Source: Polaromonas sp. (lineage in GTDB: Bacteria > Pseudomonadota > Gammaproteobacteria > Burkholderiales > Burkholderiaceae_C). Taken from it: a DNA stretch of 64,000 nt. Position numbers and translations under genes: made by a program. Under the pieces are notes generated by a model, which saw nothing but the letters and a program-made list of their open reading frames with translations, was not told where the DNA came from and did no database searches. The DNA lies in the NCBI GenBank assembly GCA_031424795.1, contig JANPIC010000133.1:12634-76633 (forward strand), in the 5' to 3' direction. This document shows positions 1 through 64,000 of this stretch, piece after piece (positions within the stretch are counted from its first letter, which is position 1; each line of letters opens with the position of its first letter).

Positions 1-327
1 GGGTTCACCAGCTTCATAGCGCATGCAGGTGGGCCACCTATCAACGCTTATCTGATTCCCTTGAAACTCAGTCCGCTGGTCTATGCGGCCACTACCTCCT
101 ATCTTTTCTTCTTCATTAATTTGTCGAAATGGGTGCCTTACGCATGGCTGGGTTTATTAGACGTTCGTAACTTCGCAACATCCTTAGTTTTATTGCCTTT
201 TGCACCTCTGGGGGTGTGGATTGGCGTACGCATTGCCAAACGCATCAAGCCCGATCTTTTTTATAAATTGCTGTACGCGGGTATGCTTTTGACGGGGTGT
301 AAACTGGTCTGGGATGCTTTTAAGTAG
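1..327 (+). CDS. TSUP (TauE/SafE, DUF81) family membrane transporter, C-terminal part; the 5' end lies outside the window
   Basis: Frame 1 is open from nt 1 (GFTSFIAHAGGPPINAYLIP...) and runs into the listed 61..327 ORF. The tail is hydrophobic and TM-rich, as in DUF81 permeases. Confidence 0.6.
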   Translation, partial: GFTSFIAHAGGPPINAYLIPLKLSPLVYAATTSYLFFFINLSKWVPYAWLGLLDVRNFATSLVLLPFAPLGVWIGVRIAKRIKPDLFYKLLYAGMLLTGCKLVWDAFK

Positions 328-350
328 CTCGCTGCAGCGATGCACAATTA

Positions 351-2189
351 CTAAACGTTTTTGCCTGCCATCTCTCGCTCTTTTGCCATTTGCTCTGCTA
401 GCTGTGCACGGCCTTGCTTCACGGTGCTGATCACCTTGGCTCGGTCTTTGTAATGTGGGTGCATTTGTTCTAAAAGCTCAAAGTTGTGCGTTCTGAAGAG
501 TTGCACAATGCGATTAGCGTCTTGTGTGGCATAACCAAGTAGTTCTAAAACACTGCTTGCGCTTTGCAAGCTGCTTTCAAAGACTTCACGCTGAATCAAT
601 GTCACGTCACGATCCCGCAGTTTGTTCCAGTGCGTTGCATCGCGTGCCCGGACGACCAGTTGCAGCTGTGGAAAGTGCTCCTGTGCTAAATCAACTATCG
701 CTAAAGATTGCTCAACATCATCCACGGCAACTACCAAAATCTGCGCCGTAGCCGCTCCAGCCGTGCGCAGCAAGTCAAGCCGTGTGGCGTTGCCGTAAAA
801 AACGCGGTAGCCAAAGCTTCTGGCGGTTTCAATCATCTCAGCATCATGGTCAAGCACAGTGGTGGGTATATCTTGCGCCAGCAGCAAGCGACCTATAATT
901 TGTCCATAACGGCCAAACCCTGCAATGATGATGGGTGCGGCTTGCTGCTCTGAAATTTCATCAGGCAGTTCAACACCACAATTGGCATAGCGTGGCAGCC
1001 AAAATTTGTCGATAGCAATCAAAATCAGTGGACTGATTAGCATTGACAGTGCGACGACGCCGATCAAGAAAGAGGCAGTTTCAGGTGCAAACACTTTGGC
1101 TCCAGCAGCAGCTTGAAACACCACAAAGGCGAATTCGCCACCTTGCGCGAGCAGTAAAGTCAGCACAGGTCGCTCCTGAAAAGGCACATTCATGAGACGA
1201 GTGATGCCGTAAATAACTGCAAATTTAATAGCAATAAAGGCGGTCAATACGCTGGCTATGAGCCAAGGAGAGTTGATGAGTACAGAGAAGTCGATGCTCA
1301 TGCCAACGGCTATGAAAAACAGCCCCAGCAGCAATCCTTTGAACGGCTCGATATCTGTTTCTAACTCGCGGCGGTATTCGCTTTCAGCCAGCAGCACGCC
1401 AGCCAGGAAAGCGCCCAAGGCCATGCTCAAACCGACAAACAGCATCAAAGCCGCAATGCCGACGACTAAAAGCAAGGATGCAGCGGTGAAGATCTCAGGT
1501 GTTTTGCTGCGCGCAATCCAGCGGAATATCGGGCGTAGCAGCAGTCTGCCACCGACAACAATGCATGCAATAATTGCTATAATTTTAATAGCTGAATAGG
1601 TAATATCTACAACGGATGATGCCTCATTTACTTCCTGACTGACACCTAAGAGAGGAATCAACGCCAAAATCGGTATCGCGGCAACGTCTTGGAACAATAA
1701 GATCGAAAATCCGGCTTGCCCGCTGCTGGTGGGTAGTAAATTGCGCTCTCCCATCACTTGCAGCGCAATCGCTGTGGACGACAACGCCAAGCCCAGTGCT
1801 GCAACCAAAGCCGTTTTCCATCCTCCTAAAGCGGTAGATACGACAGGAAACAGCAAGCTAGCGCCCCACAATGCAATAAACAAAACAGCAGCGCAGCCAA
1901 TGACTTGAGCGCTACCCCAGCCAAAAATGGGGCGACGCAAGCTCCACAGGCGTTTGGGTTCTAGCTCTAAACCCACCAAAAACAGCATCAAAACCACGCC
2001 AAACTCTGCAAAATGCAAAATATCTTGCACATTGGTGACCAAACCCAAACCCCAAGGCCCAATCGCCATGCCGGCGGCCAAATAGCCAATGATGCTACCC
2101 AAGCCTAGCGCTTTGGAGACAGGTACAGCGATGACGGCTGCGCCTAGGTAGATTAAACTGTTGATGAGCCAAGATGGGGCGTGTTCCAT
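351..2189 (-). CDS. CPA2-family K+/H+ antiporter with a C-terminal RCK/TrkA-N domain (KefB/KefC-like potassium efflux protein)
   Basis: 612 aa. Polytopic N-terminal exchanger domain followed by the Rossmann motif IIIAGFGRYGQ. Confidence 0.85.
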   Translation of the reverse strand: MEHAPSWLINSLIYLGAAVIAVPVSKALGLGSIIGYLAAGMAIGPWGLGLVTNVQDILHFAEFGVVLMLFLVGLELEPKRLWSLRRPIFGWGSAQVIGCAAVLFIALWGASLLFPVVSTALGGWKTALVAALGLALSSTAIALQVMGERNLLPTSSGQAGFSILLFQDVAAIPILALIPLLGVSQEVNEASSVVDITYSAIKIIAIIACIVVGGRLLLRPIFRWIARSKTPEIFTAASLLLVVGIAALMLFVGLSMALGAFLAGVLLAESEYRRELETDIEPFKGLLLGLFFIAVGMSIDFSVLINSPWLIASVLTAFIAIKFAVIYGITRLMNVPFQERPVLTLLLAQGGEFAFVVFQAAAGAKVFAPETASFLIGVVALSMLISPLILIAIDKFWLPRYANCGVELPDEISEQQAAPIIIAGFGRYGQIIGRLLLAQDIPTTVLDHDAEMIETARSFGYRVFYGNATRLDLLRTAGAATAQILVVAVDDVEQSLAIVDLAQEHFPQLQLVVRARDATHWNKLRDRDVTLIQREVFESSLQSASSVLELLGYATQDANRIVQLFRTHNFELLEQMHPHYKDRAKVISTVKQGRAQLAEQMAKEREMAGKNV

Positions 2190-2270
2190 AAGCGTTCGTG
2201 CTGGTATTTAAAGATTCCTGTACTCTGCAGTATATTGTTTTAACATTGAGATATAACATAAAGCTAACCC

Positions 2271-2726
2271 ATGAAAACATTTCAAACCCTCGCTGAACTA
2301 GCTGCTTGCGTTGGTCAAGATGTCGCTGTGAGCGATTGGCTGATCGTCACGCAGGAACAAATCAACCAGTTTGCTGAAGCCACGGGTGACCGCCAGTGGA
2401 TTCACATCGACCCCGAACGCGCCAAAGCTGGCCCGTTTGGTGCACCTATCGCGCACGGATTTTTGACTTTATCGCTCTTGCCGCAGTTTTTCGCCACCGC
2501 TTTGCATGTGGAGCAGACGCGCATGGGTGTGAACTACGGCTTGAACAAAGTGCGTTTTATGTCACCTGTGCCAGTGGGAAGTGCTTTGCGTGCACGCTTG
2601 TTTTTGGTGGCGGCAGAGCAGATTGACAACAATGGTATGCAGATGACTTGGGATGTGACAATTGAGCGTGAGGGTGTTGTCAAGCCCGTTTGTGTGGCGC
2701 AATCTTTGTCGCGCAGCTACCCGTAG
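2271..2726 (+). CDS. MaoC-family (hot-dog fold) dehydratase
   Basis: 151 aa. The DRQWIHIDPERA...GAPIAHGFLTLSL segment is typical of MaoC-like enoyl hydratases. Confidence 0.8.
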   Translation: MKTFQTLAELAACVGQDVAVSDWLIVTQEQINQFAEATGDRQWIHIDPERAKAGPFGAPIAHGFLTLSLLPQFFATALHVEQTRMGVNYGLNKVRFMSPVPVGSALRARLFLVAAEQIDNNGMQMTWDVTIEREGVVKPVCVAQSLSRSYP

Positions 2727-2734
2727 TTTGCGTG

Positions 2735-3208
2735 TTAAATTTTGAGTTGCCCAAACCCATTTTGCCGCCAAGCCTCATACACGGTGACGGCCACAGCGTT
2801 TGATAAATTCAAGCTGCGCTGGTTTGGCAACATGGGCAACTTGATACGTTGATCGGGTAAAAAAGACTCACGTAATGCAGGTGCAAGTCCTTGCGTTTCA
2901 GAGCCGAACACCAAATAATCGCCAGCAACAAATTGCGCGCTATGCACCAAGCGTGTGCCCTTGGTCGTTAGCGCAAACAGCCGCTCTGGCGCAGGTTGTT
3001 GGTTGTCTAGAAACGCCTGCCAGCTAGCATGTCGTTTCAATTCAGCATATTCGTGATAGTCCAAACCCGCGCGGCGCATGTGTTTGTCGTCCATGGAAAA
3101 GCCCAACGGCTCTATCAAATGCAGATGACAACCCGTATTAGCGGCAAGGCGGATGATATTGCCCGTGTTGGGCGGGATTTCAGGTTGAACTAAAACGATG
3201 TTAAACAT
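2735..3208 (-). CDS. trmL: tRNA (cytidine/uridine34-2'-O)-methyltransferase TrmL (SpoU family)
   Basis: [26 protein letters not shown] and LNLSNAVAV motifs. The ORF extends to 3226, but the conserved N-terminus starts at the ATG at 3208. Confidence 0.85.
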
Positions 3209-3241
3209 GCACTTATTGTCTGCCAAAACGTGCTCATTTAG

Positions 3242-4006
3242 CTACTCTGCTTCCGTCCGCGCAAAAACAGCCGCCGTGATGTGAGCCGCGCCAGCTTGGC
3301 GCAGTGCCGTTGCCGCTGCAAAGAGCGTTGCACCACTGGTCATCACATCATCAACCAGCAAGATGCGCTTGCCCTGCAACTCCTTCGCTCGAAGTGGTTC
3401 AACTGCAAACGCTGCGTTTACGTTTTTCATGCGCTCTGACTTGCTTAACGAGCTTTGCGTTAATGTGTCTTTAATTCGTAATAGCAAATACGCTTCTGTT
3501 TTTTCGCGATTCAGATGCTTGCAAATTTCTAAGGCCTGGTTGTAGCCACGGTGTTGAAGTCTGGCTGTCGACAGTGGTACTGGAGTTATCACGTCAGCAT
3601 TGTCGATGGCGTGTTCTATGGATGGTGCGCTTTTTAGAAGAAGTGCAAAAGTGCTGGCCCAAGCCGGGTTGTTGCCAAATTTATAGCTGGAAATACATTC
3701 GCTCCACGGGTACTCGTATGCAACAGCCGCCAAGCATTCGTCCAGAGGAGGTGGTTTGACGATGCATGCGCCGCAGCATTTGATATCAGTCGAAATACCT
3801 GACTTCATCGCCAGAGCGCAAGTGGCGCAACGTCGCACAGGTTGGGCGAAGCGTGTTACACAAGGCTCACAAACCATGCCATTGCTAGGCCAAGTCTTGC
3901 AAACGGCGCATTGGCTGGGAATCCAATTCAAAAGTCGCTCTAAATGTCGCTGTGATACTGGGTTAAATAAAGGACGAATTAAGGGGCGTATCAAACGACT
4001 AAACAT
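3242..4006 (-). CDS. comF: ComF-family protein (amidophosphoribosyltransferase-like competence protein)
   Basis: Cys-rich N-terminal zinc-finger region (CAVC..CEPC..CATC..CGAC) and C-terminal PRTase motif ILLVDDVMTSGATL. Confidence 0.8.
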   Translation of the reverse strand: MFSRLIRPLIRPLFNPVSQRHLERLLNWIPSQCAVCKTWPSNGMVCEPCVTRFAQPVRRCATCALAMKSGISTDIKCCGACIVKPPPLDECLAAVAYEYPWSECISSYKFGNNPAWASTFALLLKSAPSIEHAIDNADVITPVPLSTARLQHRGYNQALEICKHLNREKTEAYLLLRIKDTLTQSSLSKSERMKNVNAAFAVEPLRAKELQGKRILLVDDVMTSGATLFAAATALRQAGAAHITAAVFARTEAE

Positions 4007-4060
4007 AGAGTGCCAATATACTCGCAGTAATACGAATATTCATTTGCAACAGAGTTTAAT

Positions 4061-5062
4061 ATGAAATTTTTGACAAAACTGAGTGGTGTGGTCGGTCTTG
4101 CCTTGATGATGGCTTCAATCGTCACGACGACCGCATTCGCGCAAACAAGTGCGGCAGCATCAAATTACCCCAACAAAACTATCCGTATCATCGTGCCGTT
4201 CACACCCGGCGGTAGCACAGATATTTTGGCTCGCGCCATCGGCATTGAGCTCGGTAAAGCTTGGGGGCAATCCGTTATTGTCGAAAACATCGCGGGTGCT
4301 GGCGGAAGTATTGGCGCCGATAAAGTGGCTAAATCTGCTGGCGATGGCTACACACTGCTGATGGGGCATATCGGCACGTTAGCGGTCAATCCTTCGCTCT
4401 ATCCAGATCTACCTTACCAGCCATTGCGTGACTTCGCGCCGGTCGCCTGGGTGGCACGTGTGCCGAATGTGCTGGTGGTGCATCCGTCAGTTCCTGCAAA
4501 AAATGTCAAAGAATTCATTGCACTGGCAAAAGCTAAGCCAGGACAACTCAACTATGGCTCTGGCGGCAACGGCAGTGCAGCCAATTTGGCGACAGAATAT
4601 TTGAAAGTTCAAACCAATATTTCTTTGCTGCACATTCCTTACCGAGGCACTGCCCCTGCGGTGACCGATTTGTTGGGTGGTCAAATTCAAGTGCTTTTCA
4701 CGGGAGCGCCTGCGGTGATCGGTCAAATCAAGTCTGGGCAACTGCGTGCCTTAGGTGTTTCCTCACCACAGCGTTTAGATTCCTTGCCAGACGTGCCCAC
4801 AGTGGCCGAAAGCGGCTACAAAAACTTTGAGGCAGACCAATGGTACGGCGTTGTTGCACCCAAAGGCATACCGCCAGAGATTGTTGCCAAACTCAATGCT
4901 CAAATCAACCGAGCCTTGCAATCGCCTGAGCTTAAAAATCGCCTGAACAACGAAGGCGCTGTTGCCACGCCGTCCACACCGGAAGTTTTTGGAAAACTCA
5001 TTCAAACTGAAATTGCACGTTGGAAACCAGTCATCAGCTCTGGACGCGTAACAGCACAATAA
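4061..5062 (+). CDS. Bug/TctC-family tripartite tricarboxylate transporter substrate-binding protein (orphan)
   Basis: Signal peptide, then the YPNKTIRIIVPFTPGGSTD motif characteristic of Bug proteins. No tctA or tctB gene is adjacent. Confidence 0.85.
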   Translation: MKFLTKLSGVVGLALMMASIVTTTAFAQTSAAASNYPNKTIRIIVPFTPGGSTDILARAIGIELGKAWGQSVIVENIAGAGGSIGADKVAKSAGDGYTLLMGHIGTLAVNPSLYPDLPYQPLRDFAPVAWVARVPNVLVVHPSVPAKNVKEFIALAKAKPGQLNYGSGGNGSAANLATEYLKVQTNISLLHIPYRGTAPAVTDLLGGQIQVLFTGAPAVIGQIKSGQLRALGVSSPQRLDSLPDVPTVAESGYKNFEADQWYGVVAPKGIPPEIVAKLNAQINRALQSPELKNRLNNEGAVATPSTPEVFGKLIQTEIARWKPVISSGRVTAQ

Positions 5063-5075
5063 GACAGCACAATAG

Positions 5076-6008
5076 TTGACTTTAGCAATGTCTAGCGAGC
5101 GACCACCCACCATCTCCCCCAACGCCGCTGCGCACTGGCAGCGCATTGCACCTGCTGCAACGCCGTGGCTGCACGAAGAAGTAGCCAGCCGCATGGTGGA
5201 TCGTTTGCAATGGATCAACTTACAGCCCAAAACGTGGGCGCACTGGGGCGCTGTGCGAGGCGGGCAGCAGGCGCATGTGGCATTGCTTGAAAAGTATCCA
5301 GATTCAACCTATTTTTTGCCTCTAGCCGGTGAATTTATTGCCGATAAAGCTATTAAAAATATAGCAAATTATGCGAACTCCAGCAGTAAATGGCAGCTGT
5401 CTAACTTGTTTAAAGCCAAGCCAAAAGTAGATTACTCATATCCAGCCGATAGCACGGTTGACATGCTGTGGGCGAACATGCACTTGCACAACGCACTTGA
5501 TCCGCAGATGTTGATAACGCAGTGGCACAAAGCCATAGCGACGGACGGATTTTTGATGTTCTCCTGCCTGGGGCCAGACACCCTGCGCGAACTGCGTGGT
5601 ATGTACGACAAGCTGGGTTGGCCAGTGCCTAGCCACCAATTTACCGACATGCATGATTGGGGCGATATGCTCATCCAAGCCGGCTTTGCCGAGCCCGTGA
5701 TGGACATGGAGCGCATTGTGCTGACGTACGAAACGCCACAAAAGCTACTGGAAGATTTGCGTGAATTAGGCCGAAACTTGCATCCAGACCGATTTCCTGC
5801 CTTGCGTGGCAAAGCTTGGAAAGCCGAGCTAGAAGCCGCTTTGGTCGAACATTTGGCTGACCCGGCTGAGGGTGGCCGGTTAAAGCTGACCTTCGAAGTC
5901 ATTTACGGCCATGCGATGAAGCCGAAGCCAAGGGTTAAGCTGAGTGAGCATAGCGCGGTGTCATTGCGGGATATGCGGGAGATGTTGCACGGTAGCAGAG
6001 GGCGCTAG
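5076..6008 (+). CDS. BioC-like class I SAM-dependent methyltransferase carrying an in-frame repeat-derived insert
   Basis: 310 aa. The LWANMHLH...GFLMFSCLGPDTLRELR block is typical of betaproteobacterial BioC-like methyltransferases. Residues ~PLAGEFIADKAIKNIANY are encoded by repeat copy A. Confidence 0.55.
   Translation: MTLAMSSERPPTISPNAAAHWQRIAPAATPWLHEEVASRMVDRLQWINLQPKTWAHWGAVRGGQQAHVALLEKYPDSTYFLPLAGEFIADKAIKNIANYANSSSKWQLSNLFKAKPKVDYSYPADSTVDMLWANMHLHNALDPQMLITQWHKAIATDGFLMFSCLGPDTLRELRGMYDKLGWPVPSHQFTDMHDWGDMLIQAGFAEPVMDMERIVLTYETPQKLLEDLRELGRNLHPDRFPALRGKAWKAELEAALVEHLADPAEGGRLKLTFEVIYGHAMKPKPRVKLSEHSAVSLRDMREMLHGSRGR
5318..5370 (-). repeat. Dispersed two-hairpin repeat, copy A (reverse), in-frame inside the BioC-like methyltransferase
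   Basis: gcctctagccggtgaatttattgccgataaagctattaaaaatatagcaaatt matches the family consensus GCTATAAATAAAATAGC-NN-TTTAGGCAATAAATACGCCGGCTAGAGGC on the reverse strand. Confidence 0.85.
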
Positions 6009-6025
6009 TCCATCGAAGAGGGCAT

Positions 6026-6063
6026 AAAAAAACCTGCAAGTAGCAATACTGGCAGGTTTTTTT
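6026..6063. terminator. Bidirectional intrinsic terminator between the convergent methyltransferase and helicase genes
   Basis: aaaaaaacctgc-aagtagcaatactg-gcaggttttttt: a stem flanked by an A-run and a T-run. Confidence 0.7.
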
Positions 6064-6103
6064 GTATTGACTCCCCAATTGAACGGGGAGTTGCTGATGC
6101 GGA

Positions 6104-8251
6104 TTACTTAGCGCGAACGGTGCGAGCCTTGGCCATATCACGCGGCACAAACACTTTGCCGCCATTGCCTGGCTTGGCAGCTGGTTTAGCAAACGTTGGT
6201 TTGGCGAAGCCAGGCTTAGCGAATGCTGGTTTACGGTCAGCAAAGTCGCCACGTGGAGCGAAGTCACCGCGAGGGGCGAAATCTTTACGCGGGGCGAAGT
6301 CGCCGCGCTCAGCACGGTCACCACGAGGCGCAAAATCACCACGTGGAGCGAAGTCTTTACGAGGAGCGAAGTCACCACGTGGGGCAAATTCTTTACGTGG
6401 CGCAAAGTCACCGCGAGGTGCGAAATCGCCGCGAGGAGCTGAATCACCGCGTGGAGGAAAGCCACCGCCGCTATTGCGGTCGTTGAAACCACCTTTGCGA
6501 ACATAGCTGTCTGGTGCGCGAGCGTTGTCAGAAGGGCGTCCAGCGAAACGATCACCGAAACGGTCGCCCTGCGGAGCAGCGAAACCACCGCCTTGAGGCG
6601 CGCGGTCAGCGAAGCCTCCACGGTCACCACCAAAGTTACCACCGCCACCGAAACCGCCTTGGCGAGGTGCAAACTTTCGGTCACGGCCAGCGCCGCCGCC
6701 ATGTCCACGGTCGCCACCAAAACCACCGCGGTCTGGGCCGCCGAAGTTACCAGGGCGTGACTCAGGGAAACGTTGTTTTGGCTCTAAGCCAGGAATGACC
6801 TCTGCTTTGAATGGGGTGCGTGTGAACTGCTCGATGTCCATGATACGGCGACGGTCTCGGATTTCAGCAAAGCTGACAGCGATACCGTCACGGCCAGCAC
6901 GACCTGTACGACCAATACGATGGGTGTAATCCTCGGCTTTCATTGGCAGGCCAAAGTTGAACACGTGGCTGATCGATGGCACGTCAATACCGCGTGCTGC
7001 CACGTCGGTTGCCACCAAAATTTGAACTTGACCTTCGCGCAAAGCTTGCAAGCGGCGGTTACGGATACCTTGGTTCAAAGCGCCGTGCAAAGCAACCGCG
7101 CTGAAACCTTCTTGTTGCAGGTCGTTGGCCAAACCGTCGCACTCGATCTGGGTGCTGGCAAACACGATGGCTTGCTTGATGTTGGTGTCGCGCAACCAGT
7201 GGTCGAGCAACTTGCGTTTGTGCTGAGAATTGTCAGCCCAGAACAACGATTGCTTGATGTTTTGGTGCTTGTCTTGCGGGCTGTCGATGGTGATGCGCTG
7301 TGGCTCACGCATCACACGGCCAGCGAGCTGCTGGATGCGTGGTGCAAACGTGGCGCTGAACATCATGGTTTGTTGGCGGCCGCTGGTCAACTGGTTGACT
7401 TCTGCGAGATCGTCTGAGAAGCCCAAATCGAGCATACGGTCGGCTTCGTCAACGACCAAGAATTTCACTTTGTCGAGCTTCAACTGGTGTGAACGCTGCA
7501 AGTCAAGCAAACGGCCTGGGGTTGCCACCACCAAGTTAGCGTTTTGCAACTTGGCCAATTGCAACTGGTAAGGCATACCCCCCACCACGTTGGCAATGCG
7601 CAAACCTTTGCAGTAGCGCACCAAATCAATCGCGTCGTTGGCAACTTGTTGTGCCAATTCGCGGGTCGGGCAAAGAATCAAAGCGCCTGGCGTGGCCGGT
7701 GTGAAATTGCGGAAATTGGTCGGGTCTTTGCGTTTAGCGCGTTTTGGAGGCGCATCGCCACGGGCTTCGGCTTCAGCGCATGCTGCTTCAAACTCAGCGC
7801 GTTCGGCAGCTGCTTCTTGTTCTTGCTGTTTCAGCAAGGTGTGGATCACAGGCAGCAAAAAGGCGGCAGTTTTACCTGAACCGGTTTGGCTGGACACCAT
7901 CAAGTCAATAAATTTCTTCGGTGTGCCGTCAACAGCATCCGCTGGCAAAGCCAATGGAATTGTTTTCATCTGCACGGTGGTGGGTTGTGTGAAACCCATT
8001 TCTTTCGTCGCTTGAATCAGCTCATCAGCCAAGCCAAGTGCGATAAAGCCGTTTGGCAATTTGGCAGCTTCTTCCGCGGCCAAAGCTTTGGCTGCGGCCA
8101 CTTCATCTACTGCATTTTCAGTAGCAATTGAAGCAGTAAATTCGCCGGCTATGGCAGTATTTAATGTTAATTCGTTGTCGGTCTGAGATTCAAAAGTCGT
8201 TGTCATAGAGTCGGTCATACATAGCCGCCACCAATTTCGGTGCGGTTCCAT
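6104..8251 (-). CDS. DEAD-box ATP-dependent RNA helicase (RhlE-like) with a long repetitive RGG/PRGDFA C-terminal tail
   Basis: Motifs SQTGSGKT, PTRELA, VVDEADRMLD, SAT and HRIGRTGRAG. The real start is probably the ATG at 8218 or 8206. Confidence 0.9.
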   Translation of the reverse strand: MEPHRNWWRLCMTDSMTTTFESQTDNELTLNTAIAGEFTASIATENAVDEVAAAKALAAEEAAKLPNGFIALGLADELIQATKEMGFTQPTTVQMKTIPLALPADAVDGTPKKFIDLMVSSQTGSGKTAAFLLPVIHTLLKQQEQEAAAERAEFEAACAEAEARGDAPPKRAKRKDPTNFRNFTPATPGALILCPTRELAQQVANDAIDLVRYCKGLRIANVVGGMPYQLQLAKLQNANLVVATPGRLLDLQRSHQLKLDKVKFLVVDEADRMLDLGFSDDLAEVNQLTSGRQQTMMFSATFAPRIQQLAGRVMREPQRITIDSPQDKHQNIKQSLFWADNSQHKRKLLDHWLRDTNIKQAIVFASTQIECDGLANDLQQEGFSAVALHGALNQGIRNRRLQALREGQVQILVATDVAARGIDVPSISHVFNFGLPMKAEDYTHRIGRTGRAGRDGIAVSFAEIRDRRRIMDIEQFTRTPFKAEVIPGLEPKQRFPESRPGNFGGPDRGGFGGDRGHGGGAGRDRKFAPRQGGFGGGGNFGGDRGGFADRAPQGGGFAAPQGDRFGDRFAGRPSDNARAPDSYVRKGGFNDRNSGGGFPPRGDSAPRGDFAPRGDFAPRKEFAPRGDFAPRKDFAPRGDFAPRGDRAERGDFAPRKDFAPRGDFAPRGDFADRKPAFAKPGFAKPTFAKPAAKPGNGGKVFVPRDMAKARTVRAK
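6240..6455 (-). repeat. Tandem 18-bp repeat, 12 units, coding (hexapeptide PRGDFA-like) within the DEAD-box helicase tail
   Basis: Units read by hand: gcaaagtcgccacgtgga, gcgaagtcaccgcgaggg, gcgaaatctttacgcggg ... gctgaatcaccgcgtgga. They are contiguous and in phase. Confidence 0.9.
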
Positions 8252-8460
8252 TCAATGGTTAAAAAACATCAACCATCAAACGAAGTACAACGTCTATTTA
8301 CTCGATTTTCTCTGCAACCCATATCTAAAGATGTGTGATTGCAGTACGGTAGCGACGCGGTTGGCTTTAATAATCGTTGTCTAAAAAGACAACAAGCCCA
8401 AAGTGTGATGCAAGATGCACGATGCCAGAAACGTGATGCAAATTCACCACGATTTCTGTA

Positions 8461-8480
8461 CAGCCTCGAATTATAGCGCG
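8461..8480 (-). promoter_or_regulatory. Putative sigma70 -10 with conserved downstream AGGCT (DEAD-box helicase promoter; long 5' UTR)
   Basis: The minus strand reads GCTATAATTCGAGGCTGTA. One of six copies of the motif. Confidence 0.45.
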
Positions 8481-8544
8481 ACTACGGGTTTTCACCTAAT
8501 TAAATTTTCAACTAAATGCTAAGTTGTTGATTTATTGGCATTCT

Positions 8545-9150
8545 TCATTTCAAAAAGTGCTCTCGGTAGTGCACCAACTCATCAATCGACTCATGCACAT
8601 CCGCCAAAGCGGTGTGTTTTTGTTGCTTTTTAAAGGCTTTGTAGACTTCAGGCCGCCAGCGTTTGGCGAGCTCTTTGAAGGTGCTGACGTCGATGTTGCG
8701 GTAATGGAAAAACGCATCCAGCTTGGGCATGTATTTGACCAAAAACCGGCGGTCTTGGCTGATGGTGTTGCCGCACAGGGGGGACGTCGCTTTGGGTACG
8801 TACTTCTTCAAAAAAGCCAAAATCTCGGTTTCAGCGTCCGCTTCTGAAAGGGTAGATGCTTTGACCTTGTCAATCAAGCCGCTTTTACCGTGCGTGCCTT
8901 TGTTCCATTTGTCCATTTTGTTCAAAAGCTCGTCGCTTTGGTGGATGACGAGGACAGGGCCTTCGATGCGCGGCTCTAAGTTTGGGCCGGTGACGACGAC
9001 AGCGATTTCTATCAAACGTTCGTTGTCGGGGTCTAAACCGGTCATTTCGCAGTCTAGCCAGATCAGGTTTTGATCATTTTTAGCGAGTAAAACCTGAGTT
9101 TTGGTAGTTTCTGCTGTAGTTTCTTTGTTGATTTTGGCGGTATTAGGCAT
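8545..9150 (-). CDS. orn: Oligoribonuclease
   Basis: 201 aa DEDDh exonuclease with [12 protein letters not shown] and a C-terminal H..ALADV motif. Confidence 0.9.
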
Positions 9151-9211
9151 ATCTAAGGATTGTCACTTATTTCACGTCTAGTCTGCCAATTCATCAGTAA
9201 ACTCATACCTT

Positions 9212-10552
9212 ATGACTAACCCTTCGACGATTCCTTCAATTTCATTCATTTTTTCACTGGTATTTGCAGCGCTTTTAGTGGCTGGTTTGGTGGTCAAATA
9301 TTGGCTGGCAACACGCCAAATCCGTTACGTGGCGCGGCACCGCAACGCTGTACCACCAGCATTTGCGCAAAATATTACCTTAGCAGCGCATCAAAAAGCG
9401 GCTGATTACACGCTGACGAAATCGCGTTTCGGCTTGCTGGAGCTGGCTTTTGGTACGGCAGTTTTGGTTGCTTGGACGCTGCTGGGCGGGCTGGATCTGA
9501 TAAATACCTGGTTACTGGGTTTGATTGGCAATTCTTACGCAGGTTTAGCGCAGCAGTTGGCGCTGTTCGTTAGCTTCGCAGTGATCAGCAGCATCATCGA
9601 GCTGCCGTTCACGCTGTACCAAACCTTTGTGATTGAAGAGCGTTTTGGCTTTAACAAAATGACGTTCAAACTGTGGTTGATTGACGGCATCAAATCCAGC
9701 TTGATTGGCGCCTTGATTGGCCTGCCCCTTGCCGCGCTGATTTTGTGGCTGATGGGCGCTGCGGGCAACTTGTGGTGGCTGTGGACATGGTGCGTGTGGA
9801 TGGGGTTTAACCTGCTGCTCTTGGTGCTGTACCCAACGGTGATTGCCCCGATGTTTAATAAATTCAAACCTTTGGAAGACGAAGCGCTGAAAGCCCGTGT
9901 GACGGCGCTGATGCAGCGCTGTGGCTTCGCTGCCAAAGGTTTGTTTGTGATGGATGGCAGTAAACGCAGCGGCCATGCCAACGCGTATTTCACCGGTTTT
10001 GGCGCTTCTAAACGCGTGGTTTTTTACGACACTTTGCTGGCCAAATTGTCACCCGCAGAGGTGGACGCTGTGTTGGCGCATGAGTTGGGGCATTTCAAAC
10101 ACAAACATGTGATCAAGCGCATCGTTGCGATGTTTGCGATGAGCTTGGCGGGGTTTGCACTATTAGGCTGGCTGTCAACGCAAGTGTGGTTTTACACAGG
10201 CTTAGGAGTCATGCCTAATTCTGCAGCCGTGACCGGCGTGCCAAACAACGCTTTGGCTTTGCTGTTATTGATGATGGCGATGCCAGCGTTCACATTTTTC
10301 ATCTCGCCACTCTTTGCACAACTGTCCCGCAAACATGAGTTTGAAGCAGATGCCTACGCCATCAAGCAAACAGCGGGGAGTGACTTGGCCAGTGCGCTGC
10401 TCAAGCTGTATGAAGACAATGCCTCAACGTTGACGCCAGACCCTTTGTTTGTGAAGTTTTATTACTCGCATCCACCTGCTTCAGAGCGCTTGGCTCGTAT
10501 GGGCTTCACCCCTGGTAGTTTGAGTAGCGCATCTGCAGGGCAGTTGGCCTGA
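9212..10552 (+). CDS. M48-family (Ste24/HtpX-like) membrane zinc metallopeptidase
   Basis: Polytopic N-terminus, HELGHFKH (HExxH) motif and a downstream EFEAD motif. Confidence 0.85.
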   Translation: MTNPSTIPSISFIFSLVFAALLVAGLVVKYWLATRQIRYVARHRNAVPPAFAQNITLAAHQKAADYTLTKSRFGLLELAFGTAVLVAWTLLGGLDLINTWLLGLIGNSYAGLAQQLALFVSFAVISSIIELPFTLYQTFVIEERFGFNKMTFKLWLIDGIKSSLIGALIGLPLAALILWLMGAAGNLWWLWTWCVWMGFNLLLLVLYPTVIAPMFNKFKPLEDEALKARVTALMQRCGFAAKGLFVMDGSKRSGHANAYFTGFGASKRVVFYDTLLAKLSPAEVDAVLAHELGHFKHKHVIKRIVAMFAMSLAGFALLGWLSTQVWFYTGLGVMPNSAAVTGVPNNALALLLLMMAMPAFTFFISPLFAQLSRKHEFEADAYAIKQTAGSDLASALLKLYEDNASTLTPDPLFVKFYYSHPPASERLARMGFTPGSLSSASAGQLA

Positions 10553-10555
10553 CGA

Positions 10556-11527
10556 ATGAGTAATATGCTTCAAAATGGACTTGTCGTCGCTGGTTTTGGC
10601 CGCCATGTGCTCGTTGAGACTGATGCAGGTGAACGCATTATTTGCCACCCGCGCGGTAAGAAAAACACCGCCGTGGTGGGTGACCGTATCAAATGGCTTG
10701 CAACCCAAGACGAAGGCACAATTGAGAAGCTGGAGCTTAGGAAGAACCTGTTTTATAGGCAAGATGAAATTCGCACCAAATCGTTTGCAGCCAATTTAGA
10801 CCAAATTTTGATTCTGATCGCTGCTGAGCCAGAGTTTTCAGAAAGCCAGCTGTCCCGTGCTTTGATAGCGGCTGAGGCAGAGCACATCAAACCCATCATT
10901 GCGCTGAATAAGAGCGATTTGACCGTGCCATTTGCCAAGGCTTGGGAGCGGCTTCAGCCTTACAAAGAGATGGGCTACGACGTCGTCGCCCTGTCTTTGA
11001 AGCCCAAAAATGTGGGGCTAAAGAGTGCCGCCGAAGACTTTGATATTGAGAAAATCGAGCAACAAGCCGAGCTGTTGATGTCGCTCTTACAGGGCAAAAC
11101 TACATTGGTTTTAGGGCCTTCAGGAGCTGGTAAAAGCACGCTGATCAATGCCGTCGTGCCCAATGCAACAGTGTTCACGCAAGAAATTTCACAAGCTTTG
11201 AATTCTGGCAAACACACGACCACTAGCACCACTTGGTATTGGGTGGATGAGGCAAAAACCACGGCTTTGATTGATTCACCAGGTTTTCAAGAGTTTGGTC
11301 TGAACCACATTGAAGCGAGTCATTTAGCCAGCTATATGCCCGACTTTAAAGTGCATGTGCCGAACTGCAAATTTTACAATTGCAGCCACTTGCATGAGCC
11401 GGGTTGCGGTGTTTTGGAATCCATGAAAAATGATGTAAAAAATGACTCTAGCCGTCGTAAAATAAGCTTAGAGCGCTATCGAATATATAGCAGTTTGTTT
11501 GCTGAATTATCCGAGGTTCGGTACTGA
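10556..11527 (+). CDS. rsgA: Ribosome small-subunit-dependent GTPase A
   Basis: Circularly permuted GTPase with LNKSDL upstream of GPSGAGKSTLINA, and a C-terminal zinc cluster CKFYNCSHLHEPGC. Confidence 0.9.
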   Translation: MSNMLQNGLVVAGFGRHVLVETDAGERIICHPRGKKNTAVVGDRIKWLATQDEGTIEKLELRKNLFYRQDEIRTKSFAANLDQILILIAAEPEFSESQLSRALIAAEAEHIKPIIALNKSDLTVPFAKAWERLQPYKEMGYDVVALSLKPKNVGLKSAAEDFDIEKIEQQAELLMSLLQGKTTLVLGPSGAGKSTLINAVVPNATVFTQEISQALNSGKHTTTSTTWYWVDEAKTTALIDSPGFQEFGLNHIEASHLASYMPDFKVHVPNCKFYNCSHLHEPGCGVLESMKNDVKNDSSRRKISLERYRIYSSLFAELSEVRY

Positions 11528-11539
11528 GTATGCCGTACT

Positions 11540-12589
11540 TTAGCCTAGCAATTTAGACAAAGTCAGTAGCGCTAGCAGTAACATCCATAACACCACATAG
11601 CGCCAAACAAGACCAACGACGCTGCGCAGGTGCGCTGGTTCAGCTTCTCGACCTGGCGTGCTGATGGTGGCTTCGGGTTCGGTTGAATTGTTGTTACTTT
11701 CCCCATCAAATGATGAATTAGCCGATTCGGCTCGTGGAGCTGGTTTGAGTAATTCGCCACCTAAACGCACATGCATGGCGCCCGACGTTGCCGCCAAAAT
11801 CACGCCGTCGTTGGCGTTGTCAAGCGTGGGCAATTGCTGTGCATAGTTGCGCCAACAATCAATCGCATCCTCAAAATTGCCCACCACGGCAAACCCCATG
11901 GCGGTGAAACGAGCAGGCAACCAATCGACCAAATACCACGCTTTTGCTGTTGTTTCGCGTAAGTGGTCACTTACGACGGAGGAGTCGTCATGCACGTTGT
12001 CGTCGCTTGAATGACTCAATTTGGTTTTAAAACGTGGTTTCCAAAAACGGACGGTAAATTCAGACATGCGGTAAAACACCGCACCGAATGGGCCTAGCCC
12101 CAAAGCTGCCAAAATGACATACCAAGTCAGCACACCAAACACATGGCGATGCGCCGCCAAAACCGAGTATTCAATGACGTGGCGCACAATTTCGCTGCGC
12201 GGAATGTTACTGGCATCGACGTTTTGCCAGTCAGCTAAGAGTTGACGAGCTAAATCTTCGTCGCCAGCATCTAGCGCATCGCGAATATCGGTGAAGTGGT
12301 AGCTAAATTGCCGAAAACCGAGGGTGACGTAGAGCACCATCACGTTCCACACCACGGCTGCTGGCCAGCCAAAGGCGTAGACCAAGAGCCAATGCACACC
12401 CATCACAGCTAAGGCTGGCAATGCTGCTGTGATCAGCCAAACCACCCAGCTGTGGTCAGATTTGCCTGCATCAAAATTACGACTTACAGCGTTCGCCCAA
12501 TGGCGCAGACCATGATGAATGGGGTTGCTGCGCGTTAGTGGTTTGACTTGCTCGATCAAGAGCGCGCAAAAAATGGCAAAAAAGCTCAT
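11540..12589 (-). CDS. CobD/CbiB-family membrane protein
   Basis: The MSFFAIFCALLIEQVKPL N-terminus is typical of the family. The ORF extension to 12673 would overlap the upstream Nudix gene, so I take the ATG at 12589. Confidence 0.6.
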   Translation of the reverse strand: MSFFAIFCALLIEQVKPLTRSNPIHHGLRHWANAVSRNFDAGKSDHSWVVWLITAALPALAVMGVHWLLVYAFGWPAAVVWNVMVLYVTLGFRQFSYHFTDIRDALDAGDEDLARQLLADWQNVDASNIPRSEIVRHVIEYSVLAAHRHVFGVLTWYVILAALGLGPFGAVFYRMSEFTVRFWKPRFKTKLSHSSDDNVHDDSSVVSDHLRETTAKAWYLVDWLPARFTAMGFAVVGNFEDAIDCWRNYAQQLPTLDNANDGVILAATSGAMHVRLGGELLKPAPRAESANSSFDGESNNNSTEPEATISTPGREAEPAHLRSVVGLVWRYVVLWMLLLALLTLSKLLG

Positions 12590-12618
12590 GACAGCATCAT
12601 ATAGGATGCTGACTAGCT

Positions 12619-13320
12619 TTAAGCGTGCAAAAATCGATAAAAATTGCGCAACATGCCAGCCGTTGCACCCCAAATGAAGTGCTCTTTGCCGTTCGGGGCT
12701 TGGTCGTCAGGGTAGGGCATAGAAAACCACTTGCGACGTGCGCCCTGCCACTCAAACACGTGCTCATGGTGGTTGGCAGGGTTCATTAGATAAGCCAACG
12801 GTACTTCAAATGCGTGCGCAACTTCGTCGGTATTCAGGCGTAATTCAAAATTAGGATTCAGCAACGCAACAACAGGGGTGATGATGAATTGCGTACCCGT
12901 TAAATAGGTTGGCATCGCGCCTATGACTTCAATATGTGATGCCTCAATGCCCACTTCCTCGTAGGTTTCACGCAGCGCAGTCGCCGTGGCATCTGCGTCA
13001 TCTGCATCTGCTTTGCCACCAGGAAAGGCGATTTGCCCGCCGTGGGTGGAGAGGTGGCTGGTGCGCTGCGTTAGCAATACATGCAACTCATCTCGCATCA
13101 CCAAAGGCAGCAAAACGGAAGCGTGCGCTAACTCACGTTGGCTGAAGCTGGACTCGCGCAGCACTTCGGGCGACCAGATGGGCTGATTGGCAAATCGCTC
13201 TCGTAAGGCTTGCGGTGACATCGCAGCGCTTGGCACCGCTGGCATGTCTGCACCCGTACGGGTGACGGGCACTTTGCGCGGGTCGAAAATCGGTGGTGCG
13301 ATGTAGTCAGGTGCGGACAT
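12619..13320 (-). CDS. CoA pyrophosphatase-type NUDIX hydrolase
   Basis: Nudix box GGKADADDADATATALRETYEEVGI. Conserved pairing with the CobD-like gene. Confidence 0.8.
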   Translation of the reverse strand: MSAPDYIAPPIFDPRKVPVTRTGADMPAVPSAAMSPQALRERFANQPIWSPEVLRESSFSQRELAHASVLLPLVMRDELHVLLTQRTSHLSTHGGQIAFPGGKADADDADATATALRETYEEVGIEASHIEVIGAMPTYLTGTQFIITPVVALLNPNFELRLNTDEVAHAFEVPLAYLMNPANHHEHVFEWQGARRKWFSMPYPDDQAPNGKEHFIWGATAGMLRNFYRFLHA

Positions 13321-13335
13321 GGTTGTTTAGTACAT

Positions 13336-13379
13336 AAAAAAACCGCTAAAAGTAACTCAAAGAGTGACCCATAGCGGTT
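13336..13379 (-). terminator. Probable intrinsic terminator after rplS
   Basis: AACCGCTA...TAGCGGTT stem with a large loop, followed on the minus strand by a T-run. Confidence 0.45.
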
Positions 13380-13431
13380 GTTTTTCGGAGCCAGTGCAAC
13401 TGTTATCGCGGCTGACTCTTGGTTGTTGACT

Positions 13432-13824
13432 TTAAGCCGCAGTAACTGCTGCTGTAGCCTTGACCTTCTTAGGAGCCAATTTTTCTTTGATACGTGCAGA
13501 CTTGCCGCTACGATCGCGCAAGTAGTACAACTTGGCGCGGCGAACATCACCACGGCGTTTGACTTCAATCGCCGCGATCAACGGGCTGTAAGTTTGGAAT
13601 GTACGCTCAACGCCTTCGCCGCTGGAGATTTTACGAACGGTAAAACCGCTGTTCAAACCACGGTTACGCTTGGCAATGACCACGCCTTCAAACGCTTGCA
13701 AACGCTTGCGAGTTCCCTCGACCACGTTAACGCTAACGACAACGGTGTCGCCAGGTGCAAATACTGGAATAGTTTTGTTCAAACGAGCAATTTCTTCTTG
13801 CTCTAGTGTTTCGATTAAGTTCAT
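13432..13824 (-). CDS. rplS: 50S ribosomal protein L19
   Basis: [12 protein letters not shown]...PGDTVVV...[11 protein letters not shown] matches L19. Last gene of the rpsP-rimM-trmD-rplS cluster. Confidence 0.95.
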
Positions 13825-13926
13825 AGTTTCCTCTTATGATCATGGCAGCACCAACGTCGGGATTGACATATGCTCGATTCATTTACAAAGAAAACTGTAA
13901 AAAAGAGCGGTCGGCCAGAGGATCGA

Positions 13927-13946
13927 AAAGCCTTTGATTATAACAG
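13927..13946 (-). promoter_or_regulatory. Putative internal promoter for rplS, directly after the trmD stop
   Basis: The minus strand reads GTTATAATCAAAGGCTTTT. Confidence 0.45.
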
Positions 13947-13947
13947 T

Positions 13948-14685
13948 TTATAAGGGCTTTTTCAACAAATCAGGGCGTAGCTCGGTTGTGAGCTTGAGTC
14001 GTTGTTCTTGTCGCCAGAGCTCAATATTCACATGGTGGCCAGACAAAAGCACATCCGGCACGGTTTTAGGCACGCCTTGATCTTCCCAAATCTCTGGTCG
14101 CGTGTAGTGCGGGCAATCTAGCAGGCCGTCTAGAGCGGGGTTGAAGCTGTCTAAGTGGTGGCTGTCTTGGTCACTCAGCACGCCGGGTTGCAGGCGGGCT
14201 ATGGCGTCTAGCAGAGCCATAGCAGCGATTTCTCCGCCTGAGAGGACAAAATCGCCTAGGCTGATTTGAATATCGACATAGGCGTCGATAAACCGCTGGT
14301 CAATGCCTTCGTAGCGACCGCAAACCAGCACGGCGCCATTGCTTTTCGACCATTTTTCTACGCTTGGGTGGTCAAGTTTTTGACCAATCGGGGAAAAAAG
14401 CACCACGGGCGCTTTATTTCCCAGATTCGTTGCTTGATTCCGTCCGGTTTGAATCGCTTCAAGGCACAAACGCAGCGGCTCAGCCATCATCACCATGCCT
14501 GGGCCGCCGCCGAAGGGGCGGTCGTCTATGCGGCGGTAGGTGCCTTGGGCGAAGTCACGGGGATTCCATAGGCGGACATCGACCAAGCTGATGCCGTTTT
14601 TAGTCTCAAAAGCGCGGCGGTTGATGCCAACCGTTAAAAACGGGGCGAAAAGCTCGGGAAATAGGGTGATGACATCGAAGCGCAT
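13948..14685 (-). CDS. trmD: tRNA (guanine37-N1)-methyltransferase
   Basis: MRFDVITLFPELF N-terminus, the GRYEGIDQR motif, and cluster context. Confidence 0.95.
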   Translation of the reverse strand: MRFDVITLFPELFAPFLTVGINRRAFETKNGISLVDVRLWNPRDFAQGTYRRIDDRPFGGGPGMVMMAEPLRLCLEAIQTGRNQATNLGNKAPVVLFSPIGQKLDHPSVEKWSKSNGAVLVCGRYEGIDQRFIDAYVDIQISLGDFVLSGGEIAAMALLDAIARLQPGVLSDQDSHHLDSFNPALDGLLDCPHYTRPEIWEDQGVPKTVPDVLLSGHHVNIELWRQEQRLKLTTELRPDLLKKPL

Positions 14686-14715
14686 AAATCAAGCTGAATG
14701 GGCTTATGTCATGAA

Positions 14716-15291
14716 TCAGTAGTCTGGCTGCCAGTCAACGGTGACGCGTTTCTCAAGCAAATTCACGTCATCAACATAATGTGAAACGAAGGGAATCATG
14801 CGTTCTTGCACTTTTTCAATGCCTTCAACAATCTCGGTGTATTCAATCACCAGCACCGTTTGCGGCCCAGTTGAGAGCAAATCTTTCACGACACCAAGTG
14901 CGACGCCTTCGCGGTTGACGACGTTCAAACCCATCAAATCGACCCAGTAGTACGAGTCAAGTTCAGGCGTTGGAAAGCTGGAGCGGGGAATGAAGATGCG
15001 CGAGCCTTTGAGCGCCTGGGCGATGTCGCGGTCTTCCATCTCATGGGCGACGGCAACAATGGTGTCGGAATGCACTTTGGCTTCACGAATGCGCATGAGT
15101 TGCGTACCAGCAAAGGCGGGTTTGCCGCGTTCGGTGGGTTGCAAATACCAGCGTTTGGAAGAAAAAAGCGCCTCAGGGTCGGCGCTATGAGGTAAAACTT
15201 TGAACCAGCCTTTGAGTCCCCAAGCGTCGGCGATACGCCCCACTTGGATGGCATCTGCTGGTAAATCTACCGGTTCAAGGCCTTGCAACAT
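14716..15291 (-). CDS. rimM: Ribosome maturation factor RimM
   Basis: 191 aa. GRIADAWGLKGWFKV (RimM N-terminal domain), a PRC barrel and cluster context. Confidence 0.9.
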   Translation of the reverse strand: MLQGLEPVDLPADAIQVGRIADAWGLKGWFKVLPHSADPEALFSSKRWYLQPTERGKPAFAGTQLMRIREAKVHSDTIVAVAHEMEDRDIAQALKGSRIFIPRSSFPTPELDSYYWVDLMGLNVVNREGVALGVVKDLLSTGPQTVLVIEYTEIVEGIEKVQERMIPFVSHYVDDVNLLEKRVTVDWQPDY

Positions 15292-15349
15292 GATATTTAT
15301 AAAATGCTGAGCAATTGCCTCGAACTGAAATCAACAACAAAGTTGTTGA

Positions 15350-15613
15350 TTAAACAGCCGCAGGTGCTGCTTTTTTAGCGTGTTGAGCAAACAAACGCTC
15401 AACGGTTGGAGATGCTTGCGCACCAACGCTTTTCCAGTAAGTCACGCGGTCGATAGCGACGCGGATGCTCTCTTCGCCACCAGTGGCGCTAGGGTTGTAA
15501 AAACCAACGCGCTCGATGAAACGGCCGTCACGGCGGGTACGTTTGTCAGCGACAACGATGTTGAAAAAAGGACGCGCTTTTGCGCCGCCGCGAGAAAGTC
15601 GAATGACGACCAT
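15350..15613 (-). CDS. rpsP: 30S ribosomal protein S16
   Basis: [23 protein letters not shown]... The ORF-track extension to 15673 is upstream read-through; the conserved start is the ATG at 15613. Confidence 0.95.
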
Positions 15614-15740
15614 AATAGTTCCTTCAGAAGAATTGCCCAATTTAGGTAAATAAATACCCGAAAAATAAAGCAACCCGATAATTTCATGTAATCTCAGCGT
15701 TGAGACACGTTACATAACCACCCGGCTAGAAACACGCTGA

Positions 15741-15760
15741 AAAGCCTTTGATTATAGCTT
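15741..15760 (-). promoter_or_regulatory. Putative rpsP operon promoter
   Basis: The minus strand reads GCTATAATCAAAGGCTTTT, with ATGACA 18 nt upstream as a possible -35. Confidence 0.5.
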
Positions 15761-15824
15761 TTTACGGGGTGCGCTGTCATTTTTATTCTTATTTGTCAAA
15801 AGTCATCTCAATTCTTCTACTTTT

Positions 15825-16346
15825 ATGTTGATTATTCGACCCAGCACAGACGCCGACTTGCCCGCTATTACGGCGATTTACGCGCACCACGTCCTCACCG
15901 GAACAGGTACTTTTGAGGTCGATCCGCCCACCGTGGACGATATGCGCGGTCGCCATGCTGATGTTTTGTCCAAAGGCTTGCCTTGGTTGGTCGCTGTTCA
16001 AAACGAAGTGGTCATAGGTTATGCCTACTGCAATTGGTTCAAACCGCGCCCAGCCTACCGCTTTTCTGCTGAAGATTCGATTTATTTGAGTCCTGAAGCC
16101 GCAGGAAAAGGCCTGGGTCGAACGTTGTTGGCAGAATTGATGGCGCAGGCGCAGCGGGCGGGTGTGCGTAAATTGATTGCTGTCATTGGCGATTCGGCCA
16201 ATGCAGGCTCTATCGCCGTGCACGCATCGGCAGGTTTTCAGCCTGTGGGCGTTTTGAAATCATGCGGTTGGAAGTTCGATAAATGGCTGGATGTGGTGCT
16301 GATGGACAAAACTTTGGGTGAAGCGGATTTGACCACGCCGGTGTAA
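15825..16346 (+). CDS. GNAT-family N-acetyltransferase (phosphinothricin-acetyltransferase-like)
   Basis: 173 aa. IRPSTDADLPAITAIY...FEVDPPTVDDM and the acetyl-CoA-binding segment GKGLGRTLL. Confidence 0.75.
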   Translation: MLIIRPSTDADLPAITAIYAHHVLTGTGTFEVDPPTVDDMRGRHADVLSKGLPWLVAVQNEVVIGYAYCNWFKPRPAYRFSAEDSIYLSPEAAGKGLGRTLLAELMAQAQRAGVRKLIAVIGDSANAGSIAVHASAGFQPVGVLKSCGWKFDKWLDVVLMDKTLGEADLTTPV

Positions 16347-16427
16347 ACGCGCTAGTTGAAGCGCGCCAGTTTGACCATCCAAAAAGCTTCAAAAACTTAA
16401 AAAAATAACAATAACTAGGGAAAAAAG

Positions 16428-16874
16428 ATGAAAAATAAAACAATCGCCACTTGGCTCTCATTTGTAGGCGGCCCCATGGGGCTGCACCGGTTCTATCTCT
16501 TCGGCATGCAAGACTGGCTTGGCTGGTTGCTGCCTTTGCCAACGATTTTGGGGCTTTACGGTGTGCATAGAGTGCGTACTTACGGTATCGACGACACGGT
16601 TAGCTGGGTATTGCTGCCGGTTTTGGGTTTTGTGATTGCTGGCTGCGCACTCACCGCGATTGTTTATGGTCTGATGACTGCAGAGCAATGGAATGCGAAG
16701 TTCAACCCAACATCAAAGCCTGATGCAAGCGCTGGTCAAACCAGCTGGTTGACAATTGGTGCTGTGGTTTTCTCGCTGTTGATAGGCTGCACAGCATTGA
16801 TATTTGGTACCGTTCAAGTATTTCAGCACTACTTTGAGTACCAAATACTTGAAAGTCAAAAGCTATCTCGATAA
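16428..16874 (+). CDS. TM2-domain membrane protein
   Basis: The GGPMGLHRFYLFG motif plus several TM helices. Confidence 0.7.
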   Translation: MKNKTIATWLSFVGGPMGLHRFYLFGMQDWLGWLLPLPTILGLYGVHRVRTYGIDDTVSWVLLPVLGFVIAGCALTAIVYGLMTAEQWNAKFNPTSKPDASAGQTSWLTIGAVVFSLLIGCTALIFGTVQVFQHYFEYQILESQKLSR

Positions 16875-16875
16875 A

Positions 16876-16940
16876 AAAGCAATAAATATGGCTCTAACCG
16901 GTGTATTTATTGCCTTAAATGCTATTAAATTTATATTAAA
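16876..16940 (-). repeat. Dispersed repeat, copy B (reverse), intergenic, 2 nt after the TM2 gene stop
   Basis: aagcaataaatatggctctaaccggtgtatttattgccttaaatgctattaaatttatat. Contains the GCAATAAATA/TATTTATTGC hairpin arms. Confidence 0.8.
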
Positions 16941-16945
16941 TTGGC

Positions 16946-17839
16946 ATGACTTTAAAACAAATTGAAGCTTTTTACTGGGCTGCGAATTTAGGTACATTTG
17001 CCATCGCGGCGCGGCGACTGCATGTTACACAATCGTCGCTTTCAAAACGCATTGCCGAACTTGAGGAATCTGTGGGGCAGCAACTGTTTGACCGTTCCAG
17101 CAAGCGTGCCCAGTTGACCGAGGCTGGGCATAGACGGATTTCAATAGCAGCCCGAATGATAGAGCTGAAAGAGTCGCTTCGTGTCGAGGCTGATCAGCTC
17201 TCGGATTTGACGGGTATTTGTCGTTTTGGCATCAGCGAACTGGCTTCTTTGACCTGGCTTCCAACTTTTGTGGCTCAAGCCAGGAAAGCCCATCCACGCC
17301 TTGTGTTGCAGCCCTATGTCGATTTGGCTAGAAATCTGGAAAGACAGGTTGCACGGGGGGAGCTTGATTTTTCGGTTGCGCCTGGACCTGTGGAAGACTC
17401 TCAGTTGCGGGCGCAGACGATTAGTCAAGTCGAGTTTAGTTGGATTGCATCTCCAGCCAGAATCAGTGCGGGTACGGTGCTGACAGCCAAAGATTTGGAG
17501 TTCCTTCCATTGATAACGATGACAGAGGGTTCTGGGCTTACCCGAGCCTTCAATAGCTGGGCTGCTGAGAAAGACATCAATATGCAGCGAACGGTGGCTT
17601 GTAACAGCTTGATGGCCATTGTGGGTTTAACTTTGGCGGATGTGGGGATCAGTTTTTTACCAACCCGTTATATGCAGCCCTGGGTAGACCAAGGCAGTCT
17701 GGTGGCTGCACGTAGCGTTCCGGCGCTACCCAGCTTGAATTATTACTTTTTACAACGAGCAGACGATACCAGAGCTGTGGTTCAGACCATGAAGCACTAT
17801 GTGATTCAAGCAGCTGATTTTTCTAATCGTAGACTTTAA
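16946..17839 (+). CDS. LysR-family transcriptional regulator
   Basis: N-terminal wHTH (LKQIEAFYWAANLGTFAIAARRLHVTQSSLSKRIAELE) and a LysR substrate-binding domain. Confidence 0.85.
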   Translation: MTLKQIEAFYWAANLGTFAIAARRLHVTQSSLSKRIAELEESVGQQLFDRSSKRAQLTEAGHRRISIAARMIELKESLRVEADQLSDLTGICRFGISELASLTWLPTFVAQARKAHPRLVLQPYVDLARNLERQVARGELDFSVAPGPVEDSQLRAQTISQVEFSWIASPARISAGTVLTAKDLEFLPLITMTEGSGLTRAFNSWAAEKDINMQRTVACNSLMAIVGLTLADVGISFLPTRYMQPWVDQGSLVAARSVPALPSLNYYFLQRADDTRAVVQTMKHYVIQAADFSNRRL

Positions 17840-17954
17840 AAGTCGCATGGATGATTAAATCATTCTAAAAACGACTATGTAGGTAGTCAAATATATCGCT
17901 TGTTTGATTGGGATTGCGACTTTATGATTCGTCCACTTTTAACAAGGAGACATC

Positions 17955-18920
17955 ATGAAAAAGCTCAATACTGTCCTTGCTGCCCTAATGTTGGCCTTGG
18001 GCACTGCATCCAATACATGGGCTGCCTGGCCTGACGATAAACCCATTGAGGTCGTTATTGGTTTTGCACCCGGTGGCGGCACCGACTCTATGGCACGCAA
18101 GCTGTTGCCTTTTGTTCAAAAACGCTTAGGCGCGGGTACACAATTCGTTGTGGTCAATAAACCCGGCGCTTCTGGTGAGATTGCAAACGCGTATGTCGCC
18201 AAGGCAAAGCCTGACGGTTACACCCTAGCCATCGTGAACGTGCCAGGTTTTCTGTTTCTTCCCATGAGCAAAAAATCGCAGTACCAACCGGAGGATTTTC
18301 AGCTGATCGCCCGAGTTGTTGATGATCCAACCATTCTGGTGACGCGCTCTGACGGCAAAATAAACGCGCTCCAAACAGTGATTGGTGTGGCAAAGCAGAC
18401 GCCGGGCGCTTTGTCAGCCGGTCACAATGGTGATGGCACAAACGGAGACTTGGCACTGCAACTCCTGAAAACAGCTGCAGGCATTGATTTGACTTTGGTG
18501 CCCTACAAGGGGACGGGTCTGCAAAAAACAGATCTTCTGGGCGGCCATATTTCTTTGGGCACCATCAGCGTCAGTGATGTACCTGAGCTACACAAGGGTG
18601 GCAGCGGTAACTTGCGGGCGATTGTTCAATTCACTGCCAAACGCTCTGCAGCGTTGCCTCAAGTCCCTACTGCTACAGAGCTGGGTGTCAACGCTTTGAT
18701 GTCTTCGGAGCGCGGATTTGCCGCACCCAAGGGGGTTTCTGCTGATGTGATGAAAAAGCTTGAACAAGCCATTGCCGATAGTCTGAAAGACCCAGAGTTC
18801 CTCGCGGCAGCATCTTCCGATGCGCCTGTGATTGCTTACCTGTCGGGAGCGCAGTGGCAAAAGTCGTTGGAGCAAAACCGCATCGCGCTTCAAAAATTGG
18901 TCAACAGCCGTAGCAAATAA
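17955..18920 (+). CDS. Bug/TctC-family substrate-binding protein (orphan)
   Basis: Signal peptide plus the PIEVVIGFAPGGGTD motif. Confidence 0.85.
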   Translation: MKKLNTVLAALMLALGTASNTWAAWPDDKPIEVVIGFAPGGGTDSMARKLLPFVQKRLGAGTQFVVVNKPGASGEIANAYVAKAKPDGYTLAIVNVPGFLFLPMSKKSQYQPEDFQLIARVVDDPTILVTRSDGKINALQTVIGVAKQTPGALSAGHNGDGTNGDLALQLLKTAAGIDLTLVPYKGTGLQKTDLLGGHISLGTISVSDVPELHKGGSGNLRAIVQFTAKRSAALPQVPTATELGVNALMSSERGFAAPKGVSADVMKKLEQAIADSLKDPEFLAAASSDAPVIAYLSGAQWQKSLEQNRIALQKLVNSRSK

Positions 18921-18933
18921 GAAAGATTTCATC

Positions 18934-19635
18934 ATGTCAAGCAACTCAACCACCTTCGAGCAACCTGTCTTTGAGCGTGTGTCCCCCGAATTAGTAGCAC
19001 GTGCCAAACAATTTCAAAGCGCTATTTTGTGCGATGTTTTTGGTCGCAGAGGCTCGCTCAATGCACGCGTGCAGCCTTTGAACCCGTCGATGAAAATCGC
19101 CGGTCCTGCCTTCACGGTGGAGGTTAGACCCGGTGACAACCTGATGTTTCACGTTGCGCTAGCCTTAGCCCAACCAGGCGATGTCATCATTGTTGATGGC
19201 AAAGGAGACGATACCTGCGCTCTCGTGGGCGAGTTGATGGTCACACAAGCCGAAGCCGCTGGTTTGGCTGGTTTCGTGGTTGACGCAGCTTCACGTGACG
19301 CAGACACGCTTGCTAAAGGGGTATTTCCGATTTTTTCAGCAGGTCGTAACCCTTGTGGACCCACTAAAGGGCTTGCCGGTACGATTGGAAAACCCATCTC
19401 CATTGCAGGTGCACCTGTCCAGCCTGGCGACTTGGTGGTCGGTGACGCAGACGGCGTCGTCGTCATTCCGCGTGCAGACGTCGCCCGCGTGTTGGAGGCA
19501 GCCGAGCTGAAATTAGCCGCTGAAAAAACGCGATTGGATGAAATTGCACGCGGTGAACTGGTCTCGCCTTGGTTGCATGAGGCTTTGAGCAGCGCCGGTT
19601 TACCTGCTTTGCCGAAACTGCCAGTTCCAGCCTGA
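18934..19635 (+). CDS. RraA-family protein (HMG/CHA aldolase / oxaloacetate decarboxylase-like)
   Basis: The GDVIIVDG...GELM...AGFVVDAASRD pattern of the RraA fold. The ATG at 18934 avoids overlap with the upstream Bug gene. Confidence 0.75.
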   Translation: MSSNSTTFEQPVFERVSPELVARAKQFQSAILCDVFGRRGSLNARVQPLNPSMKIAGPAFTVEVRPGDNLMFHVALALAQPGDVIIVDGKGDDTCALVGELMVTQAEAAGLAGFVVDAASRDADTLAKGVFPIFSAGRNPCGPTKGLAGTIGKPISIAGAPVQPGDLVVGDADGVVVIPRADVARVLEAAELKLAAEKTRLDEIARGELVSPWLHEALSSAGLPALPKLPVPA

Positions 19636-19657
19636 TTGGAGTAATTGGAGTAAAGCC

Positions 19658-20578
19658 ATGAGCAAAGAAACCATTGTCGTAACAGCAGCCTCAATCCATG
19701 TGGATGCCGATGCCATGCTTTCAGACTACCGTGTGATTTATGCAGATGTGCGTGCGGGCGAGGAAGCGCTTGCCGATCTGTGCCGTCAAGAGGAACCCGT
19801 CGGCATCATGGTTCGATACGGCAACATCTCAGAAATGGTGATTGCAGCCTCGCCTAAATTGAGGGTGATTGCTAAGCATGGTGTCGGCACTGACAACATC
19901 GATAAAAAAGCGGCGGAGCGCTTAGGGATACCTGTTACCGCTGCTTTGGGCTCGAACAGCCAAGCGGTGGCGGAGCACACCTTAGGTTTGATGTTTGCGT
20001 GTGCGCGAAAACTGGCTTGGCTGGATGCGCGCATGAAGCAGGGGCATTGGGACAAAGACAACTACTTGGGTTTAGAACTTCGCGGGGCAACGTTGGGGCT
20101 GATAGGTGCAGGTGCTATTGGCGGTGGCGTCGCAACTGTGGCGCTCGCACTCGGTATGCAGGTTGTTGTTTACGACCCGTTTGCCAAGCCGGGCAGTCTG
20201 CCAGAGGGTGCTCGCCTGATGGCAGATCTGGATGAGTTGCTCAAACTCGCCGACGTGATTTCTCTGCATTGTCCGTTGACAGACGGTACGCGCGGTCTTC
20301 TGAGTCGAAAGCGCCTTTCGAGCATCAAAGATGGCGCCATCATCATAAATACTGCCAGAGCGGGGCTGTTTGACGAAGAAGCCATGCTTGATGAGTTGGA
20401 AGCTGAGCGTTTGGTTGCGGGCATTGACTGTTTTCAGGATGAACCACTAAAAAAAGATGCTCGCTGGTTGACGGTTCCTAATACGGTACTGACCCCGCAT
20501 ATCGGCGGGACGACTGCGACAGCATTTAGGGCGATGGGTGTGGATGCGGCAAGATCTATTTTGTCGAATTTGAGCTAA
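19658..20578 (+). CDS. D-isomer-specific 2-hydroxyacid dehydrogenase, NAD-binding
   Basis: GLIGAGAIGGGVA Rossmann motif, a catalytic Arg/Glu/His pattern, and a TPHIGG C-terminal motif. Confidence 0.85.
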   Translation: MSKETIVVTAASIHVDADAMLSDYRVIYADVRAGEEALADLCRQEEPVGIMVRYGNISEMVIAASPKLRVIAKHGVGTDNIDKKAAERLGIPVTAALGSNSQAVAEHTLGLMFACARKLAWLDARMKQGHWDKDNYLGLELRGATLGLIGAGAIGGGVATVALALGMQVVVYDPFAKPGSLPEGARLMADLDELLKLADVISLHCPLTDGTRGLLSRKRLSSIKDGAIIINTARAGLFDEEAMLDELEAERLVAGIDCFQDEPLKKDARWLTVPNTVLTPHIGGTTATAFRAMGVDAARSILSNLS

Positions 20579-20580
20579 AA

Positions 20581-20652
20581 AAGCAATGAATATGCCTGCA
20601 GCCGGCGTATTTATTCATTATATAGCTATAAAAATTATAGCAATTCTAGAGG
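20581..20652 (-). repeat. Dispersed repeat, copy C (reverse), intergenic, 3 nt after the dehydrogenase stop
   Basis: aagcaatgaatatgcctgcagccggcgtatttattcattatatagctataaaaattatagcaattctagagg. Confidence 0.85.
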
Positions 20653-20684
20653 GTATTTAAAGTTACCCGCCTAGACTTGAGTCA

Positions 20685-21692
20685 TTAAAACAACTGTAAA
20701 CTTACCCAGTAGGCAACGGCTGCGACAAATGCGCTGGCTGGAATCGTGAAAATCCAAGCCCACACAATGTTGCCAGCCACACCCCAACGCACCGCACTGG
20801 CGCGCTGAACTGAACCTACGCCGACGATAGAACCTGTAATGGTGTGCGTCGTGGAGACCGGAACACCTAAAAAGGTGTTTAAAAACAAGGTGATAGCGCC
20901 AGCGCCTTCCGCACAAAAGCCACCCACTGGTTTAAGTTTGGTGATTTTTTGTCCCATGGTTTTCACAATGCGCCAGCCGCCAAACATGGTGCCCGCGCCA
21001 ATGGCGCAGTAAGCTGAAATGGCCACCCACATCGGCGGCGATTTGTCGCCAGCGGCAGAGTAGCCCGTTGCAATCAACAGCATCCAGATGATGCCGATGG
21101 TTTTTTGCGCATCGTTACCGCCATGGCCTAAGCTAAACGCAGCCGCTGAAAGCAGCTGCAGACGTCTAAAAATGCGATCTACTTTAGAGGGTGCCGTTTT
21201 GCGGCAAATCCATGCAACCGCGACCATCAGCAATGAACCGAGCACAAATCCCAATATGGGGGACACAAAAATAAAAATGACGATTTTGATGATGCCACTT
21301 GAAATCACCGCGCCAGCGCCTGCTTTGGTGACGGCTGCGCCAATGATGCCGCCCGCTAAGGCGTGGGAAGAACTGCTTGGAATGCCGTAATACCAGGTAA
21401 TGGTGTTCCAAGTGATACCGCCAATCAGTGCGCCAAACACCACATGGATGTCAACAATGGCCGGGTTGACCAAGCCTTTGCCCATGGTGGCTGCCACGGC
21501 AAAGCCGAATACGAAAATAGCAACAGCATTAAAAAATGCAGCAAAAACAACAGCTTGACCGGGTTTTAGAACGCCAGTGGAGACTACGGTTGCGATGGAA
21601 TTGGCCGCGTCATGAAAACCATTCATAAAGTCGAAAGCCAATGCCAGCAGCACCAGCATGGCGACTATCCAAAGCGCGGTTTGGGCTTGCAT
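20685..21692 (-). CDS. PiT-family inorganic phosphate transporter
   Basis: FMNGFHDAANSIAT and GHGGNDAQKTIGI signature repeats. Confidence 0.9.
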   Translation of the reverse strand: MQAQTALWIVAMLVLLALAFDFMNGFHDAANSIATVVSTGVLKPGQAVVFAAFFNAVAIFVFGFAVAATMGKGLVNPAIVDIHVVFGALIGGITWNTITWYYGIPSSSSHALAGGIIGAAVTKAGAGAVISSGIIKIVIFIFVSPILGFVLGSLLMVAVAWICRKTAPSKVDRIFRRLQLLSAAAFSLGHGGNDAQKTIGIIWMLLIATGYSAAGDKSPPMWVAISAYCAIGAGTMFGGWRIVKTMGQKITKLKPVGGFCAEGAGAITLFLNTFLGVPVSTTHTITGSIVGVGSVQRASAVRWGVAGNIVWAWIFTIPASAFVAAVAYWVSLQLF

Positions 21693-22339
21693 TAAGAGTT
21701 CTCCAGAATGATGCCTTCAATCAAGTTCGCCACGTCTTCGCATTTGTCTGTAATCGTCTCAAGCAGCTCGTAAATGGCTTTGAGTTTGATAATTTCGCGT
21801 ACGTCGTTCTCTTCGCGGAACAGCTTGCTCATGGCGCTGCGCATCACGCGGTCTGCATCTGACTCAAGTTTGTCAATTTCTTCGCAGGTTTTCAGCGCTG
21901 TTTCAGCGGTCGCTGGGTCGGCAATGCTGCCTAGCAAATAGACCGCATCTTTGAGACGGTCTATACATTTCACACTGATGTCAGTGAGGCGCTTGATGTC
22001 GGGTGTCATCTCGCGCACGTCATATAAAGCCATGGTTTCAGCAGAATCTTGCAGCAAATCTGCCACATCGTCCATGGTGTTGATGAGTTTGTGGATGTGC
22101 TCACGGTCGATCGGGGTGATGAATGTTTTGTGCAACATTTGATTCACATCACGGGTCACGCGGTCAGCAGCGCGCTCGGCATTGTCAACGTCGCGGTTGT
22201 ATTGCTCGCGCAGGTGTGTATCGTTGTAGTTGTCTACCAAATGCGAAAAGGCGCGTGCCGCTTCGACGGTGCGGTCGGCGTGCTGGTTGAACATTTCAAA
22301 AAAGTTGCCTTCGCGTGGCAGTAATTTACCGAAGAACAT
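21692..22339 (-). CDS. DUF47-family (PhoU-like) Pit accessory protein
   Basis: 215 aa helical protein starting MFFGKLLPREGNFFEMF. Its stop overlaps the start of the PiT gene. Confidence 0.8.
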   Translation of the reverse strand: MFFGKLLPREGNFFEMFNQHADRTVEAARAFSHLVDNYNDTHLREQYNRDVDNAERAADRVTRDVNQMLHKTFITPIDREHIHKLINTMDDVADLLQDSAETMALYDVREMTPDIKRLTDISVKCIDRLKDAVYLLGSIADPATAETALKTCEEIDKLESDADRVMRSAMSKLFREENDVREIIKLKAIYELLETITDKCEDVANLIEGIILENS

Positions 22340-22454
22340 GGAAGCCTCCCGTGGGATATATTTCTATTACGTGTCAAAAAGATGACGTTTTGATGACTCC
22401 GAGGAGTTTAACCGCGAGTTAAACCAAGCTAATAGATTTAAATTTAAAAAAGCT

Positions 22455-22489
22455 AAAAAAAAACCGCACAACGCAAAAGTTGTACGGTT
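22455..22489 (-). terminator. Intrinsic terminator after tRNA-Leu
   Basis: The minus strand reads AACCGTACAAC-TTTTGC-GTTGTGCGGTT followed by TTTTTTTT. Confidence 0.7.
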
Positions 22490-22494
22490 TTTAG

Positions 22495-22581
22495 TGGTGC
22501 CGGAGGCCGGAATCGAACCGGCACGGGTCTTACCCCGCGGGATTTTGAGTCCCGTGCGTCTACCAATTTCACCACTCCGGC
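22495..22581 (-). tRNA. tRNA-Leu (anticodon CAA), type II with long variable arm, CCA encoded
   Basis: The reverse complement GCCGGAG-TG-GTGAAATTGGTAGACGC-A-CGGGA-CTCAAAA-TCCCG-CGGGGTAAGACCCGT-GCCGG-TTCGATT-CCGGC-CTCCGGC-ACCA folds as a cloverleaf. Confidence 0.9.
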
Positions 22582-22595
22582 AATTGGAATCTGTG

Positions 22596-22615
22596 AAGCC
22601 TCGAATTATGACACA
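22596..22615 (-). promoter_or_regulatory. Putative tRNA-Leu promoter
   Basis: The minus strand reads GTCATAATTCGAGGCTTCA. The -10 box ends about 24 nt upstream of the mature tRNA 5' end. Confidence 0.45.
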
Positions 22616-22635
22616 TTTTATGGCACATTATTGGC

Positions 22636-23538
22636 ATGAACTATTTAACCATTGAAGATGTCATCGGAAAAACGCCTTTAGTTGCTTTGCAGCGAATAGG
22701 TGCTGCAGAAAATAAGCTTAGAAACAATGTTGTTTTGGGTAAATTAGAAGGCAATAACCCTGCAGGCTCGGTGAAAGACAGAGCCGCCATGTCCATGATC
22801 AAACGGGCTGAGGAGCGCGGGCAGATCAAACCTGGTGATAAATTGATTGAGGCAACCTCTGGCAACACCGGGATTGCCTTGGCGATGGCAGCCGCAATCA
22901 GAGGCTACAACATGGTGCTCATCATGCCGGAAGACCTGTCTATTGAGCGTGTGCAAACCATGAAAGCCTTTGGTGCAGAGCTGATTTTGACGCCCAAAAG
23001 CGGTGGCATGGAATACGCCCGTGACTTGGCTGAGCAAATGCAAGCAGAAGGTAAAGGTTTGGTTTTAGACCAGTTTGCCAACCAAGATAACCCGCGCAGC
23101 CATTACGAGACGACTGGCCCAGAGTTGTGGGCCGATACCAATGGGAAAATCACCCACTTTGTCAGTGCCATGGGCACGACGGGAACAATTACAGGTGTAT
23201 CCAAATACTTAAAAGAAAAAAATCCCAACGTCAAAATCATTGGTGCGCAGCCATCTGAGGGGTCACGTATTCCTGGCATACGCAAATGGCCCACAGAATA
23301 TTTACCCAAAATTTATGACCCCACTCATGTGGACGAATTGGTACTGGTAAGCCAAACCGATGCTGAAAATATGTGCCGTCAATTGGCAAAAGACGAAGGT
23401 ATTTTTTGCGGCATTTCAGCGGCAGGCGCATGCTGGGTGGCACAGCAAATTGCCCAGACTGTTGAAAATGCGACGATTGCGTTTATCGTTTGCGATCGGG
23501 GTGACAGGTATTTGTCGACAGGTGTTTTCCCAGCATGA
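22636..23538 (+). CDS. cysM: Cysteine synthase B (O-acetylserine sulfhydrylase)
   Basis: 300 aa. PLP-lysine motif NPAGSVKDRAA and the SGNTG loop. Confidence 0.85.
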   Translation: MNYLTIEDVIGKTPLVALQRIGAAENKLRNNVVLGKLEGNNPAGSVKDRAAMSMIKRAEERGQIKPGDKLIEATSGNTGIALAMAAAIRGYNMVLIMPEDLSIERVQTMKAFGAELILTPKSGGMEYARDLAEQMQAEGKGLVLDQFANQDNPRSHYETTGPELWADTNGKITHFVSAMGTTGTITGVSKYLKEKNPNVKIIGAQPSEGSRIPGIRKWPTEYLPKIYDPTHVDELVLVSQTDAENMCRQLAKDEGIFCGISAAGACWVAQQIAQTVENATIAFIVCDRGDRYLSTGVFPA

Positions 23539-24854
23539 CGTCGAACATGACGATTGAGTCAAACTTTATAAAAGGCATCACGCCAGCTATCAATGCGGAT
23601 GCGGCTAGAGCAATCGCTGCAGAGTTAGATCTGCGCAACCCGCCAGCAGCTTTCTATAGCAATCCGTATCCTGTTTATGCAGCTTTACGCGAGTTTGAGC
23701 CTGTGCGTCGTATGCCTGACGGCTCGGTGCTAATCACGCGCTACAAGGATTTGATTCAAGTTTATAAAGATGCGCATACGTTTAGCTCGGACAAAAAAAT
23801 TGAGTTCACACCAAAGTTTGGTGATGCACCGCATTTATTGGAACATCACACCACGAGTTTGATTTTTAACGACCCACCACTACACACGCAGGTGCGACAA
23901 ATCATGATGGGCGCGTTGACGCGCCGCGCGATTGACCAAATGGAAAGCAGTTTGACCGAGCTAGTTTCTAAGCTTGCCGATCGTATTCAAACCCAAGGTG
24001 GCGGTGATTTGATTGAGGATTTTGCAGCAGCTATTCCGATTGAAGTGATTGGAAACTTGTTGAACATTCCCCACGACGAACGTGACCCTCTCAGAGATTG
24101 GTCACTCGCTATTTTGGGTGCGCTTGAGCCGAAAATTTCGGTTGATCAAGCGCAGCGCGGGAATACTGCAGTCGCTGAATTTTTAGAGTACTTGAAGGTC
24201 TTGGTGGCTGACAGGAGAACGCATCCTGGCAACCCCGAAAGCGATGTGTTGACACGTTTGATTCAAGGTGAGCGCAGCGACAACGGGCAACGATTGAGTG
24301 AAAACGAGTTGCTGCATAACTGCATTTTTATTTTGAACGCTGGCCATGAAACCACGACGAATTTAATCGGCAATGCCTTGGTTGCACTGCAAGAGTGGCC
24401 GGAGCAAAAAGAGCTGCTTATCAAACGCATAGTCGAATCTCAGTACGATAAAGCGACTTTGGACGATGTGTTGAGTACTGCTGTTGATGAGTTCTTGCGG
24501 TTTGAGTCGTCGAACCAGCTCGGAAATCGCCGTGCAACCGTCGATTGCATCGTGGGCGAGGTCCCGCTACTTAAAGGGACATTGATAACGTTGTGCATTG
24601 GTTCGGCCAACCGCGATCCGACTCAGTTTGAGAGTGCTGAATTGATGGATATCACGCGACCCAATTGCAAACATTTGTCGTTCGCTTTTGGAATTCACCA
24701 ATGTGCAGGGCTTCACTTGGCGCGTTTGGAGGGCAGGGTTGCATTGCAAATCTTCTTACAGCGATTCCCTAATTACAAACTGACTGCAGCGCCAACACGC
24801 GGTGGTCGTGCGCGTTTTAGAGGTTTTTTGAACGCCCCGTTCTCCATAAATTAA
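23535..24854 (+). CDS. Cytochrome P450
   Basis: I-helix AGHETT, the EFLR (ExxR) motif and the heme-thiolate loop FAFGIHQCAGLHLA. Its ATG overlaps the cysM stop (ATGA). Confidence 0.9.
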   Translation: MTSNMTIESNFIKGITPAINADAARAIAAELDLRNPPAAFYSNPYPVYAALREFEPVRRMPDGSVLITRYKDLIQVYKDAHTFSSDKKIEFTPKFGDAPHLLEHHTTSLIFNDPPLHTQVRQIMMGALTRRAIDQMESSLTELVSKLADRIQTQGGGDLIEDFAAAIPIEVIGNLLNIPHDERDPLRDWSLAILGALEPKISVDQAQRGNTAVAEFLEYLKVLVADRRTHPGNPESDVLTRLIQGERSDNGQRLSENELLHNCIFILNAGHETTTNLIGNALVALQEWPEQKELLIKRIVESQYDKATLDDVLSTAVDEFLRFESSNQLGNRRATVDCIVGEVPLLKGTLITLCIGSANRDPTQFESAELMDITRPNCKHLSFAFGIHQCAGLHLARLEGRVALQIFLQRFPNYKLTAAPTRGGRARFRGFLNAPFSIN

Positions 24855-24858
24855 ATCA

Positions 24859-25401
24859 TTGAGAGAGATTTCTGTGACACAAGCTTATAAATATTGCCCT
24901 TCATGTGCCTCTCCTTTGGCTTTCGTTGCCTTGATGGAGGACGGCGGCATGAAAGAACGCTTGCGTTGTCAAGTTTGTGATTTCACGCACTGGAACAACC
25001 CAACGCCTGTGCTGGCCGCAGTCATTGAGTATGAAGGGCGAATTTTTCTTGCGCAAAACGCAGCTTGGCCAGGCAAGATGTTTGCACTGATTACTGGCTT
25101 TATGGAAGCTGGGGAAACGCCTACTGAAGGTATTGCGCGCGAAATCAAAGAAGAGACGAATCTTGATGTCAGCGAACTCAATTTGATTGGTGTTTACGAT
25201 TTTCAGCGCATGAATCAAATCATCATTGCTTACCATGCAGTCGCTTCGGGGGATGTTGTTTTGTCGCCTGAGCTGGTCGATTTCAGGCTGTTCTCACCGC
25301 AAACGGTGAAGTGTTGGCCTTCAAGCACGGGTTATGCCTTGGCTGATTGGCTTAAATCGCGTGGGCATGAACCGCAATTTGTGGAGTGGCCAAAGTCTTA
25401 A
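24859..25401 (+). CDS. NUDIX hydrolase with an N-terminal zinc ribbon (NudC-like architecture)
   Basis: CPSC...CQVC zinc ribbon and Nudix box GFMEAGETPTEGIAREIKEETN. Confidence 0.8.
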   Translation: MREISVTQAYKYCPSCASPLAFVALMEDGGMKERLRCQVCDFTHWNNPTPVLAAVIEYEGRIFLAQNAAWPGKMFALITGFMEAGETPTEGIAREIKEETNLDVSELNLIGVYDFQRMNQIIIAYHAVASGDVVLSPELVDFRLFSPQTVKCWPSSTGYALADWLKSRGHEPQFVEWPKS

Positions 25402-25425
25402 AAATACAAAGTCTGTTCCAAAGTA

Positions 25426-25461
25426 AAAAGCCCTTCAAACGATATGTTTGAAGGGCTTTTT
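25426..25461. terminator. Bidirectional intrinsic terminator between the Nudix gene and rpmG
   Basis: aaaaagcccttcaaac-gata-tgtttgaagggcttttt. Confidence 0.8.
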
Positions 25462-25477
25462 AAGTCGAAAAACTGAA

Positions 25478-25645
25478 TTACTTCAATTTAACTTCTTTGT
25501 AATCCACATGCTTACGTGCTTTTGGATCAAATTTCTTGATCAGCATTTTGTCAGGAGTGGTTTTTTTGTTTTTGTCAGTCGTGTAGAAATGACCTGTACC
25601 AGCTGTTGATTCCAGCTTGATTTTTTCGCGTCCGCCTTTTGCCAT
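25478..25645 (-). CDS. rpmG: 50S ribosomal protein L33 (55 aa; below the ORF-track size cutoff)
   Basis: My translation of the minus strand is [55 protein letters not shown]. It lies directly downstream of rpmB. Confidence 0.9.
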
Positions 25646-25677
25646 GATGGTTCTCCGTATCTAGGTGTGTGGGTGGA

Positions 25678-25911
25678 TTAAGCTTGACCGCGAGCACGCA
25701 TGTCTGCGAGCACGGATTCGATGCCGTTTTTGTCGATCAAACGGATAGCTGCAGCTGAAACGCGCAGGCGAATCCAGCGGTTTTCGGCTTCGATCCAGAA
25801 GCGACGATATTGCAAATTCGGCAAAAACCGACGTTTGGTGTGGTTGTTGGCGTGAGAAACATTGTTTCCCGACATTGGGCCTTTGCCCGTTACTTCACAT
25901 ACGCGTGCCAT
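25678..25911 (-). CDS. rpmB: 50S ribosomal protein L28
   Basis: [34 protein letters not shown]. Confidence 0.95.
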
Positions 25912-26040
25912 GAGGACACTCCTAAGAAAAACGCAATCTAAAGAAATTGCGCGTTAACGGCTTTCGCCGCACCTCGCCATCACAAAATGCTAAAACTAAA
26001 CATCAGAAATGGCGGTAATAATCACTGCAATAAGCAGCAA

Positions 26041-26076
26041 AGCCTTGGATTATAGCGTTTTTAGAGCTCTAAAAAC
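26041..26076 (-). promoter_or_regulatory. Putative rpmB-rpmG promoter with an overlapping 20-bp perfect palindrome
   Basis: The minus strand reads GCTATAATCCAAGGCTTTG. The palindrome GTTTTTAGAGCTCTAAAAAC (26057..26076) abuts the -10 box. Confidence 0.45.
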
Positions 26077-26144
26077 ATACTTCCTGGTCGGAAATGACCA
26101 AAACTTGGCATAAAACAAGCCAAAAATAAGCAAAAAACGGATAT

Positions 26145-27176
<1,032 letters not shown>

Positions 27177-27345
27177 TTAGACCCTAATTTCGGGTTATAA
27201 CTATCTCTGTGAATCGATTTTAGACCATCGCAATTAGGCTCGCTGAGGCAAGTCTTAAATGGGAATGGCAGATGTAACTATGTGTGCTGCTTAAGTGCGT
27301 TATCTAGTTAGTGTGCGTAGTAATTTTAAATATTAGGGTTTCAGC

Positions 27346-28020
27346 ATGACTATTTTGTCAAATTTAGATTTAATTCGGCGAGTACCTTTGTTTTCGATGC
27401 TGTCAGATGCGCAGGCGCAAACGATTGCTGAGTCAGTAACGAAGCAACGCTTTAGGCGAGGTGAGGCTGTTGTTGAAGGCGGCAAGAAAGCCAATGCGCT
27501 GTATATTATTTTGAATGGTCGTGCACACGTTGTCGCGACGGACACGCGGGGTCGTGAAGCCATCTTGGCAAATTTAAAGCAAGGTGATTACGTTGGCGAG
27601 ATGAGTCTTATAGATAACCAGCCTCACTCAGCCACGGTGCGTGCTGAAGTGCAAACAGATGTGCTCGTGCTTGGACGTACGCAGTTCGCGCGCATCTTGC
27701 CAGAAAACGCTGCCATGACATACGCCATCATGAAAGTGTTGGTACAGCGCTTGCGCCAAGCAGATCGCAAAATTGAATCGCTGGCCTTGATGGATGTCTA
27801 TGGTCGCGTCGCGAATGCGCTTTTAGATTTGTCTGAACTTGCAAGTGATGGGCACTCTTTTATCAAAGAAAAAGTGTCGCGCCAGAACATCGCCAAAACC
27901 GTGGGTGCTTCTCGCGAGATGGTCAGCCGGGTGATGAAAGACCTAGAAGACAAGGGTTATATTGAAAGTCAAGAAGATGGTTCGATCTTGATTCGGAATA
28001 GTAGCCACACCTTGTTGTAA
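27346..28020 (+). CDS. Crp/Fnr-family transcriptional regulator (cNMP-binding domain plus HTH)
   Basis: 224 aa. cNMP-binding fold (GDYVGEMSLID) and a C-terminal HTH (RQNIAKTVGASREMVSRVMKDL). Confidence 0.85.
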   Translation: MTILSNLDLIRRVPLFSMLSDAQAQTIAESVTKQRFRRGEAVVEGGKKANALYIILNGRAHVVATDTRGREAILANLKQGDYVGEMSLIDNQPHSATVRAEVQTDVLVLGRTQFARILPENAAMTYAIMKVLVQRLRQADRKIESLALMDVYGRVANALLDLSELASDGHSFIKEKVSRQNIAKTVGASREMVSRVMKDLEDKGYIESQEDGSILIRNSSHTLL

Positions 28021-28032
28021 TTCCCCAGAATT

Positions 28033-30378
28033 TTGCTGATGACCTATTCTCTAAATACGCTTAACAACACGCAATCAAGTTCTGAGCCCTCCGCAGCTGA
28101 GCGATTTATTCAAGAAGTTGCCTTGGTCTTAGGTGGGTTGGTACTTGTTTTTTGGGTGTTGTCACTGCTGAGCTACACGAGTAACGATGCGGCGTGGTCA
28201 ACCACTGGTTTAGGCACGACAACTCAAAATTGGGGTGGTCGCATTGGTGCGAATGTTGCGGATTTGAGTTATTATTTTTTTGGCTTCTCAATTTGGTGGT
28301 GTATCGCTGCGCTGGCTAGTGCATGGCTTGCGTGGTTGGCGTCTTGGATGCGTCACGAAAAAATGCATCAAACATTTTTGCAAGACCAGCCGAGGTTTTA
28401 CATGTCAGTACGTGTGCGATTTTGGCTTGGCTTGGTTCTGTTGCTAGGCGTTAGTACAGCGATAGAGTGGGCGCGCTTGTACCGATTTGAGCCACATTTG
28501 CCTGGCCATGCTGGTGGTGTTTTAGGATACATTTTGGGCCGATTTAGCGTTGCTTCGCTGGGCTTTACGGGTGCTGCATTGGCTTGCATCGGCGTAGGTG
28601 TGATGGCCGCATCGATGGTGTTTAATTTTTCTTGGAGCAAAACTGCTTCTAGGCTGGGCGAGTGGCTAGAAGCCTTTATTGCAGCACGGCGACAAAAAAG
28701 TGAAGTGGCGCAAGACATGGCACTCGGCAAAGCTGCAGCGCGTGAACGCGAGGTGGATTTGCAAGATGAGCGCGTAGTGATTGCGGATCATCACCCCACA
28801 CCTGTGCGTATTGAGCCTGTGCTGGCCGAGGCGCCGCCTAGCTTGCGAGTGGCAAAAGAGCGTCAAAAGCCTTTGTTCACCGATATGCTGGACAGCAAAT
28901 TGCCGCAGGTTGATTTGTTAGATGGTCAAGTTACTCGCCAAGAAACCGTGTCTCCAGAAACTTTAGAGATGACCTCGCGCTTGATCGAGAAAAAACTCAA
29001 AGACTTTGGTGTCGAAGTTCGCGTTGTTTTGGCCTCACCTGGTCCTGTCATTACCCGCTATGAAATCGAACCTGCCGTTGGTGTCAAGGGCTCACAAATT
29101 GTGGGTTTGGCCAAAGACTTAGCGCGTTCGCTCAGTTTGGTGTCGATTCGCGTGGTCGAGACGATTCCTGGCAAAAACTACATGGCCTTGGAGTTGCCCA
29201 ATGCGCGACGTCAATCTATCAAACTCAGTGAAATTTTGGGTTCGGACGTCTATAACGAAGCCAAATCTTTGCTCACCATGGGCTTGGGTAAAGACATCAT
29301 TGGCAATGCGGTGGTGGTTGATTTGGCAAAAATGCCACACGTTTTAGTGGCTGGTACAACGGGCTCGGGTAAATCAGTTGGTATCAACGCCATGATTTTG
29401 TCTTTGCTCTACAAAGCTGAAGCATGCGATGTGCGACTGTTGATGATTGACCCAAAAATGCTTGAAATGAGTGTTTACGAAGGCATTCCGCACCTTTTGG
29501 CTCCGGTCGTGACCGACATGCGCCAAGCCGCGCACGGCTTGAACTGGTGTGTGGCTGAAATGGAGCGACGCTATAAGCTGCTCAGCAAAATGGGTGTGCG
29601 TAACTTGGCGGGCTACAACGCCAAAATTGACGAAGCGAAAGCGCGCGAAGAGTTCATTTACAACCCGTTCAGCTTGACGCCTGAGTCACCTGAGCCGCTA
29701 GGTCGGGAACCGCACATCGTGGTGGTGATCGACGAGTTGGCTGATTTGATGATGGTTGTAGGCAAGAAAATCGAGGAATTAATAGCACGCTTGGCACAAA
29801 AGGCGAGGGCTGCAGGTATTCATTTGATTTTGGCGACGCAACGCCCCAGTGTGGATGTGATTACCGGTTTGATCAAAGCCAACATCCCTACACGTATTTC
29901 CTTCCAAGTTAGCAGCAAAATAGATAGCCGGACTATTTTGGACCAAATGGGTGCAGAGGCGCTTTTGGGCATGGGCGACATGCTTTATATGGCCAGCGGC
30001 ACGGGGCTGCCCATCCGTGTGCACGGCGCGTATGTCAGCGACGAAGAGGTGCACCGCGTTGTATCTTATCTAAAGAGTCAAGGCGAGCCGGATTATATTG
30101 AAGGCGTGCTGGAAGGCGGAACGGCCGATGGTGATGGTGAATTACTGGATGGTATGGGTGGTAACGGTGGCAGCAATGAAAAAGACCCTATGTACGACCA
30201 GGCTGTCGAGGTGGTTTTGAAGAACCGCAAAGCCAGTATTTCACTCGTTCAACGGCATTTAAAAATTGGCTATAACCGAGCAGCAAGATTGGTGGAAGAT
30301 ATGGAAAAAGCAGGCATGGTCAGCGCGATGAGCAGCAACGGGCAGCGAGAAATTTTGGTGCCGCAGCGTGCGGAGTAA
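28033..30378 (+). CDS. ftsK: DNA translocase FtsK
   Basis: N-terminal TM helices, a linker, the motor domain with GTTGSGKS and the C-terminal gamma wHTH ([21 protein letters not shown]). The start could be TTG 28033 or ATG 28039. Confidence 0.95.
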
Positions 30379-30385
30379 GTTAAGC

Positions 30386-31069
30386 ATGTTTAAATATTTT
30401 GCTATGTTATTTGTAGCTGTTCAGGCAATAAATACGCCGGCTGCAGGATTAAATGCACTTGAAAACTTTTTGAAATCTACGCAATCTGGTAAAGCTGAGT
30501 TCAGCCAAGTGGTAACTAGCCCAGCTAAGACGGAAGCCAAATCGGAATCTAAGTCCGATTCAGCTGAAAAATCAGTTGCCAAAGTCAAAACCTCTAGCGG
30601 CACATTTGAATTTTCACGACCTAATCGGTTTAAGTTTGTTTACAAAAAGCCGTTCGAGCAAACCATCGTCGCCGATGGCACCACGCTGTGGTTGTTTGAC
30701 GTAGATTTGAACCAAGTCACCGCCAGAAAGCAAGCCCAAGCTTTAGGCTCTACACCTGCAGCTTTGATAGCCACGGCCGCGAGTTTGAAGGCTTTGGAAG
30801 CTGAATTCAAACTGCAAGACGCGCCTGATGCCAATGGTCTGCAATGGGTGATTGCCACCCCAAAAGCCAAAGACGGGCAGATTCAGAGCATCAAAGTTGG
30901 CTTGAAAGGTATGGCGGACACGGGTGTTTCGCTCTCGGTTCTAGAGATTTTGGATAGTTTCGGTCAGCGTTCGGTGATTAATTTTGCCAATATTGAGCGA
31001 AATGTAACTTTTAGCGCTGACAACTTCAATTTCAAACCGCCAGTGGGAGCGGATGTGATTCGGCAATAA
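30386..31069 (+). CDS. lolA: Outer-membrane lipoprotein carrier protein LolA
   Basis: Signal peptide, then LENFLKSTQSGKAEFSQ... Conserved ftsK-lolA-rarA order. The signal peptide is encoded by repeat copy H. Confidence 0.85.
   Translation: MFKYFAMLFVAVQAINTPAAGLNALENFLKSTQSGKAEFSQVVTSPAKTEAKSESKSDSAEKSVAKVKTSSGTFEFSRPNRFKFVYKKPFEQTIVADGTTLWLFDVDLNQVTARKQAQALGSTPAALIATAASLKALEAEFKLQDAPDANGLQWVIATPKAKDGQIQSIKVGLKGMADTGVSLSVLEILDSFGQRSVINFANIERNVTFSADNFNFKPPVGADVIRQ
30397..30447 (+). repeat. Dispersed repeat, copy H (forward), encodes the LolA signal peptide
   Basis: ttttgctatgttatttgtagctgttcaggcaataaatacgccggctgcagg. The stop-generating TAG positions of the consensus are altered (TTcAGG, CTgcAGG). 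Confidence 0.85.
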
Positions 31070-31094
31070 GTCATCACTATCGAATTCAACTCAA

Positions 31095-32369
31095 ATGGTA
31101 AATACTCCGCCGCTGGCAGAGCGGATGCGCCCCACCAAGCTGTCTGAAGTCATTGGGCAGCAGCATATTTTGGGCGAAGGCATGGCGTTGCGCATTGCTT
31201 TTGAGTCTGGACAGCCACACAGCTGCATTCTTTGGGGGCCGCCTGGGGTGGGGAAGACGACGATCGCGCGGTTGATGGCGAATGCATTTGATGCGCAATT
31301 CATCACCATCAGTGCGACTTTGGGTGGTGTCAAAGACATTCGGGAAGCGGTTGAGCAAGCACTCATTTGGCAAGGTCAAGGCAAACGAACCATCGTGTTT
31401 GTGGACGAAGTACACCGCTTTAACAAAGCGCAGCAAGATGCGTTTTTGCCGCATGTGGAAAGCGGTTTATTGACCTTTATTGGCGCGACGACTGAGAACC
31501 CGTCGTTTGAAGTCAACTCCGCTTTGTTGTCCCGCGCTGCTGTTTACGTGTTGCAACCACTATCACCTGCTAATTTAGAGGAAATTATTGCTCTAGCCAG
31601 CGTATTTTCTGTCTCAATAGCTATAGATAAAGTAGCAATTGACAAATTGGTGGCGTATGCAGATGGTGATGCGAGACGCTTGCTCAACACGTTAGAGAAT
31701 CTCTACATCGCCGCTGAAAAGGAAAAGATAACGACGATCACGGATGCTTGGCTCACCCAAGTGTTAGGCGAGCGCATGCGCCGCTACGACAAAGGCGGCG
31801 AGCAGTTTTACGACACCATCAGCGCTTTGCACAAAAGCGTGCGTGGCTCAGACCCTGATGCGTCGTTGTACTGGTTTGTTCGCATGTTGGATGGTGGGGC
31901 AGACCCGCGCTACATGGCGCGCCGGCTGGTTCGCATGGCCAGTGAAGACATTGGTTTGGCGGATCCGCGTGCGCTATCCATGGCGCTAGATGCTGCCAAC
32001 ACCTACGAACGACTGGGTTCGCCCGAAGGCGAGTTGGCATTGGCGCAATGTGTGATTTATCTGGCAGTTGCTCCTAAGTCAAACGCGGTTTACAAAGCCT
32101 TCAACGCCGTCAAAGCGCACATCAAAAAAGACGGTACGCGACCTGTGCCCATGCATTTGCGCAATGCACCGACCAAGTTGATGAAAGAGCTGGACTATGG
32201 CAAAGGCTACCGTTATGCACATGACGAAGCCGACGGATTTGCCGCTGGCGAGCAATATTTACCAGATGGCATGAAAGATGCTTTGTTCTATGAACCTGTA
32301 GAACGCGGTTTGGAAATCAAGATTGCAGATAAGTTGCGGACGCTGAAAAAATTAAACGCAAGAAATTAA
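31095..32369 (+). CDS. rarA: Replication-associated recombination protein A (AAA+)
   Basis: LAERMRP...GPPGVGKTT, the VDEVHRFNKAQQD motif and a C-terminal MgsA domain. Confidence 0.9.
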   Translation: MVNTPPLAERMRPTKLSEVIGQQHILGEGMALRIAFESGQPHSCILWGPPGVGKTTIARLMANAFDAQFITISATLGGVKDIREAVEQALIWQGQGKRTIVFVDEVHRFNKAQQDAFLPHVESGLLTFIGATTENPSFEVNSALLSRAAVYVLQPLSPANLEEIIALASVFSVSIAIDKVAIDKLVAYADGDARRLLNTLENLYIAAEKEKITTITDAWLTQVLGERMRRYDKGGEQFYDTISALHKSVRGSDPDASLYWFVRMLDGGADPRYMARRLVRMASEDIGLADPRALSMALDAANTYERLGSPEGELALAQCVIYLAVAPKSNAVYKAFNAVKAHIKKDGTRPVPMHLRNAPTKLMKELDYGKGYRYAHDEADGFAAGEQYLPDGMKDALFYEPVERGLEIKIADKLRTLKKLNARN

Positions 32370-32580
32370 ATCAGTAAAGCAAATGGTGCAAAGACTAGAT
32401 AAGTAAATCTAATCATGCATTAATTGCATAGGGCTATTTGTTAATAGCAACGAATACATGAGAAATGCAAGGGTAAACCCACCCGTTTCTATGCTGCAAA
32501 TTTGCAATCGGTCGATACAATTGCGCACAGTTCGTGGAACGCCCTTTTTTGGGTCATATTAGACATATTGGAGTAATTAA

Positions 32581-33510
32581 ATGGAAGTCTTGCTACAACA
32601 GATCATCAACGGTCTGGTGCTGGGCAGCATGTATGCTTTGGTAGCTCTGGGTTACACCATGGTTTACGGCATTATTGGCCTGATCAATTTTGCGCACGGT
32701 GAGGTGCTGATGGTTGGCGCTATGACCAGCTGGTCCATTATTGGGTTGATGAAAGATGCAAGCCCTAACTTGCCAGGATGGCTGATTTTGCTGTTGGCAC
32801 TGCTGATTGCATGCGTCGTAGCAGCCACGCTTAACTATGTGATTGAGAAAGCAGCCTATCGTCCTTTGCGAAACAGCCCTAAACTGGCCCCGCTGATCAC
32901 GGCGATGGGCATGTCTTTGCTGTTGCAAACTTTGGCTCGCATTGTTTGGACGCCTAATCCTAAGCCATTCCCGTCTTTGCTTCCTTCAGAACCGATTGAA
33001 TTTGCTGGCGCAGTGATCACTGTGACGCAAGTACTTATCTTAGGTGTAACGGCTGTTTCATTGGCTGTTTTGATGTACACGGTGAATCACACCCGATTAG
33101 GCCGTGCGATGCGCGCCACGGCAGAGAACCCGCGCGTTGCAGGTTTGATGGGTGTTCGCCCAGATACAGTGATTTCAGCTACTTTTATTATTGGCGCGAT
33201 TTTGGCTGCGATTGCTGGAGTGATGTGGGCGGCGAACTACGGCACAGTGCAATACACCATGGGCTTTATGCCGGGACTGAAGGCTTTTGTGGCAGCCGTT
33301 TTTGGTGGCATCGGCAACTTGGGCGGTGCTGTAGTCGGTGGTCTTCTATTAGGCTTGATTGAGTCCATTGGCGCTGGCTATTTGGGTGATTTAACAGGTG
33401 GCGTCTTGGGAAGTCATTACACAGATATCTTTGCTTTCGTTGTGCTTATTTTGGTGCTGACTTTGCGTCCTTCTGGCTTGCTGGGGGAGAGGGTGGCTGA
33501 TCGAGCGTAG
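32581..33510 (+). CDS. livH: Branched-chain amino acid ABC transporter permease (LivH type)
   Basis: The MEVLLQQIINGLVLGSMYALVALGYTMVYG N-terminus is typical of LivH. Confidence 0.85.
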   Translation: MEVLLQQIINGLVLGSMYALVALGYTMVYGIIGLINFAHGEVLMVGAMTSWSIIGLMKDASPNLPGWLILLLALLIACVVAATLNYVIEKAAYRPLRNSPKLAPLITAMGMSLLLQTLARIVWTPNPKPFPSLLPSEPIEFAGAVITVTQVLILGVTAVSLAVLMYTVNHTRLGRAMRATAENPRVAGLMGVRPDTVISATFIIGAILAAIAGVMWAANYGTVQYTMGFMPGLKAFVAAVFGGIGNLGGAVVGGLLLGLIESIGAGYLGDLTGGVLGSHYTDIFAFVVLILVLTLRPSGLLGERVADRA

Positions 33511-33565
33511 GTGCTTTTCAAAAGTATCTGTATTGCACGACAACTTAAATATTGAGTAAAAAATC

Positions 33566-34642
33566 ATGACAAAAAATAAACTACCTATGTATATCGCTGG
33601 CGGCATACTATTAATAGTTCTGCCCTTTATTCTGCAAATGTTTGGCAATGCGTGGGTTCGCATTGCAGACGTTGCCTTGCTTTATGTTTTGCTAGCCGTG
33701 GGCTTAAATATTGTGGTGGGCTACGCCGGCTTGTTAGATTTAGGCTATGTGGCGTTCTTCGCTCTAGGGGCTTACATTTTTGCCCTGCTGGCATCGCCGC
33801 ATTTGACTGAAAATATACCAGCACTGGCAGAAATGTTCCCCAATGGCATTCATTTGTCGTTTTGGGTGATCGCCCCCATAGCGGCACTGTGCGCGGGGTT
33901 ATTGGGCATGCTCTTAGGTGCGCCTACGCTGAAGTTGCGTGGCGACTATTTGGCGATTGTTACTTTGGGCTTTGGCGAAATCATCCGCGTGTTTTTGAAC
34001 AACTTGGAAAGCCCGGTCAACATCACCAATGGCCCAAGAGGCATTTCAGGCATCGACTCGGTGAGTCTGTTTGGCCACGATTTTGCCAAAACGCTCAACA
34101 TTGCTGGTTTTAATATCAACTCGGTGACTTTGTACTACTTCTTGATTTTGGTGATGGTTCTCTTCACCATTCTCATCAGCCATCGTTTGGAATTATCCCG
34201 CATTGGCCGCGCTTGGATGGCGATTCGCGAAGACGAAATTGCCGCAAAAGCCATGGGCCTGAACACCCGCAATTTGAAGCTGTTGGCGTTTGGCATGGGT
34301 GCTACGTTTGGCGGACTGTCAGGTGCTATCTTTGCGGCTTTCCAAGGTTTTGTGTCTCCAGAGTCATTTGGTTTGATGGAATCCGTGATGATTGTTGCGA
34401 TGGTGGTTTTGGGTGGCATGGGTCACTTGCCTGGTGTGGTATTGGGTGCCGTTCTTTTGGCTGCTTTGCCTGAAGTTTTACGCTACGTTGCAGGGCCTTT
34501 GCAAGACATCAGCGGTGGGCGATTAGATGCCTCCATCTTGCGCCAACTCTTGATCGCTTTGGCCATGATTGGCGTGATGCTGATGCGTCCTCGGGGCTTG
34601 TGGCCTTCGCCTGAGCATGGCAAATCATTACAAACTAAATAA
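33566..34642 (+). CDS. livM: Branched-chain amino acid ABC transporter permease (LivM type)
   Basis: Polytopic, with GYAGLLDLGYVAFFALGAY. Operon context. Confidence 0.85.
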   Translation: MTKNKLPMYIAGGILLIVLPFILQMFGNAWVRIADVALLYVLLAVGLNIVVGYAGLLDLGYVAFFALGAYIFALLASPHLTENIPALAEMFPNGIHLSFWVIAPIAALCAGLLGMLLGAPTLKLRGDYLAIVTLGFGEIIRVFLNNLESPVNITNGPRGISGIDSVSLFGHDFAKTLNIAGFNINSVTLYYFLILVMVLFTILISHRLELSRIGRAWMAIREDEIAAKAMGLNTRNLKLLAFGMGATFGGLSGAIFAAFQGFVSPESFGLMESVMIVAMVVLGGMGHLPGVVLGAVLLAALPEVLRYVAGPLQDISGGRLDASILRQLLIALAMIGVMLMRPRGLWPSPEHGKSLQTK

Positions 34643-34657
34643 ACAGGAGAACATCAC

Positions 34658-35428
34658 ATGAGCGATACAGTTCTCAAAGTTGCGGGTATTTCTAAGCGTT
34701 TTGGTGGTTTACAAGCCTTAAGCGATGTCGGCATCACCATAGAGCGCGGCATGGTTTATGGGCTGATTGGCCCTAACGGTGCAGGCAAAACCACATTTTT
34801 CAATGTCATCACTGGTTTGTACACGCCCGATAGCGGCACGTTTGAGTTGGCTGGCAAGCCTTATCAACCAACAGCGGTTCACGAAGTGGCCAAGGCGGGT
34901 ATTGCGCGCACATTTCAAAACATTCGTTTGTTTGCAGAGATGACAGCGTTAGAGAACGTCATGGTTGGTCGCCATATCCGCACACACTCCGGCTTGTTTG
35001 GTGCTATTTTCAGAACCAGTAGCTTCAAATCTGAAGAAAAAGCGATTGCCAAACGCGCGCAAGAGTTGCTAGATTATGTAGGCATTGGGCAGCTGGCGGA
35101 CTACAAAGCGCGTACCTTGAGCTATGGTGACCAGCGCCGCTTAGAAATCGCCCGCGCTTTGGCGACCGATCCGCAATTGATCGCCTTAGACGAACCCGCT
35201 GCGGGTATGAATGCCACTGAAAAAGTGCAACTTCGTGCCTTGATTGACAAAATTCGCCACGACAACCGCACCATTTTGCTGATCGAGCATGACGTGAAGT
35301 TGGTCATGGGCTTGTGCGATCGCATCACCGTGTTGGACTACGGCAAGCAAATCGCCGAAGGTACAGCCAACGAAGTACGGGCTAACGAAAAAGTGATCTC
35401 GGCCTATTTGGGCACAGGTGGACACTAA
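34658..35428 (+). CDS. livG: Branched-chain amino acid ABC transporter ATP-binding protein (LivG type)
   Basis: Walker A GPNGAGKTT, signature LSYGDQRRLE and Walker B LIALDEPAAG. Confidence 0.9.
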   Translation: MSDTVLKVAGISKRFGGLQALSDVGITIERGMVYGLIGPNGAGKTTFFNVITGLYTPDSGTFELAGKPYQPTAVHEVAKAGIARTFQNIRLFAEMTALENVMVGRHIRTHSGLFGAIFRTSSFKSEEKAIAKRAQELLDYVGIGQLADYKARTLSYGDQRRLEIARALATDPQLIALDEPAAGMNATEKVQLRALIDKIRHDNRTILLIEHDVKLVMGLCDRITVLDYGKQIAEGTANEVRANEKVISAYLGTGGH

Positions 35429-35476
35429 GAGGTATGAAGTTGTCACGACGTGACACTGAGATTCAAGGAAACAAAC

Positions 35477-36193
35477 ATGGCAAATATTCTTCTCAAAGTA
35501 AGCGGACTCAAAGTGGGTTACGGCGGCATTCAGGCGGTTAAAGGGGTTGATTTTGAAGTGCACGAGGGCGAACTGGTCACCTTGATCGGCTCCAACGGCG
35601 CTGGCAAAACCACCACCATGAAAGCCATCACCGGCGGTTTGCCGTTTACCGAGGGCGACATTCAGTACTTGGGTAAAAGTATCAAAGGTCAAGGCGCTTG
35701 GGACTTGGTTCACCAAGGTCTAGCCATGGTTCCAGAAGGACGAGGCGTTTTCACCCGCATGACCATCTTGGAAAACTTGGCCATGGGCGCGTACATCCGC
35801 AACGACAAAGCTGAAATTGCAGCGGATGTGGACATGGTTTTTCAAACTTTCCCTCGCCTAAAAGAGCGCAAAGACCAGTTGGCCGGCACCATGAGCGGTG
35901 GCGAACAACAAATGCTAGCCATGGGCCGCGCCTTGATGAGCCGCCCGAAAGTGCTTTTGTTGGACGAGCCGTCGATGGGTTTATCGCCCATCATGGTCGA
36001 TAAAATTTTTGAAGTCGTCAAAGACGTGTCATCCAAAGGTGTCACCGTTTTGCTCGTCGAACAAAACGCCAGCCGCGCCCTTGGCATTGCAGACCGTGGC
36101 TATGTGATGGATTCAGGCTTGATCACCATGAGTGGCGATGCGAAGATCATGTTGAACGATCCGAAGGTTCGTGAAGCGTATTTGGGCGAATAA
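35477..36193 (+). CDS. livF: Branched-chain amino acid ABC transporter ATP-binding protein (LivF type)
   Basis: GSNGAGKTT, MSGGEQQML and LLLDEPSMGL. The ATG at 35477 is preceded by AAGGAAAC. Confidence 0.9.
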   Translation: MANILLKVSGLKVGYGGIQAVKGVDFEVHEGELVTLIGSNGAGKTTTMKAITGGLPFTEGDIQYLGKSIKGQGAWDLVHQGLAMVPEGRGVFTRMTILENLAMGAYIRNDKAEIAADVDMVFQTFPRLKERKDQLAGTMSGGEQQMLAMGRALMSRPKVLLLDEPSMGLSPIMVDKIFEVVKDVSSKGVTVLLVEQNASRALGIADRGYVMDSGLITMSGDAKIMLNDPKVREAYLGE

Positions 36194-36214
36194 ATCACCT
36201 TAAATGATGCTAGA

Positions 36215-36287
36215 TTTGCTATTTTTTGCTATAAATAATATAGCTGCTTAGGAAGTAAATACGCCGGCTAGAGGCGTATTTTTAGGC
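36215..36287 (+). repeat. Dispersed repeat, copy D (forward), intergenic after livF
   Basis: tttgctattttttgctataaataatatagctgcttaggaagtaaatacgccggctagaggcgtatttttagg, with hairpin AAATACGCC/GGCGTATTT. Confidence 0.9.
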
Positions 36288-36301
36288 TTGAATCAAAACT
36301 T

Positions 36302-37225
36302 TTAAAACGCCGACCCCAATGGCGTGGCTTTGGCAAATTTAGCCACTAAAAAATCCACAAAAGCCCGAACACGCGCCGCTGTTTGGTGGCGTTGGGGGTA
36401 GATGGCGTAGATGTCGGCAGGCGGCGTTTGGTAGTTTTCCAGCACTTGTTTGAGTCTGCCGCTACGCATGTATTTGGCAACGTCCCACTCCGCGCGCATC
36501 AGCAGGCCGTGGCCAGCCAAGGCCCAGTTCACAGCGATTTCGCCGTCGTTGGTGCTTAAATTACCCCTCACTTTGACGGTTTCTGTCTTAGCGCCTGCGC
36601 TGAGGTGCCAAGTACCGTAGGCTTCGTCGCCTTGGCGAATACCGATGCAGTTGTGCGCTGCCAATTCAGCGGGGGTTTTGGGCATACCATGTCGCTCTAA
36701 GTAGGCGGGGGCGGCACAAATCAATCGTCTGTTGGCGGCGATGCGTTTGGCAATCACGCGGTTGTCGGGCGGTTCGCCAAAACGAATGCACACGTCAAAC
36801 ACGTCTTCGCTCAAAAGCGGTGGGTTAACAGTCAGCTGCAATTGCACTTGTACGTCGGGCTGCATTTTGACGAATTCAGAAATCAGCGGCGCAATGTGGC
36901 TGCGGCCAAAGCCCAGCGTGGCATTCACGCGCAGCAAGCCTTTGGGGGCAGCCGTGCTGCTGGCGACTTGCTGCTCCATGTCGTCAATGTCCGCCAAGAT
37001 GCGCCTAGCATGGGCGAGGTAGATTTCCCCCTCAGGTGTCAAACCGCTGCGCCGCGTGGTGCGAATGAGCAGCTGCACACCCAGCCGTCCCTCTAGCAGC
37101 GCCAAGCGCTTGCTCACTGCAGGTTTTGAAATGCCCATTTCCCGTGCGGTGGCCGAAAAGCTGCCCGTTCTGGCCAACAAGCTGAAAAATGCCATTTCTG
37201 AAGGGGCAGATACGGGGGTAGACAT
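36302..37225 (-). CDS. LysR-family transcriptional regulator (DmlR-like, divergent from the dehydrogenase)
   Basis: N-terminal wHTH (FFSLLARTGSFSATAREMGISKPAVSKRLALLE). Confidence 0.85.
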   Translation of the reverse strand: MSTPVSAPSEMAFFSLLARTGSFSATAREMGISKPAVSKRLALLEGRLGVQLLIRTTRRSGLTPEGEIYLAHARRILADIDDMEQQVASSTAAPKGLLRVNATLGFGRSHIAPLISEFVKMQPDVQVQLQLTVNPPLLSEDVFDVCIRFGEPPDNRVIAKRIAANRRLICAAPAYLERHGMPKTPAELAAHNCIGIRQGDEAYGTWHLSAGAKTETVKVRGNLSTNDGEIAVNWALAGHGLLMRAEWDVAKYMRSGRLKQVLENYQTPPADIYAIYPQRHQTAARVRAFVDFLVAKFAKATPLGSAF

Positions 37226-37397
37226 GGGGTTGAATTATGACCAAAGAATACGGATTTGTTTGTTTTATTGTGCAGTCAAAGTAAACAATGACTTCATTTT
37301 TGCATACTTCATTAAATTTTACAGTACCTAGAATTTGTGCCTGACAGCAACCGTCTAACCAATTTTTTAACCTGTATTTCTTTTTTTGAAAGTAAAC

Positions 37398-38462
37398 ATG
37401 AAAACCTACAAAATAGCATGCATCCCCGGCGACGGCATTGGCAAAGAAGTCGTTCCAGCGGGGCAAACAGTGCTGGAGGCGCTGGCGATAGCAAGCAACT
37501 CGTTCAAATTTGAATTTGAAAACTTCGGCTGGGGTGGTGACTGGTACCGTGCCCACGGTGAGATGATGCCGCAAAACGGCTTGGACGCCTTACGCAACAA
37601 AGACGCGATTTTGTTTGGCTCTGCGGGTGACCCAGACATTCCTGATCACATCACCCTATGGGGCCTGCGTTTGAAAATTTGCCAGGGTTTTGACCAATAC
37701 GCCAACGTGCGTCCCACACGCATTTTGCCCGGCATTGATGGTCCGCTGAAAAAGTGCAAACCAGAAGACCTGAACTGGGTCATCGTGCGTGAAAACTCAG
37801 AAGGTGAATACTCTGGCGTGGGCGGTCGTGTGCACCAAGGCCACCCGACAGAAGCGGCGACCGACGTTTGCATGATGACGCGTGCCGGTGTGGAGCGCAT
37901 CATGCGCTTCGCCTTCAAACTGGCCGAATCACGCCCACGCAAGCTACTTACCGTGGTGACCAAATCCAACGCACAGCGCCACGCCATGGTGATGTGGGAC
38001 GAAATTGCATTGCAAATAAGTAAAGAATTCCCTGCTGTGACGTGGGACAAGGTGCTCGTAGATGCGGCGACTGACCGCATGGTCAACCGCCCAGCCACGT
38101 TGGACACCCTTGTAGCGACCAATTTGCATGCTGATATTTTGAGCGATTTGGCTGCCGCACTCGCCGGCAGCCTAGGCATTGCACCAACTGGCAATATCGA
38201 CCCAGAACGCCGCTACCCTAGCATGTTTGAGCCGATTCACGGCTCAGCTTTTGACATCATGGGCAAAGGTTTGGCCAACCCCGTTGGCACGTTTTGGAGC
38301 TGTGTGATGCTGCTAGAGCATTTGGGCGAAGCGGCAGCCGCTAAGAAGCTTATGGCTGTGATTGAACAAATCACGGCTGACAAGAGTTTGCACACCGGAG
38401 ACCTAGGTGGCAAAGCTACAACCGCGCAAGTCACGGCGGCTGTGGTGCAAGGTCTGAAGTAA
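37398..38462 (+). CDS. Tartrate dehydrogenase/decarboxylase or D-malate dehydrogenase (isopropylmalate/isocitrate dehydrogenase family)
   Basis: MKTYKIACIPGDGIGKEV..., VRENSEGEYSG and NLHADILSDLAAAL motifs. A TTG at 37386 is an alternative start. Confidence 0.85.
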   Translation: MKTYKIACIPGDGIGKEVVPAGQTVLEALAIASNSFKFEFENFGWGGDWYRAHGEMMPQNGLDALRNKDAILFGSAGDPDIPDHITLWGLRLKICQGFDQYANVRPTRILPGIDGPLKKCKPEDLNWVIVRENSEGEYSGVGGRVHQGHPTEAATDVCMMTRAGVERIMRFAFKLAESRPRKLLTVVTKSNAQRHAMVMWDEIALQISKEFPAVTWDKVLVDAATDRMVNRPATLDTLVATNLHADILSDLAAALAGSLGIAPTGNIDPERRYPSMFEPIHGSAFDIMGKGLANPVGTFWSCVMLLEHLGEAAAAKKLMAVIEQITADKSLHTGDLGGKATTAQVTAAVVQGLK

Positions 38463-38496
38463 TCATAAAACCCCGTATTTTTAAAGGAGACAAAAC

Positions 38497-39456
38497 ATGA
38501 AAAAACTACTCAATTTCCTGCTGGTAGCCTTAGCTGCCACCACTGCGACAGGCATGGCGCAAGCACAAGCCTGCCCCGACAAAAACTACCTGTACTACCA
38601 AGCTTTCCCACCAGGTGGCGAGTCTGACCTCTCAGCTCGTCACCAGCAAATTGTGATGAAGAAGAAATGCCCCGCCATTGACACCATCATCCAATACAAA
38701 GCCGGTGCAGGCGGCGCATTGATGTGGGGGCAAATGAACCAGCTGCCAGGAGATGGACTCAATATCGTGGGCGTGAATCTGCCACATATTGTTTTCCAAC
38801 CCTTGGAAGGGCAAGTGCAATACAAAACAGCAGATATCACCCCCGTTTTCTGGTTTCACTACACCCCAGACATCTTGGTTGTTCCAGAGAAAAGTCCCAT
38901 CAAAACCTTTGCAGATTTGGTCAAAGCTGCTAAAGCCACACCCGACAAAATCAGTTTGGGTGGCTCAGGCTTGAATTCAGCCAACCATGCAGCGCATGAG
39001 CGTATGAATGCCGAGTTTGGCATTAAAACCGTCTATATCCCCTACAAAGGCACGGGCGACATGTCCACAGCCGTGCTGGGCTCGCAAGTTGACGGGGCGA
39101 TGACCTACACCCCCTTTGCCATCGCGAACAAAGGTCGTGTACGCGCACTAGCCGTTGCTATGGAAAAACGCCACCCTTTGCTGCCAGAAGTTCCAACTTT
39201 CAAAGAACTGGGTGTGAACTGGGTGGATGGTGCCTATCGTGGCATTGGTGTACCTAAATCCACGCCGCCAGAAGCTCGCAAGCGCATCTCTGACCATTGG
39301 GCTGCATTAAACAGCGATCCTGAAATGATAACCCTAGCAGCCAAGAGCGGTTTTGAGCTGGTCAATGTTGGTGTGGACAAAATGGACGCCTTTATGGCGG
39401 AGAAAACCAAGCTTTACACAGAATCTGCAAAGCGACTAGATTTCAGCAAGAAGTAA
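38497..39456 (+). CDS. Bug/TctC-family substrate-binding protein (orphan)
   Basis: Signal peptide and Bug-family fold signature (AFPPGGESD). Confidence 0.8.
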   Translation: MKKLLNFLLVALAATTATGMAQAQACPDKNYLYYQAFPPGGESDLSARHQQIVMKKKCPAIDTIIQYKAGAGGALMWGQMNQLPGDGLNIVGVNLPHIVFQPLEGQVQYKTADITPVFWFHYTPDILVVPEKSPIKTFADLVKAAKATPDKISLGGSGLNSANHAAHERMNAEFGIKTVYIPYKGTGDMSTAVLGSQVDGAMTYTPFAIANKGRVRALAVAMEKRHPLLPEVPTFKELGVNWVDGAYRGIGVPKSTPPEARKRISDHWAALNSDPEMITLAAKSGFELVNVGVDKMDAFMAEKTKLYTESAKRLDFSKK

Positions 39457-39457
39457 T

Positions 39458-39532
39458 TTTAGCTATAAACAATATAGCTATTTAGGCAATAAATACGCCG
39501 ACTAGAGTCTGATTTCATGCTCTAGCCGGTTC
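39458..39532 (+). repeat. Dispersed repeat, copy E (forward), intergenic between the Bug gene and ppc stops
   Basis: ttttagctataaacaatatagctatttaggcaataaatacgccgactagagtctgatttcatgctctagccggt, with inverted CCGACTAGAG/CTCTAGCCGG arms. Confidence 0.9.
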
Positions 39533-39540
39533 TTTACATG

Positions 39541-42411
39541 CTAGCCCGTATTCCGCAACCCAGCCGCAATCCCGTTGATGGAAATATGAATCCCGCGCTG
39601 TACCCGCTCGTCGGATTGGCCTGCGCGGTAACGGCGTACCAGCTCGACTTGCAGGTGGTGCAGGGGATCAATGTAGGGGAAGCGGTGGCGGATGGAGCGT
39701 TGCAGCGCAGCGTTGTTCGTCAGGCGTTGTTTGTCGCCGGTGATCAGTTGCAGCGCTGTGACCGTCAAATGCCATTCGGTTTCAATGCGGTTGAATATCT
39801 TCTTGCGCAAGGCGGCATCGGTGACCAATTCGGCGTATCTGGACGCCAAAGCCAAATCGCTTTTCGCCAAAACCATGTCGATATTGCTCAGCAGGGTGCG
39901 GAAAAATGGCCAGTCTTTGACCATTTTTTGCAGCAAGGCGAGCTGTTTCTTGGATTCTGCTGGCGATTGATCGGCATGTAAAAACGTATGAACCGCAGAG
40001 CCAAAGCCGTACCAACCCGGCAGGGTTAAACGGCACTGTCCCCAGCTGAATCCCCAGGGAATAGCGCGTAAATCTTCAATTTTTTGCGACGCTTTGCGCG
40101 ACGCAGGCCGTGAGCCCAAGTTCAGTTCAGCAATTTCTCGCAGTGGGGTGGACTGGAAGAAGTAATCCGTAAAACCGGGTGTTTCGTACACCAAAGCACG
40201 GTAAGCCGCCATGCTGGACAACGACAAACTCGCAGCGGTTTCTAAAAACTTGGCACTTGCAGACTTTGTGGGCTGCAGCAAGGTGGCCTCCAAGGTGGCA
40301 GCAACCAAGGTTTCTAAATTGCGACGGCCAATTTCAGGGTTGGCGTATTTAGAGCCAATCACCTCGCCTTGCTCGGTCAGGCGAATCTGGCCACGCACGG
40401 TGCCGGGTGGTTGCGCCAAAATGGCTTGGTAGCTTGGACCACCGCCACGCCCCACTGTGCCGCCACGGCCGTGGAACATGCGCAGCTGGATGCCGTGCGA
40501 GGCGGCGAGTTCATCAAACAGTTCTACCAGCGCAATCTCCGCCCGGTACAGCTCCCAGTTGCTGGTGAAAATGCCACCGTCTTTGTTGCTGTCAGAGTAG
40601 CCCAGCATGATGTCTTGCTCGCCACCGCTGCGTTGCACTTGCTGCGCCACGCCCGTCAAAGCGTAAAACTCGCGCATGATGGGGGCGGCGTTGCGCAGGT
40701 CTTCGATGGTTTCAAAGAGTGGCACGACGATCAAATCATGGCTGGCTTGCTTGTCCAGCGTGCCATGCATCAAACCGACTTCTTTTTGCAACAACAAGAC
40801 TTCCAGCAAATCGCTGACGGTTTCTGTGTGGCTGATGATGTAGTGGCGAATGGCGTGGTGGCCGTAACGTTGGCGCATGGCTTTGGCGGCTTCAAAAATA
40901 GCCAATTCACCCTGGGTGTGGTCTGAATAAGTGGCATCCAAAACGCGCAAAGGCCGCGCGTCGCTGAGCAGTTTAACCAGCAGGCTGCGTTTGGCTTGTT
41001 CGTCCAAGCTTGAATAATTGCCCTCTAAACGCGCTACGGCCAGCAGTTCAGCGACGACTTCTTCATGCTTGTCAGAACTTTGGCGCAAATCTACCGTGGC
41101 TAAGTGAAAGCCAAAGACTTCAACAGCGCGAATCAAGGGGTGCAAACGTTGGCTGCTTAGCGCTTGACCGTGGTTGTCTTGCAGTGAGGCTTGAATCGTG
41201 CGCAAGTCGGCTAAAAAATCTTCAGCCTGTTTGTAGGGGTTTTGCGGTGAAACGGCGTGGCGCGCCGCGTCGCCGCCTGTCATTTCCTTTAAATTCGCAG
41301 CCAAACGGGCATACACGCCCGTCAAAGCGCGGCGATAGGGCTCATCTTTGCGGTGTTCGTTGGTGTCGGGTGATTGTTCGGCCAAAGCTTTCATGGGCTC
41401 AGACAAAGGCACCAAAATTGACGACATCGACAACTCAGAGCCTAAAAAATGCACTTCTGTCAAATAAAACCGCAGCACCATCTCGGCCTGACGGCGCAGG
41501 GCATATTGCAGGGTTTGGGCGCTGACATTGGGGTTGCCATCGCGGTCGCCGCCAATCCATTGCCCCATGCGTAAAAAGCTGTGCACGGGTTGGTTGCCCA
41601 AGGATTGCTCAAGCTCTGCATACAGTTTGGGAATTTCGCGCAAAAACGTGGATTCGTAATAGCTCAGCGAGTTTTCAATCTCATCCATCACGGTGAGCTT
41701 GGAGTAGCGCAGCAATCGCGTTTGCCACAGCTGCATCACGCGGGCGCGCAGCTGTAATTCGTTGGCGCTCAACTCTTTGGGTGTCAGGGCATCCTTACTG
41801 CTGCCGTTGGCCAAACTGCGCATTTTGATGTCATCACGCGCGGTGAGCAGCTGGGCAATGTCGCGCTCCGCATCCAAAATGCTTTTGCGCTGCACCTCGG
41901 TCGGGTGCGCTGTCAACACAGGGGAAACGTGGCTTTTGGCCAAAGTTTGCGAGATGGTTTTGGGCGTGATGCCCGCCCAGCGCAGGCGCGCCAAGGCCAC
42001 TTCAATGCTGCCTTCTTGCGTGTCGCCCACGCGCTCGTGCACCTCGCGGCGGCGAATGTGGTGTCTGTCTTCCGCCAAATTGGCCAAATGGCTGAAGTAG
42101 GTGAAAGCACGAATCACGCTGACCGTTTGGTCACCCGACAAGCCTTTGAGCAGCTTTTTGAGCGCTTTGTCGGCTGTATGGTCCTCATCGCGCCTAAAAG
42201 CGACTGACAATTTACGGATTTGCTCGATCAACTCGTACGCGGCAGCGCCTTCTTGCTCCCGAATCACATCGCCTAAAATTCGTCCTAGCAACCGAATATC
42301 TTCGACCAAAGGCCGTTCATTCAGTTTTTGCTTGGACAGAGATTGAGATTTCGGAGATTCCGTTATTTTTAGGGTTTGAGTTTTCATGGTTGTTGTACAT
42401 GCTAGCATCAA
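39541..42411 (-). CDS. ppc: Phosphoenolpyruvate carboxylase
   Basis: [21 protein letters not shown] and [14 protein letters not shown] motifs and a C-terminal ...GLRNTG. The start may be the ATG at 42387. Confidence 0.95.
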
Positions 42412-42477
42412 AACTAAGCTGTATTTACCTGTAGATTACCAATGAGTTCCCAATATAAAAACAAATAAAAGCAAAAA

Positions 42478-43455
42478 ATGCCGAACACAAGTCAACAACC
42501 GTTATTGAATATCACCATCGCCACCCGTGAAAGCCGTCTCGCCCTGTGGCAGGCCGAGCATGTGAAAGCCTTGTTAGAAGCGCGTGGCCACCGCGTGAAA
42601 CTGCTGGGCATGACAACGATGGGTGACCAAATCTTAGACCGCTCGCTCAGTAAAGTGGGCGGTAAAGGGCTGTTTGTCAAAGAGCTGGAAACCGCTTTAG
42701 ACGATGGCTCGGCAGACATTGCCGTGCATTCGCTCAAAGACGTGCCTATGGATTTGCCAGACGGCTTCGCCCTAGCCTGTGTAATGGAACGTGAAGACCC
42801 GCGTGATGCTTTTGTCTCCAATAATTACGCCAATTTAGCCGCTTTGCCGTTGGGTGCAACCGTAGGCACATCCAGCCTACGCCGCGTTGTGTTGCTCAAA
42901 GCGCTGCGGCCTGATGTGAAGATTGTTCCCCTGCGTGGCAACTTGGACACTCGCTTGCGCAAGCTGGACGAAGGTCAGTTTGATGCCATTATTTTGGCCG
43001 TTGCAGGGCTGAAACGTCTTGGCTTAGCCCTACGCATTCGTGCCGTTTTTGAGACGACAGAAATGCTGCCGGCCGCTGGGCAAGGTGCTTTGGGCATTGA
43101 AATCAAAGCAGATCGGGCTGATTTGGTTGCTGCATTGGCACCATTGGCGTATTTGCCGACGTGGATGGCTGTTTCTGCTGAGCGGGCCGTCAGCCGCGCC
43201 ATGGGTGGCAGTTGTTCTATGCCTTTGGCAGCGCATGCCGTGTGGGATGGGGCGCAATTGCGACTCAATGCGGCTTGGGGTGAGCCTGAAGAGGACAAAA
43301 CATCAGCAGCTAACGAAACAAGCGAGTTGGTCACAGCAAGCTCAAGCCATGCTGCGGCCGATATTGATGCGGCTACTGCGATGGGCGAGGAGGTTGCCGC
43401 AAAATTGCTCGCCAATGGTGCACGGAAATACACCAAGTTAGTTGGCGATGAGTAA
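42478..43455 (+). CDS. hemC: Hydroxymethylbilane synthase (porphobilinogen deaminase)
   Basis: [16 protein letters not shown] and [13 protein letters not shown] motifs, plus the dipyrromethane Cys (GGSCSMPL). Confidence 0.95.
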
Positions 43456-43524
43456 ATCCCCCCTAGCCCCCCTTTTTCAAAGTGGGGAACAAGAGTTAAA
43501 GCAATACTTAGTTGGGGTTTTAAC

Positions 43525-44367
43525 GTGAAAGTCATCGTGACCCGCCCGCGCCTAGAGGCCGATGTTTGGGTCAAACAGTTGCGGGCTTTGCACTTTGATG
43601 CTGTTGCGCTACCGTTGATTCACATTGGCGCTGCGGCAGATACTGAAAGCGTTAAGTGGGTTTGGCAGAATTTGCACCAATACCGTGCAATCATGTTTGT
43701 CAGCAGCAACGCAGTTCGCTATTTTTACCCCTTAAATATGCCTATAGCCGGCGAATTTATTGACTATTCAGCTATAAAAAATATAGCAAATTTAGACAAT
43801 TCTGCATCCTATCCAAGACTGTGGGCAACCGGACCAGGCACGCGGGACGCCTTGCTGGCGCAGTCTGTGCCTAGCGATTTGATTGATTCGCCCGCTGCAG
43901 ACGCAGCACAGTTTGACTCAGAAGCGCTGTGGAATATCATCAAATATCAAGTCAAACCGGGCGATAAAGTGCTGATTGTGCGAGGCAGCACCCCACATAC
44001 CAAAGATGCTGAAGGGGTTGCCATGAACGGTCGTCCTTGGTTGGCTGACCAACTGACCGCAGCTGGTGTGCAGGTGGATGTTGTGGTTAGCTACCAGCGC
44101 AGCGCTCCAGTTTTTGATGTGTCGGAGCTGGCGCTGATGGCGCAAGCCGCAACGGATCAATCAGTCTGGTTGCTCAGCAGTTCGGAAGCGGTAGCGAATT
44201 TAGCAGCTCATTTAAAGGAGATTCCAGAGCTGAACTTGTCACAAGCCAGAGCCATTGCCACCCACCCCCGCATTGCACAGGCAGCCAGAGACGCTGGTTT
44301 TGGTGTTGTTTACGAGTCACGCCCGCTGCTGGCTGACGTGGCGGCTTCTATAGAATCTCTGCTATGA
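43525..44367 (+). CDS. hemD: Uroporphyrinogen-III synthase with an in-frame repeat-derived insert
   Basis: Sits between hemC and hemX and has a HEM4-like sequence (VIVTRP...). Residues PIAGEFIDYSAIKNIANL are encoded by repeat copy F. Confidence 0.8.
   Translation: MKVIVTRPRLEADVWVKQLRALHFDAVALPLIHIGAAADTESVKWVWQNLHQYRAIMFVSSNAVRYFYPLNMPIAGEFIDYSAIKNIANLDNSASYPRLWATGPGTRDALLAQSVPSDLIDSPAADAAQFDSEALWNIIKYQVKPGDKVLIVRGSTPHTKDAEGVAMNGRPWLADQLTAAGVQVDVVVSYQRSAPVFDVSELALMAQAATDQSVWLLSSSEAVANLAAHLKEIPELNLSQARAIATHPRIAQAARDAGFGVVYESRPLLADVAASIESLL
43741..43793 (-). repeat. Dispersed repeat, copy F (reverse), in-frame inside hemD
   Basis: cctatagccggcgaatttattgactattcagctataaaaaatatagcaaattt. Confidence 0.85.
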
Positions 44368-45530
44368 GTGACATTTCCATGCAAGACCCCCCTAACAGCC
44401 CTGAGAGCCCTGTGGCACAGGCAGCAACGACCTCAAATGCTTTGCAAAACACGGCTGCCAGTAGTAATCATGTTGGAAATACTGGCTTTTCTAAGTTTTT
44501 TACTATATTTATAATAGCAGCTTTGGCAGTATCTATGCTGGCTAGCTTCTATTTATGGCGTAAATTGACGAATATGCAAGAGCATTTGGCCAGACAAAGT
44601 GCCGATGCGACCAATTTAAGCGTCGAAGCGCGCAGCTTGGCGAAAAACGCGCAAGACGTGGCGCGGGAAGCGTCCGCGAGATCGTCTTTGAACGAAACGC
44701 GGCTGAGCGAAGTTGCCCTGCAGCGCAGCCAGTTGGACGAGTTGATGCAAAGTTTGTCCCGCTCACGCGATGAAAATTTGGTGGTGGATGTGGAGTCTGC
44801 CCTGCGTTTGGCGCAGCAGCAGGCGCAGTTAACCGGCAGTGTCGAGCCGCTTTTGGCTGCTTTGAAAACAGCAGACCAGCGTTTGGCACGTGCAGCCCAA
44901 CCCCGTTTGAACGCCGTGCGCCGAGCCTTGGCCAGTGACACCGACAAAATCAAGGCCGCAGCGGTGACAGATATTCCAAGCTTACTCGTCAAGCTGGACG
45001 AAATCAGCCGTTTGGTGGAAGACTTGCCCGTGTTGAATACGGTGACAGCGGTGGCGAGGGTTGACAAGCAAAACGCGCCATCTAACACATCATCCAAGGC
45101 GTCAGGTGCTAAATCAGCTGTAAATACCTCTGCAAACCAAGATGCCGACTGGCAAAGCAGTGTGCAAAACTTCATGCAAAACAATTGGCAAATTGTCCGT
45201 GCTGAACTTGCGAAATTGGTGCGCGTCAGCCGCATTGAAAACCCAGATGCCGTGCTGCTGTCGCCTGAGCAAACCTACTTTTTGCGTGAAAACCTCAAAC
45301 TCAAAATCCTCAATGCAAGGCTTGGTTTGTTGGGGCGGCAAATTCAGTCTGCTAAATCTGACCTAGCGTCAGTGGCGGACGATGTGCGTAAGTACAGCGA
45401 CCCAACCTCCAGACAAGCGCAGACGCTGCAAAGCGCGCTGTCACAAGTGCAGACGCAGCTGGGCAATGCCAGCATTCCTGCGCTTGATTCATCTTTAGCA
45501 GCGTTGACGCTGGCTGCGGCGGGTAAATAA
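44364..45530 (+). CDS. hemX: HemX-like membrane-anchored protein (uroporphyrinogen-III C-methyltransferase-like family)
   Basis: Single N-terminal TM anchor, then a coiled-coil-rich domain. ATGA overlap with hemD; hemCDXY order. Confidence 0.75.
   Translation: MSDISMQDPPNSPESPVAQAATTSNALQNTAASSNHVGNTGFSKFFTIFIIAALAVSMLASFYLWRKLTNMQEHLARQSADATNLSVEARSLAKNAQDVAREASARSSLNETRLSEVALQRSQLDELMQSLSRSRDENLVVDVESALRLAQQQAQLTGSVEPLLAALKTADQRLARAAQPRLNAVRRALASDTDKIKAAAVTDIPSLLVKLDEISRLVEDLPVLNTVTAVARVDKQNAPSNTSSKASGAKSAVNTSANQDADWQSSVQNFMQNNWQIVRAELAKLVRVSRIENPDAVLLSPEQTYFLRENLKLKILNARLGLLGRQIQSAKSDLASVADDVRKYSDPTSRQAQTLQSALSQVQTQLGNASIPALDSSLAALTLAAAGK
44496..44546 (+). repeat. Dispersed repeat, copy M (forward, degenerate), encodes the HemX TM anchor
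   Basis: tttttactatatttataatagcagctttggcagtatctatgctggctagc aligns colinearly with the consensus, with about 10 mismatches. Confidence 0.6.
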
Positions 45531-46828
45531 TGCGCGCGGCTTTGTGGTTTTTGGCTTTGTTTGGTATCGCCGTGGCGGTCGCCGTGTTCGCGGGAAACAA
45601 CGATGCAACGGTAACTCTGTATTGGGCGCCTTACCGAGTCGATTTGTCGCTGAACTTTGTGATTCTCGCGTTGGTTTTCAGTTTTGCGCTTATTTATGCC
45701 GCTATGCGTACGGCGGCGCTTTTGTTTGCTTTGCCCGATCAAGCCAAACGCTGGCGCGCCTTGCAAAAAGAGCGGGCTATCAACGCTGAGCTGTTCAATG
45801 CACAGTCACATTTTTTAGCGGGGCGGTATATTCGCTCGCGCAAATCGGCTTTGTCTGCGCTGAGTTTGGATAGGTCAAGGGAGCATGCGCACCCAAAAGC
45901 CACCGATTTGGTGGGAAATGAGCCGCAACTGCGTGCTTTGGCGCACGTCATGGCGGCGCAAAGTGCCCATGCCTTGCAAGACAGTGCTGCGCGAGATGAC
46001 CATTTGAAGCAAGCGCTAGAAAATCAAAATCAACGTGCCTCCTTAGACACACGCGAAGGCACGCAGTTGCTGGCTGCCAGTTGGGCATTGGATGACCGCG
46101 ACGCATCATCGGCGCTGAAGTGGTTAGCGCAATTGCCCAGTGGCGCAGCGCGTCGTACTTTGGCGCTGCGACTCAAACTCAAAGCGGCGCAGCTGGACAA
46201 TGCGAGCGTTGAAGCACTTGAAACCACACGTTTACTCGCCAAGCACCACGCTTTCTCCAAAGATGTTGCGCCAAGTTTGATCAAAAGTTTGGTGTTGAAA
46301 CGGCTGGACGATGCACGAGATGCCGCCCAGCTGCAAGCCACATGGCGTGCGTTGGACGTTGGTGATCGATTGCAAGCAGACATTGCCATTCATGCCGCAC
46401 ACAAACTCAGCGCCATGAATGGGCAGGAACAGCAAGTGACAGATTGGCTGCTGCCCGCATGGCTTACGTTAACTGGTTCCGAGGGCGGTTTGAACAATAT
46501 TGATGGCACACGTTGCGCGGAGTTGATACAAACACTGGAAGCGATATTGACAGCGCAAATGGAATCGCAGGATTTGGCGTGGCTGGCAAGAATTGAAAAA
46601 GCGCAATTGGCGAATCCTAGAGATGCGCGTTTACAGTATTTGGCGGGTATTGCCTGCAAATCTCACCAACTGTGGGGTAAAGCACAACAGCAATTGACGC
46701 AAGCTGCACCGCAGTTAAAAGACATCTATTTGAAGCGCCGCGCTTGGTGTGCTTTGGCTGAGTTGGCAGAGCAGCGGGGCGATGCAATAGCCGCTGGCGT
46801 TGCATGGAAGAATGCCGCACAAGTTTAG
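45530..46828 (+). CDS. hemY: HemY-like heme biosynthesis-associated TPR membrane protein
   Basis: Two N-terminal TM helices and a TPR-like C-terminus. TAATG overlap with hemX. Confidence 0.75.
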   Translation: MRAALWFLALFGIAVAVAVFAGNNDATVTLYWAPYRVDLSLNFVILALVFSFALIYAAMRTAALLFALPDQAKRWRALQKERAINAELFNAQSHFLAGRYIRSRKSALSALSLDRSREHAHPKATDLVGNEPQLRALAHVMAAQSAHALQDSAARDDHLKQALENQNQRASLDTREGTQLLAASWALDDRDASSALKWLAQLPSGAARRTLALRLKLKAAQLDNASVEALETTRLLAKHHAFSKDVAPSLIKSLVLKRLDDARDAAQLQATWRALDVGDRLQADIAIHAAHKLSAMNGQEQQVTDWLLPAWLTLTGSEGGLNNIDGTRCAELIQTLEAILTAQMESQDLAWLARIEKAQLANPRDARLQYLAGIACKSHQLWGKAQQQLTQAAPQLKDIYLKRRAWCALAELAEQRGDAIAAGVAWKNAAQV

Positions 46829-46859
46829 TGCTTTTGTACACGAATGACTTTGTGACCAT

Positions 46860-49454
46860 ATGACGCTTATGTCGTTCTGGCATGGTCGGATTAGCTTGCT
46901 TTTTGCAACCTTGTTGGCTTGGGTAATGGGCACTTGGTTGCAGCTGCTGCAAACGTCTTTGAATGATGCTTTATTTTATGCATCATATTTGGCTCTAGCC
47001 GGCGTGTTTGTTGCCTGTATTGCTATAAATGGTAGAGTAAAAAATACGAAAAATAAACACCCATATTTCCACATTTTGTTACCCATTTGCATACTGTTAG
47101 CCAGCGGCTGTGCAGCTTTTGGTTTGACTGGTTTGCGTGCTGTTGCCTACGCCTCGCATCAGCTGTTGCCGGCTTACGAAGGGCGGGACATCCAGGTCGT
47201 CGGGGTTGTCTCTGCCATGCCGCATATCAACGAGATGGGAACACGGTTTCAGCTTGATGTTGAGTCTGCACAATTGCTGACTCTTGCATCTTCAAATACG
47301 GAGCAACTTCAAAGCAAGCAAGTTGTTGAGTTGCCTTCTAAAATTTCACTCAGTTGGTATGGCAGCGTTTTTGGTGCTGTGGAAAATGCGGACGACTTGG
47401 CAACACTGCAGCGCAAACCCATGCCTATTCTTCCCGGTGAACGTTGGCAAATGACGGTACGACTCAAAGCACCGCATGGCAACAGCAACCCAGGCGGTTT
47501 TGACTTTGAACTGTGGCTGTGGGAGCAAGGCATACAAGCGACTGGTTATGTGCGCACGGGCGCAAACGACGTCGCACCCGTACGCATCGCGCAGACCTGG
47601 CAGCATCCAGTTGAACAATTGCGTTACAAAGTGCGAGATGCCATTTTTGCGCGTATGTCATCGCACATGTCACCTTCAGACTCTTTCAAAAATTCAAGTG
47701 AAGCAGGTATCGTTGCCGCTTTGGTGACGGGTGACCAGCAGTCGATTGACCGTGCCGATTGGGATGTCTTTCGCACCACAGGCGTTGCGCATTTGATGAG
47801 TATTTCAGGTCTCCACATCACCATGTTTGCTTGGGGCGCAGTGCTTGTGGTGGGTATGTTGTACAGACGATCAACGCGCTTATGTTTGGCTTACCCCGCA
47901 ACAAACGCTGCTTTGCTGGGCGGTTTGATGCTGGCGACAGGCTACGCGGTCTTTAGTGGTTGGGGTGTGCCATCGCAGCGGACGATTTTGATGCTGGCAA
48001 CGGTAACGTTGCTCAGATTATTTGGCAAACGCTGGCCTTGGCCAACGGTGTGGATGTTGGCTTGCGCCGTAGTGGTTGCGGTTGACCCTTGGGCATTGCT
48101 GCAAGCGGGTTTTTGGCTCAGCTTTGTGGCAGTCGGCGTGTTGTTTGCCACGGATATTTCGACCAATACCCCAAGACTTTCGGATCGCAATCATGCTGAT
48201 GTCGATGCCAATGACAATGCTTCATCAAAATCAAACTTGGCAGCAACATTCAAAAAGAAATTATGGCTAAGTGGTCGTGAGCAGTTCATCATCACCATGG
48301 TGCTTGCACCCTTGACGCTGTTGCTGTTTGGTCAAGTTTCTGTGGTCGGGCTTTTGGCAAATGCTTTGGCCATACCGTGGGTGACGCTGGTTGTGACGCC
48401 CTTGGCAATGCTGGGCGCAATTGCTTCTCCGATGTGGGATTTAGCCGGTTTGGCTGTGCATGTGTTAAGCCGATTTTTAGGTTTACTGGCTGGATTGCCG
48501 TTTGCCACAGTCTCTGTTGCTGTCCCGCATCTGCTGGTGAGTGTTATTGCTATGTTAGGTGGTGTTCTTTTGGTTTTGCCATGGCCTTGGCAACTGCGCC
48601 TTCTCGGCTTCCCTTTGTTGCTGCCAGTTATTTTGTGGCAAGCGCCTCGCCCAGCAGACGGGCAATTTGAATTGATAGCGGCTGATATTGGTCAAGGCAA
48701 CGCCGTCATCATACGAACGGCAAAGCACACGCTGGTGTATGACGCGGGGCCGCGTTATTCCATTGACAGCGATGCCGGTCATAGGGTGTTGGTTCCGCTA
48801 TTGCGGGCGACGAATGAAAGCGTTGATACCGTCATGCTCAGCCACCGCGATATTGACCATTCAGGCGGCATCAAATCTGTGCTGGCCATGCATCCGAAAG
48901 CAAACTTCATCAGTTCAATTGAAAGCACCCATGAATTACAAGTTCTCCGTCCCGTGCAGCGTTGTGTGGCTGGGCAAGCGTGGCAATGGGATGGCGTTGA
49001 TTTTGCTGTGCTTCACCCATCAACGTCAGATTATGAATCGCCACAAAAATCAAACGCCATGAGTTGTGTGTTGCGCATCAGCACGCCACAAGCCAGTGTT
49101 TTGTTGGCTGGCGATATTGAACTGGCGCAGGAAACAAGACTGGTATCAAACCAACAAAACGATGGTTTGAAATTAACGAGTACGATGTTATTGGTGCCGC
49201 ACCACGGCAGCAAAACCTCGTCTAGTGCTGCATTTCTAGAGGCTGTTCAACCGCAGTTTGCGGTCGTGCAAGCGGGTTACAGAAATCGTTTCGGTCATCC
49301 CGCCGCAAATGTTCTGGAGCGCTATAACGGACGCAATATCAAAGTGATAGACACAGCGCATTGTGGAGCAATGCTTTGGAGCAGCTCAACACCGAAGGAA
49401 GCGCGTTGCCAACGTGAAATTGCTGGGCGGTATTGGCATCATCAAGTGCCGTAA
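46860..49454 (+). CDS. comEC: DNA internalization-related competence protein ComEC/Rec2
   Basis: 864 aa. Competence (polytopic) domain with GVAHLMSISGLH, plus a C-terminal metallo-beta-lactamase domain (SHRDIDHSGG). Confidence 0.9.
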   Translation: MTLMSFWHGRISLLFATLLAWVMGTWLQLLQTSLNDALFYASYLALAGVFVACIAINGRVKNTKNKHPYFHILLPICILLASGCAAFGLTGLRAVAYASHQLLPAYEGRDIQVVGVVSAMPHINEMGTRFQLDVESAQLLTLASSNTEQLQSKQVVELPSKISLSWYGSVFGAVENADDLATLQRKPMPILPGERWQMTVRLKAPHGNSNPGGFDFELWLWEQGIQATGYVRTGANDVAPVRIAQTWQHPVEQLRYKVRDAIFARMSSHMSPSDSFKNSSEAGIVAALVTGDQQSIDRADWDVFRTTGVAHLMSISGLHITMFAWGAVLVVGMLYRRSTRLCLAYPATNAALLGGLMLATGYAVFSGWGVPSQRTILMLATVTLLRLFGKRWPWPTVWMLACAVVVAVDPWALLQAGFWLSFVAVGVLFATDISTNTPRLSDRNHADVDANDNASSKSNLAATFKKKLWLSGREQFIITMVLAPLTLLLFGQVSVVGLLANALAIPWVTLVVTPLAMLGAIASPMWDLAGLAVHVLSRFLGLLAGLPFATVSVAVPHLLVSVIAMLGGVLLVLPWPWQLRLLGFPLLLPVILWQAPRPADGQFELIAADIGQGNAVIIRTAKHTLVYDAGPRYSIDSDAGHRVLVPLLRATNESVDTVMLSHRDIDHSGGIKSVLAMHPKANFISSIESTHELQVLRPVQRCVAGQAWQWDGVDFAVLHPSTSDYESPQKSNAMSCVLRISTPQASVLLAGDIELAQETRLVSNQQNDGLKLTSTMLLVPHHGSKTSSSAAFLEAVQPQFAVVQAGYRNRFGHPAANVLERYNGRNIKVIDTAHCGAMLWSSSTPKEARCQREIAGRYWHHQVP
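46991..47035 (-). repeat. Dispersed repeat, copy G (reverse, partial), in-frame near the ComEC N-terminus
   Basis: ggctctagccggcgtgtttgttgcctgtattgctataaatggtag. Confidence 0.7.
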
Positions 49455-49470
49455 CATATGTTTAGCTTAT

Positions 49471-50559
49471 CTATTTTCCCATCTGCTGAGCTACTTCACG
49501 ACCTAGATCAATCACTGACATGGCATAGTAGCTGCTCCAGTTGTAGCGGGTGATGGCGTAAAAATTCTCTGTTCCAGCCACATAGCTAGGCGTATTTTCT
49601 GCAATGCTAGGGTCGCCATTTTGCAGTTCTATCAACGCTAGTGGACCGGTATGTGCAGCACCAACAGCATTCAAATTTGCGCCTTTGGCCATGAAGCTGG
49701 TGACGCTAAACGTAGGCAAAATATCAGGTGCCATCAGTGCATCCATGTCTAATTTTGCAGTATCAAAAGTAACGGGGTAATGCGTTGGCATACCTGGTTG
49801 CCACTTGAAGGCTTTGAAATAGTTGGCAACAGAGCCGATCACATCGGCAGGGCTGGTGAACAAATCGACCTTGCCATCTTCATCAAAATCAATCGCATAT
49901 TTCACCCAGCTGCTAGGCATAAACTGCGGTAAACCCATGGCACCTGCGTAGCTGCCGCGTGGCGACAGCGGGTCAACACCAGAGCGTGAGGTCAGCGATA
50001 AAAAATGTTCTAACTCGCCTTTGAAAAACGCCTGCCGTTCAGCAGCGCGAGGGTGGGATGCAGGGAAGTCAAACGTTAAAGTCGTCAGCGCATCAATCAC
50101 CCGATAGCTGCCCGTATCGCGCCCATAAATGGTTTCAACACCAATGATGCCCACGATGATCTCCGCTGGCACACCGTATTCTTTCTCCGCTTTGGTTAGT
50201 GCCGCCGCATTGTCTTGCCAAAATTTAACGCCTGCCTTGATACGGACAGGGTCAATAAACCGACTGCGATAAACGCGCCAGTTTTTGGCGACACCCCTAG
50301 GAGCTGGCTGCATCAGTCGTGAGATTTGCCCAATGTTCCTAGCTTGACCAATTGCATTCCGTACCCACTCTTTGTCCAAATCGCGCCGTTCAGCAATATC
50401 GTCAGCCATCTGCATGGCCTCTGTGCGTGTGGCGTAGAGTTCGTACTGTGTTGAAGGTTTTGCGCTAACCTGTTTTTTATTGCCAATTTGTGCTGTAGCC
50501 GGCGTATTTATTGCTTGAAATGCTATAAATAGCATAGTAAAAATTAATCTTTGTTGCAT
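49471..50559 (-). CDS. mltB: Lytic murein transglycosylase B
   Basis: GIIGVETIYG and AGAMGLPQFMPSSW motifs. The signal peptide is encoded by repeat copy I. Confidence 0.85.
   Translation of the reverse strand: MQQRLIFTMLFIAFQAINTPATAQIGNKKQVSAKPSTQYELYATRTEAMQMADDIAERRDLDKEWVRNAIGQARNIGQISRLMQPAPRGVAKNWRVYRSRFIDPVRIKAGVKFWQDNAAALTKAEKEYGVPAEIIVGIIGVETIYGRDTGSYRVIDALTTLTFDFPASHPRAAERQAFFKGELEHFLSLTSRSGVDPLSPRGSYAGAMGLPQFMPSSWVKYAIDFDEDGKVDLFTSPADVIGSVANYFKAFKWQPGMPTHYPVTFDTAKLDMDALMAPDILPTFSVTSFMAKGANLNAVGAAHTGPLALIELQNGDPSIAENTPSYVAGTENFYAITRYNWSSYYAMSVIDLGREVAQQMGK
50492..50541 (-). repeat. Dispersed repeat, copy I (reverse on +, forward relative to mltB), encodes the MltB signal peptide
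   Basis: gctgtagccggcgtatttattgcttgaaatgctataaatagcatagtaaa. Confidence 0.85.
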
Positions 50560-50620
50560 TTTAAAAAGGGTTAACTTCTGCTAAGTGTAGATATTCGCAA
50601 TTATTGACAGGTGTTTGGAT

Positions 50621-52660
50621 CTATTTTACAGGCCAAGCGATGTTTTTAAGCCCGGATTTCAAGCTTGCAATATCCGTGTTACGTATGTGTTGACGGTAGC
50701 GAAGTTCTTCAAGCTGGATCAGCCAGGCCGCAAGCGGTTTTGCTGATTCGCCAAAATGGTGGATTGCAATACCAGCAAGCTCTCGCGGGGAAATGCTTGC
50801 CGGACTTGTCAAACCTGTTTTTTCCAGTCGTGTCCGTACTGAAGAAAGCAAGCGCAACCAAGGGTCGTGCTGTCGTTTGTCCCATGTGGTCCATGCGATT
50901 CCGAATAAGCTGGCGGCCACAATGATAGTTATCAAGACATAGCTTAAATCGGTCCAACTCGGTGATGTGAAACCCAGATTTTTTAGCACATTTAATTGTG
51001 TCGCCTCTGAGTAATTCAGAATTTTTTGATTCCACGAGTTGTTCACCGCATCCCATACGGCACGAAGCTGCAGCAATGGGTTGTAGCCAGTGCCGACAGT
51101 ATTTGTCCATAAACTAGCCATCACACCACCGAAAGCACTGCTTGGCGCGCTTAATCGTTGCAGCGAATCTATACGCTGTGGTGAAACGGCCGATGTGGGG
51201 TCAACGCGAATCCAGCTTCCAACGGTGCTGCCATCTTGTTTGCCTGCCTGCCATATCTCCGCCCAAGCATGCGCATCGCTTTGGCGCACCACCCAATAGC
51301 CATCTATCGCGTTGAATTCGCCGCCTTGGTAGCCTGTGACGATGCGTGCTGGGACATTCAAAGCACGCATCAACACCACAAAGGCAGAGGCGATGTGTTC
51401 GCAAAAGCCGGTTTTACGGTCAAACCAAAATTCATCTGCCGTATTATCGCCATACACACCGGGCTCTAGGGTGTATTCGTAACCGCCAGTGCGCAACTTT
51501 TGCATGATTTCGTTAGCCAAAGTTGCCGCGTCTGCTTGGACGAAGCGCACATCACGCTTCATGTCTGCGGCCAGTTGCAGGGTACGTGGGTTGAAGCCTG
51601 CGGGTAGGTCCAGATAGTTTTTGAGACTTGGTTCTGCCTCTTGAGGGCCATAGCTAAACTGTGTGTAGCTTTGCGCTTTGTAGCGAACCAGCTCGGTGAT
51701 GGGGCGGTTGCTGAGCCACTGCAAGTCGGGTGTCATGCGCAACTCGTAGCCTGCTAAGCTGGGCGCAGTCGCCGCCGCATCAACGACAAACAGCCACGGT
51801 TTGTTGTTGGGCTCTAAGCTTACTTCGTAGTTGATCGGCCGGCCGCTTACCCGCAATTTCGCATTCGCAGGATAGTTTTTCGACGGTAACCATTCCCGTC
51901 CATCAAAGCTAGCCAGCACGGGCCCACGCAAGTAGATGTCTTTTGCAGCTGGCGGTTTGTCGTCAAACTTGATGCGCAGAGCGATACTGTCATCCAACGC
52001 CAGCTTGGCAATGGTGCCCACCCGCATGTCTGCACTCAAGCCAGATTTGCCCTGCGCCGGTCCCCCCGGCATGCCCCACAAAGGCGCAAGCCGTGGAAAC
52101 AGCATGAAAAGTACGACCATGATGGGCGCACCCAAGAGCACCATCTTCGCCGCAATCTTAGCCGCCACCATCAACTGTGGTTTGCCCACAGGCATGTGCG
52201 CGTTGACCAAGGCGGTTAACAAACCCATCAACGCTGCCAGCATGGCAAAGGCAGTGAGCAGCGATTGAGAAAACAAGAAATTGCTTAGCATGCAAAAGAA
52301 GCCGAGGAAGAACACCACAAAGGCATCTCGCTGGGCACGCAGCTCTAAAGTTTTGAGCGCCAGCAAAATCACCAGCAAGGTCACACCAGCATCACGCCCC
52401 AATATGGTTTTGTGTGTTGCCAATGTTGCGGCAACGGCTACGATCAGCAAAGTTACCAACCACCAGCGGCCAGGTAACGGCTGAGACTTCCAAGCCAGTA
52501 TGCCCCGCCACACCAATACACCTGCCACCAAGCCACTGCACCACAATGGCAAATGCGCTACCTGCGGCAGCACCACGGTGGTGATGACGAGCAGCAGAAA
52601 CAGCGTGTCGCGGCTGTCTCGCGGCAGGTGGCTCAAGGTGTTGATGAGTTTGCTAAACAT
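50621..52660 (-). CDS. Transglutaminase-domain membrane protein (TgpA-like: DUF3488 plus TGase core)
   Basis: Multi-TM N-terminus and a Cys-His-Asp core (GFCEHIASAFV...DAHAWAEIW). Confidence 0.8.
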   Translation of the reverse strand: MFSKLINTLSHLPRDSRDTLFLLLVITTVVLPQVAHLPLWCSGLVAGVLVWRGILAWKSQPLPGRWWLVTLLIVAVAATLATHKTILGRDAGVTLLVILLALKTLELRAQRDAFVVFFLGFFCMLSNFLFSQSLLTAFAMLAALMGLLTALVNAHMPVGKPQLMVAAKIAAKMVLLGAPIMVVLFMLFPRLAPLWGMPGGPAQGKSGLSADMRVGTIAKLALDDSIALRIKFDDKPPAAKDIYLRGPVLASFDGREWLPSKNYPANAKLRVSGRPINYEVSLEPNNKPWLFVVDAAATAPSLAGYELRMTPDLQWLSNRPITELVRYKAQSYTQFSYGPQEAEPSLKNYLDLPAGFNPRTLQLAADMKRDVRFVQADAATLANEIMQKLRTGGYEYTLEPGVYGDNTADEFWFDRKTGFCEHIASAFVVLMRALNVPARIVTGYQGGEFNAIDGYWVVRQSDAHAWAEIWQAGKQDGSTVGSWIRVDPTSAVSPQRIDSLQRLSAPSSAFGGVMASLWTNTVGTGYNPLLQLRAVWDAVNNSWNQKILNYSEATQLNVLKNLGFTSPSWTDLSYVLITIIVAASLFGIAWTTWDKRQHDPWLRLLSSVRTRLEKTGLTSPASISPRELAGIAIHHFGESAKPLAAWLIQLEELRYRQHIRNTDIASLKSGLKNIAWPVK

Positions 52661-52681
52661 GATTTCTGCAATGAAGTTGGC

Positions 52682-53677
52682 TCAATACAGGGCAAGTGCT
52701 TGCAAACACTGCTGTTGATGCGCTTCACCATTTGCCGGAGAAATCTCGGTTTTAGGCAATCGTAGCCCAGGCAATCGCAGCCCATACACCAAGCCAAGCG
52801 TCTCAGCCTGTACCACCCAAGCACACAGCCGCGAGAGCGAAGCTTCCGTATCTGCACAGCCCGTGCGTGCAAAATCTAGCCACAGCTCTTGCGCAGCTGC
52901 GTGTTGGGTATCGCGGCTGATCAAATCAATGGAAGGGCTGGGGTCATCCGCATCCATGCTCGCCCAGGTTTTGGCAACTTTCTTCCACACAATGTGCTTC
53001 ATGGGGTCGCCACGGCGGTAGGCACGTATGCCGTCAAATTCACCTGTCGCTTTTGTTTGCGCCTGTTTGGCGTCGCCAGACAGCGGCTCGCCAGCCGGCA
53101 AAGCTGGCGCATTGGGCTCAATAGCTGGATAAACCCACACGTGCATCGCAGGGCGTATGACAGTCCACACCCGAAACGTACCCATGGGAAAACGCGTCTC
53201 GGCAGTCAGTGTCGGCAGCCGGTGCTTGCCGCGCGGCATGCCTTGGCCAGCGATTTTTACGGTGGCGCTGCCCTGAGCCGGTACATCTGCCCATGTCCAA
53301 TGCGACAGATTCAGAACACTCATGCCAATGCCGTGTCTGAGGCGCTTTCCTGCACTGCTCAAAACAAGCTCAAAATTAACAATAGCTGGCGTAAAATATG
53401 CCTGAGGTGCTATGATGTTGATAGCTATTCCGCGTAGATTGGCATGTCCAATGTGCATCCCAACCAGCACACTACCACCTATCAAAAACGTCAACAAATA
53501 GCCTAAATTCAACTGGTAGTTGATGCTGGCGACTAACAGCACCAGCAAGGTCACCACCATCATCCAGCCGGCTTTGGTCGGCAAAATGTAGACATTGCGC
53601 TGGTTCAGCAGCATGCTGTCGGTCAACGGCAATCGGGCTTCAAACCATTGCTGAAAGCGTTTGCGAAAGAAGCCCAT
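52682..53677 (-). CDS. DUF58-domain protein
   Basis: Two N-terminal TM helices and the GEFDGIRAYRRGDPMKHIVWK motif. Positioned between the MoxR and TGase genes. Confidence 0.8.
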   Translation of the reverse strand: MGFFRKRFQQWFEARLPLTDSMLLNQRNVYILPTKAGWMMVVTLLVLLVASINYQLNLGYLLTFLIGGSVLVGMHIGHANLRGIAINIIAPQAYFTPAIVNFELVLSSAGKRLRHGIGMSVLNLSHWTWADVPAQGSATVKIAGQGMPRGKHRLPTLTAETRFPMGTFRVWTVIRPAMHVWVYPAIEPNAPALPAGEPLSGDAKQAQTKATGEFDGIRAYRRGDPMKHIVWKKVAKTWASMDADDPSPSIDLISRDTQHAAAQELWLDFARTGCADTEASLSRLCAWVVQAETLGLVYGLRLPGLRLPKTEISPANGEAHQQQCLQALALY

Positions 53678-53686
53678 ATCGAAAAT

Positions 53687-54670
53687 TCAGGACAAAGCGA
53701 CAGCGTCTAACATCGCCCGAACTTGCGCACTGGCATTGCGTCCTGCGCTGCTGACAGGGTGCAAACGGTGCGCTACGGTTTGCACCATCACGGCGCGTAT
53801 GTCATCAGGTGCGACGTAATCTCGTCCGCTCAAGAGTGCCTGCGCTTTGGTTGCACGCAGCAGCGCAATGCCGGCGCGCGGGCTTAAACCTTGCACAAAC
53901 CAATGGCCAGAGCGGGTGGCGGCAATCAGGTCTTGCAGGTAATTTAGGAGCGGTTCAGAGGCATGAATTTGCAGCACTTGCTGTTGCAACAGCGCCAACT
54001 CGGCAGCGGTTAACAGTGCAGGCAGCGCATCGACCACAGTGCGTGTATCGCCATTCGTCAGCAGACTTCGTTCCGCAATTCGGTCAGGGTAGCCTAGTGA
54101 AATGCGCATCAAAAACCGGTCCAGCTGTGATTCTGGCAGCGCATACGTACCCAGCTGATCGTGCGGGTTTTGCGTGGCGATGACGAAAAAGGGTGAGGGC
54201 AGGGCGCGGGTTTCGCCTTCAATGGTGACTTGTTTTTCTTCCATCGCTTCCAGCAGCGCACTTTGTGTTTTCGGGCTGGCGCGGTTGATTTCATCGGCCA
54301 ACAGCACTTGTGCAAACATGGGGCCGGGGTGAAAGACAAACGACTGGCTGGCACGCTCGTAGATAGAGACGCCGCTCAAATCGCTGGGCATCAGGTCGCT
54401 GGTGAACTGCACGCGAGAAAATTGCAACCCAAATGTCCGCGCTAAGGCATGCGCCAAGGTGGTTTTGCCAACGCCAGGCACGTCTTCAATCAGCAAATGC
54501 CCGCCCGCCAGCAAGCAGGCGACGCAGTCTTGCACTTGCTCAGGTTTGCCCACAATCACGCTGTTGAGCTGAGTCAGCAAGGCTTTGAGTTTGCTTTGAG
54601 TGTTATTTTGGATATTGACTTGGGTCATGGTTTTGGGATTTAACGCGTTCACAGGCTTTTCTTGAAGCAT
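53687..54670 (-). CDS. MoxR-family AAA+ ATPase
   Basis: Walker A GVPGVGKT, Walker B LLADEINRA and FFVIATQNP. The start may be the ATG at 54628. Confidence 0.9.
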   Translation of the reverse strand: MLQEKPVNALNPKTMTQVNIQNNTQSKLKALLTQLNSVIVGKPEQVQDCVACLLAGGHLLIEDVPGVGKTTLAHALARTFGLQFSRVQFTSDLMPSDLSGVSIYERASQSFVFHPGPMFAQVLLADEINRASPKTQSALLEAMEEKQVTIEGETRALPSPFFVIATQNPHDQLGTYALPESQLDRFLMRISLGYPDRIAERSLLTNGDTRTVVDALPALLTAAELALLQQQVLQIHASEPLLNYLQDLIAATRSGHWFVQGLSPRAGIALLRATKAQALLSGRDYVAPDDIRAVMVQTVAHRLHPVSSAGRNASAQVRAMLDAVALS

Positions 54671-54721
54671 ATTTTTGCACTATTATGGATACCAGTACCT
54701 TACCGTAAAAATGACAAAATC

Positions 54722-55693
54722 ATGATGACCCCAAGCCACACCATGAGAACTGGTTATTTCACCCACCCCGATTGTCGTAAACACGAAATGGGTCGCGGCC
54801 ATCCCGAGTGCCCTGAGCGCCTGGACGCGATCAACGACCATTTGCTTTACACCGGGCTGCTTGACCATTTGGCGCAACCTGACGTGCCTTTGGTGCCCAT
54901 CAGCGTCGTCGAACTCGCCCACAGCAAGCGCCACGTCGCCGCACTGCGCGGCATGAGCGACGCTTTGGTGGAGGATATCGAGGCTGGCGGCCCCAAATAC
55001 GCGCAAATTGACCCTGATACCGCCATGAACCAGTTCACCTTGTTGGCCGCCCTGCGTGCCACCGGTGCCGCCGTGGCCGCGACCGACGCTGTCATGGCCG
55101 GTGAGCTGGCCAACGCCTTTTGCGCCATCCGCCCGCCTGGCCACCACGCTGAGCATGACCGCTCCATGGGTTTTTGCCTGATCAACAGCGTCGCCACAGC
55201 CGCCAAATACGCGCTGGAGCGCCACGGGCTGGAGCGCGTCGCCATCGTCGATTTTGATGTGCACCACGGCAATGGCACAGAAGACATTGTCAGTGGTGAC
55301 AACCGTATTTTGATGGTTAGCATCTTTCAGCACCCGTTTTACCCGCATTCCGGCGCGGACAGCACGGGTAGCAACATCGTCAATCTGCCTGTACCCGCCT
55401 ACACCAAAGGTGCTGTGGTGCGCGAAATGATTGAGCACGGCTGGATACCGCGCTTGGAAGCCTTCAAGCCGCAAATGGTCTTCATCAGCGCCGGTTTTGA
55501 CGCCCACAAAGACGACGATTTGGGCCAACTCGGCTTGGTAGAGCAAGATTACGCGTGGATCACAGCCCGCATCAAAGACATCGCCAAGCGCCACGCCCAT
55601 GGCCGCATCGTCTCCTGTTTAGAAGGCGGCTACAACCTCAATGCCTTGGCGCGTAGCGTGGAAGCGCATGTGCGGGTGTTGGCGGATCTTTGA
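54722..55693 (+). CDS. Histone deacetylase-family (class II HDAC / acetylpolyamine amidohydrolase-like) protein
   Basis: RPPGHHA, DFDVHHGNGT and EGGY motifs. The ATG at 54722 avoids overlap with the MoxR gene. Confidence 0.9.
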   Translation: MMTPSHTMRTGYFTHPDCRKHEMGRGHPECPERLDAINDHLLYTGLLDHLAQPDVPLVPISVVELAHSKRHVAALRGMSDALVEDIEAGGPKYAQIDPDTAMNQFTLLAALRATGAAVAATDAVMAGELANAFCAIRPPGHHAEHDRSMGFCLINSVATAAKYALERHGLERVAIVDFDVHHGNGTEDIVSGDNRILMVSIFQHPFYPHSGADSTGSNIVNLPVPAYTKGAVVREMIEHGWIPRLEAFKPQMVFISAGFDAHKDDDLGQLGLVEQDYAWITARIKDIAKRHAHGRIVSCLEGGYNLNALARSVEAHVRVLADL

Positions 55694-55708
55694 AATTAAC
55701 AGTCACGC

Positions 55709-57025
55709 ATGACATTATTCACCGCACTCGCGCCAGCCACCTCGCTCACTGTATCTTCTGCCATGCCGACGCAGGACATAGCGCAATGGTTTGCCCAGTT
55801 AGCCACACCAAAATCGCTGCTTGAGCTGGCCGTGCTGGCGCTCTGTGCGGCCTTGGCCTGGGGCTTGCTGTGGCTGATGCGGCGCAGTTTGGCGCATGTG
55901 GACGACAAATCCATTCTGTTTGGCAAGCGCCTGGTGGATGGCGTGCTGTTCCCTTTGTTGCTGTTGTGTTTGGCCTTTGTGGCGCGCGTGGTCTTGCTGC
56001 GCACCATGGAGGTGCATGTGCTGCACATTGCGATACCTGTTTTGCTCGCCTTGGTTGTCATCCGCGTGGGTGTCAAGGTGCTGCAGGTCGCTTTTAAAAA
56101 ATCGCCACTGGTGCGGTTTTTAGAGCGCACTATTTCTTGGGTGGTCTGGCTGGCGCTGGTGTTGTGGATCAGCGGTTTGCTGCCCTTGGTGCTGCAAGAA
56201 ATGGAACAGATTACCTGGCAGGTTGGCGACAGCGCACTGTCTTTGCGCACCATGCTGGATGGCGCACTGACCGCTGGAGCGGTGCTGTTGTTGGCTTTGT
56301 GGGTCGCATCGGCGGTGGAATCCAAGCTGCTGCGCCACGCCAGCGGTGGTGAGCTGTCGCTGCGCAAAGCCGCCAGCAACGCGGTGCGGGCGGTGTTGAT
56401 TTTTGTGAGCCTGTTGTTGTCGCTCAGCATCGTTGGTATTGATTTGACCGCGCTGTCCGTTCTAGGCGGTGCTGTTGGTGTGGGTATTGGCTTGGGGCTG
56501 CAAAAACTGGCGTCCAACTACGTCAGCGGCTTCGTCATCCTGACCGAGCGCAGCATGCGCATTGGTGACTATGTGCGGGTTGACAGCTTTGAAGGCCGCA
56601 TCACCGACATCAAAACCCGCTACACCGTCATCCGCTCAGGCAGCGGGCGTGAATCCATCGTCCCTAACGAAATGCTGGTCACCAACCGCGTTGAAAATTT
56701 GACCCTCAGCGACACCCTGATAGCGCAGCAAACATTGGTGTCCGTGGGCTACGCCAGCGACGTCGCGCTGGTCCGACGCCTGCTGGTAGAAGCCGCGCTG
56801 GGACAAAGCCGCGTCATGGCTGAACCCGCGCCCATTTCAGCTTTGACGGCCTTTGGCGCAAATGGTCTGGAATTTACCTTGAATTACTGGATCACCGATC
56901 CCGAAAATGGCCAGCTCAACATCCGCTCAGACGTCAACGTCGCCATCTTGACCCACTTGCGCAGCCATAGCATCGACATCCCGTACCCGCAGCAGGTGGT
57001 GCATGACGCGAAACCACGGGTTTAG
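55709..57025 (+). CDS. MscS-family mechanosensitive ion channel protein
   Basis: Several TM helices, then the LASNYVSGFVILTERSMRIGDYV beta-domain signature. Confidence 0.85.
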   Translation: MTLFTALAPATSLTVSSAMPTQDIAQWFAQLATPKSLLELAVLALCAALAWGLLWLMRRSLAHVDDKSILFGKRLVDGVLFPLLLLCLAFVARVVLLRTMEVHVLHIAIPVLLALVVIRVGVKVLQVAFKKSPLVRFLERTISWVVWLALVLWISGLLPLVLQEMEQITWQVGDSALSLRTMLDGALTAGAVLLLALWVASAVESKLLRHASGGELSLRKAASNAVRAVLIFVSLLLSLSIVGIDLTALSVLGGAVGVGIGLGLQKLASNYVSGFVILTERSMRIGDYVRVDSFEGRITDIKTRYTVIRSGSGRESIVPNEMLVTNRVENLTLSDTLIAQQTLVSVGYASDVALVRRLLVEAALGQSRVMAEPAPISALTAFGANGLEFTLNYWITDPENGQLNIRSDVNVAILTHLRSHSIDIPYPQQVVHDAKPRV

Positions 57026-57053
57026 CTCGGGGGGCCTCGTTTTAAGCAGACGT

Positions 57054-57090
57054 AAAAAAAACCACCAAATCTTTCGATTGGTGGTTTAGT
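57054..57090 (+). terminator. Probable terminator after the MscS-family gene
   Basis: aaaaaaaaccaccaaatc-tttc-gattggtggttt (one bulge). Confidence 0.5.
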
Positions 57091-57134
57091 TGCTTAACTT
57101 TTAACAGTTTGGCTTGCTAGCTGACAGCGCACCC

Positions 57135-57166
57135 AACAAAACGGCGAACTACAAATTTGCAGTTCG
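57135..57166 (-). terminator. Possible terminator after rpsT
   Basis: CGAACT-ACAAATTTGC-AGTTCG hairpin, followed on the minus strand by a T-rich tract (GTTTTGTT). Confidence 0.35.
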
Positions 57167-57186
57167 GGCGATTTGCTTAAATTGAA

Positions 57187-57489
57187 TTAAGCAGCGGCCA
57201 AGACCAGAGTCTTGACTTTGGTAGACAAACGGCTCTTATCGCGCGCTGCCTTGTTTTTGTGGAAGATGCCTTTGTCAGCCACGGTGTCAACCACAGCTTG
57301 CATCTTCGCAAAAGCTTCAGTTGCTTTTGCTTTGTCGCCAGCGATAACGGCTTTTTCGACGTTTTTCACAGCGGTACGGTATTTAGAGCGCAAAGAAGTG
57401 TTTGCAGCATTGATTTTGACGTCTTGGCGTACGCGCTTACGGCCAGAGGCTAGACGAGGGTTTTTCTTTTTTGGTTTGGCTGATGCCAT
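57187..57489 (-). CDS. rpsT: 30S ribosomal protein S20
   Basis: [39 protein letters not shown]. Confidence 0.95.
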
Positions 57490-57526
57490 GATTTATGTTC
57501 CTTAAATGTATGTGGATGATGTCAGC

Positions 57527-57546
57527 TAAGCCTATGATTCTAGCAT
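57527..57546 (-). promoter_or_regulatory. Putative rpsT promoter
   Basis: The minus strand reads GCTAGAATCATAGGCTTAG. Confidence 0.45.
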
Positions 57547-57619
57547 TTTTGAGGACTCCAGTCCACGCATTGCTGGGCTTAGATGGCTGCGAGGCTTTTG
57601 AAATAGCGCTAAAATGGAT

Positions 57620-57635
57620 GTATTACATGTAATAC
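57620..57635 (+). promoter_or_regulatory. 16-bp perfect palindrome, candidate operator of the toxin-antitoxin operon
   Basis: GTATTACATGTAATAC lies immediately upstream of the AGGAG Shine-Dalgarno of the RHH antitoxin gene. Confidence 0.5.
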
Positions 57636-57647
57636 AGGAGTTCTGAC

Positions 57648-57884
57648 ATGTCCAGTTCCGTGATGACCATCCGCTTATCCCAAGACGATACAGTCAGATT
57701 GGCAAATTTGTCTGAAAAAACGCACCGCCCCAAATCTTTTTACATCAAAGAGGCACTTGCTCGCTATTTCGAAGATATGGAAGATCTTTATTTAGCCGAA
57801 AGCGCTATGGCTCGCATCCGCTCAGGGGAAGAGCGTACTTACACCTTAGACGAAGTAGAGGCCAAGCTTGGTTTGGCGGGTTGA
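57648..57884 (+). CDS. Type II antitoxin, ribbon-helix-helix (CopG/RelB/ParD-like)
   Basis: 78 aa. RHH N-terminus (MTIRLSQDDTVRLANLSEKTHRPKSFYIKEALARYF). Overlaps the downstream RelE/ParE gene by 17 nt. Confidence 0.8.
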   Translation: MSSSVMTIRLSQDDTVRLANLSEKTHRPKSFYIKEALARYFEDMEDLYLAESAMARIRSGEERTYTLDEVEAKLGLAG

Positions 57885-58137
57885 GCTGTCGGAGACGGCG
57901 CTTAAAAACCTCTCCAAGCTCGACAAACCAGTAGCACTACGAATTCGTAATTTTCTTCGCGACAGGCTGTCCGCATTAGACGACCCGCGCAGCATAGGCG
58001 AGGCACTTAAAGGCGCAAAGCTGGGTGATTTGTGGAAATACCGAGTCGGCGATTATCGTGCCATAGCCAGCATCGAAGACGGCAAAGTCGTCATCTTGGT
58101 TTTAGCAATTGGAAATCGTAAAGAAGTTTATCGTTGA
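57868..58137 (+). CDS. Type II toxin, RelE/ParE superfamily
   Basis: 89 aa. LKNLSKLDKPVALRI...LWKYRVGDYRAIASIEDGKVVILVLAIGNRKEVY is the canonical RelE/StbE pattern. TTG start. Confidence 0.85.
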   Translation: MVWRVELSETALKNLSKLDKPVALRIRNFLRDRLSALDDPRSIGEALKGAKLGDLWKYRVGDYRAIASIEDGKVVILVLAIGNRKEVYR

Positions 58138-58145
58138 GGCTAAGT

Positions 58146-58198
58146 TTTGCTATATTTAAAATAGCACTTTAGGCAATAAATACGCCGGCTAGAGGTGT
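58146..58198 (+). repeat. Dispersed repeat, copy J (forward), 8 nt after the relE/parE stop; left border of the low-GC cassette
   Basis: ttttgctatatttaaaatagcactttaggcaataaatacgccggctagaggtg. Shares an identical 29-nt core with copy K. Confidence 0.9.
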
Positions 58199-58243
58199 AA
58201 ATGAGGAATAAATTAGAGGTTTTATGCACTAATCTTGCATTTA

Positions 58244-58582
58244 TCAAACTTCATTTTCAAGTAACTCAGTCGCTTGAGCCAATTTTTCATTTTTGCAATA
58301 CTCGGCATAGTTTTTGCCGAATTCTTTTTTATACCAAGATCCGACAATATAGCGGCTTAAGAAATAGCTAACTCTTTGCAAAAAAATAAAGACTGGAAAG
58401 ACAATTAATATTACAAATAGCATTTCTATGCTAAGTGAATTCCATGCTATGTCACGATACCAGCGTATTGCACCCAATACAGACGTCAAAAAAAATGTAC
58501 TGTTAAGTACAATTCTCTGCATGCGTAAATTTGCATTTCGGAACTTGAAAAACTCTAATTTTTTAATTTCATCCATTTGCAC
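58244..58582 (-). CDS. Hypothetical small membrane protein (two predicted TM helices), low-GC cassette
   Basis: Hydrophobic segments IVLNSTFFLTSVLGAI and MLFVILIVFPVFIFL with a charged C-terminal tail. The likely start is ATG 58576 (AGG upstream). I recognise no family. Confidence 0.6.
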   Translation of the reverse strand: MQMDEIKKLEFFKFRNANLRMQRIVLNSTFFLTSVLGAIRWYRDIAWNSLSIEMLFVILIVFPVFIFLQRVSYFLSRYIVGSWYKKEFGKNYAEYCKNEKLAQATELLENEV

Positions 58583-58723
58583 AAACCTTATTTTTATTTA
58601 CATTTAAAACTTGAAAATATTTTTTAAACTTATGAGTGAATAATGCATTTTAGTTCTAAATAAAATAGAATTTTAGATAATAAATGCGATTGCCAAAAAC
58701 ATAAGTTATATGAAAATATGGAT

Positions 58724-59374
58724 TTAAGATTTGTCGAAACTTTGAAATTTTTCGATAAGTTCAATAATTCGTTTGGCTTGGGCTGCATACTGTTTGTAGC
58801 AGCCTTCAATATTATCAACGACCAAGCTATGGTTGCCGTTTTCTAGCTTCTGGAATGTGAGATTGTTGTAGTACTTTGCACGTTCAACAGTTTCGGCGTT
58901 GAAATCGAGGGCGCTTCGGATTTCTAGCAATGCTCTTTGAGTATCCGTGTCGAAGCTCCATATTGCGGAAACCCTAGCATCCAAAAGTGGGGTTCCGTAT
59001 TTTTGCAAAGTAAGGCTCTTTCCAGCTGGAGCTTTCTTGCTGAGGAAGAATTGATTCAATTGCTCGTCTGTAGCATGAAGGTATGGTTTAAGTACTGAGC
59101 AGATCTTCTGCGCATCAGTGTCAGCAGTTTCAGTGCTTAGGTGCTTAATAAGCCATTTGAGGCTTTGCCTAGTCATTGTGCCTTGGTGCTCTTCAATGGT
59201 ATAGCTACAAAGCGCTAATTTAATCTTTAGAGAGGAAAGTTCTGATCTAATTGCTTCTCGACCAAGCTTGTTTTCTCGGAGCCGCTTTATTTCATCTACG
59301 ACTATCGGGGCTAATAGACCTAGTAGCCATCCCAAGAGCAAAAGTGCAAGCTTCTCCATGGTTTCCTTAAGCAT
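58724..59374 (-). CDS. Hypothetical protein with one N-terminal TM helix and a ~185-aa helical domain, low-GC cassette
   Basis: LALLLLGWLLGLLAPIVV anchor. The likely start is ATG 59359, preceded by AAGGA. I recognise no catalytic or family motif. Confidence 0.65.
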   Translation of the reverse strand: MLKETMEKLALLLLGWLLGLLAPIVVDEIKRLRENKLGREAIRSELSSLKIKLALCSYTIEEHQGTMTRQSLKWLIKHLSTETADTDAQKICSVLKPYLHATDEQLNQFFLSKKAPAGKSLTLQKYGTPLLDARVSAIWSFDTDTQRALLEIRSALDFNAETVERAKYYNNLTFQKLENGNHSLVVDNIEGCYKQYAAQAKRIIELIEKFQSFDKS

Positions 59375-59508
59375 TTTGTTCGAAAAGGTCTAGAAGTAAT
59401 TAGTATTGCAAAAGTTGCAAAAATTTCTTAGAGAGTAATGCAATATAACTTAAATTTCACGAAAACAGCATCAAATTTAGTCAAATTTCACTGTTAAATT
59501 ATTTAATC

Positions 59509-59568
59509 TGCTATAAATAAAATAGCGCTTTAGGCAATAAATACGCCGGCTAGAGGCATATTTAAAGG
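59509..59568 (+). repeat. Dispersed repeat, copy K (forward), right border of the low-GC cassette, upstream of murJ
   Basis: ctgctataaataaaatagcgctttaggcaataaatacgccggctagaggcatatttaaagg. Confidence 0.9.
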
Positions 59569-59667
59569 CTAAAATGGGACAAATCAGCCATAAATCCACA
59601 AAAACAAGCCAAATCTACCTTTAAACGGCTTCCGTAGCTCCGAATTAAGCCGCTAAACTCAATCCCC

Positions 59668-61239
59668 ATGTCCCTGCTCAAATCCGCCTCCGTCATCTCG
59701 CTGCTCACGCTGGTATCCCGCATCACAGGTATGGTGCGTGACCAGTTGATGGCGGCTATGTTTGGGGCTTCGGCTATGACGGATGCGTTTAACGTGGCGT
59801 TTCGGCTGCCGAATATGTTCAGGCGGCTGTTTGCGGAAGGGGCGTTTAGCCAGGCGTTTGTGCCTGTTTTGGGGGCGAGCAAGGTTAAAAACGGGGACGA
59901 GGCGACCAAGGTGTTGGTTGATCGTGTCGCCACCGTGCTGTTTTGGGTGTTGGTGCTCACTTGCGTGATTGGCGTAGCCGCTGCGCCTGCGCTGGTGTGG
60001 GTGATGGCCAGCGGGCTGCAGCAAAACCAGCAGGGGTTTGACGCTGCGGTGTTCATGGCGCGGTGGATGTTTCCTTACATTGGGTTCATGTCGCTGGTGG
60101 CGCTGGGCGCGGGGGTGCTGAACACCTACAGACGCTTTGCCGTGCCTGCCGTGACGCCTGTTTTGCTGAATATGGCGATGATTTTGGCGGCTTGGCTGGG
60201 TGCACCGTGGTTCAAAAGCATGGGGATTCAGCCGATTTACGCGATGTCTATGGGTGTTATTGGTGGTGGCGTGTTGCAGTTGGTGATGCAGTGGCTGGCG
60301 CTGCGCAAAATTGGCATGTTGCCGAAAATTCGCGCCAATTGGGCGGAAGTGAAGGCGGCTTGGGCGGATGCGGGCGTTAAAAACGTGGCTAAATTGATGC
60401 TGCCAGCGCTTCTCGGCGTGGGGGTGGCGCATATTTCGGCGATTATCAACCTGCAGATCGCCTCGCATTTAACGCCCGGCAGTGTCAGCTGGATGAGCTA
60501 CGCCGAGCGGTTGATGGAGTTTCCCACCGCCATGCTGGGCGTTGCGCTGGGCGTGGTGCTGACGCCGCGCTTGGTGGCGGCCAAGGCCAGCGGTGACGAC
60601 GCCACCTATTCCGCCATGATTGACTGGGGGCTGCGGCTGGTGATCTTGCTGGCTGTGCCTTGTACCGTGGCGTTGCTGCTGTTTGCCAAGCCGCTGGTGG
60701 CGACTTTGTTCCATTACGGCGTGTTTTCAAGCAACGATGTGCAGCAGGTGACCACGCCTTTGATGGGCTACGGCGTCGGTTTGATTGGTTTGGTCGCTAT
60801 CAAAATATTGGCGCCCGGGTTTTACGCCAGCCAAGACATCAAAACCCCAGTCAAAATCGCCATTGCTGTGCTCATCATCACCCAGCTGCTGAATATCGCA
60901 CTGGTGCCGCTGTTTGCGCACGCGGGGCTGGCGCTGGCGATTGGCTTGGGTGCGTTGATCAACGCGCTGTGGCTGCTGATTGGTTTGATCAAGCGTGGCA
61001 GCTACCAGCCGTTGCCGGGGTGGGGTAAATTCATCGCCCAAGTCGTCATTGCCAGCGCCTTATTAGGGGTCTGGTTGTGGTGGAGCGCGGGTTATGTTGA
61101 TTGGGTTGCGCTAAAAAGTGACGTTTTTAAGAGAATAATGCTTCTAGCCGGCGCATTAATTGCCTCTGCAGCTATTTATTTTATAGCATTGATGGTTGCT
61201 GGTGTGAAAATCAAGACTTTGCTGCGGGGTCAAGGCTAG
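59668..61239 (+). CDS. murJ: Lipid II flippase MurJ (MviN)
   Basis: MSLLKSASVISLLTLVSRITGMVRDQLMAAMFGAS...FRLPNMFRRLFAEGAFSQAFVP. Confidence 0.95.
   Translation: MSLLKSASVISLLTLVSRITGMVRDQLMAAMFGASAMTDAFNVAFRLPNMFRRLFAEGAFSQAFVPVLGASKVKNGDEATKVLVDRVATVLFWVLVLTCVIGVAAAPALVWVMASGLQQNQQGFDAAVFMARWMFPYIGFMSLVALGAGVLNTYRRFAVPAVTPVLLNMAMILAAWLGAPWFKSMGIQPIYAMSMGVIGGGVLQLVMQWLALRKIGMLPKIRANWAEVKAAWADAGVKNVAKLMLPALLGVGVAHISAIINLQIASHLTPGSVSWMSYAERLMEFPTAMLGVALGVVLTPRLVAAKASGDDATYSAMIDWGLRLVILLAVPCTVALLLFAKPLVATLFHYGVFSSNDVQQVTTPLMGYGVGLIGLVAIKILAPGFYASQDIKTPVKIAIAVLIITQLLNIALVPLFAHAGLALAIGLGALINALWLLIGLIKRGSYQPLPGWGKFIAQVVIASALLGVWLWWSAGYVDWVALKSDVFKRIMLLAGALIASAAIYFIALMVAGVKIKTLLRGQG
61141..61190 (-). 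repeat. Dispersed repeat, copy L (reverse), in-frame in the last TM region of MurJ
   Basis: cttctagccggcgcattaattgcctctgcagctatttattttatagcatt. Confidence 0.75.
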
Positions 61240-61279
61240 CGTGAAGAAATAAGTCTAAAAAATAGTTCAAAATAGAGCC

Positions 61280-62143
61280 ATGCAACTCGAATTTGACGTC
61301 CCAACACCTCTGGCTTATTTCAGCCTGTTGGTGAGTAGTGACGAGCATTTTCCGCTCTTGGAAGCGGCAGTTGCCATCGCGCAAGACGAATACCCCGAAT
61401 TAGACGTCGAGCAGGTGCTGGGCGAGGTCGACCAGCTCTTGGCGCGGCTGAAGCGTCGCTTGCCCGCAGACGGCACAGCATTGGCAAGATTGCGGCTTTT
61501 GAACCAGTTTTTTTACCACGACCTCGGCTTCAGCGGCAACGTCAACAACTATTACGACCCCGACAACAGCTACCCCCACGCCGTGCTGCGCACCCGCCGG
61601 GGCATTCCCATTTCATTGGCGGTGTTGTGGCTGGAGCTGGCGCAGGGCTTGGGTTTGAACGCACGCGGCGTCGCTTTTCCCGGGCATTTCATGGTGAAGG
61701 TGAATTTGCCCAAGGGGCAGGTGGTGATTGACCCGTTTACCGGCCAATCATTGAGCCGTGAAGACCTGAGTGAGCGTTTGATGCCGTTCAAACATCTGAG
61801 CGACTTGCCTGAATCCGACAAGGAAGAGGCCGATATTCCGCTCGGTTTGTATTTGCAATCCGCCAAACCGCGCGACATCATCACCCGCATGCTGCACAAC
61901 CTCAAAGAGGTGCACAAAACGGCGGAAGACTGGCAGCGCATGATTCCGGTGCAAGACCGCCAAATCGCGCTGAACCCTGATGCGTGGAGCGAATACCGCG
62001 ACCGCGGTTTGGCTTTTGCCGAGCTGGGCAAGGCAACAGCGGCAGTACGTGATTTTGATGTTTACCTGCTCAATGTCACCGAGGCCCCCGATGTCAAAGC
62101 CATCGCACTGCGGGCGCAAGAGCTGCGCCGGGCGGTGATTTAA
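61280..62143 (+). CDS. SirB1/YchA-family protein (transglutaminase-like N-domain plus TPR)
   Basis: 287 aa. RRGIPISLAVLWLELAQGLGL..GVAFPGHFMVKV motif and a TPR-like C-terminus. Confidence 0.75.
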   Translation: MQLEFDVPTPLAYFSLLVSSDEHFPLLEAAVAIAQDEYPELDVEQVLGEVDQLLARLKRRLPADGTALARLRLLNQFFYHDLGFSGNVNNYYDPDNSYPHAVLRTRRGIPISLAVLWLELAQGLGLNARGVAFPGHFMVKVNLPKGQVVIDPFTGQSLSREDLSERLMPFKHLSDLPESDKEEADIPLGLYLQSAKPRDIITRMLHNLKEVHKTAEDWQRMIPVQDRQIALNPDAWSEYRDRGLAFAELGKATAAVRDFDVYLLNVTEAPDVKAIALRAQELRRAVI

Positions 62144-62174
62144 CGAAATAAGTTCGCTGGGTTAATTGAGGTTT

Positions 62175-62942
62175 TTAAGAACCTTGCGAACCCCGATGCG
62201 CCCATGCTGTGGTGTGGCGCTCGATGTAGCTGAAAAATTCGTACATGGCCATGGCCATCGCACCAATCACCACCAAGCCTGCAAAAGCCAAAGCCAAGCG
62301 CTGTTGCGAACTAGCCGTTTGCATGAGGTAGCCAATGCCTGAATCCCCTGCGGTCATCTCGGCCAGTACCGTTCCCACAAACGCCAAGGTGATGGCGATT
62401 TTGAGCGATGCATAAAAGTAAGGCAAGGAACGTGGCAAGCCGACTTTGACCAGCACATCCCAACGCTTCGCACCCAGCACTCGCAACACGTCTTCGAGTT
62501 CAGGCTCCAGCGTTGCCAAACCTGTGGCGATGTTGACGGTGATGGGGAAGAAAGAGATTAAAAAAGCAGTCAAGATGCCTGGACCAATGCCAATGCCAAA
62601 CCACACCACCAAGATTGGCACGATAGCGGCTTTGGGGACGGCGTTGAAGGCGACCAAGAGCGGAAACACGGCGGCGTAAACCAAACGGGCTGATCCGACC
62701 AAAAAGCCCAAGAGCACACCGACCACAATCGACAGACCAAAACCCACCATGGTCACCCAAAAGGTTTGCCAAGCAGCGCCAGCAATAGGGCCCGCAAACT
62801 CAAACATGGCTTGACCGATTAGTAAGGGGCTAGGAAAGATGAATTCTGGGATGTTGAACAGACTGCAAATGCCCTGCCACAGTGCCAGCAAGACCACAAA
62901 TAATATTAAAGGCGAATAGGCTTCTAGTTTTTTGGAGTTCAT
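62175..62942 (-). CDS. ABC transporter permease (NitT/TauT, SsuC/TauC-like)
   Basis: Six TM helices and a binding-protein-dependent transport EAA-like loop (LEDVLRVLGAKRWDVL). Confidence 0.8.
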   Translation of the reverse strand: MNSKKLEAYSPLILFVVLLALWQGICSLFNIPEFIFPSPLLIGQAMFEFAGPIAGAAWQTFWVTMVGFGLSIVVGVLLGFLVGSARLVYAAVFPLLVAFNAVPKAAIVPILVVWFGIGIGPGILTAFLISFFPITVNIATGLATLEPELEDVLRVLGAKRWDVLVKVGLPRSLPYFYASLKIAITLAFVGTVLAEMTAGDSGIGYLMQTASSQQRLALAFAGLVVIGAMAMAMYEFFSYIERHTTAWAHRGSQGS

Positions 62943-63760
62943 GCTGCCTTTCCCGCCAAACTAGCGCCAGCGCCACCTCGGATGGCACCAATATGACCAC
63001 GCAGCTCGTGCACGATCTCACTAAACTCAGACGTGTAGGTGATTTCTAAATCTCGCGGCCTAGGCAAATCAATCTTACGCTCCACGACAAAACGACCTGG
63101 ATTTTTGGACATCACAAACACCTTGTCGGCCAGAAAAACAGATTCGCGCAAATCATGCGTGACCAAAATGACGTTGAATTTTTGCAATTGATGCAAATCG
63201 CGCAGCACGCACCATAGCTCCTCTTTGGTGAAGGCGTCAAGAGCACCAAACGGCTCGTCTAGCAGCAGCATTTTGGGTTCGTGAATCAATGCGCGGCAAA
63301 TGCTGGCACGCTGTTGCATGCCGCCCGACAACTGCCACGGAAACTTGTCCGCATAGCCGTCTAATCCTACAGTTTTGAGCAATTGCCGCGCACGTGCTTC
63401 GTACTCTGCGCGTTTGGCTTTGAGGCTGCTGCGGTAGGGTTCTACGATTTCTAGCGGTAACATGACATTGTCCAGCGTGGTGCGCCAAGGCAACAATGAG
63501 GGCGCTTGAAACGCCATGCCCGATATTTTGAGTGGCCCCGTCACAGGCGCACCATCCACATGAATGCTGCCGCGCGTGGGCATTTTCAAGCCCGTCGTCA
63601 ACTTCATGAAGGTGGATTTACCGCAACCCGATGGTCCTACGATGGCGATAAATTCGCCCTCAGTGACCGACAGGTTAATGTCCTCAACCGCAAACTGGTT
63701 TTGCGCCAACAGCTCGTCGTTGTAGGCCAGCCAGACATTTTTAAAATCAACAAACGCCAT
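62939..63760 (-). CDS. ABC transporter ATP-binding protein (SsuB/TauB-like)
   Basis: GPSGCGKST, LSGGMQQRASICRAL and LLLDEPFGALD. 4-nt overlap with the permease gene. Confidence 0.85.
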   Translation of the reverse strand: MAFVDFKNVWLAYNDELLAQNQFAVEDINLSVTEGEFIAIVGPSGCGKSTFMKLTTGLKMPTRGSIHVDGAPVTGPLKISGMAFQAPSLLPWRTTLDNVMLPLEIVEPYRSSLKAKRAEYEARARQLLKTVGLDGYADKFPWQLSGGMQQRASICRALIHEPKMLLLDEPFGALDAFTKEELWCVLRDLHQLQKFNVILVTHDLRESVFLADKVFVMSKNPGRFVVERKIDLPRPRDLEITYTSEFSEIVHELRGHIGAIRGGAGASLAGKAA

Positions 63761-63786
63761 GAGGCTGTCCTAACGAGTTTTGTCTA

Positions 63787-64000
63787 TTACTTTTTAGCGG
63801 GTGCAGCTTTTGCAGCTGGCAGCACAGCATTCAAAGCAGCATCGCTAGGCAAGAAGCTGCCATTCCAAATTGCATTACGATCAACGCGGGTTTTTGTGCC
63901 GAAGGCATCAGACACTTGGCTCGCCATCAGCGACAAACGGCCATCGCTGACCTTGCCGAAGCCCTCAGTACGTGCGTCCGGGCTGTTGATGACCGTGTCA
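63787..64000 (-). CDS. Probable ABC substrate-binding protein, C-terminal end (5' part outside the window)
   Basis: The minus-strand frame is open to the window edge (...DTVINSPDARTEGFGKVSDGRLSLMASQVSDAFGTKTRVDRNAIWNGSFLPSDAALNAVLPAAKAAPAKK*). It lies just upstream of the ATPase and permease genes. The call rests on context only. Confidence 0.5.
   Translation of the reverse strand, partial: DTVINSPDARTEGFGKVSDGRLSLMASQVSDAFGTKTRVDRNAIWNGSFLPSDAALNAVLPAAKAAPAKK

Follow-up and report, generated by a model that had tools for sequence, protein, structure and literature searches.

The rpsT-murJ junction of Polaromonas is an integrase-less insertion hotspot that carries a repeat-delimited cassette array in one clade

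We analysed the junction between two divergent core genes within a 64,000-nt stretch of Polaromonas sp. DNA (hereafter the window). The left flank is rpsT, encoding ribosomal protein S20 (57187-57489, minus strand; PF01649, 88.6 bits; 83-100% protein identity with relatives), and the right flank is murJ, encoding the lipid II flippase (59668-61239, plus strand; PF03023, 404.8 bits). The gap between them measures 2178 bp and holds a RelB/RelE-ParE pair, orf112 and orf216, as the initial annotation had described it: two divergent genes about 2.2 kb apart with four genes in between. Base composition varies along the gap. The G+C content of the toxin-antitoxin (TA) pair is indeed intermediate, at 0.47-0.50, that of orf216 is 0.43, that of orf112 is 0.33 and that of the spacers goes down to 0.24, the flanking genes lying mostly at 0.49-0.58. 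The proposed division of the gap into two units of differing composition was borne out, but the supposed two-gene low-GC cassette is in fact two cassettes, with a degenerate third copy of a repeat between them. The site also proved free of integrase, transposase and tRNA genes, as first suggested. No mobility domain was detected among the ORFs scanned with Pfam (those of the window's gap and part of the relatives' cargo), the window and ten close-relative loci gave no tyrosine recombinase in phmmer searches of six-frame ORFs with an integron integrase query, and the sole tRNA of the window is at 22495, with none in the gap. Rfam gave only a sub-threshold chance match for the gap search (57038-57092).

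Alignments with relatives delimit the DNA that is constant at the junction. On the rpsT side, a conserved leader (57490-57550, minus strand) contains a TG-extended -10 box, TAGAAT (57537-57542), and the left junction of all cargos is at 57550|57551. Homology with L002, L007, L008, L052, L006 and L080 stops at 57550-57552, and in a distant clade 13 occupied/empty pairs place its end 51-90 nt from the start of rpsT, mostly at 57-64 nt. The rpsT -35 box found by a promoter scan, TGGACT (57560-57565), is inside the variable DNA. On the murJ side, right-junction alignments define a leader (59584-59667, plus strand) kept in seven of ten close relatives. It ends with TAAACT (59654-59659), 8 nt ahead of the ATG, a putative -10 box of murJ that would imply a leaderless transcript.

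The rpsT-proximal genes form a type II TA module. A RelB-like ribbon-helix-helix antitoxin of 78 aa (57648-57884, plus strand; NF048017, 90.1 bits for a cut-off of 50; also PF19807, DUF6290/RHH, 38.4 bits) precedes a toxin of the RelE/ParE superfamily of 89 aa (57868-58137, plus strand; PF05016, 56.8 bits for a cut-off of 23; also TIGR02385, 28.9 bits for a cut-off of 27.9), whose start overlaps the antitoxin gene by 17 nt. The pair thus combines a small upstream antitoxin with an overlapping small toxin, both above their family cut-offs. Upstream of it, an 18-nt perfect palindrome, TGTATTACATGTAATACA (57619-57636), is a candidate RelB operator, a role that is probable from the sequence. The region preceding the pair (57551-57647, plus strand) is 91% identical in L080, and the antitoxin orthologue of L080 and L105 is 92% identical. 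Between the window and L080, the nucleotide identity of the TA pair is 83-89%, and that of mscS, murJ and tgl is likewise 83-89%. Because its divergence from L080 equals that of the flanking core genes, the TA pair is no recent arrival.

The two remaining genes lie on the minus strand. The product of orf112 (58244-58582; 110-112 aa) has, by inspection, two hydrophobic segments, and that of orf216 (58724-59374; 216 aa) is predicted to have an N-terminal membrane helix and an all-helical bundle. Neither matches Pfam, NCBIfam or PADLOC. An AlphaFold model of orf216 (pLDDT 88.7, pTM 0.79) gave no significant Foldseek match in the PDB, the best hits being generic helical bundles (best E = 0.039), and no relative of the family was present in a viral-contig scan. 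Searches returned only five homologue clusters for orf112 and 57 for orf216. A homologue of orf112, 60% identical, comes after a TIR_2 protein in L097; the 126-aa neighbour of an orf216 homologue in L081 was considered as a possible relative of orf112 and found to be unrelated. In L092, orf216 stands alone beside HigBA and orf112 is absent; in L100-L103, the orf112-orf216 pair adjoins HicB in place of RelBE. Four further contexts have homologues of orf216 as single-gene islets, and in L087-L090 one is a cassette of a true integron with IntI (465.9 bits) and GCCTAAC...GTTAGGC attC sites. The low-GC block consists of two cassettes, which in other strains are also found apart or with different neighbours, a modular reshuffling.

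The low-GC block is exactly the DNA between two direct copies of a repeat, J (58145-58218, or 58145-58203 without the full extension; plus strand; nhmmer E = 2e-16) and the murJ-proximal K (59507-59583, or 59507-59564 without the full extension; plus strand; E = 5e-17). The two copies share an identical 29-nt core (58167-58195 and 59528-59556), for which the chance expectation is no match. J is composed of a left half of type a, the one found after ParE in L080, followed by the core and by the J extension, GTGTAAATGAGGAATAAATTAGAG (58195-58218), while K is composed of a left half of type b, the core and the K extension, GCATATTTAAAGGCTAAAATGG. The degenerate copy between the two cassettes (58652-58716, plus strand) is 60% identical to J and has a well-preserved counterpart in L092 (E = 3.5e-7). 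The repeat, 58 nt long and clade-specific, comprises two hairpins that are predicted to fold weakly (-4 to -12 kcal/mol, z-scores -2.2 to +0.2). Fourteen copies are found in the window, about one per 4.6 kb, and some are inside genes; the 3' end of murJ (61133-61188) itself belongs to the family (E = 9e-14). Since this is a dispersed host family of such density, with copies inside genes including murJ, the presence of a repeat beside any given gene is not special. The window has a single occurrence of the J extension, and the only others are at junctions within the arrays of L001, L052 and L086. Array-internal copies share this 25-30-nt extension, and no other copy has it in the ~1 Mb searched. 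All the half-site combinations a+K, a+J, b+K and b+J were seen.

We compared the interval across 68 Polaromonas and Comamonadaceae loci, window included, in which rpsT (minus) and murJ (plus) flank it. The gap is at most 348 bp in 49 of the 68 (smallest 71 bp), confirming among these relatives that the two genes are usually immediate neighbours, and in the other 19 it holds 518-6733 bp of unrelated cargo; five further loci have no rpsT within 1.4-8 kb upstream. On a murJ tree of 70 tips, we counted 16 changes between occupied and empty states, 12 of them forced by well-supported branches, where shuffled labels gave a mean of 19. At the control junction, murJ-tgl, all gaps are at most 288 bp (73/73). 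Tabulation of the cargo showed that contents differ between genomes, with more than ten mutually unrelated types: SDR with DsbA, AraC with a hydrolase, TonB-dependent receptors, an Mla/MCE ABC operon, HigBA, HicB/PIN, two RelB/ParE types and ORFs annotated without function. The view of the initial annotation that the rpsT-murJ interval is an insertion hotspot is therefore supported by the 19 occupied loci, the varied cargo and the 12-16 changes, and the outcome that would have spoken for vertical inheritance, the same four genes throughout the family, was not seen, as none of 79 genome loci holds all four. As to an empty site that would bear the repeat, the site exists in the close relative L002, which has a 96-bp gap, but the repeat is absent from it. 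The hotspot property is genus-wide in Polaromonas. It is present in a high-GC distant clade from which the repeat is absent, so that the repeat accounts for the stacking of cassettes and not for the hotness of the site.

States intermediate between the empty allele and the window were also found. L080 and L105 consist of the TA pair, one repeat and murJ, and adding 58196-59508 to this arrangement gives the window, the 48-nt overlap being the repeat. J and K, first put forward as candidate junctions, are thus the junctions of the low-GC block. On the right side, homology with L080, L007, L001, L003, L008 and L052 resumes at 59505-59509. Since empty and single-copy states are both seen, breakpoints could be mapped to the repeat, and they fall inside it in four junction classes: after ParE (window vs L080), after the MCE operon (L052 vs L003), after HigA (L052 vs L092) and ahead of the murJ leader (with six different neighbours on the left). 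At least one junction, from HicB to orf112 in L100, has no repeat. A metagenome scan for the left junction recovered only L105, a second allele of the L080 type, and L104, whose short contig carries different cargo. We infer the order of events, as the relatives are all other species or metagenome-assembled genomes, at ~80-88% nucleotide identity.

We then considered polymorphism within populations, taking metagenome reads as Logan contigs and counting contigs at least 97-98% identical to the window. Several alleles coexist within single samples. Run X2 contains the TA pair and murJ with a cassette depth of zero; the TA pair reaches a depth of 84 and the cassette 20.6 in run X1; murJ exceeds 600 and the cassette is at 25 in run X7; and run X3 contains the cassette without the TA pair of the window. 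No excision or circle junction was detected at 97% identity or above in the contigs of eight runs, an absence that weighs little because Logan contigs invariably end within the repeat (58170/58177 to 59550). Some joints were visible at 90% likeness and were rejected as excision products, since they disappeared at 97-98% and were attributed to other repeat copies or species.

The explanation that we favour, and consider likely, is that of a genus-wide integrase-less hotspot in which the low-GC block was joined by recombination inside the repeat core. Only the 61-nt rpsT leader with its -10 box and ~15 nt before the murJ start are conserved, the rest being replaceable, and the site probably tolerates insertion since no operon is disrupted. 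The RelB/RelE module followed by one repeat copy would form an older layer, in place before the split from the L080 lineage, and the cassettes orf112 and orf216 between two repeat copies a younger one. Recombination inside the core would have joined the block, giving a hybrid J, made of the resident left half and a cassette-type extension, and a regenerated K. This may have been a Campbell-type integration, in which repeat-bearing DNA, presumably as a circular intermediate, entered the resident repeat, or else the corresponding deletion in reverse, and could have been carried out by RecA on the ~30-nt identical core or by a site-specific recombinase. Chimeric attC sites in integrons arise on the same principle. 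Between strains, the alleles would most likely have spread through double homologous recombination within the core genes on either side.

A more specific reading is possible, though we hold it only tentatively: the locus could be an integron-like platform without an integron. The host repeat would then be the recombination site, with an attI-like murJ-proximal copy and cassettes bearing a specialised form of the repeat, the one with the J extension; a recombinase encoded elsewhere, or host machinery acting on the hairpins, would bring cassettes in and take them out, and cassette genes, orf216 for one, would be exchanged with the attC pool.

We regard as rather unlikely that flanking homology alone is responsible, that is, that variation arises elsewhere and, once transformation or transduction has brought it in, enters as whole alleles by double homologous recombination through rpsT/mscS and murJ, the repeats being punctuation that reached the array independently and has no joining role. 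There is good documentation (PMC5635113) of hotspots without mobile-element genes in which the flanking core genes recombine, and several observations fit such a process: the hotspot without the repeat in the distant clade, the several alleles per sample, the frequent position of the repeat just past stop codons elsewhere in the window, and a single 132-nt tract beside rpsT (57055-57186) that is 99% identical to L007 in surroundings of ~80-88%. It leaves unaccounted for, however, that the outer flanks of J and K match the single-copy L080 and L105 in exact register, that array-internal copies have an extension absent from the others, and that orthologous left halves have differing right extensions between genomes.

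Vertical inheritance of a large ancestral composite region, with nothing but deletions since, is very unlikely. Deletion does occur, as indicated by a TA remnant in L007 and an orphan HicB in L100, and the MCE operon common to four of ten close relatives and the flank-like divergence of the TA pair would also suit differential loss. Yet this would require an ancestor with every one of the more than ten unrelated types of cargo, sister taxa differ, the two cassettes have a G+C content of 0.30-0.39 for a genome at ~0.52, and other taxa have members of the orf216 family at unrelated sites and within an integron. Finally, that the locus is a decayed integron (CALIN), its repeats being lineage-specific attC sites and its IntI lost or encoded elsewhere, is highly improbable: small cassettes of unassigned function with TA modules as in sedentary chromosomal integrons (10.1101/2022.08.03.502626, PMC4889954), the orf216 family in a true integron and a chimeric-site pattern that fits integron logic are outweighed by repeats with two short, weakly folding hairpins in place of one long imperfect R''/L''-L'/R' palindrome, by copies scattered singly through housekeeping regions and inside genes, by the absence of IntI from every locus searched (the window and ten close relatives), and by cassette genes that mostly face away from murJ, orf216 having a 130-nt AT-rich upstream spacer that could give it its own promoter.

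Hotspots without mobile-element genes are common and their mechanism is vague. This site offers a clean series of states in one clade, from empty, through TA pair with one repeat, to one to three repeat-bounded cassettes, and its breakpoints map to a 30-nt core, which opens the way DNA gets into hotspots of the integrase-less kind to direct testing. Should the repeat be an active recombination site, it would represent a new route of cassette capture, parallel to integrons, and would give a function to a puzzling repeat family of which some copies are conserved inside genes. If homologous recombination on a 30-nt patch is all that takes place, the locus would demonstrate that integron-like arrays of accessory genes can be put together by dispersed repeats. 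The site also shows that the promoter of an essential ribosomal-protein gene, rpsT, can have its -35 region swapped freely.

Several known systems share features with this locus. In pdif modules of Acinetobacter plasmids, gene modules are bounded by XerC/XerD sites. Like them, the cassettes here are small, include TA pairs, are bounded by short putative recombination sites, are reshuffled between replicons and have no recombinase gene of their own; unlike them, the repeats are direct and not alternating, the array is chromosomal and there is no dif-like 28-mer. A search of the window for CATAA-N6-TTATGTTAA with up to two mismatches gave no match. With REP, REPIN and BIME elements, the repeat shares its short, hairpin-forming, lineage-specific and mostly extragenic nature, its occurrence in both orientations and its abundance (the 14 copies of the window, with two predicted hairpins), and direct copies bracket acquired DNA as in repeat-flanked islands. 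It differs by its two different hairpins with a 21-nt conserved core, by copies translated within genes and by having no conserved GTAG motif.

CALINs are clusters of attC sites without an integrase (Cury et al. 2016, PMC4889954). As in these and in sedentary integrons, we see a stack of 0.5-1.3-kb cassettes, mostly of unassigned function and TA included, with a conserved repeat at the junctions and hybrid sites as expected from site x site integration, and the orf216 family is shared with a true integron. The chimeric junction sites, seen in four half-site combinations, are a functional analogy only. IntI is absent, the L088 protein having no match across the window and the close-relative loci, and so is attC architecture; the cassette ORFs lie on the strand opposite murJ, and the element at the junctions belongs to a dispersed host family with single copies chromosome-wide and inside genes. 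An attC site is one long imperfect palindrome with R'' (RYYYAAC) and R' (GTTRRRY) boxes, and we rejected the attC reading of the repeat on its two short hairpins, a GTT of the R' box that is not conserved and the lack of an inverse core, true attC sites being seen in L088.

The closest likeness is to the chromosomal hotspots of horizontal gene transfer that lie between core genes without an integrase (Oliveira, Touchon, Cury & Rocha 2017, PMC5635113). The locus has the same syntenic core bounds (68 loci), many unrelated gene sets, rapid turnover and no recognisable mobile-element genes; the one 132-nt tract may be a sign of homologous recombination beside the site, such as those hotspots show. 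Unlike them, the locus occupies the spacer of two divergent core promoters, with breakpoints that separate the -35 box of rpsT from its -10 box and lie ~15 nt before murJ, and in one clade its cargo is a cassette array delimited by repeats. The site is thus an integrase-less hotspot of a known kind, to which an unusual repeat-delimited cassette array is added.

The gap between rpsT (57187-57489, minus strand) and murJ (59668-61239, plus strand) spans 2178 bp in the window. It contains a RelB-like antitoxin (57648-57884, plus) and a RelE/ParE toxin (57868-58137, plus), both scoring above the curated cut-offs, as well as two minus-strand genes, orf112 (58244-58582) and orf216 (58724-59374), for which no match was found in Pfam, NCBIfam or PADLOC. 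The initial annotation had positioned all of these genes correctly and had described the gap as free of tRNA and integrase; indeed, neither a tRNA nor a tyrosine recombinase was found there, and an Rfam search of the gap returned no family. G+C content is 0.47-0.50 in the toxin-antitoxin (TA) pair, 0.43 in orf216 and 0.33 in orf112, and drops to 0.24 in the spacers of the gap, against about 0.5-0.58 in the flanks.

A murJ search gave 80 loci, almost all from Polaromonas or other Comamonadaceae; murJ identity is 82-96% within a close low-GC clade and ∼70% for the remainder of the genus. Both rpsT and murJ are visible in 68 loci, window counted. The gap measures 71-348 bp in 49 of them, in line with the claim that the two genes are immediate neighbours, and 518-6733 bp in 19; in five further loci rpsT is absent within 1.4-8 kb upstream. 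Nine of the 10 informative loci of the close clade are occupied. On a murJ tree of 70 tips, the occupied/empty state requires 16 changes, 12 of which are forced by well-supported branches, and shuffled labels require 19.1; the real count being so near the shuffled one, gap turnover is very fast. At the control junction, murJ-tgl, all 73 gaps are 288 bp or shorter, and one small clade has another gene downstream of murJ. The same four genes throughout the family, the outcome named beforehand as contradicting an insertion, were not seen; the accessory content is unrelated from genome to genome. Cargos comprise an SDR with a DsbA-like protein (L009, L013, L021), AraC with an alpha/beta hydrolase (L033, L040), a TonB-dependent receptor (L047, L059), an Mla/MCE ABC operon (L003, L005, L006, L052), TA systems (HigBA, HicB with a truncated PIN, two RelB/ParE types) and several ORFs without family. 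Two loci display TA decay: a deletion has joined a RelB′ N-terminus to a stub of the ParE′ C-terminus (L007:7483-8000), and an orphan HicB is joined straight to orf112 with no repeat between (L100:2534-3012).

Beside rpsT, homology ends at 57550-57552 for six different cargos of the close clade. In the distant clade, 13 occupied/empty pairs place this end 51-90 nt from the rpsT start (57-64 nt in most) and the murJ-side end 0-38 nt before the murJ start. On the left, the final conserved block is the TG-extended -10 box of rpsT (TAGAAT, 57537-57542), and the -35 (TGGACT, 57560-57565) falls in variable DNA. The right conserved block is TAAACT/TACACT, 8 nt ahead of the murJ start codon, a distance that leaves no room for a Shine-Dalgarno leader and suggests a leaderless transcript, of which we infer this block to be the -10 box; it lies at 59654-59659 and at the corresponding place in each of the 68 loci. 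With the conserved borders read as promoter elements, the hotspot is the interval that separates the divergent promoters of the two core genes. ‘Empty’ gaps, too, vary in their middle part, which in the high-GC clade holds 0-3 GC-rich REP-like palindromes (L027, L028, L042, L060, L016 and L017; for example, CCCCCACGGTCG...GTGTAGC...CCCCCCGAGGGGG); their copy number varies between near-identical sisters (L041, 125 bp; L042, 197 bp). Downstream of rpsT, 132 nt of spacer (57055-57186) match L007 at 99.2% identity within sequence only about 80-88% identical, and look like a recent recombination tract adjoining the hotspot.

Direct copies J (58145-58203) and K (59507-59564) of a 58-nt two-hairpin repeat share an identical 29-nt core and had been proposed as candidate junctions. 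Two relatives, L080 and L105, carry orthologues of the TA pair (protein identity 92% and 90%) and then a single copy of the repeat, the leader and murJ. Two stretches of the window, 50300-58195 and 59509-64000, align to L080, in which their ranges overlap by the 48 nt of the repeat; hence the low-GC block is precisely the stretch enclosed by J and K, ending at both as proposed. Nucleotide identity to L080 is 83-89% for the TA pair and likewise for mscS, murJ and tgl. Judged by this divergence, the TA pair is old at the site; of the two inserted units first suggested, only the low-GC block stands as an added layer. Within this block, a degenerate repeat copy (58652-58716) parts orf112 from orf216. 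An 80% orf216 homologue stands alone, without orf112, between two well-preserved copies beside HigBA in L092-L096, and the orf112-orf216 pair (88-92% nucleotide identity) lies beside an orphan HicB, not RelBE, in L100-L103. The low-GC block, initially taken for a single two-gene cassette, is in fact two.

Logan contigs of 97-98% identity or more were used to compare depths in metagenomes. Cassette depth was below flank depth, or zero, in four runs: X2 (TA 57-69, murJ 38-127, cassette 0), X1 (TA 84, cassette 20.6), X7 (murJ above 600, cassette 25) and X8 (TA 21-36, cassette 5.9). In X2, an L008-type allele runs on from the same left junction; in X3, the cassette is present without the window's TA pair. 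No excision or circle joint was found at 97% identity or more in Logan contigs, a weak test because contigs always break inside the repeat.

The repeat family counts 14 copies in the 64-kb window and is limited to the close clade, except for the copy that lies within murJ, at its 3′ end. This last member (61133-61188, minus strand, E = 9e-14) encodes the last hydrophobic helix, LLAGALIASAAIYFIAL, and its similarity is kept in distant high-GC Polaromonas otherwise lacking the repeat (L029:6672-6724; L034:9471-9520). In the close clade the gap is organised as an array, which reads, with R an internal repeat copy, RelB′/ParE′-R-orf147-K-murJ in L001; MCE operon-R-orf104+HigBA-R-orf89+orf161-K-murJ in L052; ...MCE operon-R-short cassette-K-murJ in L003; and HicB/PIN+three ORFs-K-murJ in L008. 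Throughout, the copies share one orientation. Array-internal copies have in common a right extension of 25-30 nt, GTGTAAATGAGGGGTAATTTCGAGG, not found elsewhere in the window or other loci (about 1 Mb searched), and murJ-proximal copies a different one that runs on into the leader. The type of left half (a, b) follows the segment lying upstream, the right extension (J, K) follows the one downstream, and all four combinations occur: a+K in L080, a+J in window copy J, b+K in window copy K, and b+J in L052 R2 and L092. Similarity among array copies is 0.75-0.82, against 0.65-0.68 to dispersed copies. Such combinations are the pattern predicted by recombination within the conserved core. Cassettes L001:556-1232 and L052:5349-6698 share their first ∼130 nt and, towards the right end, a block of ∼113 nt (86% identity) around different ORFs (orf147; orf89+orf161), as if a conserved scaffold had its cargo swapped. 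A stretch of the window covering two and a half genes (50690-54446, ∼3.7 kb) is missing from L007; it begins ∼150 nt from the repeat copy at 50484-50542.

Clustered at 90% identity, the orf216 family falls into 57 clusters; all are hypothetical, and most come from Burkholderiales. Homologues occur as single-gene islets in unrelated contexts. In L087-L090, however, a true integron carries the homologue as a cassette, together with an integrase (465.9 bits on TIGR02249), BrnTA and YoeB/Phd cassettes, and attC sites containing GCCTAAC...GTTAGGC. These attC sites are ∼120 nt long and ∼90% alike, and the metagenomic integron is complete, as in L088:1691-6133 (IntI, BrnT/BrnA, YoeB/Phd, the orf216 homologue and more cassettes). 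The AlphaFold model of orf216 is confident (pLDDT 88.7) and predicts a membrane helix at the N-terminus and, after it, a helical bundle; the PDB gave no informative match. The orf112 family is rare (5 clusters); a 60% homologue comes after a TIR-domain protein in L097, a hint of a defence context but no proof of one. That cluster (L097:4356-7333; a 101-aa ORF, a 345-aa ORF, a 274-aa TIR_2-domain protein and, last, the orf112 homologue) may be a TIR-based defence cluster so far without a name, one that includes a small membrane protein.

In the explanation we favour, the permissive divergent-promoter spacer is a genus-wide integrase-less hotspot, in which, in the low-GC clade, recombination within a dispersed host repeat would add or remove cassettes and so build an integron-like array; alleles would afterwards spread via homologous recombination in the flanks. 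Cassettes might be joined by RecA acting on the 30-nt patch or by a site-specific enzyme. That flanking homology does everything and the repeats are incidental is a less probable reading which keeps some weight, and differential loss alone strikes us as quite improbable. A decayed integron (CALIN) was rejected as barely credible, the attC architecture and the dispersal of the repeat copies both speaking against it.

New as a variant, and worth experiment, is the cassette array: it has no integrase, is delimited by repeats, displays defined half-site exchange and has a cassette gene in common with true integrons. As a hotspot, the site belongs to a known kind, that of the integrase-less hotspots described by Oliveira et al. 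(PMC5635113), and the half-site exchange has its analogue in the chimeric attC sites of integron arrays (PMC4889954).

Follow-up and report, generated by a model that had tools for sequence, protein, structure and literature searches.

REP-like repeats are commonly regarded as selfish or regulatory filler, and REP copies act as sites of chromosomal rearrangement. REP and REPIN elements occur with RAYT transposases (PMC3116915, PMC3337134, PMC5581495, PMC3733652), the REP being a palindromic, extragenic unit tagged with GTAG or CGTC (PMC3733652) and the REPIN a doublet of two inverted REPs that forms the replicating unit (PMC3116915). Alternative cassettes that occupy the same site between core genes, depending on the strain, have been described as the minimal mobile elements of Neisseria (PMC3787668, PMC3082526). 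The 57-nt repeat family reported here (consensus TTTGCTATAAATTTAATAGCTGTTTAGGCAATAAATACGCCGGCTAGAGGCATATTT; approximately 85 nt including a weaker 3' extension), which is dispersed genus-wide, can be classified as REP-like or as Rickettsia palindromic element (RPE)-like. Similar to REPs and REPINs, it is short, high-copy, lineage-specific, hairpin-bearing, and vertically persistent, and a low-copy Y1 gene has adjoining repeat copies in seven out of nine genomes (one orthologous event), as in the REP/REPIN-RAYT pairing. It differs from REPs in its stem, which is AT-rich and counts just 5-6 bp (GCTAT/ATAGC, conserved beside an equally conserved, single-stranded-looking tail), in its tag, which is CTAG in the reverse-strand consensus (CTAGCCGGCG; GTAG in some copies, the information at this position being low), and in the location of about 45% of its copies (265 of approximately 580) inside called ORFs, according to crude ORF calls. 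Unlike REPINs, the copies are mostly singletons, close inverted pairs being depleted. To our knowledge, REPs have not been described as forming arrays of direct copies that bound accessory cassettes.

The other systems resemble this family in part. Like RPEs, the repeat is dispersed and occurs both between genes and in frame within conserved genes, but it is unrelated to them in sequence and host, it is shorter (57 nt, or 19 codons), and its copy in PutA appears to lie at a position homologous to native residues instead of forming a clean 19-residue insert; RPEs that act as cassette boundaries are not known to us. Integron arrays and integrase-less attC clusters share one direct repeat per cassette and a cargo of small orphan genes and TA modules with the locus described below, whereas the 57-nt repeat occurs genome-wide and also within genes. 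The Neisseria minimal mobile elements likewise have alternative cassettes at one site, exchanged presumably by homologous recombination, but here a dispersed repeat is found at most cassette joints and empty alleles retain one copy. Finally, in one congener (G007) a Y1 gene lies between two similar, direct, hairpin-bearing copies that look like left and right ends, which recalls IS200/IS605 elements and their non-autonomous derivatives with cargo between the same ends. Precise excision of IS200/IS605 leaves no copy, however, whereas empty sites keep one here, and the 57-nt repeat does not display strand bias.

The locus was found in the window, i.e. the whole stretch of 64,000 nucleotides that was analysed, between two conserved anchor genes. 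The left anchor is rpsT, encoding ribosomal protein S20 (57187..57489, - strand; Pfam Ribosomal_S20p, E 4e-25), with a nucleotide identity of 84-97% in congeners and 73-76% in other genera of the family; the right anchor is murJ (59668..61239, + strand; Pfam MurJ, E 5e-121). A TA module, composed of genes for a ParD-like RHH antitoxin (57648-57884) and a ParE toxin (57868-58137), both on the + strand (Pfam DUF6290/RHH and ParE_toxin), follows rpsT; it is present in G010, G007, and G016, reduced to a deleted remnant in G013, and absent from G015, and it behaves as a cassette ending in repeat copy J (58145-58203, + strand; 62.7 bits with model R1). An extension of about 30 nt at the 3' side of J (GTGTAAATGAGGAATAAATTAGAGGTTTTA, up to 58232) is shared with the J copy of G007 and with both copies r1 and r2 of G006, each with a different cassette behind it, and with one copy on contig C42 of the own genome. 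Copy K (59505-59565, + strand; 65.3 bits) extends up to 59590 into the conserved murJ leader. Its right flank is the same in the K-type copies of G007, G016, G006, G003, and G018, and it also borders the single copies of G010 and G013.

Between J and K, the GC content amounts to 0.24-0.46, compared with 0.55-0.65 in the flanking genes, and both copies contain the exact 29-mer CTTTAGGCAATAAATACGCCGGCTAGAGG (58167-58195 and 59528-59556, + strand), for which zero occurrences are expected in shuffled sequence. Ahead of this 29-mer lie AAAATAGC and a single base that differs, being A in J and G in K. The direct copies with their identical core and shared preceding string, as well as the low-GC DNA between them, were thus as an earlier note on this DNA had described them. 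That note had taken the bracketed DNA for one cassette; it turned out to hold two single-gene cassettes and a third repeat copy. Indeed, a decayed copy J' (58649-58688, the annotated feature reaching 58715; + strand; scoring 13.6 bits in a search of 2.3 kb, E 1.5e-4) aligns colinearly and in the same orientation with J and K between ORFs c112 and c216. The metagenome contigs L143-L145 have an orthologue of J' scoring 20.7 bits, that of L146 scores 19.8 bits, and 31.7 bits are reached by the copy that contig L134 has in the J' position. The ORF c112 (58244..58582, - strand) is predicted to encode a small membrane protein without family assignment (no Pfam or PADLOC match), of which only five homologues were found; one with 93% identity sits in the same c216-J'-c112 block of L143-L145, L146 beginning inside c216. 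The product of c216 (58724..59374, - strand) belongs to no known family and has a hydrophobic N-terminal stretch, as judged by eye; its clustered homologues start at Met6 (211 amino acids), and none of the 57 homologues has more than a generic name (54 are unnamed or hypothetical and three bear a stray label). A defence-system identity for c216 and c112 was rejected, as neither PADLOC nor Pfam gave a match.

J and K are identical at 47-49 of 57 positions, and each has a closer relative elsewhere in the genome, namely a copy on contig C176 for J (54/57) and one on contig C106 for K (53/57). A recent duplication of one from the other was therefore rejected, and their common 29-mer, which departs from the family consensus at a single position (28 of 29 identical), reflects two near-consensus copies. 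In the whole genome, this 29-mer occurs three times and the 28-nt consensus core six times.

Comparison of the locus among congeners revealed different cassettes between orthologous copies and cassette-less alleles with a single copy, the latter being what the earlier note had proposed to look for. In G010, the ParE stop codon is followed by one repeat and the murJ leader, without cassette, and this single copy has the left flank and hairpin loop of J and the right end and flank of K. Similarly, G013 contains the TA remnant, one repeat, and murJ, again with the left flank of J, the right flank of K, and no cassette; both single copies carry substitutions of their own, so that no recent event is visible. 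Other DNA separates the J-like from the K-like copies in three genomes: G007 is arranged as TA module, J with its extension, a different cassette of 640 bp, and K; G006 as r1, a cassette, r2, cassette X, and K, direct throughout; and G016 as J', 610 bp, and K. Taken together, these single-copy alleles and alternative cassettes provide good support for cassettes being gained or lost at a repeat copy or through it. Furthermore, in another metagenomic strain (L134) the c216 cassette and its upstream repeat are conserved as a block with a changed neighbour. Nucleotide identity with the window is approximately 86% over K, the 5'UTR, and c216, it falls to the family level (about 60%, by eye) over the downstream repeat copy, and beyond that copy HigBA replaces c112; the c216 homologue of this strain (80% identity) hence lies between two direct repeat copies. 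A strict rule of one repeat per joint is contradicted by L143, representing one metagenomic strain, in which murJ-K-c216-J'-c112 abuts another gene directly, both cassettes being present without J and the homology with the window stopping at the c112 stop codon. In addition, G018 carries 2.3 kb of cargo with K only, and the sister species G003 and G013 differ largely between rpsT and murJ.

Alternative cassettes at single sites between conserved genes were found not only between rpsT and murJ but also between ppsA and ppsR and between an ABC exporter gene and gdhA. In the own genome, ppsA and ppsR enclose repeat, RidA, repeat, orphan gene, and repeat; G016 has repeat, orphan gene, and repeat, G018 has a repeat and RidA, the remaining space being too small for another copy, and G015, G007, G010, and G008 have a single repeat. 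Three, two, or one copies hence correspond to two, one, or zero cassettes in most genomes. The gap between the ABC exporter gene and gdhA has a mosaic cassette content in congeners. In 13 congener matches, homology on the exporter side extends as far as the distal end of copy R_a and stops there; towards gdhA, it starts again some 20-30 nt past copy R_c, which lies outside most matches.

The reading preferred here, at a probability of roughly 0.55, is that J and K belong to a set of three copies with the same orientation at the joints of accessory cassettes and that these copies are the sites where cassettes are gained, lost, and exchanged. The locus would then be a stack of ParDE with J, c112 with J', and c216 with K, followed by murJ. 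Loss would result from recombination between two direct copies, which would remove one cassette and one repeat and leave a single hybrid copy. Gain would involve the joining, at a resident copy, of incoming DNA in which a cassette is accompanied by a repeat copy of its own; this DNA might be circular, or it might be a fragment acquired from a relative, and N cassettes would end up with N+1 direct copies. By default, RecA-type recombination on 29-57 nt of identity would be responsible; an alternative candidate is a conserved RAYT-like Y1 transposase, the gene of which is itself flanked by copies. That the repeat has a mechanistic role, beyond its mere location at the joints, we infer, as we do the direction of each event and the enzyme. 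Polarity was sought from a murJ tree, which had a star topology from which no branching order was recovered; because of this topology and because neither of J and K is a duplicate of the other, insertion and deletion are indistinguishable. Of the earlier idea that the cassette had entered at, or duplicated, a resident repeat, gain or loss at a copy is retained and duplication is not; excision by recombination between the copies, also suggested then, would fit the cassette-less single-copy alleles.

A second possibility, considerably less probable than the preferred reading but the most serious rival to it, is that the repeat is a bystander, namely a common intergenic element (a 3'-end, terminator-like, or nucleoid-protein site) present in about one fifth to one quarter of the gaps between genes. 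Cassettes would arrive at the rpsT-murJ hotspot by unrelated routes, such as illegitimate recombination or, following DNA uptake, allelic replacement via the flanking core genes, and would have flanking copies only because these are ubiquitous or because a gene is accompanied by a copy of its own when it moves. The abundance of the family suits this possibility. Approximately 580 nhmmer matches were found in the 2.78-Mb Polaromonas-like metagenome-assembled genome (MAG), or one copy per 4.8 kb, of which 20 on contig C133 (19 inside the window), and 69 pairs of direct copies are separated by no more than 1.5 kb. The earlier note had named a high genome-wide repeat density as grounds against its own argument, and with these 69 pairs bracketing alone is not evidence. 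Furthermore, the enrichment in convergent gaps (111 copies in 171 gaps) and depletion in divergent ones (31 copies in 258 gaps; crude gene calls) are in agreement with an element at gene 3' ends, the cargo without a second copy in L143 and G018 is readily accommodated, and the divergence between G003 and G013 fits general hotspot turnover. This possibility leaves the local excess of direct copies unexplained, however. Among adjacent copies less than 1 kb apart, 44 are direct versus 15 otherwise (bin p values of 0.021 and 0.0054), and among those less than 500 nt apart 13 are direct and three inverted. Beyond 5 kb, the ratio is 60 to 57 without orientation bias, so replication-strand bias was rejected as the cause of the direct orientation; across 201 contigs, 289 copies are on the + strand and 292 on the - strand. 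Coupling to gene direction is only weak (85 to 65; crude gene calls), which argues both against it as the cause of the direct orientation and against the bystander explanation. Nor does the latter account for single copies with the left flank of J and the right flank of K, or for the agreement at ppsA-ppsR between the numbers of repeats and cassettes.

A uniform orientation is restricted to local arrays. The genome contains 12 runs of at least three direct copies, and the cargo of the sampled direct runs is typically accessory (DUF6988, CopG antitoxin, DUF1801, RlaP, MerR, and YdeI); the DNA between direct copies has a GC content of 0.46-0.52 versus 0.53-0.55 between inverted copies. Many copies lie elsewhere. 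Indeed, 175 copies are deep in ORFs and in frame (more than 200 nt from the 5' end and more than 120 nt from the 3' end), and 220 of the 265 ORF-internal copies are in one of two frames (..AINnIAxQAINTPARG.. or ..MPLAGVFIAxTAIKNIA..). Such in-frame copies are translated within conserved genes, among which those for PutA, DnaX, RibD, MurJ, and the ABC exporter. The PutA copy is present in all nine aligned genomes, which span the genus; when set against the solved structures of PutA and RibD, the residues encoded by the repeat align with native ones, the net difference in PutA being approximately five residues. Similarly, an in-frame copy at the 3' end of murJ (61134-61190, on the strand opposite to murJ; 46 bits) is kept across the clade, and its hairpin part is retained in Polaromonas jejuensis too. 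The in-gene copies that were checked (PutA and murJ) are thus old and orthologous, indicating that most copies are not active joints. Two further functions of the repeat were rejected. A structured RNA did not emerge, as RNAalifold found only a four-pair helix (-0.38 kcal/mol) and positions 57000-60000 had no Rfam match. Consensus scans for promoters or terminators yielded no more sites than shuffles.

A third reading is a sub-case of the preferred one with a named enzyme and must be regarded as improbable. A candidate Y1 (HUH) transposase would cut one strand of every copy, always at an identical position, and join neighbouring direct copies, releasing a single-stranded circle of a cassette and one copy that could re-enter at any copy. 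The 57-nt repeat would then be the recognition site of a domesticated Y1 transposase, making any gene between two copies mobile. The own genome contains two Y1_Tnp genes, namely a conserved Y1_Tnp-like gene (C77:17159-17818; matched in 15 of 18 congeners) and a paralogue on contig C26, the Pfam Y1_Tnp score having been obtained on the latter and not on the C77 gene. A repeat copy follows the stop codon of the C77-type gene at 41-69 nt in seven out of nine genomes of the genus, always on the opposite strand, and in G007 tight direct copies are found on both sides. Furthermore, a strand-specific enzyme would impose the direct orientation that the arrays need, and the conserved hairpin adjoining a single-stranded-looking tail would suit it. 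Several findings plead against this enzyme. The downstream copy is orthologous across the genus and hence counts as one ancestral event, and genera without the repeat family still have orthologues of the conserved transposase. In addition, the long-range orientation bias expected for lagging-strand targeting is not seen, inverted doublets (REPINs) are depleted rather than enriched, and the consensus tag is neither GTAG nor CGTC (PMC3733652). If true, the repeat would be part of a genome-wide, integron-like cassette system based on a REP-type repeat and an HUH enzyme, not on attC and a tyrosine recombinase.

Lastly, the reading of J, J', and K as attC-like sites on which an integron integrase performs recombination is very improbable and already largely refuted, despite an array-like geometry with one repeat per cassette, all direct, a c216 homologue (69% identity) carried as a cassette by a true integron, which also has IntI, TA cassettes, and canonical attC sites, and the occurrence of IntI in congeners (full-length in G014; partial or degraded in G013, G011, and G003). 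With the IntI of L120 as query, the own genome (G000) gave only partial matches to Xer-like tyrosine recombinases (E about 1e-16, over the C-terminal 55-65 residues or so), although the absence of IntI is not absolute, this genome being 89.6% complete. In the integron of G011, the attC sites are canonical, approximately 70 nt long (GCCYAAC...GTTAGGC), and without relation to the 57-nt repeat, to which the canonical attC sites of L120 bear no resemblance either; a scan with model R1 gave zero copies in the G011 array and zero in L120. The repeat itself is devoid of attC architecture, as it lacks the paired cores that an attC has at its two ends (R'', RYYYAAC; R', GTTRRRY), and of the four single-strand DNA folds computed for J and K, three do not surpass shuffled sequence (z of -1.3 to +0.1), the + strand of K reaching a z of -2.1 (7 of 200 shuffles fold as well). 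Moreover, approximately 580 dispersed copies, many within genes, are unlike integron sites, which are confined to one array and share one orientation.

The independent metagenome contigs L134-L138 begin within or close to a repeat copy and L139-L142 about 105 nt upstream of a gene. Contig starts within or near repeat copies suggest that the family breaks assemblies, and accessory content beside the repeat may consequently be under-recovered. In a clade of small-genome, Polaromonas-like bacteria, known mostly from MAGs, one repeat family is found at most cassette joints, at several hotspots between essential genes, and relatives without cassettes retain a single repeat copy. If the repeat takes part in the exchange, this clade would shuffle TA modules and orphan membrane proteins in a distributed manner that needs neither an integron nor a conventional mobile element, and the conserved, otherwise puzzling RAYT-type transposases would be given a concrete and testable job.

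Between rpsT (57187-57489, minus strand) and murJ (59668-61239, plus strand), the window contained genes coding for a RHH antitoxin (57648-57884, plus strand) and a ParE toxin (57868-58137, plus strand), followed by a repeat copy (J), two ORFs without Pfam match (c112, 58244-58582, and c216, 58724-59374, both on the minus strand), and a second repeat copy (K) preceding murJ. The earlier note described J and K as direct copies with an identical 29-nt core enclosing one low-GC cassette. Indeed, the 29-mer CTTTAGGCAATAAATACGCCGGCTAGAGG occurred exactly at 58167-58195 and 59528-59556 on one strand (chance expectation, none), and the GC content between J and K went down to 0.24-0.46. The bracket held, but not the single cassette, as a decayed copy (J'; 58649-58688), oriented as J and K, divides the insert into two between c216 and c112.

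J and K are members of a 57-nt repeat family (consensus TTTGCTATAAATTTAATAGCTGTTTAGGCAATAAATACGCCGGCTAGAGGCATATTT), of which nhmmer retrieved 581 copies (289 on the plus and 292 on the minus strand) from the 2.78-Mb, 201-contig genome, including 20 on the contig of the window and 19 of these within the window itself. The 29-mer matches the family consensus at 28 positions; in the genome, the exact 29-mer was found three times and the 28-mer six times. J and K are identical at 47-49 of the 57 positions, and closer relatives occurred on other contigs (54/57 for J and 53/57 for K). Outside the 57 nt, the information content declines, except for a weak TAAAT near +63 to +69. Only one structure recurred, a hairpin of 5-6 bp (GCTAT-N7-ATAGC), and single-strand folds of J and K were mostly no better than those of shuffles, the plus strand of K being marginally better (z = -2.1). 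The repeat had no match in Rfam. It occurred in large numbers in each of the 18 same-genus genomes searched, but in none of those searched from other genera of the family, its host clade consisting of small-genome Polaromonas-like MAGs.

According to crude, longest-ORF-based gene calls for the whole genome, 265 of the ~580 copies were located inside long ORFs, 220 of them read in either of two frames (..AINnIAxQAINTPARG.. or ..MPLAGVFIAxTAIKNIA..). No other frame of the consensus has just one stop, and genic copies carry this stop in mutated form. Such copies reside, for instance, in PutA (two copies), DnaX, RibD, an ABC exporter, LD-carboxypeptidase, and EarP; in the window, ORF-internal copies occurred, among other sites, at the 3' end of murJ (61134-61190) and at 1213-1269, 1573-1629, 8106-8162, and 31583-31639. 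An in-frame PutA copy (contig C9:6301-6357; loci L025-L036) occupies the same site in all nine aligned genomes, which span the genus, its 3' half varying in length between genomes with the frame kept. In comparisons with PutA proteins of solved structure, native residues align with this copy (net difference of ~5 aa), which thus does not stand out as a clean 19-residue insert.

By repeat density alone, the bracketing by J and K is not more than chance, a circumstance that the earlier note had named as refuting its reading: among 414 adjacent copy pairs, 98 were within 1.5 kb, 69 of which direct, and the bracketing is no evidence by itself. Copy orientation is non-random, at short range only. 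Direct neighbours outnumbered inverted ones below 500 nt (13 versus 3; p = 0.021) and at 500-1000 nt (31 versus 12; p = 0.0054), and numbers were similar above 5 kb (60 versus 57; not significant). Gene direction explains little of this bias (85 versus 65 in co-directional gaps, with crude gene calls), and a replication-strand effect was excluded because long-range bias was absent. The GC content of direct-bracketed DNA was lower than that of inverted-bracketed DNA. Twelve runs of at least three direct copies were found in the genome, those sampled carrying typical accessory cargo (DUF6988, CopG antitoxin, DUF1801, RlaP nucleotidyltransferase, MerR, and YdeI) as well as orphan lipoproteins or membrane proteins. 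Three direct copies on contig C42 (1783-2750) separate a MFS transporter, a truncated-haemoglobin-like gene of normal GC content, a spacer of 271 nt, and a gene putatively assigned as DNA methyltransferase-like by eye, without scoring, so that such arrays are not limited to low-GC cargo.

The rpsT-murJ junction varied greatly among congeners. Genome G015 has a gap of ~70 nt with neither toxin-antitoxin module nor repeat. The comparison with one-copy strains proposed in the earlier note yielded two cassette-less alleles: G010 carries the toxin-antitoxin module of the window, a single repeat, and the murJ leader, and G013 is similar with an internally deleted module. The single copy of G010 resembles J in its left flank and T-rich hairpin loop, and K in its right end (GAGGCATATTTAAGGGCTAAAATGG...). 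In G007, the module, J, and an extension are followed by a ~640-bp cassette unlike that of the window, and then K. This same cassette occurs in G006 before K, behind an ABC operon and a repeat-cassette-repeat series, every copy being direct. G016 has a diverged module and two copies 610 bp apart, and G018 has ~2.3 kb with four or five accessory genes and K as the only copy. As G003 and G013 are sisters in the murJ tree and yet differ greatly at this locus, turnover is fast; the nine close genomes form an unresolved star in this tree, so that cassette gain is not separable from loss.

Two other loci displayed similar patterns. Between ppsA and ppsR (C51:9387-10505), three direct copies alternate with RidA and an orphan gene (206 aa, GC 0.32); G016 retains repeat-orphan-repeat, G018 a repeat and RidA, and G015, G007, G010, and G008 a single repeat without cassette. 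Hence, two, one, or no cassettes occur across congeners, the empty allele keeping one repeat. Between an ABC exporter gene and gdhA (C34:2139-5561), four direct copies partition DUF6988 with a BrnT-like/CopG module, and DUF1801 with a membrane protein, and congeners contain mosaics of these cassettes. In 13 matches, the breaks in homology cluster where the first repeat ends on its outer side (query position 378-385); homology resumes ~20-30 nt past the last repeat. In G002, G012, and G017, the DUF6988/DUF1801 block adjoins rpsT.

The c216-J'-c112 arrangement was also found on independent metagenome contigs (L143-L145; J' at 20.7 bits), and L146 begins within c216 (J' at 19.8 bits). On L143, the left gene is murJ (95% identity), and the c112 stop codon, where homology with the window stops, is followed by an 82-residue antitoxin-like gene and rpsT, J being absent between c112 and the antitoxin-like gene. 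On L134, a c216 homologue (80%) lies between two direct copies (60.4 and 31.7 bits); ~86% nucleotide identity with the window extends from K through the 5'UTR and gene, the second repeat is identical only at family level, and HigBA is next. On these alignments, the conserved, transferable unit is a gene plus one repeat copy, adjoining units varying between strains. The independent Logan contigs with c216 homologues (L134-L138 and L139-L142) all start at one of two distances (105 or ~198 nt) upstream of the homologue, L134-L138 doing so inside a repeat copy, which suggests that the family routinely breaks short-read assemblies. On JGI metagenome contigs (L147-L149), the next gene downstream of one for a TIR-TM protein (PADLOC, E 4e-75) is a 60% homologue of c112, and both are part of a same-strand cluster of four genes, possibly a defence system; c112 itself matched no defence family.

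Incidental presence of the repeat at cassette joints is the strongest rival to repeat-mediated turnover, albeit less likely; L143 and G018 show that the repeat-at-joint rule is not strict, and single-copy empty alleles recur at two loci. A Y1 transposase as the turnover enzyme is still less probable. The genome contains two Y1_Tnp genes (IS200-like, RAYT-like). The conserved one (C77:17159-17818, minus strand), matched in 15 of 18 congeners, lies between two high-scoring direct copies (C77:17053-18490). In G007, two direct copies flank it tightly, and in seven of nine genus genomes examined an opposite-strand copy follows its stop at a distance of 41-69 nt; the other gene (C26:2326-3192), non-conserved and with a HTH tail, adjoins earP. 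However, the downstream copy is orthologous and therefore counts as one event, and related transposases also occur in genera without the repeat, so that this association is a lead, not proof. That the repeat is an integron attC site is highly improbable and was rejected in view of the R1-negative integrons, the solely Xer-like recombinases, the canonical attC sites of G011, and the weak folds. A c216 homologue (69%) is a cassette of a true integron (L120, L121, and L123, JGI metagenome contigs; IntI of 349 aa; BrnT/BrnA and YoeB/YefM cassettes; attC cores GCCTAAC...GTTAGGC), and thus c216 is a cassette-type gene elsewhere too; the repeat profile model (R1) found no copy in that integron. The genome of the window (89.6% complete) yielded no integron integrase gene, only Xer-like recombinases. 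Among congeners, an integron integrase gene is intact in G014 (C357), truncated by the end of its contig in G013 (C32), and disrupted in G011 (C96) and G003 (several contigs). The G011 integron remnant has canonical ~70-nt attC sites and no 57-nt copies in its array.

Repeat-mediated cassette turnover thus remains the preferred reading, at slightly better than even odds (about 0.55). Recombination would take place within the repeat rather than merely beside it, by either RecA or a Y1 transposase, and would either add or remove cassettes. The geometric idea of the earlier note, insertion at or excision between resident copies, survives in a broader form, with repeat-marked joints and single-copy empty alleles, and fails as a strict rule (L143 and G018): the joints of cassette stacks carry a dispersed REP-like repeat in direct orientation, and cassette-less alleles retain one copy of it.

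Follow-up and report, generated by a model that had tools for sequence, protein, structure and literature searches.

Two unrelated membrane-protein genes, one of a family often borne on integron cassettes, in a variable islet between murJ and rpsT of a Polaromonas-like bacterium

What are the two small genes that lie in AT-rich DNA between murJ and rpsT in this Polaromonas-like bacterium, and do they belong together? The window (the whole 64-kb stretch of DNA analyzed) contains them at 58199-59508, an interval that an earlier note had described as a compositionally foreign two-gene cassette. The foreign composition is real: at 35.3% G+C the interval is the lowest of its size in the 64 kb, whose mean is 51.0% (sd 3.5% for 1310-bp windows), and all four G+C counts in the note (11/60, 20/60, 24/60 and 38/60) were exact on recount. 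Both minus-strand ORFs are present as described, ORF216 (58724-59374, 216 aa) and ORF112 (58244-58582, 112 aa), with GC3 of 0.43 and 0.32 respectively, against 0.70-0.72 for murJ, mscS and the deacetylase gene. The spacer between them is 141 bp long with 18% G+C.

The neighbors had likewise been named correctly, including murJ, rpsT and a RelB/ParE module adjoining the pair at this conserved junction. The module is a type II toxin-antitoxin (TA) pair on the plus strand, antitoxin first: the RelB-type antitoxin gene (57648-57884; NF048017, 90.1 bits; PF19807, 38.4 bits) overlaps by 17 nt the start of the ParE/RelE-family toxin gene (57868-58137; PF05016, 56.8 bits; TIGR02385, 28.9 bits), which is convergent with ORF112. 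The curated models score above cut-off (50 bits for NF048017, 23 bits for PF05016). An Rfam search of 56900-59800 gave no relevant match.

The murJ-rpsT insert is an ordinary strain-variable accessory islet in a cryosphere/freshwater Polaromonas-like bacterium. Compared with the empty-site contig L191, in which 160 nt separate murJ from rpsT, homology stops at 59654 and restarts at 57553; L193 and L198 have the same empty arrangement. In other strains the slot holds other cargo: an 82-aa gene in L190, an Imp-YgjV gene in L194, a 163-aa gene in L197 and a 147-aa gene in L118. The junction is thus empty in some strains and filled with at least five different cargos in others, while the flanks are identical or near-identical throughout. 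Because the site is empty or otherwise filled in strains whose S20 protein is identical, 57554-59653 (2.1 kb, 39.2% G+C, missing from empty-site strains) is an accessory islet made up of relBE and a cargo slot, and the DNA is foreign and accessory as had been proposed.

Two slots can be distinguished in the islet, a TA slot by rpsT (here occupied by relB-parE) and a cargo slot by murJ, the latter between two direct repeats. Homology on the murJ side to the occupied sites of L190, L194, L197, L199 and L118 ends at 59505/59502, and on the parE side homology to L190, L197, L118 and L192 restarts at 58224. The parE allele of the window is shared with L190 (95.8% nucleotide identity), and a 72% allele is found in L194 and L197. 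No copies of the alternative cargo genes were found elsewhere in the examined loci. The islet encodes no recombinase; with the same core flanks, a site empty or variably filled and no mobility gene, it is of the minimal-mobile-element type.

These empty sites refute the reading that the pair, odd only in composition, serves a conserved role in the envelope or in housekeeping that is linked to murJ (lipid II flippase) or to the expression of rpsT. Nothing recommends such a role except that the genes adjoin murJ and that both products are membrane proteins, and we give it practically no credence: the genes are missing, or unrelated ones stand in their place, where the S20 protein is identical, and ORF216 relatives occur in unrelated contexts.

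Both ORFs are under purifying selection when compared with L009, with dN/dS of 0.17 over dS of 0.24 for ORF216 and dN/dS of 0.20 over dS of 0.16 for ORF112. The surrounding AT-rich DNA, and for ORF112 the very few relatives (5 clusters only) and a poor AlphaFold2 model (pLDDT 68, pTM 0.34), might raise the suspicion that one or both are chance frames in non-coding sequence. That is scarcely credible in view of the dN/dS ratios and of the ORF112 frame retained at 60% amino-acid identity in L006-L008, and for ORF216 it is refuted by a confident fold and by relatives in more than 1,000 clusters. ORF112 encodes a lineage-restricted small membrane protein whose probable start is ATG 58576 (110 aa), the start chosen in the note and the one at which its relatives begin. 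Two hydrophobic helices had been ascribed to it; one is strong (residues 48-66, Kyte-Doolittle 2.8), whereas the other segment is only weakly hydrophobic and no clear transmembrane helix.

ORF216 encodes a single-pass, membrane-anchored helical-bundle protein of a large unnamed family that is often carried on integron cassettes. Its start had been placed at ATG 59359, but the family alignment favors ATG 59374: the five residues that this start adds are retained in relatives, some of which have F or L in place of the second Met of the window protein. The AlphaFold2 model is all-alpha (pLDDT 89, pTM 0.79), and the family has a single transmembrane helix with a GxxxG motif, the GxxxG/Trp residues being invariant. 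We found 57 close relatives and 1,193 representative clusters at 50% identity, the proteins being of about 210 aa. As had been suspected, neither ORF216 nor ORF112 falls in a named family (Pfam, NCBIfam, PADLOC and PHROGs gave no match). Foldseek with the ORF216 model against PDB and BFVD gave generic helical bundles only (best TM-score about 0.4, none at E <= 0.001), and a PDB profile search by sequence gave a single spurious match at E 0.26. With 32 diverse ORF216 relatives, Pfam and NCBIfam returned nothing consistent; in a protein search with a diverse profile of the family, every match was a 'hypothetical protein' without a Pfam domain. A tblastn search of plasmid and phage collections with ORF216 found no match.

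Do the two genes form one unit, as the earlier note had it? They could be a single module for abortive infection, phage exclusion or membrane toxin plus immunity, jointly transferred and acting, perhaps in concert with the adjoining RelB/ParE pair. The genes are neighbors on one strand, each is of foreign composition and maintained by purifying selection, both products are membrane proteins, TA genes flank them, and the pair is found together in L009-L012. However, the module is weakened because the genes do not co-occur elsewhere, an outcome that the note itself had named as refuting it. ORF216 relatives at about 70 further loci are solitary: their contexts are unrelated, no ORF112 relative accompanies them and no neighbor recurs. 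ORF112 lies beside ORF216 only in the four closest metagenomic contigs (L009-L012, 89% nucleotide identity), where the pairing is due to shared ancestry and not to independent association. The sole distant ORF112 relative (60% amino-acid identity, L006-L008) is without ORF216 and follows a TIR-domain gene. Between the two genes lie a decayed copy of the boundary repeat and the very AT-rich spacer, and PADLOC gave no match. The cross-lineage co-occurrence that marks a two-gene toxin-immunity or abortive-infection operon is therefore lacking for ORF216/ORF112, and we consider a two-gene module improbable, though the presence of both genes in L009-L012 means that a lineage-specific partnership could still exist. 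We infer that ORF112 is a small membrane protein in its own right and does not partner ORF216.

The ORF216 family circulates as integron gene cassettes. About a quarter of the roughly 70 ORF216-family loci are canonical integron arrays, with IntI and GCCTAAC...GTTAGGC attC sites. A 69%-identical relative (P0007) is a cassette in a canonical integron with IntI upstream (TIGR02249, 466 bits); L013-L016 have IntI (TIGR02249, 465.9 bits against a cut-off of 265) and 117-nt attC sites directly downstream of the gene; and further integron arrays with ORF216 relatives are found in L132, L136, L146-L148 and L152. We sought attC sites as imperfect palindromes of the pattern R'' RYYYAAC ... R' GTTRRRY directly 3' of the ORF. 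Strict attC-like sites number 39 in the 353 kb of family loci, where 17 of 73 loci have them; control DNA of 770 kb has 6-10 per strand. The attC begins 2-14 nt past the stop codon, or overlaps it, in 8 of 61 family loci, GTTAGGC or GTTAGAC stands 17-31 nt upstream of the start in about 14, and attC remnants are present at L001, L002 and L005. ORF216 relatives elsewhere thus have the marks of integron cassettes, an attC 3' of the ORF and an array by intI.

At the window locus the same strict search found no attC; its only hits in the window were at 3101-3173 (one palindrome) and, weaker, at 4546-4678. Neither an attC remnant nor a core site was detected at the window ORF216, folding of the spacers was no better than that of shuffles, and the 64 kb contain no integron-integrase relative (tblastn, E <= 1) and no attC cluster. 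A canonical attC at this locus was rejected on the negative search and folding results. Because its relatives are cassettes, the window ORF216 would appear to descend from an integron cassette that has since lost its attC.

What does bound the cargo slot, and was omitted from the earlier note, is a direct repeat of about 65-75 nt that flanks the pair and has a decayed copy in the spacer, all three on the minus strand. RepA (59503-59577; nhmmer E 8.9e-19) forms the murJ edge and RepC (58143-58214; nhmmer E 8.5e-17) the parE edge, the two having an identical 29-nt core. RepB' (58652-58716), the decayed copy in the AT-rich spacer, is 60% identical to RepC over 65 nt and falls below the nhmmer threshold; its L009 counterpart is 78% identical to L009's RepA. 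RepC is missing from L009-type strains. The slot thus reads as ORF216 then RepB', ORF112 then RepC, two unrelated single-gene units. Copies are common: the 64-kb window has 17, about one per 3.8 kb, and related loci totalling 770 kb have 261, so their presence in three successive spacers may be partly coincidence. The consensus is palindromic, with 72.6% of cells paired against 31-46% when slid, and 227 of 263 copies lie outside ORFs; in being abundant, mostly extragenic and palindromic the flanking repeat is of REP type. A role as structured RNA or ssDNA element found no support, the hairpins having no consensus fold and no covariation support. A sigma-70 promoter (TTGCCT-16-TATAGC/T by eye) was unreported by a promoter scan and is contradicted by the preference for positions 3' of genes.

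Could the repeat nevertheless be the site at which a cassette system without an integrase recombines, with ORF216 and ORF112 as two of its cassettes, captured serially? Circular units of a gene plus a repeat would enter at a resident repeat, like cassettes at attC/attI. The repeat-gene-repeat'-gene-repeat layout, with each gene followed by a repeat, suits this, as do the sites themselves: the empty site has no repeat, every occupied site has two direct copies, and the window cargo exactly fills the space between the repeat edges. Moreover, 71% of copies are 3' of a co-oriented gene, among neighboring pairs direct orientation is twice as frequent as inverted (113 vs 55), co-oriented arrays of 5-6 repeats separate TA cassettes in L039, L124, L052 and L057, and L039 and L052 differ by a one-cassette indel with its junction within the repeat. 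Against this, the density of the repeat is genome-wide and extends to core genes of normal G+C, one copy even lying inside the murJ reading frame, and as a cassette-specific att site it was rejected on these grounds. It has no attC core or arm order, its hairpins lack covariation, there is no recombinase nearby, and no integron-integrase relative was found in the 770 kb of repeat-bearing loci. Several other cargos share 45-75 nt inside the repeats, so the junctions are not at one fixed nucleotide. RecA recombination at 75-nt direct repeats and flank-mediated allele replacement explain all of these observations, and we hold a working site of this kind to be rather unlikely.

Slightly less likely still is the fuller proposal that the repeat of about 75 nt is an attC analogue, ORF216 and ORF112 being serially captured cassettes and ORF216 a new defence-effector family. 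If it were true, the repeat would be a portable recombination site that delimits single-gene and TA cassettes, builds co-oriented arrays without an integrase and gives rise to small slots for cassettes where two core genes meet, rpsT and murJ among them; this would be a system of cassette exchange not described before. Independently of this, ORF216 would be the founding member of a class of defence effectors, each a single membrane-anchored protein, that integrons disseminate. The explanation that we favor overall, and think probable, is an islet that holds two unrelated membrane-protein genes, ORF216 being of an integron-cassette family. Its cargo may be exchanged by recombination through the flanking repeats, the conserved flanks or both, with no enzyme encoded by the element.

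A role in abortive infection, exclusion or toxin-immunity had been suggested for the genes, and the TA neighbors and the integron origin of the ORF216 family would be compatible with one. Neither window protein matched PADLOC-DB 2.0, which represents defence systems described up to 2023, at E <= 1, the 32 diverse ORF216 relatives gave only scattered single matches (E >= 0.009), and no homology links ORF216 or ORF112 to a defence system in Pfam, NCBIfam, PADLOC, PHROGs, PDB or BFVD. Tentatively, ORF216 might act alone, without a partner, in conflict between genomes. Its GxxxG/Trp transmembrane helix would oligomerize in the inner membrane, and the conserved helical bundle, which by the positive-inside rule (charge distribution alone) would face the cytoplasm, could be a sensing or interaction module; the likeliest role would then be, for example, exclusion of phages or mobile elements by membrane perturbation.

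ORF216 provides a handle on a family of more than 1,000 clusters (50% identity) with a confident fold that is unmatched, and with no entry in Pfam, NCBIfam or defence databases. Recurring as an integron cassette makes it a reasonable candidate for functional screens, phage defence included. The rpsT-murJ locus would be a clean natural case of cassette turnover, and its bracketing repeat poses the testable question of whether genes are exchanged by recombination at REP-like repeats dispersed through a genome.

Among known systems, chromosomal integron cassettes often encode anti-phage functions (bioRxiv 10.1101/2024.07.02.601686). The ORF216 relatives resemble such cassettes in being single, promoterless-looking ORFs with GTTAGGC upstream and attC downstream (60-130 nt, GCCTAAC...GTTAGGC) in arrays adjacent to IntI, and in being small, poorer in G+C than their host and interspersed with TA cassettes. 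The window ORF216 differs in having no attC, core site or nearby integrase, and in lying between two housekeeping genes, bracketed by another repeat. REP/BIME elements are high-copy, mostly extragenic, 3' of genes, imperfectly palindromic and lineage-specific (PMC3333891, PMC3733652). The flanking repeat shares all of these properties, its position being 3'-biased, but is longer (about 75 nt), AT-rich and conserved mainly in primary sequence, and forms co-oriented arrays between TA cassettes. The neighboring RelB/ParE(RelE) pair is like other type II TA systems in its curated-model matches, overlapping genes and leading antitoxin; it is a unit separate from ORF216/ORF112, and sister strains carry a 72% allele or a PIN/HicB-like pair instead. 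Minimal mobile elements, or intergenic variable islets, were described in Neisseria. The islet is similar to these in that a core-gene spacer is empty or variably filled, no mobility gene is present and exchange through the conserved flanks is plausible; it differs in that dispersed direct repeats bound the slot and that one of the cargo genes is of probable integron pedigree.

The interval 58199-59508 has the lowest G+C content of any interval of its size across the 64 kb (35.3%; the mean over the window is 51.0%, with sd 3.5% for segments of equal size). GC3 is 0.43 in ORF216 (minus strand, 58724-59374) and 0.32 in ORF112 (minus strand, 58244-58582); murJ, mscS and the deacetylase gene have 0.70-0.72. 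Both minus-strand ORFs, the spacer of 141 bp between them (18% G+C) and the RelE/ParE-type neighbors described in the earlier note were all found, and its G+C counts for sampled 60-nt lines were exact in 4 of 4 recounts. The neighbors comprise rpsT, murJ and genes for a RelB-type antitoxin and a ParE/RelE toxin. The start proposed for ORF112, ATG 58576, is likely, but for ORF216 the family alignment favors ATG 59374 over the proposed ATG 59359; of the two hydrophobic helices noticed in ORF112, one is strong and the other weak. Both ORFs are genes, since comparison with the orthologous contig L009, 89% identical in nucleotides, gives dN/dS of 0.17 (ORF216) and 0.20 (ORF112), and both have relatives, with the ORF112 frame kept in one at 60% identity. 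Between the convergent mscS and rpsT lies a hairpin with a T-run (57038-57092), giving a weak sub-threshold Rfam match (RF02618, E 0.11) and most likely a plain bidirectional terminator.

The rpsT-murJ site was compared among contigs encoding exactly the S20 protein of the window. It is empty in L191, L193 and L198, with murJ and rpsT 160 nt apart, and is occupied by an 82-aa gene (L190), an Imp-YgjV gene (L194), a 163-aa gene (L197) or non-coding-looking DNA (L199), in each case followed by parE-relB. A Polaromonas MAG contig (L118) has a 147-aa gene in the slot, and L009 has ORF216, ORF112 and an orphan HicB-like gene. Homology with the empty site stops at 59654 and restarts at 57553, while with the other occupied strains it stops at 59505/59502 and restarts at 58224. 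The end of the toxin-antitoxin slot is at 57550. The relBE allele of the window shares 95.8% identity with that of L190; in L194 and L197 a 72% allele takes its place. These vacant and alternative sites, breakpoints and alleles make the islet (57554-59653) modular and strain-variable; it encodes no mobility genes. In L192 (4233-4912) an 82-aa HicB-like/YlcI-type gene and a PIN_3 toxin gene form a pair next to rpsT; L009-L012 (L009 2564-2812) have that 82-aa gene immediately after ORF112 but lack the PIN gene, and there it looks like an orphan antitoxin left after deletion.

A profile search with ORF216 of 1.84 billion representatives yielded 1193 clusters at E ≤ 0.001 (890 at E ≤ 1e-10); nearly all of the best 150 are full-length, single-stretch matches of about 200-230 aa. 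Close relatives number 57, and all source annotations of relatives read “hypothetical protein.” ORF112 has only five relative clusters. As the earlier note had held, neither protein can be placed in a known family: Pfam, NCBIfam, PADLOC and PHROGs gave no match for either, 32 diverse ORF216 relatives had no consistent match in Pfam, PADLOC or NCBIfam, and a PDB sequence search with ORF216 found nothing. The predicted ORF216 fold is all-helical and confident (pLDDT 89, pTM 0.79), with an N-terminal hydrophobic helix continuous with a helix of about 60 residues, then a helical bundle; Foldseek against PDB and BFVD found no match beyond generic helical bundles, the best with a TM-score of about 0.4 and none at E ≤ 0.001. 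The transmembrane segment contains G15-x-x-x-G19, with W16 and G19 invariant and G15 nearly so, and a basic stretch follows, which by the positive-inside rule would make the bundle cytoplasmic. Conservation is also strong in a second block, LQKYxTPLLDARVSALWSF. For ORF112 the predicted model is poor (pLDDT 68).

The ORF216 family is borne by integron cassettes. In contigs L013-L016 a divergent integron integrase (TIGR02249, 465.9 bits, cut-off 265) is followed by two toxin-antitoxin cassettes and then by P0007, a 69%-identical relative. GTTAGGC lies just 5′ of the P0007 start, and a GCCTAAC...GTTAGGC site of 117 nt closely follows the gene. The sample was extended by 63 metagenomic loci, and a strict attC search of 73 loci (353 kb) found 39 sites on the gene's strand, in 17 loci and with up to nine in one 5.8-kb contig; control Polaromonas DNA (770 kb) had 6-10 sites per strand. 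The attC begins 2-14 nt past the stop codon, or overlaps it, in 8 of 61 family loci, and GTTAGGC or GTTAGAC lies 17-31 nt 5′ of the start in about 14 of the 61. Relatives stand singly among housekeeping genes in L001 and L002 (Hydrogenophilales) and L005 (Variovorax), all three keeping attC remnants; in L001 and L002 their G+C is 10-15 points below that of the flanks. None was found in plasmid and phage collections. One 334-aa relative, P0231, joins an ORF216-like part to a PF00589 tyrosine-recombinase domain, probably through a gene call that fused a cassette with an adjoining integrase.

At the window copy the strict search found neither attC nor core site, and the 64 kb hold no integron integrase relative; this copy appears to be a cassette that left its integron and lost its attC. 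The only attC-like candidates in the window are a 73-nt palindrome at 3101-3173 (perfectly complementary GCCCAAC...GTTGGGC ends, fold about -25 kcal/mol) and a weaker one at 4546-4678.

The earlier reading of this DNA as foreign, accessory and of no known family holds, given the G+C and GC3 contrast and a site that is empty or differently filled in other strains, but its functional coupling of the two genes does not. ORF216 and ORF112 occur together in L009-L012, which are the same locus by shared descent. Across the other ORF216-family loci neither an ORF112 relative nor any recurrent neighbor family adjoins ORF216, and the only distant ORF112 relative (L006-L008) has no ORF216 with it and follows a TIR-domain gene within a series of small genes sharing one orientation; the partnership is not obligate. 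Anti-phage functions are reportedly enriched among chromosomal integron cassettes (bioRxiv 10.1101/2024.07.02.601686). That report, the cassette pedigree, and toxin-antitoxin and restriction-like neighbors in several contexts allow the tentative suggestion that ORF216 works by itself in phage or mobile-element conflict, as an oligomerising helical-bundle protein tethered to the membrane; unrelated accessory membrane roles are in sum at least as likely.

The cargo is flanked by direct REP-like repeats of 65-75 nt with identical 29-nt cores, RepA at the murJ edge (59503-59577) and RepC at the parE edge (58143-58214); a decayed copy, RepB′ (58652-58716), lies in the spacer. After the core, CTAGCCGGCGTATTTATTGCCTAAA, comes a GCTAT-N7-ATAGC hairpin. 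By profile search the window has 17 copies, a density of about one every 3.8 kb: RepA, RepC, and those at 1210-1258, 5303-5372, 8105-8168, 11431-11497, 16875-16944, 20581-20647, 30396-30463, 31569-31641, 36223-36292, 39457-39525, 43719-43794, 44498-44568, 46973-47044, 50476-50543 and 61125-61190. Its genome-wide spread rules out the repeat as an att site specific to this cassette. An exact-core scan gave more than 109 loci; the overwhelming majority are in about 12 MAGs of Polaromonas or Comamonadaceae and a few in stray MAGs under other labels, a distribution that also gives the lineage of the window. G+C is normal in DNA flanking the copies, and 71% lie 3′ of a co-oriented gene. The repeat lacks both the arm order and the core of attC, has no Rfam match, and its hairpins show no covariation. 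The copy at 61125-61190 lies within the 3′ coding end of murJ (59668-61239) and is conserved in place in the L118, L190, L191, L193, L194 and L197-L199 orthologues; here a conserved reading frame seems to have taken in a dispersed repeat.

At rpsT-murJ the repeat is missing from the empty site and present as two direct copies in all occupied ones. The window cargo exactly spans the gap between the repeat edges; other cargos have 45-75 nt in common inside the repeats, so the junctions are not fixed. RepA is followed in four different cargos (L190, L197, L199, L118) by a shared conserved leader, about 75 nt long (for example L118 1227-1150, minus strand) and with a possible 20-codon mini-ORF (MNRLFRNRRIVLQVLRFALR in L118), and RepC is preceded in them by a shared tail of about 45 nt; both are missing from the window and L194. 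Among adjacent repeat pairs, direct ones are twice as frequent as inverted ones, and co-oriented arrays of five or six copies occur in L039 (1906-5785), L124 (2490-5573), L052 (5673-7673) and L057 (2019-6032), spaced 300-1300 nt with toxin-antitoxin cassettes between copies. L039 and L124 have one or two small genes per interval, those of L039 including by Pfam a DUF433 pair, HicB, HepT/MNT and HTH+Fic; L039 differs from L052 by exactly one cassette, with the junction within the repeat.

Cargo turnover would proceed via the repeats and/or the flanks. The paired direct copies at occupied sites, the arrays and the L039/L052 junction link the repeat to this turnover, and a dedicated site-specific recombination system acting there is possible but unsupported; ordinary recombination between direct 75-nt repeats, with allele replacement via the conserved flanks, is enough to explain site and arrays without one. 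With neither attC nor integrase seen, the arrays are nevertheless laid out like an integron. The repeat, bounding cassettes here and in toxin-antitoxin arrays elsewhere, is the more unusual element of a locus that is otherwise of an already known kind, a variable intergenic islet with an apparent ex-integron cassette.
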